Positions 1 to 64,000 of a stretch of 64,000 nt of DNA are shown one piece after another. The position numbers and the translations under genes are program-made. Every line of letters begins with the position of its first letter. Position 1 is the first letter of the stretch. The stretch comes from Heterodontus francisci (Eukaryota), in NCBI RefSeq assembly GCF_036365525.1, contig NC_090387.1:88763691-88827690 (forward strand). Direction: 5' to 3'. Below the pieces are notes generated by a model, which did not search any database, was not told the origin of the DNA, and was given only the letters and a program-made list of their open reading frames with translations.

Positions 1-40
1 ATGCTATTCCTAATTTTCACCCAAACTGATTCTCCTTCAT

Positions 41-203
41 AATAAATAAATAAAAGCAAATACTTCAGATGCAGTAAAATGAAATCTGTTACATTTCTAA
101 CATTTGCCAGTTCTGATGAAGAGTCACTGACCTGAAACGTTAACGCTTCTTCTCTTTCCACAGATGCTGCCAGACCTGTTGTGCATTTCCAGCATTTCTT
201 GTT
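41..203. mobile_element. Short Penelope-derived insert with 15-bp TSD
   Basis: TSD CTGATTCTCCTTCAT at 26-40 and 204-218; inverted arrangement of the terminal repeat. Confidence 0.7.
109..146 (+). ncRNA. Minimal hammerhead ribozyme motif (second copy)
   Basis: AGTT-CTGATGA-a-GAGTC-act-GACCT-GAAA-CGTT-AAC; core intact, one stem II mismatch. Confidence 0.5.
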
Positions 204-1550
204 CTGATTCTCCTTCATCAATCTTCTGAGGCCAGATCCCTTCTGACTAATATCCTAATGCCATATTTTACTACCAGGGCTACCCCTCTTCCTTTGTCAT
301 TCTGTCTGTCTCTCCGAAATATTGTGTACCCTGGAATATTAATTTCCCAACCTTGCTATCCTTATAACCATGACTTGGTAATGACAATTTTATTGCCTCT
401 GTTCCCTACAATGACGTTGTTTTCTGATGTACAATTTTTGTTAAACCCTATGTCCCTTCCTGTCCCATTCTTTTGAGGGTTACCGACATCACTATCCTGC
501 TCCTATGCCTCGACCCTCTCTCTTTGAATTTCTAAATTTCAGTTTACCAAACCTTACCCCGCTTCCCTCTGTTAGTTTCAAGCCCTGTCCACAACCCTAG
601 TTATGCGATTGGCCATGACATTGGTTACAGCCCAGTTCAAGTGAAGCCCATCCCAACGGAACAGTTCCCTCTTCCCTGTATACTGAAGTCATTGCTCCAA
701 GAATCGAAACCCCTTCCTCCCATACCACTCTTTGAGTCACACATTTAGTTCTTGGCACTGCTTGAACATATACCAATTTTCACTTGGCTCAGGTAGCAAT
801 CCTGAGTTGATTATCTTTGATGTTCTGCATTTCCGTTTGGACCCTAACTACTCGAATTCTCTAAGCAGAAGATCATTTCCGGTTCGACCTATGTCATTGG
901 TTCCCACATGGACCACGCAAAGTAGATCCTCTCCCGACTACTCCAGTTTCCTGCCAGCGGCAAGGTGATGTGATTTATCTTGTCACTGATCAGGCAAGAC
1001 AGCTGTTGGTGCTCCCTATAACAGCAACAGAGGACAGTACCTATCCCCCTGACTATACTGCCTTCTATCACTACCATATTTCTCTTTACTCCCCGCCCCA
1101 CGCACGACCCCACTGCAATGGCATCTTTCACCACGGTGCCGTGGTCAGTTCACTCATCCACCTTGCAGTACCTCTTTTCGTCCACACAGGTATCAAGGAT
1201 CTCGTGCCTCTTGGACAAGGTCTGAGGCTCGGGCTCCTCATTCACGACATATTGATTGCCCCCACCTGCTTCACTCACAGTCACAGCCCCCTTCTGCCCT
1301 TGACCATTGGCCATCTTTAATTGTCTCCCTACTCTAAGGGCTGTGAAAATGTCCAGGTACCTCTCCCCGTCCCTGATGCTCCACAATGTCTGCAGTTCTA
1401 AGATGAAGCCGTGCAAGCTGCAGACATTTACTGCTGACATGGTTGTCCAGGATTGCAGTGCATTCCACAGATTCCAGCAGACTACAATTACTGGACGCCA
1501 CTTGTCGTGCCATCTCTGTACAGTCTTTGTTTAAAATTAGTTAATTAGTT
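204..1550 (-). mobile_element. CR1 LINE 5' part (ORF1 esterase/SGNH-like), decayed
   Basis: Minus-strand RELFRWDGLHLNW (~625-675) and VVIEGSIVRGI..CCC (ORF 889-1134), typical of CR1 ORF1 esterase. Confidence 0.7.
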
Positions 1551-2978
1551 AATAATTCAAGCTGCAGTAATATAACGTTACTCTCACCTACCTTGGAGTA
1601 AAAAGAAGAGGGATCATCAGCTGCTGGAAGATGATAAAAGATAGGAAAAGGATCCCCTCTTTCCTCTCTGCCCCGACTTCCCACGTGCACCAAATTTCCA
1701 ACCAGACTCTGGCAAATGTTTCTTCTCACATCTCAACTCGGTAAAAATATTAGAATCCGTCTGCTCACATATATAATGTTCATATTTCCCAAAGTATCAC
1801 TCTGCCCAAACCTTTGAGGCTTCTTGTCCCTTAGGTTTATCCTCCTTTTCTATAAATCGTTCTTTGTTTCACACTATTTTATTGATCGACGCCAGCCATC
1901 AATTTCACAAGCAAACGCAACTCCTCAAACTGATTCATTTGTCTTTGTGTCTCCTCAACCATATCCATTTTTTTTCATCCTGCGAAGCAAAAATTTCATC
2001 ACTCCCATTCGATAAACCATTCTGATCGTTCTATGAAAATGCAAGTTGTTATGATAACCATGTTGGCTGCTGATATAGACGCCTAATATTCAGGCAGGTA
2101 TTTTAAGATGTCTTTTTGACAAGGTACAGTATCAGAAGTCTAATTGTTTAACATTTCATAGCTTCCGCAACGTATGTTGATAAGCAGTGATTTAGTAGGT
2201 TTCTCCATTCCACAACAATATAAGAAATATATTTTTGGTATTTTTCCTGAATAACAGAAACAAATTACTTAATTGGTTGTGAAGCGTGGTTGTGCATGTT
2301 GCGATGTTATATCAGGCCCTTTATAAATGCAACCCTGACCATTTAACAGAAATGTACGTATATTCTTTAGAGAACTGAGACGAAATTTATGGATATGAAA
2401 TTATTTGGTTTACATTTGGAGTAAAAAAAAAATGCAATGAATATGTCATCTGCATATAGTGGTGGACACTTTGCTGAACTTGTGCCCGAATACTCTCATT
2501 TCTAATTAGAATGGACTTTGCAGGACGAAATCAGGAGCATTGCTTAAAGAATCGCGTTTTGATCGGTTCGCATACTATAGTTCTGGAAAACACACCAATC
2601 TAACCTATTGGATTCGCTGATTAAATACATCGCTTTTATTTCAAGAGGCACATGGAAACTCATAGCAGTAGCACACATGGAAAGGTTTTGAATGCATGAT
2701 ATTTGAATTTATGTGAACTTTTAATGCTATTTTATGTATTTATTTTAAATGCAATGCATAAAATACGGACATATATAATCACGGGGGACTAAAAGACCTA
2801 TAATGTCTCCATCTTACTTCTGTTGTTGTTTGGTCATCGCTATGTTTGAATTTCCTAGCCAGGCTTGTATCAAGGAAATAACAGCGATCATGAGGTCAGG
2901 AAGCCAGTTGACGCTGAATCATTTTCCCAGTACAGTATGTTGCATCGAATACCAATGATTGCACTAAAAAAAATGTAC

Positions 2979-3116
2979 CTGGGAATTTGTGATTATTACA
3001 AGCTATAAAGCCTATAGATAATTCAAGAAGAATACGGGCAATTATGGTATTGACCAATAGCTTTGAGCCGTGAATGGATGCATTACCGGAAGCTCTTTCG
3101 GAAGGAGGAACGGTTC
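2979..3116 (-). CDS. Possible stalk+transmembrane exon with a charged TM (host gene unresolved)
   Basis: ttttgcatttgtgcccag| ... CCA G|gtacat, 138 nt, phase 1-1, open: GTVPPSERASGNASIHGSKLLVNTIIARILLELSIGFIACNNHKFP. Confidence 0.3.
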
Positions 3117-4169
3117 CTGGGCACAAATGCAAAACAAAAAATTCGGACCATTGTGTGACTATAATGAAAGTCCTTGGCTACGTTGTTAATGCGTCCTTCG
3201 CAAGCACTTGAGCATGATTAGGGAAAAGGGATTGTGTCCAGAATGAGCAAAGTGAATGCCTCACTAACCCCAGTAAAGATGCACCCATAATTCAGGTTGA
3301 TCTTATAAATGTTAAACTGCAATTGTTTTCATTCTGATCATCACTTACAGTCTGTCCATTTATTTCCTTTTCATCAGCAGTTATCTTTCTTACTGCATCG
3401 TACGCGTCAGCGTTTGTGATAATATTTTGGTGAAATAATTTGCAGAATATACACTGATAATTGACAAGCATGAAGTTATACACAGGCCTCGTTTGCTCTG
3501 TTAGCACATACTCCAGATGAATGCACATTAGGATCTACAAAAGCAATAATCAATGGCCCTGCAGATATTAGCAACTGGGGATAATAGAGGTGACAGCGGC
3601 AAGAGCTGCAAGACATCCTCATTCACATAGTAATGATTTTCTCTGTTTTATTGGTTTTCTTCCCAAATGCGTTATTCGCTATAAAGCTCCAGCGCATGTC
3701 AGACATAGACACCATTTACTTGCTTGGTATTGGTTGCTGCAGTATTATGTTCAAAGCCTCCATTGCCTGAGGGTAGAAGATATAGAGAAAACTGCGCACG
3801 TCTCGCTGCTTACTTTCCGATCAGCAAATTCAATGGTGCTACAATCGATTGCTTATTCCAAGAAGCTAAGACAGCTGACGGGAAGATTTTAGAGGTCCAA
3901 ATGTGTAACTAATTATAAACTAGTGAACACATACAAAAATAGAATGTTGTGCATTTTCTTAATAGGACTGGAACACAGGGGGTTGGAAGTTACATTCCAG
4001 CTGTACAGAACTCTGGCTGGACTACAGTTAGAGTATTATGTTTAGTTCTGGACACCGTAGTGCAAGAAGTAAATATTAGCCGCGAAGAGTGTGCTATTTA
4101 ATTTTACAAGGGGCTGAATGGACGGTTCTTGGTCCTACATTCCACAGACAACTCTTTACTCGGACTTGT

Positions 4170-4443
4170 ATTTATTTATTTTATTTATTTATTTAGAGAT
4201 GCAGCACTGAAACAGGCCCTTCGGCCCACTGAGTCTGTGCCGACCAACAACCACCCATTTATACTAACCCGACAGTAATCCCATATTCCCTACCACCTAC
4301 CTACACTAGGGGCAATTTACAACGCCCAATTTACCCATCACCAAAGGGCTGTGGGAGGAAATTGGAGCACCCGGCGAAAACCCACGCGGTCACAGGGAGA
4401 ACTTGCAAACTCCGCACAGGCAGTCCCCAGAATCGAACCCGGG
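4170..4443 (-). mobile_element. tRNA-derived V-SINE (HE1-like), 5'-truncated
   Basis: B-box GGTTCGATT on the minus strand, V-domain tggagtttgcaagttctccc, CR1-like tail ggccgaagggcctgtttcagtgctg and (TAAA)n. Confidence 0.85.
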
Positions 4444-5479
4444 TGGCTTTCATCCAAGTCCATGTCAGTTATCACTTTCCTGGAATTCCCATGGAGATAA
4501 TGCAGATTTCACGCTGTGACTGGGCCTCAGACTTAAGCACTCTGAGGGGAAACAGTGCAAATGGTGGAAAACGACAGTTTCCCTAGGATTTCCGACAGTC
4601 CTCCTTTCAGGCCGAAGTGAAATCCCGATTGTCGCCATTAAAATTGTATTATACCTTTGATGGAATTGTTATCTTCAAATCAGCACTTAGGGTTAACAGA
4701 GCGAAGTGAAGCTAAATCGTGAAAGATCAGAGCGGGAGACTTGCTGGGCATTATTTATTGTGACTATTTAAGGCGGAAATGGTGGTGTACGGGGATAGAG
4801 AATCGCATCGGAAATGTCGGCAGGGAGGTCAGCATCGTGGCATCGGTTCTGGAACTTCTTAGCGGCGGGAAACCGCCATGGTGGCATTGACGCGCTAATA
4901 CAATGGAAAGCTATGTTTAATTGTTGAGAAGTGTATGCAAATACATTTAAACATGATTATTACTGATTAAGTTACTAGCCTTCAATTTTGTTCACAACGG
5001 AACAGCACGCAACGAAAGGACTGAATGCCGCGACAGGCAGGCAGCCCTGAGATTTGCTGCATAGTTGAAGAGGGAGATATGGTGCCAGTGTGGGACTGTC
5101 TGCTGTATGCTCTGCAAGGCGGTTCTGTGTCGCAAGGGCTACTTTGAAAGACGTTTTTATGCCTCGGGGTTCGACAAGGGGCTTCAGAGTATCGTGCAAG
5201 GAGGTTCGATGCTGGGGGTGGGGGAGGGAGGTAGTGGAAGGTTATTCGGGATTTTGGGGGTCTGAAACATTTTATTTTGTATGTGAGGTGTTCTGCAATA
5301 TGTTTCGTGGTTCACACTACTGGAAGAAGGCGTCAACCATCAGCACGTTGTCTCTGCACTCCATCACCGACTCTGGCGAGAGAATTGCCAAAAGCTCAGT
5401 GGTCAAGACAGAATCCTCTCAGCATCCACTGTGGTCTGCAGGCCTTCAGGTCACCTGGGATGGGTCCAATAAAACTTGA

Positions 5480-7140
5480 ACATCTCAGAAATGGCTGTAA
5501 ATCAGGAAATTGAAGGATTAAGGAACTCAACAGAATTGCAATCATCAGGAAAGTGATACTGAGCACATTGTTGGAAGTGCAGGCTGGCAATTTCGCAGGT
5601 CCTGAAGGACTTCATCCTCGGGTCTTAAAAGAAGTGGCTACTGAGATCGTGACGCGTTGGTTTTAATTTTCCAAAATTCCCCAGATTTCGGGAAGGTGCC
5701 ATTAGATTGGACAATAACCAACGTAACTCCTTTGTTCAAAAAGGATAGGAAGCAGAAAACAGGAAACTAAAGATAGCTAGCCTTAGGACAAATTTTGAAG
5801 CTGTCATTAATGACGATACAGCAGGACACTTCAAAAAATTCAAGGGAGAGTCAGTATGGTTTAGTAAAAGGGAAATCATGTTTCACCAACTTATTGAAGT
5901 TTATTGAAGAAATAACATGTGCTGTGGATAAAGGGGGAACCTGTGGTTCTGCTGTACTTAGATTTCCAGAAGGAATTTGATAAGGTGCTACATCAAAGGT
6001 TATTGCAGAAAATAAAAGCTCATGGTGCAGGGTGGTAACAAATTGACATGGGTAGAAGCTTGGCTAGTTAACAGGAAACTGAGAGTCGGCACAATTGGGT
6101 CATTTTCTGGTTGGCAAGATCGAACGAGTGGTGTGCCATGGGGATCAGTGCTGTGGCTTCAACTTGTTAAATTTATATAAATGACCTGGATGAAGGACCG
6201 AAGGTATGGTTGCTAAATTTGCTGCTGAAACAAAGAAACGTGGGAAAGTACGGTATGAAGTGGACGTAAGGAAGCGACAAGGGGATATAGATAGGTTATG
6301 TGAACGGGCAAAGATCTAGCAAATGATGTTTAGGTGTGGAAAAATGTGAAATTGTCCATTTTGCCAGGAAGAATAAAAAAGAAGCATTATTATCTAAATG
6401 GTGAGAGATTGCATAGCTCTGAGATGCAGAGTGATCTGGGTGTCTCAGTGCATGAATCACAAGAGACTATTATGCAGGTGCAACAAGTAATTAGGAAAGA
6501 TAATATAATGTTATCATTTATTGCGAGAGCAATTGAATGCAAAAGTATGGAGGTTATGTTTCACTTATACAGTGCACTGAGGAGACCATATTTGGAGTAT
6601 TGTGTACAGAACTGGTCTCCTTATTAAAGGAAGGATGTGGGTCCGTTAGTATCAGTTCAGAGAAGGTTTACTAGACTAATACCGGAAATGGACAGGTTGT
6701 CTGATGAAAACAATTTGGAGAGGCTAGACTTGTATCGCTGGAGTTTAGAAGAGTAAGAGGTGACTTGATTGAAACATACAGTATTCTGAGAGTTCTTAAC
6801 AGGGTGGATGTGGATGTTTCTTCTAGTGGGAGAATCTAGAATTGGAGTCATTGTTTAAAAATAAAGGTTGGCCCATTTAAGACAGAGATGAGTTTTTTTA
6901 TCTCTCAGTGGCTCGTGAGTATTTAGAACGCTCTTCCTCAAACGGTGATAAAGGCATTTCTTTTATTATTTTTAATATTTTTAAGGCAGAGGTAGATAGA
7001 TTCTTTATAAGCAAGGGTGTCAAAGGTTATTGGGGTAGATGGGAATATGGAGTTTAGATTACCATCAGATCAGCCATGATCTTGTAGAATGGTGCTGCAG
7101 GCTTGAGGGGTCGAGTGGCCTTCTCCTACTCCAACTTCGT
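5480..7140 (+). mobile_element. CR1 LINE, 5'-truncated and decayed
   Basis: RT fragments SQYGLVKGKSCFTNLL, YLDF, RPYLEYCVQNWSPY and a CR1-type 3' end. Confidence 0.88.
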
Positions 7141-7249
7141 ATGCTCGAATTTTTGGACCTCATGATGCGATGTAGCGCCTTCAATGGAAGAATTAAATGG
7201 TCTGCTGAACCTGTCTGCGAAGATCCACAACAAGATCAAAAGTAGCTGG

Positions 7250-8300
7250 CCAAGGCAAGAATGGTCCATGTACACCAAAGACTTTAGAACACTCGATTAG
7301 CTACCTTCAAATGTCCGAGTACAATTGTCAGTAAAGACTGCAGCTCTGCAGTGAGTTTGTCACCGACTTATTCACCCTGTTGCAATGATGAGTTGCAAGC
7401 TATGGGATTTGAGGCAATCCTGTGCCAATGGCCCTGAAGATCGCCATGATACTAAACTTTTATGTACCTTGATCTTTCCAGGGATCCACTGGGGACCTAT
7501 GTAGAGTCTCACAGACAGCACCCCACCGTTGCATCAAGGAGGAGACCAATGCCCATTTCAAGATGGTCAGTGACTATGTGCCCTACTTGAGCAGTCCTGA
7601 CAGGCAGACCCAGTGGAAATCAGGTTTTAGGGCATCGCTGGATTCCCTCAGTTGCAAGGTGTGATAGATTGCATGCATGTGGTCATCAACGTTCACATAG
7701 ACCAGCCAGCTGCCTTTATCAACAGCAAGGGCTTTCATTCAATCAATATTCAACTGGTATGTGACCACCAACAGAATATCCAGCATGTGTGTGCCCAATT
7801 TCTGGGAAGCAGCCATGATACCTATATGCTTCAAAAGCCCCAGGTGCCAGAGCATTCCAGCACCTGCTCCCGCCCCCCACCACCACCCCCCCCCCCCCCC
7901 CCACCACCCCCACCCCACCCCACTCAGCTTCAGGGATGGATACTGGGGACAAGGGATACATTAAAGAATTAGCTTCTTACGCCTATGAAGAATCTTTGCA
8001 ATGCAGCAGATGAGAGGTGCAACAATTGCCACGGCTCGCTTCGAGCGACTAGTGAGGGCGCCATTGGACTACAGAAGATGAGATTCCATTGCCTCAATCG
8101 ATTTGGTGACTATGCCCCGGGGAGCAACTTGTGTATCACGGTAGTCTGGCCGTGCTCTGCACAATGTTGCACCACAGATGGGGCATGCCTTACTTAATAA
8201 TGATTTGGCTGAGCAACACTCATCTATAAAAAGAATAACACAGAGCAGGGAGAGGGACAAGCAGCAACGCAGGTGAAGACCTTGCACTGTTGGACTGTCG
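7250..8300 (+). pseudogene. PIF/Harbinger (HARBI1-like) DDE transposase remnant
   Basis: GFPQLQGVIDCMHV..FINSKGFHSINIQLVCD..GSSHD..WILGDKGY..EGAIGLQKMRFHCL, with stops, frameshifts and a poly-C expansion at 7870-7920. Confidence 0.8.
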
Positions 8301-9929
8301 GTGCACAAAGGAAGCAAAAAGCAACCTCATAATTTTTCATTTATAGCCACCCTGATGTGAGTCCAACAAAGATTCACCTTAATGTGTGAAGTCTGTTGTC
8401 TCCTTTCCCTTTATCTTCCCCGAATTGTGGTCAGCTGAAATGTATACTACTGCCCATGGGACAACATATGTTTATGAGGGTTGTGGTCAAATTGGAATTG
8501 GGTAGGGTGAAGTCGGCACATTACAATTAAAACATAATAGATCATGGCATTCAGACAATGATGGCCAATTATTTGCACATAAAAAGAAACTTTTATTTTA
8601 CAACACCATCGTATATTTTCGACACCCGTGTGGCCTAAAGTGCGACTAGGTTGTTTTCTTAGAACAAAAACACTTTCTAGGACCCCTAGTGATCCTTGCA
8701 TCACCAGCACAGATAATTCCACATCTGTTGTTGACTGCTTGGCTTCAGAATCAGGGTCATAATTTTGTGAGCGCACCACAAATGCAACCAAGCAGCTTGC
8801 TGAGGTTGCGACAGCCAAGGCATCTGACAGATGGAGGACTGTGGGCCCATGCATAAACCCAGGCCAATGATGAGTAGCTGTTGTTGACAGCACAGGGCAA
8901 GCTGGAGTTGCAGAGAGAGGCAATGCAGCTTGGCTCAAGTCAGGGAACACATTTGGAATGGGGCCGACGGATTGCATGCTTCAAGGTGTATCTTCGTTGC
9001 ATTCTCAATGAATGGCCATCAGGGTGGCTGAAAACGGGTAATATGAAGCTATCTCTCGCCCCCTTCGCATGTTGCTCAAGCTGCCTGCCCTCCAGCACTG
9101 TGACTTCAACATCCACTGCTGCTTGCTCTCTGTCCTCCACTGTAACGTCATGCTCATTGGTGAGTAGGTGCTGCTTATGTATCTTATAATCATAGATGGC
9201 CACCGTCCTCTTCAGTGCTAGATTGTTCAGAGCACAGCAGAGAACCTCAATATGCAAGGCATTCGCTGAGAAATTTTAACCGGACATGACATTCCTTCTT
9301 GTCTTCTATGACATTTGACATAATTCATTGCACAACCTATTCTACCTGGTGCACTTTATGTATTGGGTTTGACTTCTACCAAACCCGCAGAAGCTAGTTT
9401 CGCACATTACTGCAGCTCATCAGTGACGGACCCCATCCCCATCCCCAGCCATTACAACACTTTTTTTTGTACCAATATTTGGTGTTGGCCACTAATTAGC
9501 CTTTTTTTATTGAACATTGAAGTAATTATACTCAATAACGGAAAGCAATTCCATATGTTTGCTGAAGACCTTCAGCACTACCACTCCATAGCCACCATAC
9601 TGTTGCTTATCTATCCAGCTGATATGCTTCCAGGGCTTTTACCAGAATATTTTCAAGTTCAGAATTAGATTTTATTCTTTTGTAAAAGATTTTTAAAAAT
9701 CATTTCGTATCCAATCTAAATGTCCACGTTGTTGCTCCAATTGATCCTTCTTCTTGGCTGCCCAATAGAAATTACATCAATGGAAATCATTCTGGGCAAT
9801 CAGCTTCACCATGAATTACAACTGAGGCTCTTATTTATTCCTGTACATAAACATTGATACTTGCTTCCATTTGCTTCAAAATTGAACAGTAGTTATCGAA
9901 GGTGTTTGGTAAAGGCTGAGGCAAATGTT

Positions 9930-10740
9930 GCACCTGGTTGGTTAGGGCACATGACTAAAATCTTCATCAAAGAGGTAGGTTTTGAGGAATGTCTCAGAGA
10001 AGGAAAGCCAGTTAGCCAAATGGAATGATTTACGGAGGGATTTCCATAGCTTAGGGCCGAGACAGCTTCAGACACAACTACCAATGGTGAAGCGACTAAA
10101 ATAGAGGATGCTCAGGAAGCCAGCTTTGCGAAAGAACAGGTATCTGGAAGTGTTTTATGACAGGAGGATATTATAAACACAGGGAGGGTCCAGGCAACGT
10201 GGAAATTTGAATACGTGGTGAAAAATTTTAAACCGAGGTATTGTTTAACCAAAAGCTCGTGTTAGTCAATGATCATGAGGTTAACTGGGAATGGCGTTAG
10301 GGGCGACTTAGCGCATGGGAAATAGATCTTAGATGCCCTCAAATTTATCAAGGGTCAAATGAGGCAGGTTGGCCAGGCGTGCGTTAGAATAGACAAGTCT
10401 GGAGGTAACAAAGGAATGAGTAAGTGTGTCAGCAACGGAACAGCTGGAAATAGTGCATCTTACTAATCATGTGGATATATGGTTGGAAGATCAGCTTGGG
10501 CTTAAATATGACACCGAGGTTGGAGACAGTACAGTTCAGCCTGAAACAGTTGCCAGTGAGGGGGATGCAATCAGTGGCAAGGCAGTTGAGTTTGTAGCGG
10601 CGACCAAAAACAATGCTTCAGTCCTCTGAGTTATTATTAGGTAGATTAGAATGAAACCAGGCCATTGCTGTCACACCCAGATGGGCAACGCAGCAAAGGC
10701 TTTTGAAGAGCCTGGTCTGATCAACAGTGTCGAAGGCTGG
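9930..10740 (-). mobile_element. L2-like LINE 3' fragment, old
   Basis: Minus strand reads GPKLWKSL near 10035-10060; degenerate RT downstream. Confidence 0.5.
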
Positions 10741-11690
10741 CATAAAAGATATATTAAGTTTTCTAGTCTTTTTTTTTTGTTTTCCTTATACTGTTTGCAT
10801 TAAGCTCCTTATTCTCGCTAGATGGTTGTCTCCCGAGTACATTCTGTATTTGCGTCCTACGGTGAAGACACATGGGAGCAATTTGCTTCATATTTCTGCC
10901 GTTTCCTCATTTTCCATTATATTTTCACCTCGTTTTGCTTCTAAAAAAGGGTCCCGTGTTCTTTCACTGATTTCTTTCCACTTACAAACCTATAGAAATG
11001 TTACAATCTGCTTCTATGTCTCTTGCTAGTCTATGTCCATATTCTTAACATAGACTTGACATATTTCCATGTTTTAATGGAATTGCATTATCTCCCAACA
11101 GATGCACACAAACCTTTCAGAAAAGCATCAGTCAGTCGAAATTCAAAATGTTTCTATCAGCAGACTACGGAAAATGTTGCAAGTCACTAAGGTAGGCAGC
11201 TTTTTATATAATTTCCTTCAGTTCATGCGGTCAACAAATCTGTAGTTGGTACATTTCCTGACTGGGAGTTCCAAGAGTGGAACATCGAACTGCGTGTTGT
11301 AGTTGGATGATTCACGCAGGAGAACCTGCTCCTCAGCGGACTGGAACTCGGTTTAGAAGTGTTAGCATTTTATATAAATCACGGTCTTTTTTTTTCCTAT
11401 CTCCTCATAAATATTGTGTGTGCCTTCAAAACTGTAAAAAGATCAGTACACCGCTAAGGCACAATGTTCCGGAAACGTCGTCTGCCAGAGTGTATTCTGG
11501 TTGCCAAGCAACAGTAGCCAGAGAGAGGTCAAGTGGTGCAATATTGCAAATTGATTTTTGAAAGATAGCTGGCACAGACTGTGTTGAGCAGAGAGCGTTC
11601 TGCGATTTGAACTGAAGGAGCTGTGGTATTTCTCTCGCAAAATTCTACAAAGTGAAGTTGTGTTATGTCAATCTCAGGATTCTACCAAGC

Positions 11691-13873
11691 AACAAAGGAA
11701 ATTATGAAGGCATGAGAAGCAAATTGGTTGAGGTGGATTGGGAAAATACATAAAAGGGAATGGCAATGCACAGGCAATGGATAGTCTTTAAATAAATATT
11801 ACATAGTTTATAGCAACTATAAATTCCTTGAAGGCACAAAAGCCCCAAAAGTAAAGGCAGTCAACCGTGGATTAAAAAAAAATAAGTTAAGGATTGTATA
11901 AGATTAAAAGAAAGGGCCTCTAAAGTTGCCAGGAATAGTAGTAAACCTGAGGATTGGGAAAAATTTAGTATACAGCAAAGGAAGACGAATAAACTTATAA
12001 AGAAAGGGAGAATAGAATATGAATGTAAGCAAGTAAAGATATAAAAATGGACTATAAAAGCTTCCCTGGGCATATAAAAAGTAAACGTTTGGCTATAACA
12101 GGCAGAAGCAGGAAAATTAATAATGGGGAATAGAGAAATGACAGATAAACTAAATGATTACTTTGTGTCTGTCTTCACTGAAAACTACAAGAAATCTCCC
12201 AGAATTAGAGGTCCAGGGGACAGGGGGAATGAGGAATAGAAAGAAAGTAGCATTAGCAATAAGGTTGCATTGCAGAAATTAATGAGGTTGATGGCTGATA
12301 AATCCCCAGAACTTGATATTGTACATCCCAGAGTGTTCAAAGAGATAGCAATGGAGATGGTGGATGCACTTGTGATGATCTTCAAAAATAGATTCTGGAG
12401 CAGCTCTTGCAGATTGGAACGGTCTCAAATGTCACCACATTATTTAAGAAGAAAGGGAGACAGAAAATAGGGAATTGTAGAAATATTAGCCTTGCATTAA
12501 TCGTTGAGAAAATACCAGAAGCTATACTAGAGGATGTAATAAATGGACATTTAGAAAACAAGGATTTGATTGGGCAGAGTCAACATGGATTTATGAATGG
12601 GAAATCATGTTTGACGAAGTTGTTGGAGTTTGTTGAGGATGTTACCAACAGACTTGATAAAGGGGAGTCGGTGGACCTGGTATACTTGGATTTTCAAAGG
12701 GCTTTGATAAGGTTCCCCACAGAAGGTTCGTTAGCAAAATTAAAGCACATTGGATAGGCGGTAATATACTGGCATGGATTTAGTATTGAATACAGGCAGA
12801 AAACATAGATTAAGAATGAACGGGTCATTCTCACGTTGGTAGGCTGTGACTAGTGGGGTACAGCAAGGATCAGTGCTTGGGCCACAACAGTTCATTATAC
12901 ATATCAATGATTTGGATGTGGGACCAAATGTGGTATTTCCAGGTTCGTGGATGACAAAAAACTAGGTGGGAATGTGATTTGTGAGGAAGATGCAAAGCAG
13001 CTTTACGGGGATTTTGAATGACTTAGTGAGTGGGCAAGAACGTGGCAGATGGAACATAATGTCGAAAAATGTGAAGTTGTTCACTTTGGTAGGAGGAATA
13101 GGTGTGCAGAGTACTCCTTAAACGGCAAGAGATTAGAAAGTGTAGATGTACAAAGGAACCTGGGTGTCCTTGTCTATAAGTCACTGAAACCAAATATGCA
13201 AGTGCAGCAAGTAATAAAGAAGGCTGATGGTATGTTAGCCTTTAATGCAAGAGGATTGGAGTACAGGTGTAGTGAAGTCTTGCTTCAATTATATAGAATC
13301 TGGATTAGACCGCACCTAGAGTACTGTTTGCTGTTTTGGTCCCCTTACATATTATTGGCATCGAGGGAATGCAACCAAGGCTCACCAGGCATGTTCCTCG
13401 GATAGCGGGACTGCCATATGAAGTGAGATTGGGAAAACCGGGTGTGTATTATCCAGAGTTTCGAAGAATGAGAGGTGATCTCATTGAAACCTACTAAATA
13501 CTTAAAGGGATAGACTGGGTAGATGCAGGTAAGTTGTTTCCCCTGCTTAGAGAGTCTAGAACCAGGAGATATAATTTCAAAATAAGGGGGAATCCACTTA
13601 GTACAGAGATGAGGAGAAATTTCTTTACTCAGAGGGTTGTGAATCTTTGGAATCCTCCACCCCAGAAGGCTGTGGAAGTTCAGTCATTAAGTATGTTCAA
13701 AGCAGAGACTGCCAGATTTCTAAATACAAATGATATAAGGGGATATGAGGATAGTGTGGGAAAAAGACATGGAGGTGGATGATCAGCCATGATCGTACTG
13801 AATGGTGGAACAATCACGATGGACTGAATGGCTTACTCCTGCTCCTGTGTTCCTATGTTCGTTTGTTCCTATG
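11691..13873 (+). mobile_element. CR1 LINE inserted in the Gmr1 5' LTR
   Basis: ORFs 12270-12757, 13049-13405 and 13534-13782 (SQHGFMNGKSCLTKLLEF, YLDFQ, RPHLEYC, FFTQRVVNLWN); tail gttcctat. LTR sequence resumes after it. Confidence 0.9.
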
Positions 13874-14370
13874 ATCTGAAGCCTAATTAATTCCCTCAGA
13901 AAGTAAGAAAAGCTTTTCTTTCTTAACAAAGTATTGGTATTGCTGTATTCCTCTCTGAAGGGACAGTTAATGTCAGAACAGACAAACTGCTAAATTCCTA
14001 TCTTTGAGGGAGCTTTTTTTTTTTTCCCATCGGACCACTGTGAAGTCTTCAAGCGACCTTGGAATGTTCCTAGATTGGAATACTCCATTCCGCAGGTACG
14101 TAACTTGCAAAGTCTATATTTTTTTTCCGGTCAGCTAATTAAAAAGAACTGACTTATTGTTAATTTTAGTATCTGTATGCGAATGCTATAGCTAGACTTT
14201 AAATAAGAATTTATAAGACCTTTAGAGATTGGCTTATCTTAGTTTAACATTTTATTTTAATAAATAGTTAATTTGTTGTTATCTAAAGATACCTGGTCTG
14301 CTCTGCTTCATTTGGTGGATACTAGAGTGTTCCACGTGGTCTGCTTTTTTCTATTTGGAAATGTTATTAT

Positions 14371-14676
14371 TTTATTTTTATTTAGAGATACAGCACTGAA
14401 ACAGGCCCTTCGGCCCACCGAGTCTGTGCCGACCAATAACCACCCATTTAGACTAACCCTGCAGTAATCCCATATTCTCTATCACCTCCCTGCACTAGGG
14501 GCAATCTACAACGGCCAATTTACCTATCATCTTGGGATGTGGGAGGAAACCGGAGCACCCAGTGAAAACCCACACAGACACAGGGAGAACTTGCAAACTC
14601 CGCACAGGCAGTACCCAGAATCGAACCGGGCTTCCTGGTACTGTGAGGCTGCGGGGCTAACCACTGCACCACTGTG
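14371..14676 (-). mobile_element. V-SINE (HE1-like) inside the Gmr1 5' LTR
   Basis: Same family, with A/B boxes and CR1-like tail. Confidence 0.85.
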
Positions 14677-15240
14677 AAATGTTAGAGAAACATGCTGTGA
14701 CCTGTGGAATAATGGGACTGAATTGACAGTGTGTTGTATCCACCGTAATCAGAATCATATATTTTAAGTGGAGGCTTATTCCTGTATGGTCATAAAATAT
14801 TTTAATTGGGAGGTCATCCTTGGTCGAATCGTGTTTACTTAGGCTGCTCACATCTGGCATCAGAGACAGACTAATTTGTAATTATATTAATTGCTCATCT
14901 TTGGTCTAACATACAAATTGGGGTCTTGTGTCTGGCATCATATTAATTGCTGTCGCATGTGGGATCATAGCCATTGGAAACTCAATTGTTGGGATCCAAT
15001 TCTAACGCCAATTATGAAAAATAAAAGGAACTAGGATTACTGTATAGTAAGGTCTATAACATTATAAAGGCATTAGCGGTTGAGCAGAGTTTTTGGGAAA
15101 GCAGAATTTTTCCATCAATAACTTCATAACTTTACGAACAAATTAAAATAATTGTCAGCAAAATTGCGGTTATAATTGAAATCAGGTGCCAAGAAAAAGC
15201 AGAGATGATTGATATAATGGCCCAACATCTGGAATTAGTA

Positions 15241-15317
15241 GAAGAAGACGATGACGACGACACGACGACAACGATAAAGAAAAAGAAGACGAAGAAGAAG
15301 AAGAAGATGAAGAAGAC
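15241..15317 (+). repeat. Imperfect (GAA/GAC)n tract in Gmr1 gag
   Basis: Direct reading. Confidence 0.8.
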
Positions 15318-16579
15318 CAGATACAAGAAGGTCAGAAGCCACTGAGTGCTGTAGTAGAACTGACTTGAATTCGATTAGAAATAAGAAAACTTGGACCTCG
15401 GAGAGAAAGTGAAAGAGAAGAGAGGGAATTGAAACTAAAAGACATGGAACGAAGCCAAAGGGATAGTCTTGACTCCAGGGAAAGTTCGGGTCAGGAAGAA
15501 TCTGAATTCAGCTCAGGACCCAGCGAAAAGTTGTTTACATTTATACAAGCTCTTCCAAAGTTTGAATAAAGGGGCAGAGAGGTATTTTTCATCTTTTGAC
15601 AAATTAGCCAAACAGATTAAATGGCTGAAGGAAAGCTGGACACTGCTTATGCAAAGCAGATTGGTAGCAGAGCTCCTGAGCTTTCTGTCATGCTTCCTGA
15701 AGAGGATTCTACAGATTATGAGATGGCAAAAAAGGCTATTCTCGCTGCGTATGAGTTATCCCTGAAGCTTACCATCAGAAGTTTTGGAATTTACGGAGAT
15801 TGGCTGGGCAGACGTGTAGAATTTGTGAGGATGGAGCAAATTAATCTTGAGGGTTGGATACAGGCATTAAAGATGGAAACCACAAAATAGAACCTTCGAG
15901 CGCTGATTCTCCTAGAAGAGTTTAAAAACTCCATTCCTTCTGCAGTGAGAACTCATATAGATAATCTAACAGTTTTGTAAGCTGGACAAGCAGTGGAATT
16001 TGTTGATGATTTTGAGCTTGTGAATAAGCCAAAATCTTTTTGTCCATCACACCATAAAACCGAAAAGGATAGTGAAAGGAATGCAAATAGCCAGTGACAA
16101 GAATGAACAGCTGGGAATACCCCAGGATCACCTCCTGAGCTTAGAAAGGAAGGTGCTGAGGGTAGAAGAGAGGTTCTCAAAAGGATCATCTTCATCCCAG
16201 AAGCTGGAAATTGCAAGCTGCGCCAACAATACTTGTTGGGGTATGCAAAGCTAACACAGAGGAAAGAGTATGACTGAGAGTATAGCAGACTAGGATATAG
16301 CTTTAGCGACAGTTGTAAAATAAGATACTAAAACTAAAACGAGTGGAGAAGTTAAGAATAAAATATCCGATAGTCAGAATGATTTTCTGTTGATGGGGAG
16401 AGTAACTCTGTGTCCTGTTAGTGAGACAGGAAAACCTATCATTATACTAAAGGATACAGGAGCAACCCAAAATCTCCTGCTGGGGAAAGATGTAACGTTT
16501 CCAGCAGAGAGTGGCTTAAATGCTAACATTTTACTTCATGGAAATGGCGGGGGTATTTACCCATACCTTGATACAAACC

Positions 16580-19357
16580 TCTCCATGGCGCATGCCTGGG
16601 CGAATTTATGGAGGTTGAGAGTTGCCCAGTCGCCAAAACCCCCCACTCGGCCTTTCTGGTGGGGTCCAAAGGAGTGCAGCGCATGAAGTTTGGCACCGGT
16701 ATGGCTGCAGGAACTGCCAGAACATGCCAAAGGGGACACATTACCATCTACAGGGTTCCGTTCTGGATTTTCTGTTAGGGTTCACTCCATTAGCCTTGGT
16801 CTCTCCCGAGACGCCCACAAGGCAGTGGTGTTGTTAGGGCCCCTATACAGGGGTAGGATGATGCCGGTGGGAGGAGTGGATGCGAGGGGTAGGGGTGGCG
16901 GGAGGGGTGCGAGGGGGAGATGGGAAGGGGGCTGTAAGGGGGTGGGCAGGGGTGCAGGGGAAGGGGGTGCCGGGGGAAGATGGTGCGAGGGGGTGGCTGG
17001 GACGGGGTTGTGAGGGGGTGCGCTGAGTGGTTGGAGCAGGGAAGGGGAAGGGGGTGGAAAGGGGGAAGGGGAAGGGGCAAAGCAGGTGCAGGTAATAAGC
17101 CATTTCCTCAGCCTCCGGGAAGACTCTGAGGCAAAAATGTTCGAGGAGTGGCCACCTTAACTGCCACATTTCCGACTGCAGCCAATCACATCATTCACAG
17201 ACTAAATCCATGATGAATTTAGTACAGCCCTGGTGCAAAATCCAGAAAGTTGTGTTTTATATTCCTTCAAATGTTCTTGATGTGGTTTAAATAAAGGCAT
17301 ACCGCATTGTTGACAGTGCGCTGCAGATGTTCTCCGAGCCATCTCCCGCGGGTGCTTTGAAGTTGCGGCCGAGGAGCCATTCATGGATTTTCTGGGTGTT
17401 CGGAGCACCTTTTGTCAAGGCTTCCATAGAGTCCCGCTGCTCCTGCTTCTCCTCAATGGACTTACCGCTGGGTTGAGCACTACCTAGAACTGGACTCCAG
17501 GGAGAATGTTGTCACTGAGATTGCCCTCAACGCAGCCTCTACCAGTCATGGATGAGCTGGACATACAGCCAACAAAATTGGAACTCAGTGATGCTATTGA
17601 TTCTCTAGCCAGCGGAAAAGACCCTGGGAAGGACAGCATCACCCCTGAAATAATCAAGAGTGCCAAGCCTGCTATACTCTCAGCACTACATGAACTGCTA
17701 TGCCTGTGCTGGGACTTGGGAGCAGTACCTCAGGACATGTACAATGCCAATATCATCACCCTCTATAAAAACAAAGGTGACCGTGGTGACTGCAACAACT
17801 ACCGTGGTATCACCCTGCTCAGCATAGTGGGGAAAGTCTTTACTCGAGTCGCTCCAAACAGGCTCCAGAAGCTGGCCGAGCATGCCTACCCTGAGGCACA
17901 GTGTGGCTTTCCTGCAGAGAGATCGACCGTAGACATGCTGTTCTCCCTTCGTCAGATACAGGAGAAATGCCACAAACAGTAGATGCCCCTCTACATTGCT
18001 TTCATTGATCTCACCAAAGCCTTTGACCTCGTCAGCAGACGTGGTCTCTTCAGACTACTAGATAAGATTGGATTCCACCGAAGCTACTAAGTATCATCAC
18101 CTCATTCCATGACAATATGAATGGCCTAATTCAACATGGTGGCTCCTCAACAGAGCCCTTTTCTATCCTGAGTGGCGTGAAACAGGGCTGTGTTCTCGCA
18201 CCCACACTTTTTGGGATTTTCTTCTCCCTGCTGCTTTCACATGCGTTCAAGTCCTCACAAGAAGGAATTTTCCTCCACACAAGATCAGGGGGAAGGTTGT
18301 TCAACCTTGCCCATCTAAGAGCGAAGTCCAAAGTATGGAAAGTCCTCATCAGGGAACTCCTCTTTGCTGACGATGCTGCTTTAACATCTCACACTGAAGA
18401 GTGCCTGCAGAGTCTCATCGACAGGTTTGCGGCTGCCTGCATTGAATTTGGCCTAACCATCAGCCTCAAGAAAACGAACATCATGAGGCAGGACGTCAGA
18501 AATGCTCCATCCATCAATATGGGGGACCACGCTATGGAAGTGGTTCAAGAGTTCACCTACCCAGGCTCAACTATCACTTGTAACCTGTCTCTAGATGCAG
18601 AAATCAACAAGCGCATGGGAAAGGCTTCTTCTGCTATGTCCAGACTGGCCAAGAGAGTGTGGGAAAATGGCACACTGACACGGAACACAAAAGTCCGAGT
18701 GTATCAAGCCTGTGTCCTCAGTACCTCGCTATATGGCAGCGAGGCCTGGACAACATATGTCCGCCAAGAGCGGCGTCTCAATTCATTCCATCTTCGCTGC
18801 CTCCGGAGAATACTTGGCATCAGGTGGCATGACCTTATCTCCAACACAGAAGTCCTCGAGGCGGCCAACATCCCCAGCTTATACACACTACAGAGTCAGC
18901 GGCGCTTGAGATGGCTTGGCCATGTGAGCTGCATGGAAGATGGCAGGATCCCCAAAGACACATTGTACAGCGAGCTCGCCACTGGTATCAGACCCACCGG
19001 CCGTCCATGTCTCCGCTTTAAAGACGTCTGCAAACGCGACATGAAGTCCTGTGACATTGATCACAAGTTCTGGGAGTCAGTTGCCAGTGATCGCCAGAAC
19101 TGTTGGGCAGCCATAAAGGCGGGGCTAAAGTGTGGCGAGTCGAAGAGACTTAGCAGTTGGCAGGAAAAAAGACAGAGGCGCATGGAGAGAGCCAAATGTG
19201 TAATAGCCCCGACAAACAAATTTTTCTGCAGCACCTGTGGAAGAACCTGTCACTCTAGAATTGGCCTTTATAGCCACACCAGGCGCTGCTACACACACCA
19301 CTGACACCTCCAGGCGATTACCCATTGTCTCTTGAGACAAGGAGGCCAAAGAATGAT
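16580..19357 (+). mobile_element. RTE-clade LINE insertion within the Gmr1 protease region, 9-bp TSD
   Basis: TSD ATACAAACC at 16571-16579 and 19358-19366. RT ORFs 17506-17982 and 18117-19304 (NNYRGITLLS, GVKQGCVLAP, LLFADD, RRLRWLGHV, C-terminal CxxC..H). One stop (17980) and a frameshift (~18070). Confidence 0.92.
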
Positions 19358-19982
19358 ATACAAACCACGCCTAGACAGTGTCTTAATATCTGAGTTGGTA
19401 CCTGGAGGAGTTGTACACAGTTTGCCAGTAGAGGGAATTGATTTACTTCTATGGAATTATTTGTTTGAATCAAAAGTATCAGTTTCTCCTATAATTACAG
19501 AGGAACCAAGTGAAAGTAAGGAAATGGTGCAATTACAGGAACAAGTTCCAGAAATATTTCCTGTGTGTGCAGTCACCCAAGCAATGGTTAAACAGGATCC
19601 ATTGTTGGAGGTATATGTGACACCACAAACAGATAACCAAGAACATGAAACCTTATATTTGTGGATTTAGATAATCTAAATGACATGTTGAACACATCAT
19701 CTATTATTGCAGCATGGCAAGCTGATCCAGAGATATTCCAATATAGAGATATAGCTGAAGTGAAAGGAGTTCTGGAAGGTTATTATGTGGCAAACGGGGT
19801 TTTGAGGAGGAAAGGGAGACTGCCTCATAGACCAGCAGACGAAGACTGGACAATTGTTGCACATATAGTGGTGCTACCTAAATATAACCAGGGATTATTA
19901 AGGTTAGCACATGACATTCCTTTTGCAGGACATAGAGGAGCTTGGAAGAGGAAATCATGCATAACCCAATATTATTACTGGG

Positions 19983-20047
19983 CAATAATAAAAGCAAAAT
20001 ACTGCGGATGCTGGAAATCTGAAAGAAAAACAAGAAATGCTGGAATC
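19983..20047. mobile_element. 65-bp Penelope-terminal-repeat insert in the Gmr1 integrase, 12-bp TSD
   Basis: TSD ATTATTACTGGG at 19971-19982 and 20048-20059; insert taaaagcaaaatactgcggatgctggaaatctg... Confidence 0.75.
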
Positions 20048-22609
20048 ATTATTACTGGGAAGTCTTACAAAGGATGTGAGACAGTTTTGTAGGATATGCC
20101 ATGCATGTAGAATGGTGGAAAAACCACAACCTACCATAAAACTGGCACCACGAGTTCCCATACCAGTGATTGAGGAACAATTTATCAGGGTATTGGTTGA
20201 CTGTGGACGAACCGTGCCAAAAACAAAAGCAGAATATCAATACATACTTACTGTCATGAATATGGCTAGTCGATTTCCAGAGGCCATTCCTTTCAGCATA
20301 GTATTAGGTAGAAAGGGTAACCAAATTATTTACGAGATATGGGTTGCCATTCGAAGTTCAATGAGATCAAGGTTGTAATTTCATGTTTAAGATATTTCAA
20401 GAAGTCATGGGAAATTTCGGGATTAGAAATCTTCAGCATATCACCCACAGTCACAGGGAGCTTTAGAGAGATTCCACCAAACTCTCAAAACAATGATTAG
20501 GACATACTGTCACGAATGCCCACATGACTTGTGTAAAGGACCGGACTCTATTTTATTTGCCACCAAAGACGCACTGAATGAGTCTACAGGCTTTAGTCCT
20601 TTCCACGTGAAGTAAGAGATCCCCTACAGCTTATAAAAACAGATTGTTGGAACAAAAGAATGAATCTTCGACACTGGACTATGCATCTGTGTTCTGGGAA
20701 AGGCTCACAAAACTTGTGGTGTGACTCAGGAAGACCTTAAAGCGTCCCAAACCAATATGAAAAAAATGGGCACACAAGAATGCAAAAGCCCACGATTTGC
20801 AACCAGCGGATGAAGTGCCATTACAGGGAGAACAATTAAAAGCACGATTCAGTGACCCATATAGAGTGCTCAAAAGAGTAGATGGCTTGATTGACACCTC
20901 TGATTGCCAGATGAATAACCAATTGTGTCATATCAATATGCTAAAGCAATATTATCGCAGGGAAGAGGATAGGCCATTACAGGTATATCAGGTAATTGGG
21001 ACAGTTCAGAAGGAAAAGGATAGTGAGGATCAGGCAGACACACGCTTAGGAAATTCTCAGATTGCACTTCCAACTATTAGATTAGCGAATATAGAATGGC
21101 TGGGAAAATTAGACCACATGCTTTTGCACTTAGAGGCAAAACAACATGAAGACCTCACCAGGCTTTTCACAATGTTTAAAAGAGTTTGTAGGGATAAGCC
21201 GGGTTGTACAACATTAGCCACACATGATGTGGAGTTAGGGGATCCTGTTCCTTTAAAACAACATCCTTACTGCTCGTGTCCGTACAAATAGGCCCAACTG
21301 CAAGCAAAGATCCAGTACATTGTGGAAAATAATTTCAATCCAATTTTGTATCGACTAGAGAAAAGTCAATGTGGTTACAAAGGTAGACTCCTGCAGAATT
21401 CTGCATTTAGAAGACTGGATGACAGCCTGAGCAACGCTAGGTTTCTTACCAAGATCGATTTCTTAAAGGTATTCTGGCAAGATCCTTTGACTCCTCGAGC
21501 CGAAGATTTATCAGCTTTTGTAACACTTGGCAGTCTTTATCAGTGCCGGGTGATGTCATTCAGGCTAAAACAAAATCCCCAGTCAATTTCAATGATTAAT
21601 GAATCAAGTGGGAGCTAGTGTTCCCATCTGTGTGGTATATCTCGATGATGTACTAATGTACAGTAACACTAGACAGGAACACTTTAGTCAGCTAAAAAGT
21701 ATATTTAAAAAGGTACAACCCATGCACTTAGTGATAAGTTTGGAAAAAAGTGAAATTGGAAAAGCAATAGTAATTTAACTTGGACACACAGTGGGGCAAG
21801 GACAGGTATTGCCAAAACTGGCAACGGTACAATCCTTAATGGACCTCGCTATCCCTAAACCTAAACAGGAAATTCTGAGGCTTTAGGGATGTGCGATTTT
21901 TATTGGAAATTTGTACGAAATGTTAGTACTGTGGTTGCTCCATTGACCGACTTGCTACAAAAAAAAGAAAAACAAATTGGTATGGTCAGATGAATGCCAG
22001 GCTGCTTTTGAAAAGCTAATGGCAATCCTAACTAATTAACAAGTATTGACTGTGCCAAATTTCGCTAAAGCCTTTAAGATAGCAATCAATGTTAGCAACG
22101 TGGGGATTGGTACAGTCTTCTTGCAAGATGACGATTCTGGCACAGAGAAAGCAGTGAGGTGTTTTTTCAGAAAACTACATTGTTATCAAAAAAGTATTCC
22201 ACTGTAGAAAAAGAAACGTTGGGACTTGTACTGGCTCTCAAACATTTTGAGGTATATGTCTGCGAGGAATGTAAAGAAATACTGATATGCACTGGCCATA
22301 ACCCATTAACATTTGTGGAAATTTTTAAAAACCAAATTGTTAGAATCTTCAAATGGAGTCTCTTGTTACAGCCTTATCATCTAAGGTTTGCACAGATTTT
22401 GAAGAAAAATAATGTTATCACCGACGCTTTGTCGCGGATTTAACCATGTTAACTTATGTAGATGGTGATTGTATGCGGCAAATTCTGTAATTTATGAGTG
22501 GAGAGCATGGGGTGTAAATGGACACAATGTTAGTCTTTTTAATTTCTACTTTTTGCATTGTAATGGAACACATTTCAGGAATGGCGTTTCATTTCACCAG
22601 TGGTGGAGG

Positions 22610-23488
22610 CGACACAGTCTTGTTTTTGTTTTCTCCTCAGAAACATTCAGTGTACCTTTTAGATTGTAAAAAGATCAGTGCTCCTCCAAGACCGATCATT
22701 CCGTAGTCTCAGTCTGCCAGAGTGCATTCTGGTTATCAAGAAACAGCAGCAAGAGAGTTGTCACGTTGTAATTTGACTTTTGGAAACTAGCTGGCACAGA
22801 CTAGCTTGGGCAGAGAGTATTCTGAGATTGGAACTGTATGTGCTGTATTATTTATCTCACAGAATTGTACAAAGTGAAGCTTTGTTATTTCGCTCTCAAG
22901 ATTCTACCAGACAACAAGGCAAATTAATTCCAGAATAAAATAAGAAAAGCTTTGTTTTCTTAACAAAATATTGGTATTGCTGTGTTGATTACTGAAGGGA
23001 TGGTTAGTGCTCCAGTAGTCAAACTGCCAAATTCCTATCTTTGAATAACTCTTTTTTTTCCCCATCAGATCACTATGAAGACTTCAAATGACCTTGGATT
23101 GTTTCTGCATTGGAAGACTCCATTCATCAGGAATGCAACTTGCAAAGACTTTATTTTTATTTTTGGGCAAATAATTTTTTAAAAACTGTCTTACTGATAA
23201 TGTGGGAGTCAGATTTTTAAAGAAGAAGTTATAATGTCTTTAGACATTGGTTTATCTTATTAGTGTTTAAGATTTTAAAAAATGGTTGTTATCTTAACAT
23301 ACCTGGTTTGGTCTGTATCATTTGGGTGATACAAGAGTGTTAAATTTGGGCTGATTTTTCTGATTTGGGAAGCTCAAAGAAATATGCTGAGACCTGTGGC
23401 ATGACGGGTCTGAAATGACAGTGTGTTGCTTCCACCGCAATTAGAATCATATATTTTAATTGGGGCTTTGCCCTGTGCAGCCACAACA
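22610..23488 (+). repeat. 3' LTR of Gmr1-like element
   Basis: Starts after the tggtggagg purine tract, ends ..ccacaaca, and matches the 5' LTR segments. Confidence 0.8.
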
Positions 23489-23671
23489 CACGTTACCGTA
23501 ACAGTTGCCAGGTAGGAGTGTATAATGTACGAAACTCAGAGATAGGTTTAAGCCTGAATCAGAGCGTCTCATTTCAGTATTTTGTCACACTGGAGAGTTT
23601 CTGCACTAGCAGAACACCAATGCAGGTTCCGAAGTAGAGACTTATTGGGAATTGAGCACGCTTTATTTTGC

Positions 23672-24032
23672 ATTTTAGTTTAGTTTTTAGTTTCGAGATG
23701 CAGCACTGAAACAGGCCCTTCTGCCCACCGAGTCTGTGCCGACCATCAACCACCCATTTATACTATTCCTACACTAATCCCATATTCCTACCACATCCCC
23801 ACCTGTCCCTATATTTCCCTACCACCTACCTATACTCGGGGCAATTTATAATGGCCAATTAACCTATCAACCTGCAAGTCTTTGGCATGTGGGAGGAAAC
23901 CCGAGCACCCGGATAAAATCCACGCAGACACAGGGAGAACTTGCAAACTCCACACAGGCAGTAGCCAGAATCGAACCCGGGTCACTCGAGCTGTGAGGTT
24001 GCGGTGCTAAGCACTGCGCCACTGTGCCGCCC
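23672..24032 (-). mobile_element. Full-length V-SINE (HE1-like)
   Basis: Minus strand starts GGGCGGCACAGTGGCGCAGTG; B box, V-domain and CR1-type tail present. Confidence 0.9.
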
Positions 24033-24161
24033 CTTGGTTTATTGGTCATGTTTCAACTTGTTCACTTTTCCTTCTGTTGATGTGCTTATCTGTGTGTTTT
24101 TTAACTGTTCACGCTTTTCGGTGTAAAGAAAACTCTGTATGACGATATCTATTTCCGACAG

Positions 24162-24437
24162 CCATCCAAAATATTTATTTGCATGTGACTCCGTTCCCTA
24201 AATTTTTCGCGGTGAGCAGAGGGGCAAAAATTATGCGACCGGGGAAATTATTGTTTACTGAAGATACCCCTCACAATAAATCTCAAAACAGTCAAGTATC
24301 ACGTGTTCTGCAGAATACAATGTTTTACTGTCATCTTAATGATGTGACTATCCAGGACTGCGGCACCTACAAAACTGGGGCGAAAGCTAGGGTATCCAAA
24401 CCTGTTGCTAGATCGGGCACAGACCTGGCTGAATGTG
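24162..24437 (+). pseudogene. Degenerate V-domain exon paralogous to the downstream receptor V exon
   Basis: Phase-1 acceptor atttccgacag|. VTPFPKFFAVSRGAKIM resembles VTPGMAQMKALRGTNITL, and HLNDVTIQDCGTYKTGAK..SGTDL resembles QLLNVTMQDAGTYQCGAK..KGTLV. B-strand Cys and C-strand Trp are missing, F-strand Cys is lost, and the donor reads G|ggaagt. Confidence 0.65.
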
Positions 24438-24479
24438 GGAAGTGATGTTCCATACTCCATTACATATCGTTTCGAATAG

Positions 24480-26740
24480 TAATGGGATGTGGGCGTTGTT
24501 GGCAAGGTCAGCATTTGTTGCCCTTTACTGACTGCCCTTGAGAATGTAGTGTTGAGCTGCTTTCTTGAACTGTTGCAGTCCATCAGGTATGGGTACGCCC
24601 ACAGTGCTGTTAAGGAAGAAGTTCCAGTACATTGTCCAGCAACAATAAAGGTATGGCGCTATTGTTCTAAGTCAGGACGGTTTGTAGCTTGGAGGGGAAC
24701 CTCGTGTTGTTCCCACGCATCTGCTGCCTTTCTCGTTGTAAGAGATTTTATGTTTGGAAAGTGATGTCGAAGGGGGTGTGGTGAGTTGCTGTTGTGCGTC
24801 CTGTATATGGTACACGCTCTTGTCACTGCCTGTCGGTGGTAAAGGGAGTGATGTTTAAGATGGAAGATTGGATAACTGTGAAGTCGCTGCTTGACCCTGG
24901 ATGGCGTTGAGCTTCTTGAGTGCTGTTGGATCTGCACTCATCCAGGCAAGTGAAGAGTTACCCATCACACTGCTGACTAATGTATTTTAGATGGTGGACA
25001 GTTTCTGAAGAGTCAGTAGGTGGGTTACACACACCAGACTTCCCACTCACTGACCTGGTCTTGTAACCACAATATTTATGTGGCTGCTCCAGTTCAATTT
25101 CTGGTCAATAGAAACCCCCAGGATCCAGTCAATGAAAGAATCAGCGCTGATAATGCCCTGGAATGTAAAGGGTAGATGGTCAGATTCTCTCTTATTGGAG
25201 ATCATCATTGCCTGACACTTGTATGGCGCAAATGCAACTTGCCACCTATCAGCCACAGCCTGAATGTTGTCCAGGTCTTGCTGCATGTGGACAGTGACGG
25301 ATTCAGTATCTGAGGAGTTGTGAATGTTGGCCTGGTCTTGCTAAATCTGGACAGCGACTGCTTCATTATTTGCATAGGTGTGAATGGTACTGAACATTGT
25401 ACAATCATCACTGAACATCCCCACTTCTGTCCGTATGGTGGAGGAAAGGTCGTTGATGAACGTGCTGAAGATGGTTGGCCTTGGAAACTACCCTGAGGAA
25501 CTCCTCTAACAATGTCCTGGGGCTCAGAAGATTGGTCTCCAACAATCACAACCATCTTCATTTATGCTAGTTATGACTCAACCAATTGAACGTTTTTCCA
25601 CTGATTGCCACTGACTTCAGTTTTGCTAGGGCTCCAAAATGACGCACTCGGTCAAATGTTGCATTGATATCCAAGGCAAACAACTCTTGCCTCACTTCTT
25701 GAGCTCAGCTCTTTTGTAAATGCTTGGACAAAGGCTGTAATGAGGTCAGGAGTAAGTCGACCCTGTAGAACCCACACTAAGCATTAGTGAGCAGATTCTT
25801 GCTTTGTAAGTGGCACTGGACAGCACTGCCGATGACAAATTCCATCATTTTGCTGTTGATCAAGACTAGACTGGTGGGCCATTAATTAGCTGGATTGAAT
25901 TTGTCCTGCGTTTTGTGGATTGGCCATAGCTGGGCAATTCTATGCATTATCGTGTAGATACCAATGTTGCAGCTGTACTGAAACAGCTTGGCGAGGGGGC
26001 GCAGCTAGTTCTGCAGCACACGTCTTTCGGACTGTAGCTGGGATGTTGTTGGGTCTCATAGCCTTTGCAGGATCCAATGCCTTCAGCCATTTCTTGATAT
26101 CACGTGGAGTGCATCGGATTGGCTCAAGATTGTCATCTATGATACTGAGAAGCGCAGGAGGAGACTGAGAAGGATCATCCACTCAGCATTTCTGGCTGAA
26201 GATTGTTGCAAGTGTGTCAGTCCTTTCTTTTGTATTGATGTGCTGTCTATTTCATGCTGCTTCCAATGTCTGATATGCAAGGTATCCTGTGTTATAGCTT
26301 CACCGGGTGACACTTGATTTTTAGTTATGCCTGCTGCTGTTCATGGCATGCTCTGCTGCATTCCTCCTTGAACCAGGGTTGATCCCCTGCTTGACAGTAA
26401 TGGTAGAGTGAAGGATAGGCTGGGCCATGACATTACAGATTGTGTTTGAATACAATTATTCTGCTGATGATGATGTGCGGTGCCTCATGGATACCCAATT
26501 TTGATCTGCTAAATCTGTTCTGAATCTATCCAATTTTTCAAGGTGTTAGTGCCACACGACACAATAGACAGTATCCTCAGTGTGAAGACGGGACTTCGTT
26601 TGTACTAGGATTGTGTGGTGGTCACTCCTAGCAAGACAGCCTTGGACAAATGCATCTGTAACAGGTAGATTGATGAGGACAAGGTCTATTAGGTTTTCCT
26701 GCTTGTTGGTTGCCTCAACACGTGCCGCAGCCACAGTCTG
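24480..26740 (-). mobile_element. CR1-clade LINE (second family), decayed
   Basis: Minus ORFs KAMRPNNIPATVRKTCAAELAAP, GVPQGS, MQQDLDNIQAVADRWQVAF and SDHHTILV. Confidence 0.85.
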
Positions 26741-26785
26741 GCCGATGTGTCCTCGGGAGAAGGCCCTGTATAAAGGTTGGACTGT

Positions 26786-26815
26786 TAATTCTAATTCTAA
26801 TTCTAATTCTAATTC
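26786..26815. repeat. (TAATTC)n hexamer microsatellite
   Basis: Five tandem units. Confidence 0.9.
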
Positions 26816-27949
26816 AGCATTGTGAAATAACTTAAGTTACATAGATTAACACGTAAGAATTATGCAGCTCTCCAATTTATTCACGAGTTGTTACTGTAAA
26901 ATTATAAAGTTACTAAAAGTTACTCACCAGTGTATTAATTGTTCAAATCCAGCTTTGAAACTACAGCATTTGTGCAGCCTGCTGATCAGCCTTCTGGGAA
27001 ATGAGATTTAAACAAACCGCAAAGTTGCACTGAAACTCTGCTTGAACAGTTGCGCTGTTATATTTCATGAGAAATGGAATAACTGTCTCAAAGTGATGAT
27101 GTGTGTTGATTTATGCTAGTTCCTTAGAGAAGCAGCAGGTTTTGTAACAAATGTTAAAGCTGGAGAATTGATGAACAATAACGATATTATAAAGCATTAC
27201 ACGTAGAAGTTTCGCGGATGTTTTCTCGACTTTTTATCATAACTTGAGCAGCAACTTAAATCTCTAACTGTTCATAACAAGAGTTGTGTAACTGAGGTAA
27301 ATATAGTCTGTGAAGCATAAGTTTCTTAAATAAATAAGCAATAAGAAAGGGTCCACCGGGGTTCTCCCATGTCTCCTCATAAATATACTATGGTATCAAG
27401 AGCATTCTGTGAGCAACAGTTGTTGGTTTGATAAATGATTGTACGGGGATGGATACGATATGGGATGCTATGAGTCTCACTTACAAATTAGGTGATAGAA
27501 TTACGGATACACCCAAAACAAAAGCCCGGAATTTCCCCTGGGTTCTCAGCTTTCTGCCATCGACGGAAACCTGGGATAAGTAGTTTACATGATTAACCAC
27601 TCACGGAAAATCATCGCCTGGTCTAGTCGATGGCATGAGTGTTCATGGCTGTAAGTTCAGCAGCTATTGGTCTGCTCTGCCGCCATGTTGAAGGGAGTGT
27701 CGACAGCAATCTGCGTATTTAGTGCCTCAAATGTAGAAAAAAATGTCTGAGTTCTTCACTGACGCTGAACCAGATAGAACAACACCACGAAGCCAAAGAA
27801 ACCGATCCATACATGAATAATCAAAGCTCGACAAAAAAAAGGCGCGTTTGGAGGATAGTGTTCAAGTAGATGAGAGTCGTGAAGAATAGATTAACTGTAC
27901 GAATTATAGAGAGGATGGTTGGATGGTTGAAGTCACTTGCCAATGATGG

Positions 27950-28560
27950 AGTGAAGAATTGATGGAAGAGGAGATCTCAGAGTGATTAAGGCTGGATGAG
28001 ATTACAGAGATGGAATGGAATAAAGACCATTGTTGAATTTTAACACAGGGATGAGAATTTAATATCTGAGGGATTGAGAGACCAGGAACCAATGTAAATC
28101 TGTGAACAGGGCACAAGTGAGACGTGGTTCAGAATTGCTTGTGGGCTTTGTTTGAGCTGACGCTTCAGGATTCGGACGGGTTGGTAATCGACCCGCACGC
28201 ATTGCAATATAAACATACAATTCTGGAAAAACTCAGAAAGACAGATAGCGTTAGCACGGTTAACGTTTATGGTCGATGACATTTCCTCAGATCTCTGCAT
28301 TGCAGTAGTACAATCTGCATGTTAACAAGGGATAGATCAGGATTTAAGCAGAAGACGAACTGGGACAGATGATGCTGCAGAAGTGGAGCGGGGGGAGGTG
28401 GGGAAGTGGGCATTCTTCGTAATAGAGAAGATATGGGGTCTGAGACCCAACTAGAGGTCAGAAAGGACGTCAAAGCTGAGAATAGTCTGGTTCAGCCTGG
28501 ACTGTGGCGAGGGTGGATGATGGGATTGGTGGATAGGTTGCATGCTTGGCAACAGAGGCT
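27950..28560 (-). mobile_element. Old L2-like LINE fragments
   Basis: Degenerate similarity to the 9930-10740 block. Confidence 0.35.
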
Positions 28561-29214
28561 GAATATGATGGAGTAGCTCCTCTCAAGACGCTACAAATGC
28601 TCTTCTGCTGTCTACTGCGCAATACTTTCGAAATGATGAACTACAATTCCATACCAAGTAAAGTAAATTAATTGCATAGTGTATGGTATGGTGTCATATC
28701 ATCCACTTCCTTTTCATTTAACTTGAAGGTGTAAAATCGGAATCATAGAAAATGCATCTGTATGAAGCAGTGCAAAATAAAGAATCTTCCACTGCATTGT
28801 TTGTAATTATACGGATACCATGCCTAACTCGGAGCATTTTAACACAATTTTTAATAGTGAATCAACAACATCAGCGGAACACGGGAAATATGTTTTGTTT
28901 CTTTCTCGTTACTATATATTCAATGTGAAATAGTGGTGGGGTAATTAAGAAATCTGCATTCAGAGTAAATGTTACTTGGGGCAGAATGAGTGTGTTAAAA
29001 TATAAATAAATATAACTCGATTTAAAAACAGGCATTAAATGAATGAGTATTGGATTTAAGGAAGTAGAACCCCATTTAGGCATTATGGTTAAATTTGAAA
29101 CGTACAAATTATCTCGATCTGTTTAGTAATACAATATAGATTGTCCGAATAGATGTACAGGTTATCAAAGACACAACAGATGAACAGCACACACATGCAA
29201 CGTTACATTATACG

Positions 29215-29685
29215 AAATGAAAACAATAAATGCTGGAAATACTCTGCAGCTCTGGCTGCATCTGTGGAGAGAGAAGCAGAGTTAACGTTTCAGGTCAGTG
29301 ACCCTTCATCAGAACTGACAAATATTAGAAATGCAAAAGGTTTTAAGCAAGAAAAGCGGGGGTGGGACAAGAGATAACAAACGAGAAGGTGTTGATAGGA
29401 CAAGGTCACAGAGAATAACTGACCAGAAGGTCATGGAACTAAAGTGAACGGTATGTTGATGGTGTGGTGGAAGACGTAGCATTAGTACAGAGAGGGTGTC
29501 AATTGACTGTAAAATGAACAAGCACAAACATTTAAAAAGCAGTGTGTAGGCACAGCAGAAACAAGCTAAACAATCTAAAATAAAATAAACAAATAAAAAA
29601 GAAAAAAAACTAAAATAAAAAGGGGGGCCCGTCATGCTCTGAAATTATAGAATTCAATGTTGAGTCTGGTAGGCTTTAGCGTGCT
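29215..29685 (-). mobile_element. Penelope-like element 3' end (ORF C-terminus plus terminal repeat)
   Basis: Minus strand ..TLKPTRLNIEFYNFRA* (~29632-29683) resembles the end of the PLE GIY-YIG domain. It is followed by the repeat shared with 41-203, 19983-20047, 32193-32340 and 47941-48150. Confidence 0.65.
29277..29317 (-). ncRNA. Minimal type-I hammerhead ribozyme motif
   Basis: Minus strand cAGTT-CTGATGA-a-GGGTC-act-GACCT-GAAA-CGTT-AACT: intact core, stem II, palindromic AACGTT stem III and short stem I. Confidence 0.6.
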
Positions 29686-29689
29686 TAAA

Positions 29690-30070
29690 GGGGCGACATG
29701 ATAGAGGTTTACAATGTTATGAGCGGCATGGGCAGAGTTGATAGTCAGAAGCTTTTTCCCAGGGTGGAAGAGTCAGTTACTAGGGGACATAGGTTTAAGG
29801 TGCGAGTGGCAAAGTTTAGAGGGGATGTGCGAGGCAAGTGTTTTACACAGAGGGTGGTGAGTTCCTGGAACTTGCTGCCAGGCGAGGTGGTGGAAGCAGA
29901 TACGATAGCAACATTTAAGAGACCTCTTGTCAAATACATGAATAGGAAGGGAATAGATGGATATGGGCCCCGGAAGTGCAGAAGGTCTTAGTTTAAGTAG
30001 GCATCAAGATTGGCACAGGCTTGGAGGGCCGAATGGTTTGTTCCCGCGCTGTACTGTTCTTTGTTCTTTG
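29690..30070 (+). mobile_element. CR1 3' end fragment
   Basis: ORF 29698-29991 (TRGHRFKV..FTQRVVSSWNLLP); tail tgttctttgttct. Confidence 0.85.
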
Positions 30071-31057
30071 TTGAATGTCAAGGGGAGAAGATTCGATTCT
30101 CTGCTGTTGGAGATGGTCATTGCCTGGCATTTGTGTGGTTCGAATGTTACTTGCTACTTATCAGCCCAAGTCTGGATATTGTCCAAGTTTTGCTGCATTT
30201 CTACACGGACTGATTCAGTATTTGAGGCGTTGTGAATGGTGCTGAACGTTGTGCAATCATCAGCGAACATCCCCACTTCTTTATGATTGAAGGAAGGTCA
30301 TTGATGAAGCAGCTGGAGATGGTTCGGCCTAGGACAATACCCTGAGGAACTCCTGCAATGATGTCCTGGAGCTCAGATTATTGACCTGCAATAACCACAA
30401 CCATCTTCCTTTGCGCTAGGTATGACTCCAACCAGCGGAGGGATTTCGCCCTGATTCCCATTGACCTCAGTTTTTCTAGGGCTTATTGATGTCGTACTCG
30501 GTCAAATGCTGCCTTGATGTCAAGGGCAGTCACTCTCACCTCACCTCTTGAGTTCAGCTCTTTTGTCCATGTTTGAACCAAGGCTGCAATGAGGTCAGGA
30601 GTTGAGTGGCCCTGGCGGAACCCAAACTAAGCATTACTGAGCAGGTTATTGCTAAGCAAGTGCGGCTTGATGGCACTGTTGATTACACCTTCCATCACTT
30701 TACTGATGATTGAGAATAGGCTGATGGGGTGGTAATCGGGTTGGACCTGTCCTGCTTTTTGTGTACAGGAAATACCTGGGCAAATTTCCACATTGCCAGG
30801 TAAATGCCAGCGTTATAGCTGTTCTGGAACAACTTGGCTCGAGGCGCAGCAAGTTCTGGAACATAGGTCTTCAGTCCTATGGAAGGAATATTGTCAGGGC
30901 CCATAGCCTTTGCAGTATCTAGTGCATTCAGTCGTCTCTCGATATCTCGCGATGTGAATCGAATTGGCTGAAGTCTGGCATCTGTGATGCTGGAGACTTC
31001 AGGAAGAGGCCGTGATGGATCATAACTCGGCACTTCTGGCTGAAGATTGTTGCAAAT
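30071..31057 (-). mobile_element. CR1-clade LINE fragment (second family)
   Basis: ORF 30695-31102 (KAMGPDNIPSIGLKTYVPELAAP); colinear with ~25160-26210. Confidence 0.85.
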
Positions 31058-34000
31058 GCAGGACCTCAAAGGTTGTAATCTTTGGAATATTCCCTGTGCC
31101 ACGTGCTAGCGAGTATAGCAATAGGAGGATAGAGCAGATGAATGAGTGGCTGAGGAGATGGTGCAAGAGCGAGGGCTTTAGGATCCTGGATCACTGGGTC
31201 TGTTTCTGGCAAAGGTGGGACCTGTACAAGTTAGACGGGTTGCACCTGAACTGGAACGGGTCCAGCATCCTTGCTGTGAGGTTTGCTAGTGTTGTGAGGG
31301 GTGCGGGAGGTGGGAGGGGGTTGGTGGTGGTAGGGGGGTGGGGCGCGGTGGGGGGCAGTTTGCGCTAATGTGGCAGGGCAATGGGATACAGAGTGGAGTT
31401 ACAGTAGGGGGTGAGGCACAGGCAAATATAGAAGAGAAACTAAGACAGTCTAGAAGGCAGAGCAAATATAGACCTGATAAGGCACGAGTGAAAAAGGCAA
31501 GACTGGATTGCATTTTCTTTAATGCAAGGAGTCTTTCTTGTAAGGCAATGAATTGAGGGCATTGATTAGCACATGAGATGGTGATATTATTGCTATCATG
31601 GAGACATGGCTGAGGGAGAGGCAGGACTGGCAACTCATTATTCCAGGGGATAGAATCTTCAGGCCTCATAGGGGAGAGGATAAAAGAGGAGGTGTTGATC
31701 AAGGAGTCAATTTTTGCAATAAGGAGGGATGATATCTTAGACGGTCCCTCAAATGAGAGCATATGGGCAGAACTTGAGAACAAAGTGTGGGGGGGGGGGG
31801 GGGAGGTGGCAATCACTTGGCTGAGCGTGTACTGCAGGCCTCCAAACAGTCAGAGAGAGATAGAGGAACAGATTTGTAGGCACATTTCAGGGAGGTGTAA
31901 AAATAATAGGGTAATAATATAAGGCGATTTCAACGTACCTAATATCAATTGGGATAGTCTTAGTGCAAAAGGCTTAAAGGGGGAGGAATTCTTAAAATGC
32001 ATACAGGAGTGCTTTTTGAGCCAGAACGTAGAAAGTCCTACAAGAGAAGGGGCAGTACTAGACCTAACCCTCGGGAATGAAGCTGTACAAGTGGTAGAAG
32101 TATCAGTGGGGGAGCATTTCGGGATAGTGACTATAACTCTCTAAGATTTAAGGTCATTATGGAAAAGGACAAAGACGGGCCAGAAACAAAGGCAAGAAAT
32201 GCTGGAATCACTCAGCAGGTCTGGCAGCATCTGTGGAAAGAGAAGCAGAGTTAACGTTTCGGGTCAGTGACCCTTCTTCGTCTCAATATCTCTGCCCCCC
32301 CTCACTCACTCTAACCTGTCCCCCTCTGAAAAATTCTCTTCCAGAAAACAAAGGTACTGAATTGGGGGAAGGCCGATTTAAATTTAATAAAACAAGATCT
32401 GGCCAAAGTAGACTGGGAGCAGTTACTTGTAGGAAAGTCTGCATCAGGCCAGTGGGAGTGATTCAAAAACGAAATAGTGAGGGTTCAGAGCCAAATGTAC
32501 CCATTAAGGTGCAGGGTAGGACCATTCAGTCTAGGAAACCCTAGATGTCAAGGGATATGGAGTATTGGATCAGGAAAAAAGGAGGCTAATGGCTGATTCG
32601 GAGCGCCAAAAACAGCGGTATCATTAGAGGAGTCTAGAAAGTGTAGGGGTACTTAAAAAGTAATTAGGAGAGCGAAGAGGGACAGGGGAAAAACATTGGC
32701 AGGCAATATAATGGAAAATCCTAACGCGTTTTATAAGATATTAAGGGCAAGAGGAGAACCAGGGAAAGAGTACAACTCATTAGGAACCAAAGTGGCAATC
32801 TGTGTGTGGAGCCGGAGGGCAAAGATGAGGTTTTAAGTCATTAATTTTCATCTGTTTTCACTGTGGGGAACGATGATGTGTGTGTAGAGATCAGGGAGGG
32901 GGATTGCGTTATACTTGAACATATCAACATTGAAAGGGAGGAGTGTGAGATGTTTAAGCGGGCTTAAAAGTGGATAAATCCCCAGGCCCAGATGAGATGT
33001 ATCCCAGCCTGTTATGTGAGGCAAGGGAGGTGCTAACACAAATTTTAAGATCCTTTCTGGCCACAGGAGAGGTTCCAGAGGACTGGGGGACAGCGAATGT
33101 GGTACTATCATTCAAGAAGGATAGCAAAGATAGACTAGGTAATTACAGGCCGGCGAGTCTAACATCAGTGGTTGGGAAACTATTGGAAAAAGTTCTGAGG
33201 GACAGGATTAATCTCCACTTGGAGAGGCGGGGAATAATCAGGGATAGCCAGCATGGCTCTATCAGGGGAGATTGTATCTAACGAACTTGATTTAATTTTT
33301 CGAGGAGGTGACTAGATGTGTTGATGAAGGTAAAGTAGTTGATGAGGTTTACATGGACTTCAGTAAGGCTTTTGATAAGGCCCCGCATGGGAGATTAGTT
33401 AAGAAGGTATCCATGGGATCCAGGGCAATTTGGAAAATGGGATCCAAAATTGGCTTAGTGGCAGAAAACAGAGGGTAATGGACGAAGGTTGTCTTTGCGT
33501 ATGGAAGCCTGTGACTAGTGGTGTACCACAGGAATTGGTGCTGGAACCTTTGCTGTTTGTAGTGTACATTAATGATTTAGACATGAATATAGGAGGTCTG
33601 ATCAGTAAGTTCGCAGATTATACGAAAATTGGTCGTGTCTTAAATAGTGAGGAGGAAAGCCTTAGATGACAAAACGATATAGATGGGCAGATAAGATGGG
33701 CAGAGTTGTGGCAAATGAATTTAATCCTGAGAAGTGTGAGGTGATGCATTTTGAGAGGGCTAAAAAGGCAAGGGAGTATACAATGGATGGTAGGATCCTA
33801 GGAGGTATAGAAGGTCAGAGGGACCTTGGTGTACTTGGCCATAGATCACTGAAGGTAGCAGCATAGATAGATATGGTAGTTAGGAAGGCATATGGGATAC
33901 TTGCCTTCGTGAGCCAAGGCATAGAACATAAGAGCAGGTAGGTTCTGATGGAGCTGTATAAAACGCTAGTTCGGTCAGCCGGAGTACTGTGTGCAGTTTT

Positions 34001-34515
34001 GGACATCTCACTATAGGAAAGATGTGATTGCACTGGAGAGGGTGCAGAGGAGATTCACCAGGCCTAGGCTGGAGCATTTCAGCTATGAAGAGAGACTGAA
34101 AAGGCTAGGGTTGTTTTCCTCAGAAAAGAAATGGATGAGGGCGGACATGATTGAAGTATACAAAATTATGAGGGGTATTGATAAGTTAGATGGGAAGAGC
34201 CTTCACGGAGGGGTGAATAACAAGGGGGCAAAGATTTAAAGTAAGGGGCAGGAGGTTTAGAGGGGATTTGAGGGAAAACAAAATCGCCCAGAGGGTGGTT
34301 AGAATCTGGAATACAACAGCTGAAGGGGTTGTAGAGGCAGGAACCCTCACAGCATTTAAGAAGTATTGAGGTGGGCACTTAAACCGCCATAGCATACAAG
34401 GCTACGTGTCAAGAGCTGGAAAATAGGATTAGAATAGTTAGCTGCTTGATGGCTGGCACAGACACAATGGACCGAAGGGCCTGTTTCAGTGCTGTATAAC
34501 TCTATGACTCTATGA
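31058..34515 (+). mobile_element. Long CR1 LINE (ORF1 esterase end, APE and RT), decayed
   Basis: DGLHLNW, ETWL, YCRPPNS, KSPGPDEM, NYRPASLTSVVGK, GVPQ, KFADY; (ATGACTCT)n tail. Confidence 0.92.
32193..32340. mobile_element. Penelope-derived insert in CR1, ~13-bp TSD
   Basis: ccagaaa(a)caaagg at 32180-32192 and 32341-32354; contains the same terminal repeat. Confidence 0.65.
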
Positions 34516-34639
34516 ATCTACTAGACCTGTTGAATTTTTCCAACATCTTCTGTTTTTACTACCGAATAGGAATACGGCTACGAAAGTTTCGCCAGGGCTG
34601 GGCAATATATATCAGCAGAATTATACAACGCAGAAGGGG

Positions 34640-35700
34640 ACCACTGCTCCAATCGGACTTCTTCCGGCTCCTTGAAAAAGCAAACAGATTAGTGTTAGTT
34701 CCCCGCTCTTTCCCATAGTTCTGCAGATGTTTTCTTTTCAAATATATGTCCAATCTCGTTTGAAAGTTCTATTTAATGTACTTCAACTCCCTTTCGGACT
34801 TTGTGTTTCCAATTTCACTATCTCGTTGCGCATAAAATAGTGTACTGATCTCCTCCCTGGTTCTGTTGGTAATTTCGTGAAGCTTTTCTACTGTGGTAAC
34901 CGACCCGACTGCTAGTTCAATGGTTTTCTCTTTATATACCGTATCAAAACCCTTCGTGACTTTTGAGCATCTCTTGAAAATCTCGCTTTAATCTTCTCCT
35001 CTGTAATGAAATCAATCCAAGTTTCACCCGCCTCTCCACATAATAGAATTCTCTCATCTCTAGCATCATGCTGAGAAATCTCCCCACCCCCATCATTGAC
35101 AAGTAAGTTTGTTCTGAAGTATTATCACTTGAGGATTCGCGCGACCAACGTTAGGCTGACCGTCATAGTTGGTTTACTTTTCTCTCCTTTTGTCGGAACA
35201 GGGGTGTTACATTTACAATCCTCCATCCTCTGTCATCAATGTCATATCCAAAGATGACCGAAAGTGTCTCGCCACAGCTTTCTCTACTGCTACTTAAGAT
35301 TCCCTCTCTAACTTAAAATGAATCACATCAGTACAGGAAAAGTTTCTGCTTTGTTTACTGCCATCGGACCAGGAAACTTTTCCCCTTTGAGCATTGCCTA
35401 TTTAGATACCTCCTCGTTATGCATTTTATCCTATCGAACGTATCTGCTGCTTCCTCCTTAACTGTGGCATTGGCAGTATCCTCTTCGTTGGTGAAGATCA
35501 ATGGAAGGTATTAGTTTAGGGCATCAGGCGTCACTACTGGTTCAACAGAAATATCTCCTTTCTGTTCCCCAATCAGCCAAACACTTCCAAAGACTACCCT
35601 TTTACTTTTTTATGGTTATATAAGACTTTTGTGTTCCCTGTTAAGTTACACAGTAATCTCATCTCATACGCAGTTTCTTCGATGCTCTACCACTGAAAGT
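34640..35700 (-). mobile_element. Highly decayed CR1-like fragments
   Basis: Weak reverse-strand similarity to CR1 RT and 3' regions. Confidence 0.4.
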
Positions 35701-36923
35701 GGTTTCACCTACTCCTGTCCATAACTGTGCCATTCCAAGTTGGCCTGCGAACATAATAATACATTTAGTTGTTATGTACATATGTCATAAACCCATCCCT
35801 CTCCTTCCGCATTATACTGTTTTCCTCGTAAGGATAATTGTGCACCCCCCCCCCCCCCCCCCCCCCCCACCGCCCATTAACACTACTGTATTATTCCATC
35901 ATCTTTGAAATATGTCAAATAATTCACATTAGTCACTGATATCCGTCATACAAGACACACATATCCCCGGTAAATGTGCCACTTATTGTGGCTTCATAGA
36001 ATTAGAAATATAAATTTGCGACACAGGAGGAATTACTTCGGCCCGTCATATTTGCGCTGGACAAAAGAATCATCCAGTCGAACGTCATTTTTCAGCTCCT
36101 GCACTGTAGCCTTTTAGGTTACTGCACTTCAAGTGCATAGATAAGTTTTTTTTAATGCATTGAGGGTTTCAGCCAGGATCTGACTGAATGGGGGAACAAG
36201 TTTGGAAGGCTAAAGTGCCGCCTCCTGTTCCTATTCTCAGCATCTGCAGTATTTTCCTATGGCAACACGTTACTGTAGCGAAGGATTTACAATATTTCAC
36301 GATATTGCTGGTGACTTCTGAACCAGCCTAGTTCATTGGATTCTTCCCACTCAACTCCAGACAATTCAGCAAGTCAATGTCCCGACAAATATAGGGTGGA
36401 CTTGATGGAAAAGTAACAGGAATATTTCCAGTTCTGTGCCGACAAGCTGCACAGATTACGTGGCTTGCAGCCTGTTGGCAGCCTTCCGACTTGAGGCAAC
36501 AATTTCTCAAGAGATACATGTGTAATTGTAAATGTTTACCCTCATTAGCGGATAAGCACGCCTCCACCCCACCCCCACCATCACCGTCTCTGTTCCAGAA
36601 CATTGGGAAAGTGGAAAATATAGTTTATGTCTTCACATGGAATCCGGAGAAAAAGTGTTAACTTTGCCATGTAGATATCCTCATCATTCGTATTCATCTT
36701 TGGTAAATGAACGATTCCGACCTCACTTCTCCATCTTTTTTTTATTCTCCGTCGTCAAATCCAATGCGGAAAACACTTTAAGCTAGAAATGACAGCTCCA
36801 AAGATGTTTTACCAAGAAAATCAAAACGACGAAGCATTAGCCCTGCTGCAGCCGTCTCCAGTTCATACAGAAGAAACGACCACGAACGCCTAAGTTAATA
36901 TTCTCATGTTTTCCGAAGTGGCG

Positions 36924-37520
36924 TGTTGTGCCGAATATGCACTTACTCTTAAAGAATCCGCCGGAATCCGATTGGTGAAAAGTATAACAATATTTTACTC
37001 ACACACTAAATCATCAAATACAAGCTCTCACTACTTGTACTGTATCAAAACTCATCAAAGTGCAAGCTCTCACTGCTTGTACAGTATACTACTCGTCAAG
37101 ACAGGAGGTGATCAGTCTCAGACTTGCGGCTGCTCTACTGTTCTCTGACCCCTGACTCATGGTATCTTCTCGAGTGCTCTTCCCCGGGGTTCTCGTACCT
37201 TCCTCAGTTTCAGTCAGGGGTTAAATCTTGTTTCCAAGATCCACCCCTCTTACTTACTCATAGGGGTCTGGTATACTGACATAATGATAATTCATTATTT
37301 GGCTCAGTGAGAACCTGTTCAAAACTTCACAGTTTCCCATTATCGACTATGAATCAAATCTTATCTAGCATCCATGCCGACATCTTTTATCTGCTACAAG
37401 AAAGACAGGGCCTGGTGTCATCAATATGCCCTATCCATACTGTTTACAATTCCTCGGCCATCTGTGTTCTGTGGCCCCTTTGTTTTAACTACGTTTTTAT
37501 GTGTTTTTACTGGGTCTACA
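36924..37520 (-). repeat. 3' LTR of ERV (597 bp)
   Basis: On the minus strand it starts TGTAGACCC right after the PPT and ends ..CAACA; 36924-37270 aligns with 43081-43402. Confidence 0.85.
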
Positions 37521-37849
37521 GTCCCCCCTTTGATCCTGCAGGGCTATGCCCAAGGGATCACACTCTCATGTCTCTTAGGTAGTACACTTGTGCAATTACA
37601 ATTGAATTTTCAAAGCAAAAGCATAAGCAGTGCAATGTTAAAGAAAGCACAATTTAAACATCACGATTACATAATCAATCAATTGTGCGAACAAAATACA
37701 GTCCCAATTTCATTCATAGAGTATGTTGATCTTTCATTAATTCTTTTTAAGTATATATAAAAACGTTATACAATTACCCTCGTGTTACATAACTAATTGT
37801 CTATCTTTTATCCAGCAAGTTCGAATACTAACTGCCTTGAAGGTAGCTG

Positions 37850-39740
37850 ACCTACCTATCTGCCTAATCCCGTCCTCCACTGTAGAGGAACCGTCAAGAA
37901 AGTTTTTTAGTGCTGGTTTGATTTCTGGCGCTTTCCCATATACACTCCCCATTGATTTTGACACAAAATGTCCCTTAGAGGGCCTTTGCTGTCAAAACCT
38001 GGCACTCATGGGATTCGCCCTGGTAGATTAAATTATCCACCAGGCACGCAGTAGTTCTTCTCTTTTTTACTGAAATGTCTCTGCCTTGCAAAATAAGGTC
38101 CACCGAGCAATACGATTCTGACTAACATTACCGTCCTTCAGTCGTCCATCCAGTAACAACTACTCAGTTAGAATAGTTATGGGACTGAGACCGACAATAT
38201 AAGCAAAATGTTGAACTGCCCAGAAGACGGCCAGCAAATGCTTTTCACACATTGTAAAAGCTCGTTCTACTGATGTTAACAAGCGAGATGGGTACGCCAC
38301 TGGACAAAATCGACCATTTTTTCCTGAAGCAATGCCACTGATAAGGGAGTATCTGTAGTAGCAATCACGAAGGCAAAGGGTAGGAATGGGTCCGGCACCT
38401 GTAGCGCCGGGGCTGTGGCTAGTGCCTGTTCCAGTTCTGCAACTGCTGATGTACACTCTGGTGTCCACACCCACTCGGAGTTCTTTTTCAGGAGATCATA
38501 TAAAGGGACTGCCTTTAAGGGAAATCCATCAATATGGTTCCTGCAATACCCACAAGGGCCAAAAATGATCTCAGAGCTTTAATACCTTGCGGTAGGGGGA
38601 GTTCGAGGATTGTCTCTACTCCCTTTTGCTCTATCTCATGCTTTCCTTGTGTTACCACTATTCCCAAATCAGAATCCTTTTCTTTCAATATCTGTGCCTT
38701 TTTCGGGTTAACTTTCACTCCTACCTTCCAAAGGAGTTGAAGGAGTTCCTCCAGTAGCTCTAAATGCATTTCCTTACTCTCCGTTTGGAGTAATAGGTCA
38801 TCGACATATTGGATCAAACATTCTGGTCGGGAGAAAGGACTTAACCATTTTGCCAACCGCTGGTGGAATATTGACGGACTATTATGAAATCCCAGAGGGA
38901 GACACGTCCAGGTGTACTGTTATCCCTGGAACGTACACGCAAATTTATATTGACACTCTTGTACCAGTCGTATGGTCAATAACCCGTTACTAATATCCAA
39001 CACAGTAAACCACTTAAACTGTGGGAACTGCTCCATTATTGTTGCAGGACTTGTTGCAACAGTAGTTGCTGTCAAGGGAGTGACCTGATTTAATTCTCGA
39101 TAGTCAATAGTCAAACGCCACGATCCATCTGGTTTACGGATGGGCCAAATAGGAGTGTTATTGGTGGATGCCACTGATCTTAATACCCCCTGTTGTAGGA
39201 AACTGTCAATGACCATCCTTACCTCTATCTCCGCCTGTTTGGGAAACCCGTACTGTTTCTGGGGTCGATGATCTGGCCCCTCAGCTAGGACGTCCCCTGT
39301 CATCCGTCCTCAATCATGCTTATGTGTTGCAAACACCGAATGGTGTTTTTCATTGATTTGCTGCGCTACCGCATCAGCAGTAATATCCTCTGGGTTTAAC
39401 CACAATTCTGCCATCGCACAGATTCTCTCTGTGTGTTGACCCATTTGGATCATACCAGAGAAACCATGCATGCTCGGCATCTTCCAAATGGAACAAGTCA
39501 CCGCATCAAAAGACAAACCTTGTTTCCTCGTTATATCTGATCCCAAAATGTTCTCCATCGATCGTCCCAACTTGACGATCACACATGTATGGTTAAAACA
39601 TTAATTTCCAAATCTGAATAGTAATGGTTTAGTCTCAATCCCTGTTTGAACGTGGCCTGTAAAGCCAGTTAGCATCACTTTATTCTGACTATGCCAAGAA
39701 TGGTCCGTTCCTTTAGATTGGTTCAGGACCATCCAGGAGG
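37850..39740 (-). pseudogene. pol: ERV pol: protease C-terminal part, RT, RNase H/tether, start of a second RNase H
   Basis: RPQKQY..VIDSFLQQGVL..STNNTPIWPIRKPDGSWRLTIDYRELN..VLDISNG..LPLGFHNSP..QYVDDLL..VAYPSRLL..CEKHLLAVFWAVQHF..DGSS. Confidence 0.88.
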
Positions 39741-39972
39741 ATACCGTTTCCCTTTTTAATGCTATGATTGTAAATAGTGGACTTTGCTTGTATTTACATT
39801 TATTTTGTTTTTTTTACGTGTATGTAACAATGATGGTTGTGTGTAGTAGAAATCACGTAACTGCAACAGATTTTACAATTACAAACTGTAACTGGATTCT
39901 GGCTTTGTTGAAGTTGTTCCATCAGAGGATCCCCTTCCAGAATTTGGAATGTCATTTATCTTGACAACATTG

Positions 39973-41040
39973 GCTTAGTGACACAAAATTGGCTTGGTGA
40001 CAGGAGGCAGAGGGTGGTAGTGGAGGGTTGTTTTTTCAGATTGGAGGGATCGGTGCTGGGCCCTTTGTTGTTTGTCGTATATGTTAATGACTTGGATGTG
40101 AATGTAGGGGGCATGATTAGTAAGTTTGCAGATGACACCAAAATTGGTGGTATAATGGTCAGTGAAGAAGGTTGCCTAAGGTTACAACAGGATATAGATA
40201 AACTGGGAAAGTGGGAAAGGATTGGGAAATGGAATTTAACGCGGACAAGTGCGAAGTGATGCATTTTGGGAAGTTAAACCAGGGCAGGACAGAGACAGTG
40301 AATGGCAGGGTCTTGGGGAGTGTTGTTGAGCAGAGAGACCATGGGGTGCAAGTACATGGTTCCCTGAAAGTGGCAACACAAGCAGACAGGGTGGTGAAGA
40401 AGTCGTATGGCATGCTTGCCTTCATAAGCCGAGGCATTGAGTATAAGAATTGGGACGTCATGTTACAGTTGTACATGACGTTGGTTAGGCCGCACTTCGA
40501 GTACTGTGTGCAGTTCTGGTCGCCGCACTACAGGAAAGATTTGGTTAAGCTAGGGAGGGTGCAGAAAAGATTCACAAGGATTTTGGCTGGTTTGGAGGGC
40601 TTGAGTTATAAAGAGAGAGCGGATAGGCTGGGTCTGTTTACCCTGGAGCAATACAGGCTGAGAGGGGACTAGATAGAGGAATATAAAATGATGAGAGGCA
40701 TAGATAGGGTAGATAGCCAGAGTCTGTTTCCTATGGTAGGTGTGACTAAAACTAGAGGGCATAGATTTAAGGTGAGAGGGAGGAGGTTTAAAGGGGATCG
40801 AGGGGGTACATTTTTCCCACAAAGAATAGTGGGTTTCTGGAATGAGCTGCCAGAGGAGGTGGTGGAAGCAGGAACAGTAGCAACATTTAAGAGGTATCTG
40901 GACAGGTATTTGAATGAGAAAGGCATAGAGAGATATGGAATTAATGCAGGCAGGTGGGATTAGTATAGATAAGCATTATAGTGGGCATGGATGCGGTGGA
41001 CCGAAGGGCCTCTTTCTATGGTGTATGACTCTTTGACTCA
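39973..41040 (+). mobile_element. 5'-truncated CR1 inserted into the ERV protease region
   Basis: ORFs 39978-40259, 40211-40672 and 40688-40963 (KFADDTK, RPHFEYCVQFWSP); tail atgactctttgactc. Confidence 0.92.
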
Positions 41041-41141
41041 AAAAACATAATGAGGCGGCCTCCTACCTCACTTTTCACCAACGGTCACCCAAACGGATCC
41101 CACCCACCTTTTCAAACCCACTCCACCAAGGCTTGACACCA

Positions 41142-43030
41142 TCAATCTACCCAGCCGGTATCTAGATCAGAATTCCAGGTAACTGACTTGGTTAACCCTT
41201 CCTTCTGTCCAGCTATTCTCTGGATTTCACTAAAAGGAGCCATAGGATGGTATCGACCACCCTCACGCTCCTGATGCTGAGCCACCGGTCTCCTAGCACC
41301 TACCAAAGGCAACGGAGGGTGCAGCGACGGTACTCTTGGTTCTCCTTCCTTTATATGTCTCTGGGGTGCATTACAGTCACGAACGAAATGTCCTTGCTTC
41401 CTGCAATTAAAACATCTGCCGAATATGGGCAGGGGGGAATTGGTCCTGGTCATCGATCTACCTCGCCCTACTTGTTCTTCATAAGAGGGTGGTGATGGTA
41501 CCCTAGCTGTGCTACCTCGTCCTTTCCTGGGCCCCTCTTTTCTCCATACTGTTCCCGGGCCCATGGGGGTAAAAGGCGCTGATTTTGCCCTTTGCCTTGC
41601 CTTTATCTTCTTCCCGTTTACTCAGGCCTCTTTCCCATACACGGGTCATACGTCGGAGAGTCCACTGTTCAGTGTGCGTTTGGTCTTCTGGATCATAACT
41701 CTCAAATGCTTTCTGGCTACTCTCATTAGATTGCGCTTTCAGTGCACCTATCTGGATGTGTTATTCCCAAGCCTAGTTCTGTCTAGTCCTGGCCCATAAA
41801 CTCCATTGAAATTATTCCATAATTGATTGGCAAACACCATCGCATGCTCATTCGACCCCTGCCGGCACTTATGCAAGCCTTCTGTGGGATCCCCATTATT
41901 ACACTCTGATGCTGCCAATATTGCTGCCTTCATTTCATCTGGGGTACCTTGCTGTGCTTGTGGCAATGCGGAGAAGAGTTTGCGTTCTAAACACATTCCC
42001 AATAGTTTAACCTCCTCTCTATTGTTCAATCCGTGTAGAGCTCGTAAATAGGTTATAGCTGCAAAGAAAACACACGGGTCCCCTTCTCCGTTGTACTTAG
42101 GGACCTCCTTCTGTATTTCCGCCAATTGAGTGATCGTATATGGAGTCGTATATGTTATTGTCTGGCCCCCTTGGACCCTGTCTGTTCGCCTAGTTATCAA
42201 TGGTGCCATAGATAAGGCCAGGGTGGTGGCCGACGTCTCACCTGGGGGTTCAGGCGGTTCGGGAGGTGGATCACCCATGAACCATTTACATCATTATGGT
42301 ACCTACTGGCCTGGTCTGCCATGTCGGTCCACTTAATGTAATCATTGTCATCATTCTCCCTATGCGCAAATGCACATATTATACCCCTTTGCTCTGAGAG
42401 TTGAGACGAAAGTTTACTTATCTCCTGCTGACATTTGGCATGATCCACTGACTGGTATGCCCACACCATCTGTGAGCGGTGCATAACTGTCATTGCAGTC
42501 TGTAAGTCAGAGCATTTCTGTTCCACTCATGTGAGCTGTTCCTTTGCCTTGTTTGCTTCCCTCTTAGCCGTACTGCGACTGTACTCAGCCTTTTCAGTTT
42601 GAAACTGGAATTGACTTAAATGCGCTACCTGTGCTGCACTAACTGACTGTGCTTTCAGGGCCCTATCACGCCACTCATTCTTTTCTTTTTCTGACTTTTG
42701 CAATTCCTGCTTCAATCGTTCAACTTCACTCTCTTTTTCATCTAATTCCCTCATATTAGACGCTATAGCAGTGGCTGTCACTAACTTAGGTGCCCTTTTG
42801 GCTTGGTGGGTCCGCGCAAATTTCCATTGCTGTACCCCAACGGACCCCTGGCCCATGTACTGTTTAACGGCAAACGCTATACACAAAGGCCATTTGCCCT
42901 TCAAATATTTTTGGAGCTCCAACTCCCACTCTGGCCTGGTTAGGGCCATAATTACTCAAAGGTTCACAGTCCGATCCGTCAGACTCCTCACTTTGTTTAT
43001 AATTTAGTTCAAACTCAGCGAGGCTATTCA
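41142..43030 (-). pseudogene. gag: ERV gag (coiled-coil N-terminus, capsid-like region, one CCHC zinc knuckle), broken
   Basis: Consecutive ORF pieces 42527-42949, 42197-42526, 41748-42278 and 41142-41564 (CFNCRKQGHFVRDC). Confidence 0.8.
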
Positions 43031-43058
43031 AAATAACTTGAAATAGCACTGCAATCGA

Positions 43059-43076
43059 GTCCCTTTTCGGTCGCCA
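43059..43076 (-). promoter_or_regulatory. tRNA-Lys(UUU)-type primer binding site
   Basis: TGGCGACCGAAAAGGGAC matches the canonical Lys3 PBS TGGCGCCCGAACAGGGAC at 16/18 and lies 4 nt from the LTR end. Confidence 0.8.
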
Positions 43077-43080
43077 ATTA

Positions 43081-43402
43081 TGCTGTGCCTAATACGCACT
43101 TACTCTTAAAGAATTTGCAGAATCCGATTGGTGAAATGTTTATCAATATTTTACTCATACACTAAATGATCAAATACAAACTCTCACTACTTGTTCAGTA
43201 TCAAAACGCATCAAAGTACAAGATCTCGCTGCTTGTACAGCATACTACCCGCCAAGACAGGAGGTGTTCAATCTCGGACTTGCGGCTGCTTTTCTGTCCT
43301 CTCCAGTGTTCTTCCCCGGGGTTCTCGTATCTTCCTCAGTTTCAGTCAGGGGTTAAATCTTGTTTCTAAGACCCGCCCCTCTTACTTACTCATAGGGGTC
43401 TG
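43081..43402 (-). repeat. Truncated 5' LTR of ERV
   Basis: Colinear with 36924-37270 apart from a ~20-bp indel and scattered substitutions; adjacent to the PBS. Confidence 0.85.
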
Positions 43403-43523
43403 CTCCAAGATCACAAAGATAACATTTTTAAAAATCCTAAAATTGTTTTTAAAGTATATGCTGTTAACAGATGTCTAATAATATGACAACCACATCATAA
43501 AATCTTACATACCGGCCCAGGCG

Positions 43524-43569
43524 AGTGACATCAAACCCTGCCCTTGCGGTTTGAAATGTATATATAAAA
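43524..43569 (+). promoter_or_regulatory. Promoter-like cassette: AGTGACATCA decamer, RUNX-type TGCGGT, TATA box
   Basis: AGTGACATCA at 43524-43533, TGCGGT at 43545-43550 and TATAAAA at 43563-43569, clustered in promoter order. Confidence 0.35.
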
Positions 43570-45333
43570 TACACGAGCAAACAGCAGTGAACTGGCATAA
43601 CTGAACCACAGGACCCATCTCACAGCAGTAGCTTATTGTGCAATACGTCAAATTTAGCTAAGCGTAAAACAAAGCAACAAAGCAAATAGAAACATTCTTG
43701 AGCTGACCTCACATCAACGGGGAGAGTTAGGTTTTGCACTAGCTGATTCATACTTCTGTTCGACTATAGTTCCTGTCATGTGACAAGCTAAGCCTCTCGG
43801 CATGTGCAGATTTTGTCGATAAACGCTCTTTGCGGTCAGCCTTAAAATAAACCACCTCTTCGGTCTACAGAGCATGTTAATTCCAGAGCAGGCTCAGCTC
43901 AAGTATTAGCGGATTGATATGCAGCAGCAAGGAGAAGTCATTGCTGATACACTACTACTCACGCCTCCTGTGACCGTCCTAATGTTGTACCGATGATGGC
44001 ATCCTTAAAAATGAATGCTCACCGTGGTTTTCATGGGACTTACCAGTATTGTTTCGCCCATGTTACGGCAGAAGTTGACAACAAATGCTGCGAAGGTCGC
44101 AGGAGAATCAATTGAAATAAATGCTCTGCAATGGTCTGTTATGCGGAATTAATTAAATCTGCTGGACCACTAATTACGATAAATTACGGTACCGTTTTAT
44201 TTTAAATGTACGCTCACTAATGCAAGTACTTTTGAATTTAAAATTGTGATTGATGTCTGTTGCCACGTAACGCATGGTATATCGTTACCTGCAACTAAAT
44301 TGCTTTTATTTTAACGTCTTGGCGAAACAGCCTACGTTGGCGTTGACAGCAACGTGAAGACAGACTTTTTCAATGAAATGGGATCCAAAATTTGGTACTG
44401 ATCTGGGGAACCTTTGAATATAATAAAGAATAGAATTTTCGAGGATATAAACTGTTATTCCTTCAAAGTTAGGTTGGGACATCGAGAGGGAAAACGTAAA
44501 CATGTTATCCTACTTTCGTAATGAGATTACTGACGAAAGGGATCATTTCAAATTCTGGCGATGGCACACAAAATGTATTTATTTTTCTTAAGCGATAGAT
44601 TATAGAGTTTTAGACAAACTGGCAAAAGTGAATCAAATGTGATAAATCTACAACTCAATTTTACTTTAATAATTTAGTTCGCTTCCAGCCGATGTCGCTG
44701 ATCTTTTAGAACCAACTTCATGTCAAAGCGCGTTGATTTTCCGGGAACATGACATCTCGCATTGACGGTGCTTGTCTCCAGCAAGTCAATTGCGAATGTG
44801 ATGGATGGGCTACGCTGCTCATTTAGCCCTGAATCTGATGTAACTATCTCCGTAGACTTCATAACAACATACTTCATAACAATATGGAAGTAGCTGGAAG
44901 AAGATTAACTTGAATTAACTTGCAGTTATTACATAGGTTTTCCAATTACCTTCTCCCCATTGTCAAACTGTGCCAATAAACCATGCAATTGTAACACATT
45001 CCGCCAATCTATGGGAATCATTCCTTCAAAGACTTGTTGCGAAATTAAGCCAGATGGATTGGACATATCGTACTCAGGTAACCCTCTTCAGGTCAATAAT
45101 ACCCATTAAACAGACTTCGCAAAGAGAGAAGGACCGTAATCACGCAATATTCGCCCTTTCTGGCGGGTAAGGAAGCGATGAATTATGGACTTGTAAACAT
45201 TTTATTTTCTGGAACTAAAAGTTCCTAATTTCTGATGTTGGTTTCTGGTACCGTTTCTGTTCGCAGCAGCTTTTGCAGATCTTACTCAAAAGGATATGCA
45301 TTTCTCCACGCCGCAATTTTTTAAAAAGTGGTA

Positions 45334-45345
45334 TGTGACGTCACA
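45334..45345. promoter_or_regulatory. Palindromic CRE (TGTGACGTCACA) about 90 bp upstream of the receptor ATG
   Basis: Perfect TGACGTCA at 45336-45343 within a 12-bp palindrome, in proximal promoter position. Confidence 0.55.
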
Positions 45346-45433
45346 CTTAAGTGCGTGTTTTATTAGACCTGATGCCGCCCATTCCAAAATCTTCATCCAC
45401 CCCATTCACATTCGCAAAGGGTGATCTATAGTT

Positions 45434-45482
45434 ATGACTGGAGCACTTTGGAGTATTTATTTCCTCGGAATTTTGTATCCAG
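45434..45482 (+). CDS. IgSF V-C1-TM-ITIM receptor, exon 1 (signal peptide)
   Basis: ATG ACT GGA... = MTGALWSIYFLGILYP then G|gtagct donor (phase 1). Hydrophobic leader; splices in frame to the V exon. Confidence 0.85.
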
Positions 45483-45734
45483 GTAGCTTGTTTATGTTTG
45501 TTGTACATTAACAGAACGTGACATCGATTTTCTAGTTAAAGTACAACGGAGCAATGTAATTTAGGGATAATTTGATGTAATATTACCACGTTTCTTGCCG
45601 GAGGGAAATATGTGTGAGAAAGCAAACGTTATTGAACATTACGTGGAGAATAATTGATAGTTTGGTAAATTGCATTACTATTCTACTAATGTGTTGCACG
45701 CACAGTATTATTTGGTGATTTCTTTCATTGATAG

Positions 45735-46046
45735 TTCCTGTGGACACCTCGGGCAAGGTGACTCCAGGCATGGCACAAATGAAGGCGCTCAGAGGTACAA
45801 ACATTACCTTGAAATGCCCTTTCCCCTTTCACTTGGACTATTCAAACGTAAAAGTTTACTGGTTGAGAAAGGAAAACGGTACCTTACTGCAAGAAGATAG
45901 CAGAACGTTGTTTCAGGTAAAGAAAGGTGGCGCCTACCTTCAGCTTCTGAATGTGACTATGCAGGATGCCGGAACTTATCAGTGTGGAGCCAAATATCAC
46001 GATCAAATGGTTGTAAAAGGAACTCTGGTGCAACTTGTTGTATATG
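45735..46046 (+). CDS. IgSF receptor exon 2, V-set Ig domain with germline-joined J-like G strand
   Basis: Acceptor ttcattgatag| and donor TAT G|gtaag (phase 1-1, 312 nt). NITLKC..VYW..LQLLNVTMQDAGTYQC..KGTLVQLVVY shows canonical V-set C, W and DxGxYxC. ORF 45728-46087. Confidence 0.93.
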
Positions 46047-46863
46047 GTAAGAGCCAGTGGAACAAGTATCTTGAGGAGTGTGGTTGATCTCGATGATAAT
46101 ATTGTGTTTCACAAGCAATTTCAATAGGGAAATGCCCTGCCTATAAAAAGTACGACTTTCTAATTGTTTATAGCGAAGCGTATTCCAAAATGTGGAACAG
46201 TTCCCATTTCCATAATCTTTGGAAAAAACTTACATCAGGCCAACATTATAAACGGTAGTTTGATTCTCAGTTTTTAGGGGAAATGATTTCAGATCTGGGA
46301 GCTAACTATTCTTTCCAATGTTGGCACGAAGTGTCAGGGTGAATAGTCTTGTGGCTATTTGCAATGTTATAAATGTTCAAAGACCTCTCTATGTATTATT
46401 ATGAAAAAGGGGAAAGTTCCAGTCCTATCATCTGGACAGCGCCATTACAGTTTCTGAGATCTAGATAAAATTCCTGAACCGTCGTTCATTTCTGTTCGGA
46501 AGCAAAACGTTTTCTCCATCTAACCACAGGACGCATGTCGTTCTATTGCTATAGCTTAAGCATGCCATGCATATACCTAACACGTTGATATTAATAAAAA
46601 AAGTTCATACATTTCTGAGTATAACTGTAATACAGCCATCCTGTTGTGGAGACAATTCTAAAAATCACGTCTCTGGGTCGAGTGAAGAATTATTAGATTT
46701 GGCTCCAGCAAGAATCAATAATAATTATTAACACAACTACGACGCCCAGACACATAAGCAGGGTTATTTTGGAAAACAGTGAGAGATAGAGTGCAAGTCA
46801 AATAAACTGCTTTATTTATTTATGCTTCCCCCCACCCCCCCCCCCCCCCCGCCCCCCATTTAG

Positions 46864-47169
46864 CTGCACCCACTCCCATGAATATTGTCTGCATGCCATC
46901 CGAACCGGCTTCGTCAATCTTTCTGAGACTTCAGTGCCGCACCGCTGCTTTTTACCCGAAGGAATTTAACCTCACCTGGCATAAAAATGGTACCGAAATT
47001 GTGGCAGGATTTAGAACTGAACAAAAGACAACAGAAGAGGGACTGTATAAAGCGATCAGCTCTTTAGACGAGACACAACCAATCGAGCACGGCACTGTTT
47101 ACACCTGCCACGTATATCACATTTCAAATTCAATTCCAGCGAATGCCAACTACACCGCTGTTAACAAAG
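46864..47169 (+). CDS. IgSF receptor exon 3, C1-set Ig domain
   Basis: C-rich acceptor atttag| and donor AAA G|gtact (phase 1-1, 306 nt). LQCRTAAFYPKEFNLTWHKNG...GLYKAISSL...YTCHVYH carries the C1 hallmarks FYP, W and YxCxVxH. ORF 46878-47219. Confidence 0.93.
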
Positions 47170-47831
47170 GTACTGTTATAGCACACGTGATACATTTATC
47201 GATTTTTATACAGTTATAAAGTTTCCATCTCACTTAATGGGTTAATGCAAACAAATGTGGGAAGTATTTCCTGTAGTTGTTTGCATATTACTCTGTCAAC
47301 TCCAAAGTCGCGCTTTAAAGCTTCCCTCATTGACTAAATGAATGTTTCCTTTCTGTTGGGTAGTACGATGTAATCGGAAATAAGTTGCAAACAACAAACC
47401 GAGCTGGTAGTGATCACATGAACTCAGCACAGTTTTCGCAACTAAATTAACAGTCATAATATTTGACGTTCACTCAGAAAGGACACGGTGAGGGTTGGCG
47501 CCCCAAAAAAAACTCAGTGCATTATTAAAGTCACCGAAATAGTTGCTGAAGACTGGAGAGGTGAAGCTGGTGGGGTGGGGTGGGGGAGGGGGTTGCTGTA
47601 ATGGATCCACGCATCATCAGTTGTCAGTGAGACTCTCTCGATACTGTATCAAATATTGAACCAGAATGACTTTAGTCTGTCTGTCTGGAAAGAAGGAGAT
47701 GCTTGCCTGAAGATTTATTCCGAAAGGCATCTGGAGAGAATTTGTAAACACCTGTCATTGTAATGTCTGTAAGGTCCCCCCCCCCCCCCCCCCCCATATA
47801 TTGATCAGAAAATACACCCAGACGTAATTTA

Positions 47832-48419
47832 GGGGCGGCACAGTGGCGCAGTGGTTAGCACTGCAGCCTCACAGCTCCAGGGACCCGGGTTCGATTCCGG
47901 GTACTGCCTGTGTGGAGTTTGCAAGTTCTCCCTGTGTCTGAAACAAAAACAAGAAATGCTGGATTCACTCAGCAGGTCTGGCAGCATCTGTGGAAAGAGA
48001 AGCAGAGTTAACGGAAGTTCCGTAGAAGGGTCACTGACCCGAAACGTTAACTCTGCTTCTCTTTCCACAGATGCTGCCAGACCTGCTGAGTGAATCCAGC
48101 ATTTCTTGTTTTTGTTTCAGATTTCCAGCATCCGCAGTATTTTGCTTTTATCTCCCTGTGTCTGCGTGGGTTTTCTCCGGGTGCTCCGGTTTCCTCCCAC
48201 AAGCCAAAAAGACTTGCAGGTTGATAGGTAAATTGGCCATTATAAATTGTCACTAGTATAGGTAGGTGGTAGGGAAATATAGGGACAGTTGGGGATGTTT
48301 GGTAGGAATATGGGATTAGTGTGTAGGATTAGTATAAATGGGTGGTTGATGTTCGGCACAGACTCGGTGGGCCGAAGGGCCTGTTTCAGTGCTGTATCTC
48401 TAATCTAATCTAATCTAAT
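47832..48419 (+). mobile_element. Full-length V-SINE (HE1-like) in receptor intron 3, interrupted by the Penelope insert
   Basis: GGGGCGGCACAGTGGCGCAGTGG..GGTTCGATTCC..; tail (CTAAT)n. Confidence 0.9.
47941..48150. mobile_element. Penelope-derived inverted-repeat insert inside a SINE, 14-bp TSD
   Basis: TSD TCTCCCTGTGTCTG at 47927-47940 and 48151-48164; perfect inverted arms at ~47937-48012 and ~48045-48121. Confidence 0.8.
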
Positions 48420-48766
48420 ATTTTCCTACATTTCGCTACCGGATGGATTCTTATCCCAATGCATTTTGTTCCCAACGATTAGAAGGGAACTATTTGGTGT
48501 GATTTCCACCTCAACCCCCCACCCCTCTCATATTTTGCATTGCAGCTAATTATCTGAATTGCGAGGTGCTTCATGCTTGTTGTTTCAGATTTCTGAATAA
48601 TCAGCTGAATGCGGAGATAATGAAATGGATTAGCTCAGCATTTATGCACTGTACTCTTGTACTCTAACAGCAGTATATTTGGAAAATGTGCTTGTGACAT
48701 TGAAACGTGTATTTACCGGTTTTACGTTCCACAGTTTTTAATGTTAATTTGATACCAATCTCATAG

Positions 48767-48880
48767 ATGTTATCCCCACGAACCAATTTTCTCTGATCGC
48801 TGGATGTGCCGCGGGTGCGGTGACGATTGTAATGTTGACAATTATGATTGTGAAGCGACTTCAAATAATTACATCTAAAG
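48767..48880 (+). CDS. IgSF receptor exon 4, transmembrane
   Basis: atctcatag| ... AAA G|gtacag, phase 1-1, 114 nt. (D)VIPTNQFSLIAGCAAGAVTIVMLTIMIVKRLQIITSK is an uncharged ~22-aa hydrophobic helix followed by KR. Confidence 0.85.
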
Positions 48881-49418
48881 GTACAGACCATGTCGGCTTT
48901 CTTGATCATTGACTTTCTGACATCACATTATAACACACCATTCAAAATAAGAATTAAAACTATGTATATCTATTGATATTGTCACAGTACTTGACCCGCG
49001 GGTAAAGAATGGAAGGGAAGATTGCAGTATGTCACCATCACAAGTAAAGCTGATGATTAGTACAATATAGCTGACGGGTGAATTTGAAGATGTTTATTAT
49101 ATCTATTTACTTGGACTCAAACATTATTTCATAACCAGACCTTAACAAGCTCATAACTGGAGTTTCCGAAAGTCTTTTGCTTTAGCTGTGGATCCAGAAC
49201 AGTGAATGTTTTGAGTGTACCGATGTTTCGAAAGTTTCATCACAGTACTAACAATTATAATCCAAGCGCTGTATTTCACATTCCGAAAAAATACCGTGGT
49301 GCGCGTAGTACAATTGCATAATGTGAACTAACCTAATTAAATTTGTTTTAGATGTTCTGGTGATAAACCGAAATAATGCCTTGTTCTTAGCGATTCATTA
49401 CATTTTATTTCCTGCCAG

Positions 49419-49462
49419 TTGCCAAGAGAAATTCACTTAATCCTACTCAAAATGAAGGTCGG
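49419..49462 (+). CDS. IgSF receptor exon 5, cytoplasmic
   Basis: ttttatttcctgccag| ... CGG|gtaagg, phase 1 to 0, (V)AKRNSLNPTQNEGR. Restores the phase needed by the terminal exon. Confidence 0.7.
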
Positions 49463-49720
49463 GTAAGGCCATCTTATTTTTCCTTCCATTTTCTTTCAAA
49501 TTTCAACTAAACTGACACAAGTATGCTTTCTGCTTCTCCATTCTTTAAAATAAAACATTTGTTCTATGAATATCGAATTATAGAGTAATGACCGAAGCGT
49601 TTAGAAGTTCTCACACCAATTATGTTATTAACTGCAATGTGTTTATATTTTTTTAAAAGCCTTCGTAATATTTTAAAGGACCAATTGTAGAACGCATTAT
49701 TGACCATTCCTTCTCGCTAG

Positions 49721-49735
49721 GCAGGAAGTAGAACA
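49721..49735 (+). CDS. Putative 15-nt cytoplasmic micro-exon (AGSRT)
   Basis: ttccttctcgctag|GCAGGAAGTAGAACA|gtgaga; frame-neutral, phase 0-0. Confidence 0.4.
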
Positions 49736-50149
49736 GTGAGATGAAGCCCCAACGTTGATCCTTCAAATGGCACCTGTTCTCCATGGTAGATTTGTACCTC
49801 CAAAATAGCGCATCACGATAAACGGTCTACGCAAACGTTCTGCTGTCAAAACGATCTTTTACCCGTCCAGGTTCTGGAATAGGGTGACAGATCTGGGTAA
49901 AAAAAAATCTTTGCAGTTGTTTGTGCTTCACTACTTTAGAAATAATGTAAATTCCTGCTTTTCCTGGAAAAAAAAGATCAGCCGAGGATAACTGGATCAA
50001 TAGACAGCCGAAAACGATAGAGGAGATTTGTATAAAATAGAAAAAAGTTTTAAAATAACAACGAAAATAAGCGGCCGGGTGGGTGTGGTGTGTGTGTGTG
50101 TGAGGGGGGTGGGGGGATGAGGTTGAGAGGATAATATAATTGATAAAAT

Positions 50150-51250
50150 AATCAAACTTAGAGATGATAAAACCCCTGGTCTGGATGAATTGCATTTACA
50201 CATATTAAAACAAGTTTGGGAAGAGCTAACAGATTAACGAAAGTATAACAATTTATTAGAAACAGTAACAAGGTCAGTGGACATCTTATGTTATTCCAAT
50301 ACTTAGAATGAGAGATAGAACAAGTCCAGGGAACTGTGGACCACTTACTTTAATGTCATTGTAAAGAAAGATAATAGAATCTTTACTCAAATATATAATA
50401 GAAAAACACTTAGAAAACGCAAATATACTGCAGAGGACTCAGCACGATTGATTAACCAACAATCTTTTGCAATATTTGAAAAAGAACAGACAAGATAAAT
50501 GCAGTCGGAATAATATATTTGGATTTTCTAAAGGGCTTTGATCAGGTATAGCATTACTTAGGTCAAAGCATGCAGAATCAAGGGACAAGTAGCAGAATGG
50601 GTAGCCGGCTGGGTATAAGGCAAATGTCAGAAAGTAATGTTTGAAGGTAGCTGTTCAAACTGCCAGAGGCTGGGAAGTGATGTTCCAAATGGATCGTTGC
50701 TGGGAGAACTGTCATAGATAATTAAGATTCATAATTTTGAATCGAGAACAGAAGTCCAAGCTCAAAATATGCAGAGGTGTACTTAACACAAAGGAAGAAT
50801 GCAGCAAAATACAACATAACATCAGTACGTTTGAAGATTGGGCATTTAAAGTGGCAACGCAGGGGAGTTGCTCTTCCATAGAGCCGGCTCGGATGCGACG
50901 GCCGAATGATCTCCTTCTATGCAGTTATTATTCTTTGACTCGCTTATTTAATACTGATACGTGTGAGATGCTGCATTTTGGTAGAATGAATAATGAGGTC
51001 ATAAGCTGTAAGATTCTATATATGGTAGAAGGTCAAAGCGTTTACACGTACACAAAATACTAAAACCATTGATGTTGTTTGTTAAGGCCATTAAACAGAA
51101 AACGCAGCATTGCGATTCATTTCAAGACCAAGAGAAGTGAAAAGCAGAGAAGTTATGTTAAACGCGTACTGCAGCCTGGTTACACAATACTTGGAGTACA
51201 GTTCACAGTCGCTATGGCGATATGCTCCTCGCAAACATCTGAGGACTGGT
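50150..51250 (+). mobile_element. Old CR1 fragment (intronic)
   Basis: Degenerate KTPGLDELH, YLDF and CEMLHFGR motifs. Confidence 0.55.
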
Positions 51251-51339
51251 ACCAAAATTTGAAGAGCTGTCCTACTGACGCGTCAAGCAACAGTCCGACA
51301 TTGTGATACTCATAGAATCATGCATTTCAGTCAGTGTTC

Positions 51340-52520
51340 CAACCTCTTTCATCACTATCCCTGTGTATATCCTGTCCTATGGTAGGGTAGACCCACCAGA
51401 GATGGTAGCACGTGGTATACTGTTGGGCGATAGTGGCCCTGAGCCTCTTTACTGTTGATTCCGGACTCAATCAAGTCTCATGATATTAGGACAAACATGG
51501 CCAAGTAAAAGAATCTTCTGATCTCCACCTACCCAAGCCCTCAATTGATATATCCTTGTTGAACACAACTTTGAAGAAGAACTGAGAATAGCACAGTCAC
51601 ATAATATACTTTTGAGTGGTGTATGTCACTATCCATCAACAAGAAAGGCTTAGTAGCTCAAATAGTGATGGAGCTGGCTTGGTACTAAAGGATATATCTG
51701 TCAGACTGGGCTGTGGCAGGTGGCGAGAGAACAACACGAGGGGAAACCCTACTTCACCTCGTCCTCCCCAATCTACGAGGGACACGTGTATTTATCAATG
51801 ACAGCGTTGAATAGAGTGATCAGTGCACAGTCTTGTGGAGACAAAGTTTCTCCCACACAATCGGGGCACTCTCCATCGTGTTGTCTGGCGCCATCACCAC
51901 GCTAAATTGAATAGATTAGGAAAGATCTAGCCAGTCAAAACTTGGAACTAATGAGGCACCGTGGACCATAAACTGCAGCAGAATTTTGTTTCACCAAAAT
52001 CAGTAACTCCATGGCCCGGCACATCCCTCGCTCTGTCATTACCATCAAGGCTGGCAACGAATCGGATTTCAATGAGGATTGTTGGAAAACATGTCAGAAG
52101 GAGCACAAAGAATAAGTAAAAAAATGGCTCCAACCTGACGAAGTTAGAACACAGTACTATATGCAACCTAAACAGAGGAAGCAACATGGGCTGACAAGTG
52201 GCAGGTAAAATTTGTACCACATAACGTTCCAGACAATGGGATCGCTAAGAAGAGATACTCTAATCACCTCTCCTTAACATTCAACAACATTAGTATTGAT
52301 GACCACCGCAACGCCAACATCCTGGCGGGTCGGCATTGACTAGAAAAGTACCTGGACCACAGCCAGAAATACAATGGCTACACGGGCATCAATTGGGCAT
52401 TCTGTGGCAAGTAACTCATCTCCAGACCCCCAATCCCTGTCCATCATCTACATGACACCAATCAGTAGTAGGATGGACTACTCCCCACTTGATAGGATGA
52501 GTGCAACTCCAACAATATTC
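51340..52520 (+). mobile_element. Old CR1-clade (second family) fragments (intronic)
   Basis: Reverse-complement similarity to 24480-26740 segments (APE and RT remnants). Confidence 0.5.
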
Positions 52521-54244
52521 AACAACATCGGAAATAGGAGCTTAAATAGGTCATTTGGCCCTTCGAGCCTGGTACACCATTCAAGAAGATCACGGTTGAT
52601 CTTCTCCCTTAAATCCACCTTCCTGCTTTATCTACATATCCGTCATCCCCTTAGCACTCAAAACTCTATCGAATTCTCTCTTGAACATACCAAAAGTGTG
52701 AATATCCACATCTCTCTGGGGTAGAATTAGAGTGGAGAAATGTTTCCTCATCCCAACCCGTTATTCTGAGACGGTGTTTTGGTGTTGCAGATTCCCCAGC
52801 AAGGGGAAAAATCATTTGCATCTACCTTTCCAAACGGCGTAACAAGCTTATATATTCAATTAGATCACCACTTAAACTCAATTTACCTTCCTAATTGCTT
52901 GTTGTACGTGCAGTTTACATTCTGTGATTCGTGTACAGGAACTCTCAGATCCCTTGGAGTGCTAACATTTTCCAGTCTCTTACAATTCAAGATATAGTCG
53001 TTTCTTTATCACAAAAGGGGATAGCTTCACGTCTCTCCGCATTATAATTCATCTGCCCTATCCTCTCCAACTCACCCTGAGTTCCTATTACCCCTATGCA
53101 CCCTCTTACATCGCTTATTTTTTCACCAAAATTTGTACCGTCAGTAAACCGGAAATGATACTCTCAGCCCCCTCATCTAAGTAATTCATGTCGATTGGAA
53201 ATAGCTCAGACCTAATGGCTCTCCGTAATGTTATTCGTATCCCGCTAGTTCCAGCCTGCCGACCTAAAAATGACCCTCAATTTCCTATTTACTCTTTTCT
53301 GCCATTACTCAGTCCTTCGTTACTCGCAATGTTCCCACCAATCAAATTAACACTAATTTTGGGTAGCAACTACTTGTGTGGAGCCTTAACATATGCATTA
53401 AAAGAAATCCCAACACAAAACAGCCTTTGGTTCCTCGAAATCCACCCTACTAGTTACATTCTACAATCACTAAAAGATTTTCCTTTCATAAATGCGAATT
53501 GATTCTCCATAATCATATCATGGTTTCCCTTAATAGATTCTAGTATATAATCTGCTGCTGATGTTAGCCTGACCGACCTATAGTTCACCAATTTCTCTCT
53601 TCACCCTTTCTTAATTAGTATCTTTATATTGCTACCTTCCAATTGTTTGGAACTGTTCTATATGTTAATGAAGTCTGGAACACCAAAACCTATTCATCCA
53701 CTATCTCAGCAGCAACTTTTTTTTTATATCTTAGGGTACAGGGCATCAGGGCCAAGAGATTTTTCGCCGCTTAGTCTTATTAATTTCTCCCAGCACTTCT
53801 TTTCAACTTATATTGATTTCTTCAAGTTCTTCATTCTCAATAAATCCTTATTTCCTCATTATTTCCGGAATGGTTTTCTGTCTTCTATCTTGAAGATAGA
53901 TACGAAGTTTTTTTTTAAATGTTTCCGTCATTTCCTATTATAATTTCACCCGTTTCTACCTCTAATGGAACAACGTTTACTGTCACAAATATTTTCCAAT
54001 ATACATACCTATGGAAACGTATGCCATCTGTTTTTATGGCTTTTGCTGGACTACGCTCATACTCACTTTCCTATTTTGTGATCAATTTCTTGATCCTCCT
54101 TTGCTACATTCCAAAATGTTCTTATTATTCAGACTTCCTACTCCTATTAGCAACATTGTAAGCCACTTCTTTTGATCTAATACAATCTGTAACATCACTT
54201 CTTAGCCACAGTTCGACTACTGTTTTGCGTTTTCTTGGCATATT

Positions 54245-54249
<5 letters not shown>

Positions 54250-54284
<35 letters not shown>
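54250..54284. repeat. (TA)n microsatellite at the RTE 3' end
   Basis: Direct reading. Confidence 0.95.
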
Positions 54285-54286
<2 letters not shown>

Positions 54287-55390
54287 TTGGCCTCCTTGTC
54301 TCGACAGACAATGGGTAAGCGCCTGGAGGTGGTCAGTGGCTTGTGAAGCAGCGCCTGGTGTGGCTATATAGGCCAATTCTAGAGTGACAGGCTCTTCCAC
54401 AGGTGCTGCAGATAAAATTGATTGTCGGGGCTGTTACACACTTGGCTCTCCACTTACGCTTCTGTCTTTTTTCCTGCCAACTGCTGAGTCTCTTTGACTC
54501 GCCACACTTCAGCCCCGCCTTTATGGCTGCCCGCCAGCGCTGGTGATCACTGGCGACTGACTCCCACGACTTGTGATCAATGTCACAGAAATTTTATTTC
54601 GCGTTTGTAGACATCTTTAAAGTGAAGACATGGATGGCCGGTGGATCTGATACCAGTGATCAGCTTGTTGTACAATGTGTCCTTGGGGATCCTGCTAGCT
54701 GCCATGCGGCTCACATGGCCAAGCCATCCCAAGTGCCGCTGGCTCAGTAGGTTGTATATGCTGGGGATGTTGGCTGTCTCAAGGACTCCTGTGTTGGCGA
54801 TGTGGTCCTGCCACCTAATGGCAAGGACTCTCCAGAGGCAGCGAAGATGGAATGAATTGAGACGTTGCTCTTGGCTGACATACATTGTCCAGGCCTCGCT
54901 GCCATAGAGCAAAGTACTGAGGACACAGGCTTGATACACTCGGACTTTTGTGTTCTGTGTCAGTGCGCCATTATCCCAGTCTCTCTTGGCCAGACTGAAC
55001 ATAGCAGTGGAAGCCTTTCCCATGTGCTTGTTGATTTCTGCATCGAGGGACAGGTTACTGGTGATAGTTGAGCCTAGGTAGGTTAACTCTTGAACAACTT
55101 CCAGAGTGTGGTCACCGATATTGATGGATGGAGCATTTCTGACGTCCTGTCCCATGATGTTTGTTTTCTTGAGGCTGATGGTTAGGCCAAATTCGTTGCA
55201 GGCAGCCGCAATCCTGTCGATGAGTCTCTGCAGACGCTCTTCAGTGTGAGATGTTAATGAAGCAAAGAGGAGTTCCTGATGAGGACTTTCCATACTTTCG
55301 TCTTCGCTCTTAGAAGGACAAGGTTGAACAACCTGCCATCTGATCTTGTGTGGAGCAAAATTCCTTCTTCTGAAGACTTGAACGCATGTG
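54285..55390 (-). mobile_element. 5'-truncated RTE LINE (same family), flanked by (TA)n and (TG)n
   Basis: ORF 54583-55293 is nearly colinear with 18117-19304 and shares the 3' end (gacaaggaggccaaag). Lies inside a minus-strand CR1. Confidence 0.9.
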
Positions 55391-55789
55391 TGTGTATTTA
55401 TATATATATGTGTGTGTGTGTGTGCGTGTGTGTATGTATATATTCAAATTATATATTCATTCAGTAAAGTTAAGACACGATTTGTCTGCTGTTATTTTTG
55501 TTTTAATGTAGTTTTCAAATCTATCTGAAACAACTCACCTGACATACTTACATTGCACGATTTGTTTTCGAGAAATAAGACACAAGCTTTGCACTTAAGT
55601 AAGTCACTTTCAAATTCAATATAACATTTTGTCTCATAATGTTCACTCTTCCCTGGAGGCCCTTTTACTACAAGGTTAATTAATATGTTTTCATTGGAAA
55701 ATACTACTTCGAAAATATCGTGTTCCGTAGTTGGTTCCTCGATATACTGACCCGGAAAAAAAGTTGAGTGCATTCCATGAACTCCTCAT

Positions 55790-56230
55790 CCATACATATA
55801 CACCAGAAGTTCGACACCATCCACGACGAAGAAACCTACTTGACTGACACCACCCTCCACCACCAGATCACTATGTCTGTAGTGTGTACTATCTACTAGA
55901 GGTACTGCAAAACATCACCAGGGCTCCTTCGATACAATTTTCATACTCACCATCTTCACCACCTAGAACAAAGATGGTACTTCGATGGGAACACCAACAC
56001 CTTCAAATTCCCATCCAAGTCAAGCACCATGGTGATGTATAAATATGTTGCTGTTCCTTCACTGTTGCTGCATCTAAATTCTGGCCGCTTCCCTTACAGC
56101 ACTGTGCATGCACCTACAGCACAAGGCCTGCTGCAATTCAAGAAAGTATCTCAAATCCACTTTCTCAAGGGTAATTAGGGATGGGCAATAAACTCTGACC
56201 TTTTGAGCGACAATCACATCCCAGGATGAT
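55790..56230 (+). mobile_element. 3' end of a second-family CR1-clade LINE
   Basis: Reverse complement of 24480-24920 (gggcaataaa.., gacaatcacatccca). Confidence 0.6.
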
Positions 56231-57453
56231 TTTTTTAAAATACAGAAGTTGCCCCACAAGGATGCTATAAATTCACTTTCAAATAGATTCGGCAATAAAA
56301 TCCAAGTAAAAGCGTGAGGCTGTGACACGTGCTCTCTAGTCAGCCATAAACATCCCAAAAATGTTTGCGATCAGATGTCAGTAAATGTGCAACGTCATGA
56401 TCAGTTTTATTCACTTCTCCGGCCTCAATGCACGTTTCCACGTGTGCGGCTCATTGCCTTGGAAATTACACAGTGTTTTTTTTTTGATACATTGAAGACA
56501 TTAATTGATTTTTTTTCTTTCTCCCTTCTCTTTCTTAATTGCATCTTTCATTCAATCTCTTTATTTCAATTCCTTTGCATGTTGTTGCAGCGAGTTCAAT
56601 ATTTTAATGTACCCATTCCTGGTTCAGAATCGGCATGTGCCATTAAGGATTTCCCAGTCTGTTTGGTTCAAGAGCTGCGGTGTTACTTTTCCTGTTCACG
56701 AATGCCAGCAATCACCTGTCTCGTATTCGTACTGAATACATCTCTAGCAATAATACATCTCGAGCTCAAAAGCCTCCGAAATGTGTGTGCTTACTGACTG
56801 GCGAGAAACGTTCATTTGCCAGTGACCACATAATCTGGGCCACGATGTTACGTCCTGTACAGCAAGCAGATTAAAGGGATCGAAATAGCTGGGATTCAGA
56901 GAGAGAGAGAGAGTTGGGGGTGGTGGGGGTGGAAGATAAAATAGAGTAAAAAGTAAACGTTAAAAAAAATCCAACATTGAATTTGAAATAATTCCGTAAT
57001 TTTATAAATGCATGTTTCAAGGCCAGAGAGGATGGGTAAAGTTATTCAAACTTATAACATCATTCCACAGCTGCACGGCTCAGCTCTAACAGTTTATGAT
57101 ATGTTTAGTTGGTATCCAGTGGTAAGTACCGCAACTTCACAGCAATCATGTTTTCGAATACCAGCTCTGTCCTGAAGTACCATGCTGATGGCGCTTTTGG
57201 AGGAGGAAGGTACATTGGTGGTAACTTCGTAATTTTCGCGTTAACGGCATGTGTGGAGACGTCAGAATTTGTGTTCCGATTTGTTATAATAACCGTGAGC
57301 GCTGAAGGGCTCACCATTATTTCTAATGCAATATTCTCACCCTCTACTTTAACGGTTTAAGTATCATATGGGAGATACTAAGTCATCAATTGCTGCACCC
57401 CAAACTAAGGATGAAACATGTGTTCCTTGATATACTTCCTTGTCTTTTTTCAG

Positions 57454-57468
57454 CCCGAAAAAAACAAC
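57454..57468 (+). CDS. Putative 15-nt cytoplasmic micro-exon (PEKNN)
   Basis: cttccttgtcttttttcag|CCCGAAAAAAACAAC|gtgaga; strong pyrimidine tract, frame-neutral, phase 0-0. Confidence 0.5.
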
Positions 57469-58182
57469 GTGAGATCAATTTGTTTTATTACTATTTATAA
57501 AGTAATTTCACATCAAATTCATGCTAGGGTCTTGAATATAAAGGGATGCTGTACTCCGCATTTATTACAACATGTTAATGAACCATAATGTCATTTATCT
57601 GACCACATATATTCCATTTGGTTGCGCTGACGCGTACAACATTTATTCCTGGAATGTTAGTTACATATCTACTCCAGTAATTGTCAACATGTAAATAATA
57701 AATCGTTGTTAATGAAAATGTTAGCATTTTCTAATCCATGGGAATTATCTATATTGCTTCCCTGTGAGCTGTTGTTTGCGGAAATAAAAAGGGAAATGTG
57801 TTAAGGCTCTACAGAATTGATAAGATGACGCGAATATGCTGCCTTAGTTATTGATCATATGTAAAGGCTTCTTGATTTTATTTAAATTCCAGGAATAGTA
57901 TCACAAAACATTTCAAATATTGACTTTCTAGAAAGAACAAGGGGCAGCTGACAATAACCTGACGTACGCGGCTCTGGATCTGATCGATAGCAAGAAAACT
58001 GTGAAACCAAAACAAAGGGAAGAGAGTACAGTATATGCGGAGGTACAGCTGAGTCTATGCGTGAAAACAATAATTATCTAAATCAGTATAAGTTTGGTTT
58101 TGAAATGATTCTGATATTTAATTTGAAGTAATTTCCATTTGAATTAATTTTAAGAAATATTAAAACAAGCATTGTTTTACAG

Positions 58183-58311
58183 ACCAAACATAGAGCCGCT
58201 GACAGCAAACTCACTTATGCTGCTTTGAGCATAAGTGATTCCAAAAAAGCGTCGAAACGGCAACAGGACGAAGCACGCCCAATATACGCTGTGGTGAATA
58301 CCAGCAGATAA
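58183..58311 (+). CDS. IgSF receptor terminal exon with ITIM (LTYAAL) and second Tyr motif (PIYAVV), copy 1
   Basis: attgttttacag|ACC... = TKHRAADSKLTYAALSISDSKKASKRQQDEARPIYAVVNTSR*; phase 0 fits the upstream exons. Confidence 0.8.
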   Translation, partial: TKHRAADSKLTYAALSISDSKKASKRQQDEARPIYAVVNTSR

Positions 58312-59200
58312 TTTAGGCAAAGATGGACACGTTAAAAACATTCCAGGGATATTTTTGTCACTGATGCGTTTACGTTGTTTGTTTATTTTACTCTACTGTC
58401 GTAGTGTCGTTTCTTCAGGTCTTGTGATCTTTCCCAAAGCGTCGAGCAAGTTGTTCTAACCACGGTTCTTTATTGGAATTCACTTCCGTGTCCTCACTCA
58501 AGCACTAGGTGCTTATAAAGTAATTTCACATCAAATTCATGCTAGGGTCTTGAATATAAAGGGATGCTGTACTCCGCATTTATTACAACATGTTAATGAA
58601 CCATAATGTCATTTATCTGACCACATATATTCCATTTGGTTGCGCTGACGCGTACAACTTTTATTCCTGGAATGTTAGTTACATATCTACTCCAGTAATT
58701 GTCAACATGTAAATAATAAATCGTTGTTAATGAAAATGTTAGCATTTTCTAATCCATGGGAATTATCTATATTGCTTCCCTGTGAGCTGTTGTTTGCGGA
58801 AATAAAAAGGGAAATGTGTTAAGGCTCTACAGAATTGATAAGATGACGCGAATATGCTGCCTTAGTTATTGATCATATGTAAAGGCATCTTGATTTTATT
58901 TAAATTCCAGGAATAGTATCACAAAACATTTCAAATATTGACTTTCTAGAAAGAACAAGGGGCAGCTGACAATAACCTGACGTACGCGGCTCTGGATCTG
59001 ATCGATAGCAAGAAAACTGTGAAACCAAAACAAAGGGAAGAGAGTACAGTATATGCGGAGGTACAGCTGAGTCTATGCGTGAAAACAATAATTATCTAAA
59101 TCAGTATAAGTTTGGTTTTGAAATGATTCTGATATTTAATTTGAAGTAATTTCCATTTGAATTAATTTTAAGAAATATTAAAACAAGCATTGTTTTACAG

Positions 59201-59329
59201 ACCAAACATAGAGCCGCTGACAGCAAACTCACTTATGCTGCTTTGAGCATAAGTGATTCCAAAAAAGCGTCGAAACGGCAACAGGACGAAGCACGCCCAA
59301 TATACGCTGTGGTGAATACCAGCAGATAA
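59201..59329 (+). CDS. Duplicate ITIM terminal exon, copy 2
   Basis: Same acceptor and identical coding sequence 1018 bp downstream of copy 1. Confidence 0.6.
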   Translation, partial: TKHRAADSKLTYAALSISDSKKASKRQQDEARPIYAVVNTSR

Positions 59330-61687
59330 CTTAGGCAATGATGGACACGTTAAAAACATTCCAGGGATATTTTTGTCACTGATGCGTTTACGTTGTTTGT
59401 TTATTTTACTCTACTGTCGTAGTGTCGTTTCTTCAGGTCTTGTGATCTTTCCCAAAGCGTCGAGTAAGTTGTTCTAACCACGGTTCTTTATTGGAATTCA
59501 CTTCCGTGTCCTCACTCAAGCACTGGGTGTTAATCAAAATCAAAATTGGTTTTCCTGCAACAGTCAACAGTTCCCCTTTTGCCTCCCATCAAATTTGACA
59601 CAGTGAACAGCTACAATATTACCTAATGTTTTTGGTTGCAGCCCGCCTCCGTGCTATGTGCTCTCATGATCCTGCTTGCGCGGTTAAACAAGGCGATTAC
59701 TATTGTTCTCCCTTTTACTATTTCCCGCTCACACGTTTTCAGGATTTTTACCTTGGGATGTTTCTTACGGCTTCGACTTTCAGGAATGATGTTTTTGTTT
59801 AATCTCTAATTTCAAATGTTTCATTTAATTTTCTGACAGTTGAATTGTTACTGCAGCATATTACAATCTCAGCAATAGTTCTTCCCTTTGTTTATTGCTT
59901 ATCTTCTAACCACTCCACTTTTGCTGAGTTATATTAAAATGTTGTTGTGTCATTGTTACATGCAGACGAGGAAGCAAGACCCACGTATGAACTATAGGTT
60001 CTCTACACAGTGGCAGACTGGCTCGTCTGTTCACTTTTTCGACATGACTTAGTAAATTTCATGGTGGTTTCATAATTATTACCACAACACGTCCAATTCC
60101 TTGTCGCCCTCTGTCCACGGGATGAACTAGTGATCTATAAAATCGTAATGTTAGATTCCAATTACCTTTATTAACTTTCAGTATTAAACTTTGCTAGATT
60201 ATGCTAGATCAAGTTTATTAAGTTACTTTTAGCCTATAGTTCTATTCTCCTCTTCAAAATTAAGTTTCTGAGGCACAATGGGCATAGAAGTGTGTTTAGA
60301 TCGTTGCATTCTTATTCTCGCTTTCAGTACTCATCTTCAAAATACATTGGACACCGCAGGAGTGCACTAGCGCACAACAGACAAGGAACCTGAAAAGAAA
60401 ATGGGCAAGTAGAGGGGTTCACGTGAGAAAACTATGGAATTCGTGAGACATCAGCCTTAAGACATTCAACACTATGCATGGCCTGGATTGCCGGCCAACC
60501 ACGAAAAAGCTTCTTGGGTAGTGGGAATGAAATTAGCTGTAGTGCCTGATGGCATGTTTCGGGAGGAGATTGCTTTGTTTGGATGTATTGAGCGACCACC
60601 AAAGATGAAAGGCAAAGCAGGAGTCTCCAGCTACGCTATCTGCCCAGAAGGAAAGTGGGAAACTTTATTCGAATAATGTAAATCACTGCTTATGTACTAG
60701 AATGTATTAAAACTCGCCTGTGCTTCGAATAAAACAAACTGTTGTTAACCAAGTTTGATGTCATCTGGACTAATATTACAACAGTAGTGAGCAAGCCAGA
60801 AGCAGGTGACTAGTGTCTTCCATTTTTTCTTTGCGTTCAGGCGGATTCCTCCGATGCGCAGGATGCAATCAACTCTCTGTGTTAAGGGAGGACAACCATT
60901 CGATACGGAAGTGAAGGATTTGTGGTGCTATCGAGCTAATCTTGGTGACATACATTGAAGCCCCCATGCAGAGTCCATTCTGTGACCTTGCCAACCGCAG
61001 TGCATTTTCCAAGTAGTATTCAACATGCATGAATACTTATTCATCATTTTAAGGAGTATGGTAGGTAACAATCAAAGGGAAGTTTCATTACCCATGTTTG
61101 ACCTGATGCATTGAGACTTGATGTTGACTGCAGTCAATGTTGAGTACTGCCAACATCAGTGTGTCGCCAATTCTGGTGAGTCTGACCTGCATGCGGGGGA
61201 TAGTGAAGGAGGATTCAGGGATGTTCGGTGGAAGTTATGATTCGAGGTGTGCGACTGAGAAGGGGCCGCAACACGGAAAAAAACTGTCCAATTCCGATCA
61301 CACATGCTACAGCCGCCCTTTGGCCAGAGAAACAGGCAAGGTAAATCAGCTCGTCGAGACGTTGCAGGTTGCCCTAAAAGAGAAGGAACCAGCCGTGGCC
61401 ATGCAGGGCCAGATCAATGAAATTAAAAGTGAAGCACCGTCCTTTATCTCGTTCAGGGTTGCAGCGATGACCCTTGGATTAAATCAGTTTATCGGGTGAC
61501 CATAAGCATGGGCTTGTGGTCCAAAAATGCATTTAACAAAAAGAACATTAATGATAATGAGTGATACCACAGTTACTTCATGATGAGGTAGCCCGTTGTG
61601 CAAATGTATCGTGAGCAGCAAAATGTTTACAGATCGTAAGGCTAGTACAGCATAGGAAGTGCATGCGTATTGATCTGGCTATGAACG

Positions 61688-64000
61688 TGATACAAACAGG
61701 TGAGAAAGGTGTCAAGGGGTCTTTTACTGTCTTCACCTGGTCTTATTGCAACAGGGTTTGAATTGTAAACACGTTGTGTTTTGAACTCCCCACTTGGTGA
61801 TTCTTTATTCACCACTTTCAAATTATACGGCAAAGAAATGAGCAGAAACAGGCTTTCTTCGGTTTAAAGACGAAAAGTAAAATGTTATTAAAATTTAAAC
61901 TTAAACGCGAATCTGGTTAACGCCTACGTATACACACCAGACCCCTCGCTAGCATGCATGCGCGATATGTAAATAGGGACAGAAAAGAGCAGAAGAAAAA
62001 TAAAGTGGAGAGGTTTGAGGCACTATCAGAAGATTTTCTTGTTTAATGTGCTTCAAGCTCACTGCAGTCCTTTTGTAAGTAGTCTTCATTTCCGTTGGGG
62101 CCCAGTATTCTTCTTAAACCTTGTTCACTGGAGGAGACTTTTCTCTCTTGGGGATCATATGTCTTGAATGGTTTACAAAGCTGATATGAGTGAGATGAGA
62201 GCAGACAGGAGAGAGGTCTTTTCAGTCCAGCACCTAACAGCCCTCCGAGTTTCCAACACTCTGTTGCATGTTCAAAATTCAAAAAACTCTAACAGTCAGC
62301 CAGTCATGTGACTAAACTGATCTGACCACGTCTGTTTGTGTATCCGGCCATCTTAGTTGTCAACATGGAATTCTTCAACTTCTGGCAATCAAAGGTCCAT
62401 TGTGGGTTAACTTGGAGCAGGGAATAGCCCGTTTGTCCTTTGCAGTCCTTTGTCTGTTGATATGTTAATATCCCTCGCTAGCCAAAGACTCTTTTTTTTT
62501 TAAAGCAAGTTCTTTCTTCACCAACAACAGTCCAAAATCAATGTTCATGTAGCAAAATTAATTTTCCTCATTCTTGGCAGGTGGAGGTTTGCCTAACACT
62601 TACACACCCTGTGGAATGAAATTCGATTTGAAAAAAATGGCACATTTCATTACCGGGTTTGAAAGAATTTTAAGATACAGAAAAAAACAGGCATTTCTCT
62701 CGTTCATTTCCATTCATTCATCAATCTTAAAACTTAGTAAACTGGTCGTTTCTGGGGGCCAAGGCTGCTTTAATTTTCCCTTTTTTCTCAGGAGAGTGGG
62801 CGGGTCTATCCTAACTCTCTGAGTCATGGAAAGACATTTGACTTCAGGGGATGGGTAATTCCCTATTCTTCTGACTGTGGGGGTGGATTCTTTGTTAATC
62901 TCCTCTTTGTGGTCTGGGATACTTTTACCTGCAGATATTTGTGCAGACTTGACTGCACTCTCCTGTGATACTTCGACTAGGTGAGGCATCGCCCTCATGG
63001 ATTCACTACCCCCTAGAGGCCTCTCTTTGTATCTGCAGGTTGCTGCAAATGTTCTTAACAACTCTGGTGAGGTGCTTCTAGAGTCTGCATTTACATAGGA
63101 GGATGTGGGGTCTACCTTTTCAAATTTTGCAGGGCTGATTGACCGGACCATAGGGGTTTTCATCTGGGGTCTTCCTGTACTTCCTTTAACCTGCTCTCTT
63201 GGTCATTTGTTCCCCTCCTCTTTCTAAACTTTTGACAGTGGTATGCCTGCCTTTTGTTCTCGGCGGGGGTCCCTTACAGTTCACAAGCCCCCTGCTGGAG
63301 GGTCATCCTAACACCAGTACAGGACCTAGGGGTGCAGGTTTCATTGTAGGTTGGGATTTGCCTCAAGCTGGCACATGTGGCTACTCCTGCAGTACTTCAC
63401 CATAACTTTGTGGAGTTTTGGCTCGTCAAACCGCTGTCTTATCGGGCTTTGGTCTTTCATACACAGGCATGTACAGCCACTGCAGTCCCGTGGGCCATTC
63501 TCAATATTTCTCTCCGGTACCTCCGTGACATCATAAACTGGTGAATTACTCCCCACTCCTTGCCCTCAGGTCTGTGAAGAGAACTTAATTTCCTCATCAG
63601 TACCTATTTATTTAAACAGTAGCAATCAGGAACTCCCTCTGCTTCACTTTCAGACTAGGCACCTGTGCTAACTCTTACAACACTGGGTCGGCTCACTGAG
63701 CCTCACCTAGGGAAACTCTATTCAATTGATTCCCTAGGTCTACTAACTTTCCAAAGGAAGTCTCGGACAGACAGACCTCATTGTCATGTGCCTGCAGTGC
63801 AAATGCAGTATCCCCAGGGGCGCGCTGGTTTGATCATGTCCTGATCCATTACACACTCAGGGACTCTGCAGGGGGCTGTCGCCTGCCACTGCCCTGTCTC
63901 TCTGACCTCCTGCTGTCTTTCTTTCACCAGTGGCGGGGGGGGGGGGGGGGGGAGGAGGGGGCTACTACCTTCACCCCTGCCAGATCATTATCGAAGAATA
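61688..64000 (-). mobile_element. Second, degenerate Gmr1-related LTR element (3' LTR ~61688-62598), continuing past the window
   Basis: Minus-strand EAEGVPDCYCL..LMRKLSSLHRPEGKEW (~63550-63650) resembles EVKGVLEGYYV..LRRKGRLPHRPADEDW in the first element. TG..CA-bounded ~900-bp LTR-like block. Confidence 0.55.

What the first reader, a model, noticed from the sequence alone, without database searches (positions are those of the whole stretch)
45434..58311. Non-rearranging antigen-receptor-like V-C1 inhibitory receptor with ITIM tail
Seen: phase-compatible exons give leader, V, C1, TM and cytoplasmic tail (about 317-327 aa). The V exon already contains its J-like G strand (KGTLVQLVV), and no RSS flanks it. 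The tail has LTYAAL (canonical ITIM) and PIYAVV with the tyrosines 23 residues apart. Known: V plus C1-set is largely confined to Ig/TCR, tapasin, SIRP, B7-H6 and germline-joined VJ-C1 genes proposed as antigen-receptor relatives, and paired Tyr motifs recruit SHP-1/2. Inference: a possibly uncharacterised cartilaginous-fish receptor with a TCR-like ectodomain but SIRP/NK-receptor-like inhibitory signalling. The ORF track shows only the two Ig exons.
Basis: partly seen in the sequence, partly recalled or inferred. Interest (0 to 1): 0.8.

Follow-up and report, generated by a model that had tools for sequence, protein, structure and literature searches.

The report
Horn shark SIRP-like inhibitory receptor gene
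This is a real horn-shark gene for a "brake"-type immune receptor with one variable and one constant antibody-like domain; public annotation already lists it under an automatic SIRP-alpha-like name, and it is one more member of a large shark, ray and chimaera family that this scan has met several times before.

Summary
Window 45434-58311 (+) carries a leader exon, a V-set exon and a C1-set exon (Pfam E about 1e-10 each), a membrane-anchor exon and tyrosine-motif tail exons. No RSS is present.

The gene is already modelled in RefSeq for Heterodontus francisci as XP_067906071 to XP_067906074, [quoted passage not shown]. Each exon I mapped translates to an exact substring of isoform X2 (444 aa).

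It also did not note that the A+B exon pair is tandemly duplicated (1018-bp period, five differences in the shared core). RefSeq reads through both copies to a last exon at 60328, giving four LTYAAL ITIMs.

The gene belongs to a sharply delimited family whose sampled members are all cartilaginous fish. The family has inhibitory forms and forms with an arginine in the membrane anchor, and its automatic names are inconsistent.

By sequence profile the ectodomain is about as close to Ig light chains as to SIRP-alpha. By predicted structure it fits B7-H6 best. The tail copies SIRP-alpha's tyrosine spacing. A specifically TCR-like ectodomain is not supported, and the J motif is degenerate in this gene.

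Earlier follow-ups of this scan found the same family on other DNA of this genome. I found no paper on it. Read-level transcript evidence could not be obtained.

The parts
44131..44188 (+). Alternative first coding exon of RefSeq isoforms X1 and X4 (MVCYAELIKSAGPLITINY); it does not look like a signal peptide
   Evidence: tblastn of P0170 residues 1-19, 100% identity; sequence and GT donor; isoform sequences
45434..45482 (+). Leader exon (MTGALWSIYFLGILYP plus 1 nt), phase-1 donor: the split leader typical of V genes
   Evidence: Exact substring of P0160 at residue 1, GT donor; sequence
45735..46046 (+). V-set exon with its G strand already in place (VKGTLVQLVVY), phase 1 at both ends, three N-glycosylation sites
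   Evidence: Pfam V-set E 9.8e-11; exact substring of P0160 at residue 18; no RSS
46864..47169 (+). C1-set exon with FYP in the BC loop, 13 residues between the B-strand Cys and the C-strand Trp, and YTCHVYH; it has an extra unpaired Cys (NIVCMP)
   Evidence: Pfam C1-set E 1.4e-10; exact substring of P0160 at residue 122; hallmark counts; criteria from PMC2785349
48767..48880 (+). Stalk and membrane-anchor exon (VIPTNQFSLIAGCAAGAVTIVMLTIMIVKRLQIITSK), phase 1 at both ends
   Evidence: Only strong hydrophobic stretch with splice sites between 47168 and 60500; exact substring of P0160 at residue 224; predicted helix 227-264
49419..49462 (+). Short juxtamembrane cytoplasmic exon (AKRNSLNPTQNEGR) that shifts the phase from 1 to 0
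   Evidence: Best splice-site candidate in a blind phase scan; exact substring of P0160 at residue 262; aligns with GKRTSLNTSQHADR of paralogue P0010
57932..58042 (+). Tail exon A1 (KEQGAADNNLTYAALDLIDSKKTVKPKQREESTVYAE): an ITIM plus the conserved TVYAET motif; phase 0 at both ends
   Evidence: tblastn of P0160 residues 276-314; sequence; P0160 sequence
58183..58311 (+). Tail exon B1 (TKHRAADSKLTYAALSISDSKKASKRQQDEARPIYAV...). RefSeq uses an internal donor after 58293. Read-through gives PIYAVVNTSR and a stop at 58309-58311, the ending that relatives use
   Evidence: Exact substring of P0160 at residues 313 and 387; sequence; relatives end ..VYAAVKNSN-stop
58950..59060 (+). Tail exon A2, the duplicate of A1
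   Evidence: tblastn; 1018-bp tandem repeat
59201..59329 (+). Tail exon B2, the duplicate of B1 (internal donor after 59311; read-through stop at 59327-59329)
   Evidence: sequence
60328..60393 (+). Last coding exon of all four RefSeq isoforms (YSSSKYIGHRRSALAHNRQGT-stop); not seen in relatives
   Evidence: Exact substring of P0160 at residue 424; strong polypyrimidine acceptor
57495..59537 (.). Two tandem copies of a 1018-bp unit, each holding one A and one B exon. Five substitutions in the shared core, none changing the protein
   Evidence: the repeat finder; blastn 99.1-99.3%; list of differences

Best explanation
This is an intact horn-shark gene for a type I membrane receptor. It has a signal peptide, one V-set domain with its last strand encoded in the germline, one true C1-set domain, a membrane anchor, and a cytoplasmic tail built from repeated ITIM-bearing exon pairs.

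The gene belongs to a large family of paired receptors found so far only in cartilaginous fish. Automatic annotation most often calls its members SIRP-alpha-like.

The most likely mechanism is inferred, not shown. The V domain binds a ligand on another cell or on a pathogen. Src-family kinases then phosphorylate the LTYAAL tyrosines and their partner tyrosines 23 residues downstream. The doubly phosphorylated pairs dock the tandem SH2 domains of SHP-1/SHP-2-type phosphatases, and these damp activating signals in the expressing cell.

Sister genes with nearly the same ectodomain, an arginine in the membrane anchor and a short tail would give the opposite, activating signal through an adaptor.

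In this gene a recent tandem duplication of the two tail exons doubles the motifs from four tyrosines (as in SIRP-alpha) to eight in the RefSeq product.
For: Domains: Pfam V-set and C1-set, E about 1e-10 each. The C1 hallmarks FYP, 13 residues from Cys to Trp, and xVxH are all present, using the criteria of PMC2785349.

Gene model: the splice sites are phase-consistent, and each exon is an exact substring of RefSeq XP_067906072.1 of Heterodontus francisci.

Family:
- 167 representatives at E<=1e-10 with the C1 exon alone.
- An ectodomain HMM gives at least 193 bits to about 80 family proteins and at most 76 bits to every other fetched protein that spans most of the model.
- All sampled names come from sharks, rays and chimaera.

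Tail:
- There are four LTYAAL motifs.
- Tyrosine spacing of 23-14-23 is conserved from chimaera to sharks, against 24-17-24 in SIRP-alpha.
- The local alignment to the SIRP-alpha tail has z 4.6; 1 in 2000 shuffles scored as high.

Similarity to SIRP-alpha: BLASTP of the whole protein against rodent SIRP-alpha gives E 3e-9. The family profile gives 58.9 + 40.8 bits to the human SIRP-alpha ectodomain.

Paired forms: relatives with a YRS...DH arginine anchor and a short tail are interspersed with ITIM forms in the tree. This gene sits in a 100/100-supported subfamily of 14 sequences from sharks and batoids.

Structure: the AlphaFold ectodomain has pLDDT mostly above 90, with two beta-sandwich domains and one membrane helix.
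Against: RefSeq XP_ models are computational.

No binding or signalling was tested.

In the RefSeq splice form only the four LTYAAL motifs fit the ITIM consensus. The partner motifs read TVYAET, PIYAVK and PIYAVY, which lack the usual I/V/L at +3.

SIRP orthology is not shown. There is one C1 domain where SIRP has two. Ig light chains score as high as SIRP-alpha. The predicted structure fits B7-H6 best. ITIM pairs with this spacing occur in many unrelated inhibitory receptors (my own knowledge), so the tail likeness could be convergent.

The tandem duplication could be an assembly error.
Confidence: 0.82

Rival explanations
1. The family is a B7-H6/B7-type molecule (V plus C domain). It would serve mainly as a cell-surface ligand for an NKp30-like or CD28-like receptor, and not as a SIRP-type signalling receptor.
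For: - The best structural superpositions of the predicted ectodomain are human B7-H6 (Z 17.1, rmsd 2.9 A, 179 residues, 26% identity), then ICOS-L and PD-L1.
- The best V-set hit of the V exon in the PDB is PD-L1.
- RefSeq names several family members 'natural cytotoxicity triggering receptor 3 ligand 1-like' or 'CD276 homolog'.
- The nearest named Atlas clusters include butyrophilin-, OX-2- and HHLA2-like sets.
Against: - The sequence profile ranks Ig light chains and SIRP-alpha above B7 proteins per V-C unit. B7-H6 is not among the 60 best PDB hits, and CD276 reaches 85.9 bits only with two V-C units.
- The C domain carries all three strict C1-set sequence hallmarks. PMC2785349 says CD80 d2 lacks them.
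- Repeated, conserved ITIM pairs and arginine-anchored twin genes mark paired signalling receptors, not B7 ligands.
- The rigid-body fit depends on a predicted interdomain angle.
Confidence: 0.1
2. The family is a surviving non-rearranging relative of the antigen-receptor precursor (UrIg/UrIg2- or PRARP-like). It would be closer to Ig/TCR chains than to SIRP, and informative about the gene the RAG transposon invaded.
For: - It has a V exon with a built-in G strand, a split leader and a true C1 domain.
- The family consensus G strand, GNGTGxxLxV, keeps the G-x-G-T core of J.
- Ig light chains are the best single V-C1 unit hits of the profile, at 61-62 bits.
- Some members are auto-named 'immunoglobulin lambda-1 light chain-like'.
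- UrIg2 is the top summed PDB hit of the C1 exon.
Against: - UrIg and UrIg2 have many C1 domains and no ITIM tail (PMC12227049).
- The best single UrIg2 domain scores only 45.6 bits with the profile and 17.7 bits with the C1 exon alone.
- This gene's own G strand has lost the G-x-G.
- SIRP-alpha scores as high as Ig light chains.
- No linkage to the MHC or to the antigen-receptor complex could be tested. Earlier scan notes, which I did not check, place MHC genes on other pieces of this genome.
Confidence: 0.12
3. The eight-tyrosine tail is an artefact. The 1018-bp tandem duplication would be an assembly error or collapsed haplotypes, or the RefSeq read-through of both copies is a modelling error, and the real product stops in exon B1 with four tyrosines.
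For: - The copies are about 99.5% identical in their core, and no protein change separates them.
- All relatives with complete tails end inside the B-type exon (..VYAAVKNSN-stop) and have one A and one B unit.
- The internal donor GTG|GTGAAT is only moderate, and the last exon has no counterpart in relatives.
Against: - The copies differ at five positions and share a clean junction.
- All four RefSeq isoforms carry both copies.
- The number of tail units varies naturally in the family; for example, the chimaera protein P0057 has three ITIM units.
Confidence: 0.25

Closest known systems
SIRP-alpha (PTPNS1/SHPS-1) and the SIRP paired-receptor family
   Same: - N-terminal V-set domain followed by a true C1-set domain, with no rearrangement.
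- A tail with two ITIM-type pairs. Tyrosine spacing is 23-14-23 against 24-17-24, and LTYAAL compares with LTYADL/ITYADL.
- Inhibitory and arginine- or lysine-anchored activating twins.
- BLASTP E 3e-9; family profile 58.9 + 40.8 bits.
- It is RefSeq's most frequent automatic name for the family.
   Different: - One C1 domain instead of two.
- The V domain is not specifically SIRP-like: SIRP is absent from the 60 best PDB hits of the V exon.
- The partner motif TVYAET lacks the +3 hydrophobic residue.
- In this gene the tail unit is doubled.
- Orthology, synteny and CD47 binding are untested.
B7-H6 (NCR3LG1) and other B7 family members (ICOS-L, PD-L1)
   Same: - Two-domain V-C ectodomain in an extended arrangement.
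- Best structural match: Z 17.1, rmsd 2.9 A, 26% identity.
- PD-L1 is the best V-set sequence hit of the V exon.
   Different: - B7 proteins are ligands, without repeated ITIM pairs or activating twins.
- The sequence profile scores them lower per V-C unit than Ig light chains or SIRP-alpha.
- The strict C1-set sequence hallmarks are met here.
UrIg / UrIg2 (non-rearranging shark antigen-receptor relatives; PMC12227049, PDB 9dmx)
   Same: - Germline V exon with its own G strand, and a split leader.
- C1-set domains.
- Restricted to cartilaginous fish.
- Top summed PDB hit of the C1 exon.
   Different: - UrIg2 has nine C1 domains, and no ITIM is mentioned in the paper.
- Its best single domain scores 45.6 bits with the profile.
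- It has a canonical VJ, whereas this gene's J motif is degenerate.
Ig light chains and TCR chains
   Same: V plus one C1 domain per chain, and a split leader. They give the highest single-unit profile scores, 61-62 bits.
   Different: - No RSS and no separate J segment.
- The gene has its own membrane anchor and an ITIM tail.
- The predicted elbow differs: rmsd is about 10 A on Fab light chains.

Membership tests
C1-set Ig domain (criteria of Hatherley et al. 2009, PMC2785349) | (F/Y)(F/Y/H)P at the start of the BC loop; exactly 13 residues between the B-strand Cys and the C-strand Trp; xVxH after the F-strand Cys | tested here: met
   FYP is present; Cys145 to Trp159 has 13 residues between them; C-HVYH is present. 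Pfam C1-set E 1.4e-10.
SIRP family | Ectodomain of one V-set and two C1-set domains | tested here: not met
   The gene and the RefSeq protein have only one C1 exon.
SIRP family | SIRP-alpha-type tail: four tyrosines in two ITIM-type pairs that bind SHP-1/2 | tested here: inconclusive
   The motif order and the 23-14-23 spacing match SIRP-alpha's 24-17-24, and the alignment has z 4.6. Binding was not tested, and such pairs also occur in other receptor families (my own knowledge).
SIRP family | Phylogenetic grouping with, and conserved synteny to, tetrapod SIRP genes | not tested
No curated reference set for Ig, TCR, B7, tapasin or MHC was available. SIRP-alpha and Ig light chains score alike.
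SIRP family | Paired inhibitory and activating members with near-identical ectodomains | tested here: met
   ITIM forms and arginine-anchored short-tail forms are interspersed in the tree, for example P0139/P0199 and P0009/P0111.
Rearranging antigen receptors (Ig/TCR) | V segment ending in an RSS, with separate J segment(s) | tested here: not met
   There is no heptamer-spacer-nonamer in the window and no heptamer near the V exon. The V exon holds its own G strand and has a GT donor.
VJ-type non-rearranging V domains (UrIg, NKp30, SIRP, CD8, CD79) | J-like G strand FGxGTxLxV with the G-x-G bulge | tested here: not met
   This gene has VKGTLVQLVV, with no G-x-G. The family consensus GNGTGxxLxV keeps G-x-G-T, so the motif was lost in this subfamily.
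UrIg / UrIg2 | VJ followed by several C1 domains; linked to the MHC or to the antigen-receptor complex | tested here: not met
   The gene has a single C1 domain and an ITIM tail. UrIg2 architecture is from PMC12227049. Linkage was not testable.
B7 family (B7-H6) | V-C ectodomain with the B7 fold, acting as ligand of a CD28/NKp30-type receptor | tested here: inconclusive
   The fold match is the best of all (Z 17.1), but sequence profile support is weaker than for Ig light chains or SIRP. Ligand function is not testable here.
ITIM-bearing inhibitory receptors | (S/I/V/L)xYxx(I/V/L) in the cytoplasmic tail | tested here: met
   LTYAAL occurs four times in the RefSeq product and twice if translation stops in exon B1.
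PRARP (chicken non-rearranging VJ genes, Fu et al. 2019) | Architecture and sequence of PRARPA/B | not tested
   The paper is not in the held library and no PRARP sequence was available. What I know of it is from memory only.

The most novel reading that the evidence does not exclude
The cartilaginous-fish V-C1 paired-receptor family, of which this gene is a member, may be the closest living image of the pre-RAG 'one V, one C1' receptor from which both SIRPs and Ig/TCR chains descend. It is about equidistant in sequence from Ig light chains and SIRP-alpha, and it already has inhibitory and activating signalling. Within that picture, this gene shows tail growth by exon-pair duplication in progress.
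Probability: 0.12. Interest if true: 0.8.

Novelty: new member of a known kind. Interest (0 to 1): 0.4.

Why it matters
V plus true C1-set domains are almost confined to antigen receptors, MHC-related molecules, tapasin and SIRPs. A large, old family with that layout, paired inhibitory and activating forms, and membership so far only in cartilaginous fish bears on how antigen-receptor-like chains were used before or beside RAG-mediated rearrangement.

I found no paper on the family, and its automatic names are contradictory: SIRP-alpha-like, SIRP-beta-like, B7-H6-like, CD276 homolog, Ig lambda-like and tapasin-related-like. A proper description and name would therefore be useful.

This locus adds one member, already annotated in RefSeq, and one modest special feature: a very recent tandem duplication of the ITIM exon pair.

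Tried and rejected
- **Joining exons.** The window's exons were searched one by one. Full-length analyses used the RefSeq protein P0160 and its relatives as the tools returned them.
- **Sequencing runs.** The holders are Logan contigs of uncertain kind ('RNA?'). I do not count them as evidence of expression.
- **Profile word search.** It could not rank SIRP against B7 against Ig.
- **ESM Atlas.** The nearest clusters are generic V-C sets, which does not discriminate.
- **Pfam on ten other ORFs of the window.** Only reverse-transcriptase fragments matched. No neighbouring cellular gene was found.
- **Papers.** PMC3709836 (B7H6/NKp30 evolution) is not held, and the PRARP paper is not in the library. 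Searches for a description of the shark family found none. One search was malformed.
- **Rejected readings.**
  - UrIg/UrIg2 membership, because the gene has a single C1 domain and an ITIM tail.
  - A rearranging V gene, because there is no RSS.
  - A direct splice from the membrane-anchor exon to 58183, which runs into a stop codon almost at once.

Full report
**What is in the sequence**

Between 45.4 and 60.4 kb on the + strand there is a multi-exon gene.
- The two long open frames at 45728-46087 and 46878-47219 match Pfam V-set (E 9.8e-11) and C1-set (E 1.4e-10).
- A six-frame scan for the Cys...Trp...Tyr-x-Cys pattern finds no other Ig-like exon in the 64 kb.
- The V exon (45735-46046) follows a 49-nt leader exon (45434-45482, MTGALWSIYFLGILYP). 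It ends in a phase-1 GT donor after VKGTLVQLVVY, and the C1 exon (46864-47169) continues in phase.
- A hydrophobicity scan of the + strand from 47168 to 60500 gives one credible membrane anchor with splice sites, at 48767-48880.
- The tail exons are in phase 0 and the anchor exon ends in phase 1. I therefore scanned blindly for an exon that shifts the phase from 1 to 0. The best candidate by splice signals was 49419-49462 (AKRNSLNPTQNEGR).
- The tail has two exon types of 111 nt each. Exon A (57932-58042) reads KEQGAADNNLTYAAL...TVYAE. Exon B (58183 onward) reads TKHRAADSKLTYAAL...PIYAV, and by read-through it ends VNTSR-stop at 58309-58311.
- The A+B unit is tandemly duplicated with a 1018-bp period (57495-58519 and 58513-59537, 99.1-99.3% identity). 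Five substitutions lie in the shared core, and none changes the protein.

**The gene is already annotated**

A full HMMER search with the C1 exon alone found 167 representatives at E<=1e-10. Many are 250-450-residue proteins with a single C1 domain at about residues 124-221.

A word search with the closest full-length relative returned P0160 (XP_067906072.1), 'tyrosine-protein phosphatase non-receptor type substrate 1-like isoform X2 [Heterodontus francisci]', 444 aa.
- Translated one exon at a time, the leader, V, C1, anchor, 49419-49462, B1, B2 and 60328-60393 exons are exact substrings of P0160.
- My first A-exon coordinates in that script were four bases off. tblastn places A1 and A2 at 57932-58048 and 58950-59066, and the sequence read matches P0160.

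The window is therefore horn-shark DNA, and my hand-built model agrees with RefSeq.

RefSeq has four isoforms:
- X1 (447 aa) uses an alternative first exon at 44131-44188.
- X2 is the form described above.
- X3 (416 aa) starts at an internal Met.
- X4 (345 aa) skips the C1 exon.

All four use an internal donor in exon B (GTG|GTGAAT), run through both tandem copies, and end in an exon at 60328-60393. Relatives with complete tails instead stop inside the B-type exon (..VYAAVKNSN-stop) and have one A and one B unit. The four-tyrosine form ending at 58311 is thus the ancestral layout, and the eight-tyrosine form is specific to this gene, if it is real.

Full-length analyses used the RefSeq proteins as the tools returned them.

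**What I could not check**
- The runs that hold part of the locus are Logan contigs of uncertain kind. I do not count them.

**The family**
- An HMM of the V-C1 ectodomain gives at least 193 bits to about 80 fetched proteins. Every other fetched protein that spans most of the model gets at most 76 bits, so the family is sharply delimited.
- Every name I sampled is from a shark, ray, skate or chimaera: Heterodontus, Chiloscyllium, Stegostoma, Hemiscyllium, Heptranchias, Mustelus, Scyliorhinus, Rhincodon, Cetorhinus, Pristis, Hemitrygon, Mobula, Narcine, Leucoraja, Amblyraja and Callorhinchus.
- The automatic names are inconsistent: SIRP-alpha-like, SIRP-beta-1-like, NCR3LG1-like, CD276 homolog, Ig lambda-1 light chain-like, tapasin-related-like and uncharacterized.
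- Many members carry LTYAxL plus TEYAxL/I/V motifs. Others have an arginine in the anchor (..IYRSILGILVIIIL..DH) and a short tail.
- In a maximum-likelihood tree of 66 family ectodomains and three outgroup sequences, P0160 lies in a 100/100-supported subfamily of 14 sequences from sharks and batoids. The inhibitory and arginine-anchored forms are interspersed about as much as shuffled labels, with several near-identical inhibitory/activating pairs. That is the pattern of paired receptors. My tail classification in that script was crude; for example, P0007 has an arginine anchor but was scored as inhibitory.

**Which known family is closest**

The evidence is split.

By sequence:
- The C1 exon alone is a generic C1-set domain. 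Its best single-domain PDB hit is MHC class I alpha-3 (31.6 bits). IgNAR C and SIRP-alpha/gamma reach about 34 bits. UrIg2 is first only by summing three domains.
- The V exon alone hits I-set repeats by summation. Among V-sets its best hits are PD-L1 and pIgR, and SIRP is not in the top 60.
- A profile of 28 family members gives 62.4 and 61.4 bits to the V-C1 unit of two antibody light chains. It gives 58.9 bits to SIRP-alpha d1-d2 plus 40.8 to d3, and 45.6 to the best UrIg2 domain.
- BLASTP of P0160 against a rodent SIRP-alpha gives E 3e-9.

By structure:
- The AlphaFold model has pLDDT mostly above 90 across residues 28-222 and a disordered tail.
- Its best rigid superpositions are B7-H6 (Z 17.1, rmsd 2.9 A, 179 residues, 26% identity), then ICOS-L and PD-L1. 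Fab light chains reach Z 14.6 but with rmsd near 10 A, because the elbow differs.

By the strict C1-set criteria of Hatherley et al. (PMC2785349), the constant domain qualifies: it has FYP, exactly 13 residues between Cys145 and Trp159, and HVYH after the F-strand Cys.

By tail:
- Tyrosine spacing of 23-14-23 is conserved from chimaera to sharks and mirrors SIRP-alpha's 24-17-24.
- The A+B unit aligns to the SIRP-alpha tail with z 4.6 against 2000 shuffles.

My reading is that the receptor works like SIRP-alpha and the SIRP paired receptors. Membership in the SIRP family is not established. One defining feature, two C1 domains, is not met, and phylogeny and synteny remain untested.

**The antigen-receptor angle**
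- The gene does not rearrange. No heptamer-spacer-nonamer occurs in the window, and no heptamer occurs near the V exon.
This gene has VKGTLVQLVV without the G-x-G bulge, while the family consensus is GNGTGxxLxV.
- UrIg and UrIg2, the published non-rearranging shark relatives of antigen receptors, have a canonical VJ and many C1 domains, and no ITIM is mentioned for them (PMC12227049). PMC10751288 places VJ-C1 precursors in the proto-MHC.
- I could not test linkage. Earlier notes of this scan, which I did not check, put MHC genes on other pieces of this genome.

**Mechanism**

Shown here: the domain architecture, the motifs, their conservation, and the existence of arginine-anchored twins.

Inferred from established knowledge of ITIM receptors: phosphorylation of LTYAAL and of the partner tyrosine 23 residues downstream, docking of the tandem SH2 domains of SHP-1/2, and damping of activation.

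An open point is the partner motif. Within the family the internal one is a conserved TVYA(E/Q)TK, which lacks the +3 hydrophobic residue of ITIM and ITSM motifs. It may serve another SH2 protein.

**Relation to earlier work of this scan**

Before opening the notes I had recorded a 60% SIRP-like reading. Earlier follow-ups had already described the same family at several places on this chromosome and on other pieces, as 'shark SIRP-like V-C1 receptors' with inhibitory and activating forms and no paper found. My tests agree with them. This locus is one more member and not a new kind.

**Verdict**

The gene is a new member of a known kind. Interest is moderate: it attaches mainly to the unnamed family as a whole and, for this gene, to the recent duplication of the ITIM exon pair.

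Noticed in passing
window 24065-24430 (+): Possible decayed V-exon relic of the same family: ..FYCHLNDVTIQDCGTYKTGAK.. resembles LLNVTMQDAGTYQCGAKY, but the F-strand Cys is lost and stop codons lie nearby. The evidence is weak (tblastn E 0.01-0.03).
   Followed up: partly
window 57495-59537: The 1018-bp tandem duplication carrying tail exons A and B has only five differences in its core and looks very recent. Whether it is real or an assembly error is unresolved.
   Followed up: partly
window 46829-46857: A run of about 29 bases that is almost pure C lies directly upstream of the C1 exon acceptor. It is an unusually long polypyrimidine tract.
   Followed up: no
window 46864-47169 (P0160 residue 130): There is an extra unpaired cysteine at the start of the C1 domain (NIVCMP), where relatives have IVS. 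It could form an interchain disulfide. A conserved Cys also sits at the start of the membrane anchor (IAGCAAG).
   Followed up: no
window 44131-44188: The alternative first exon of RefSeq isoforms X1 and X4 encodes MVCYAELIKSAGPLITINY, which does not look like a signal peptide. These isoforms may not give a surface protein. Isoform X4 also skips the C1 exon.
   Followed up: partly
window 26421-26543 (+): This stretch matches the N-terminal extension of the paralogue model P0012 (49% over 41 aa, E 3e-8). It is probably a shared repeat that was pulled into that gene model.
   Followed up: no
window 17506-21291, 36900-43400, 54336-55293: These stretches hold retroelement remains: reverse-transcriptase ORFs (Pfam RVT_1) on both strands, including one inside the 8.5-kb intron before the tail exons, and the retrovirus-like stretch that another first-reader note places at 36924-43402.
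   Followed up: partly
family alignment A1 (relatives, not the window): The internal tail motif TVYA(E/Q)TK is conserved from chimaera to sharks but does not fit the ITIM or ITSM consensus at +3. Its binding partner is unexplained.
   Followed up: no
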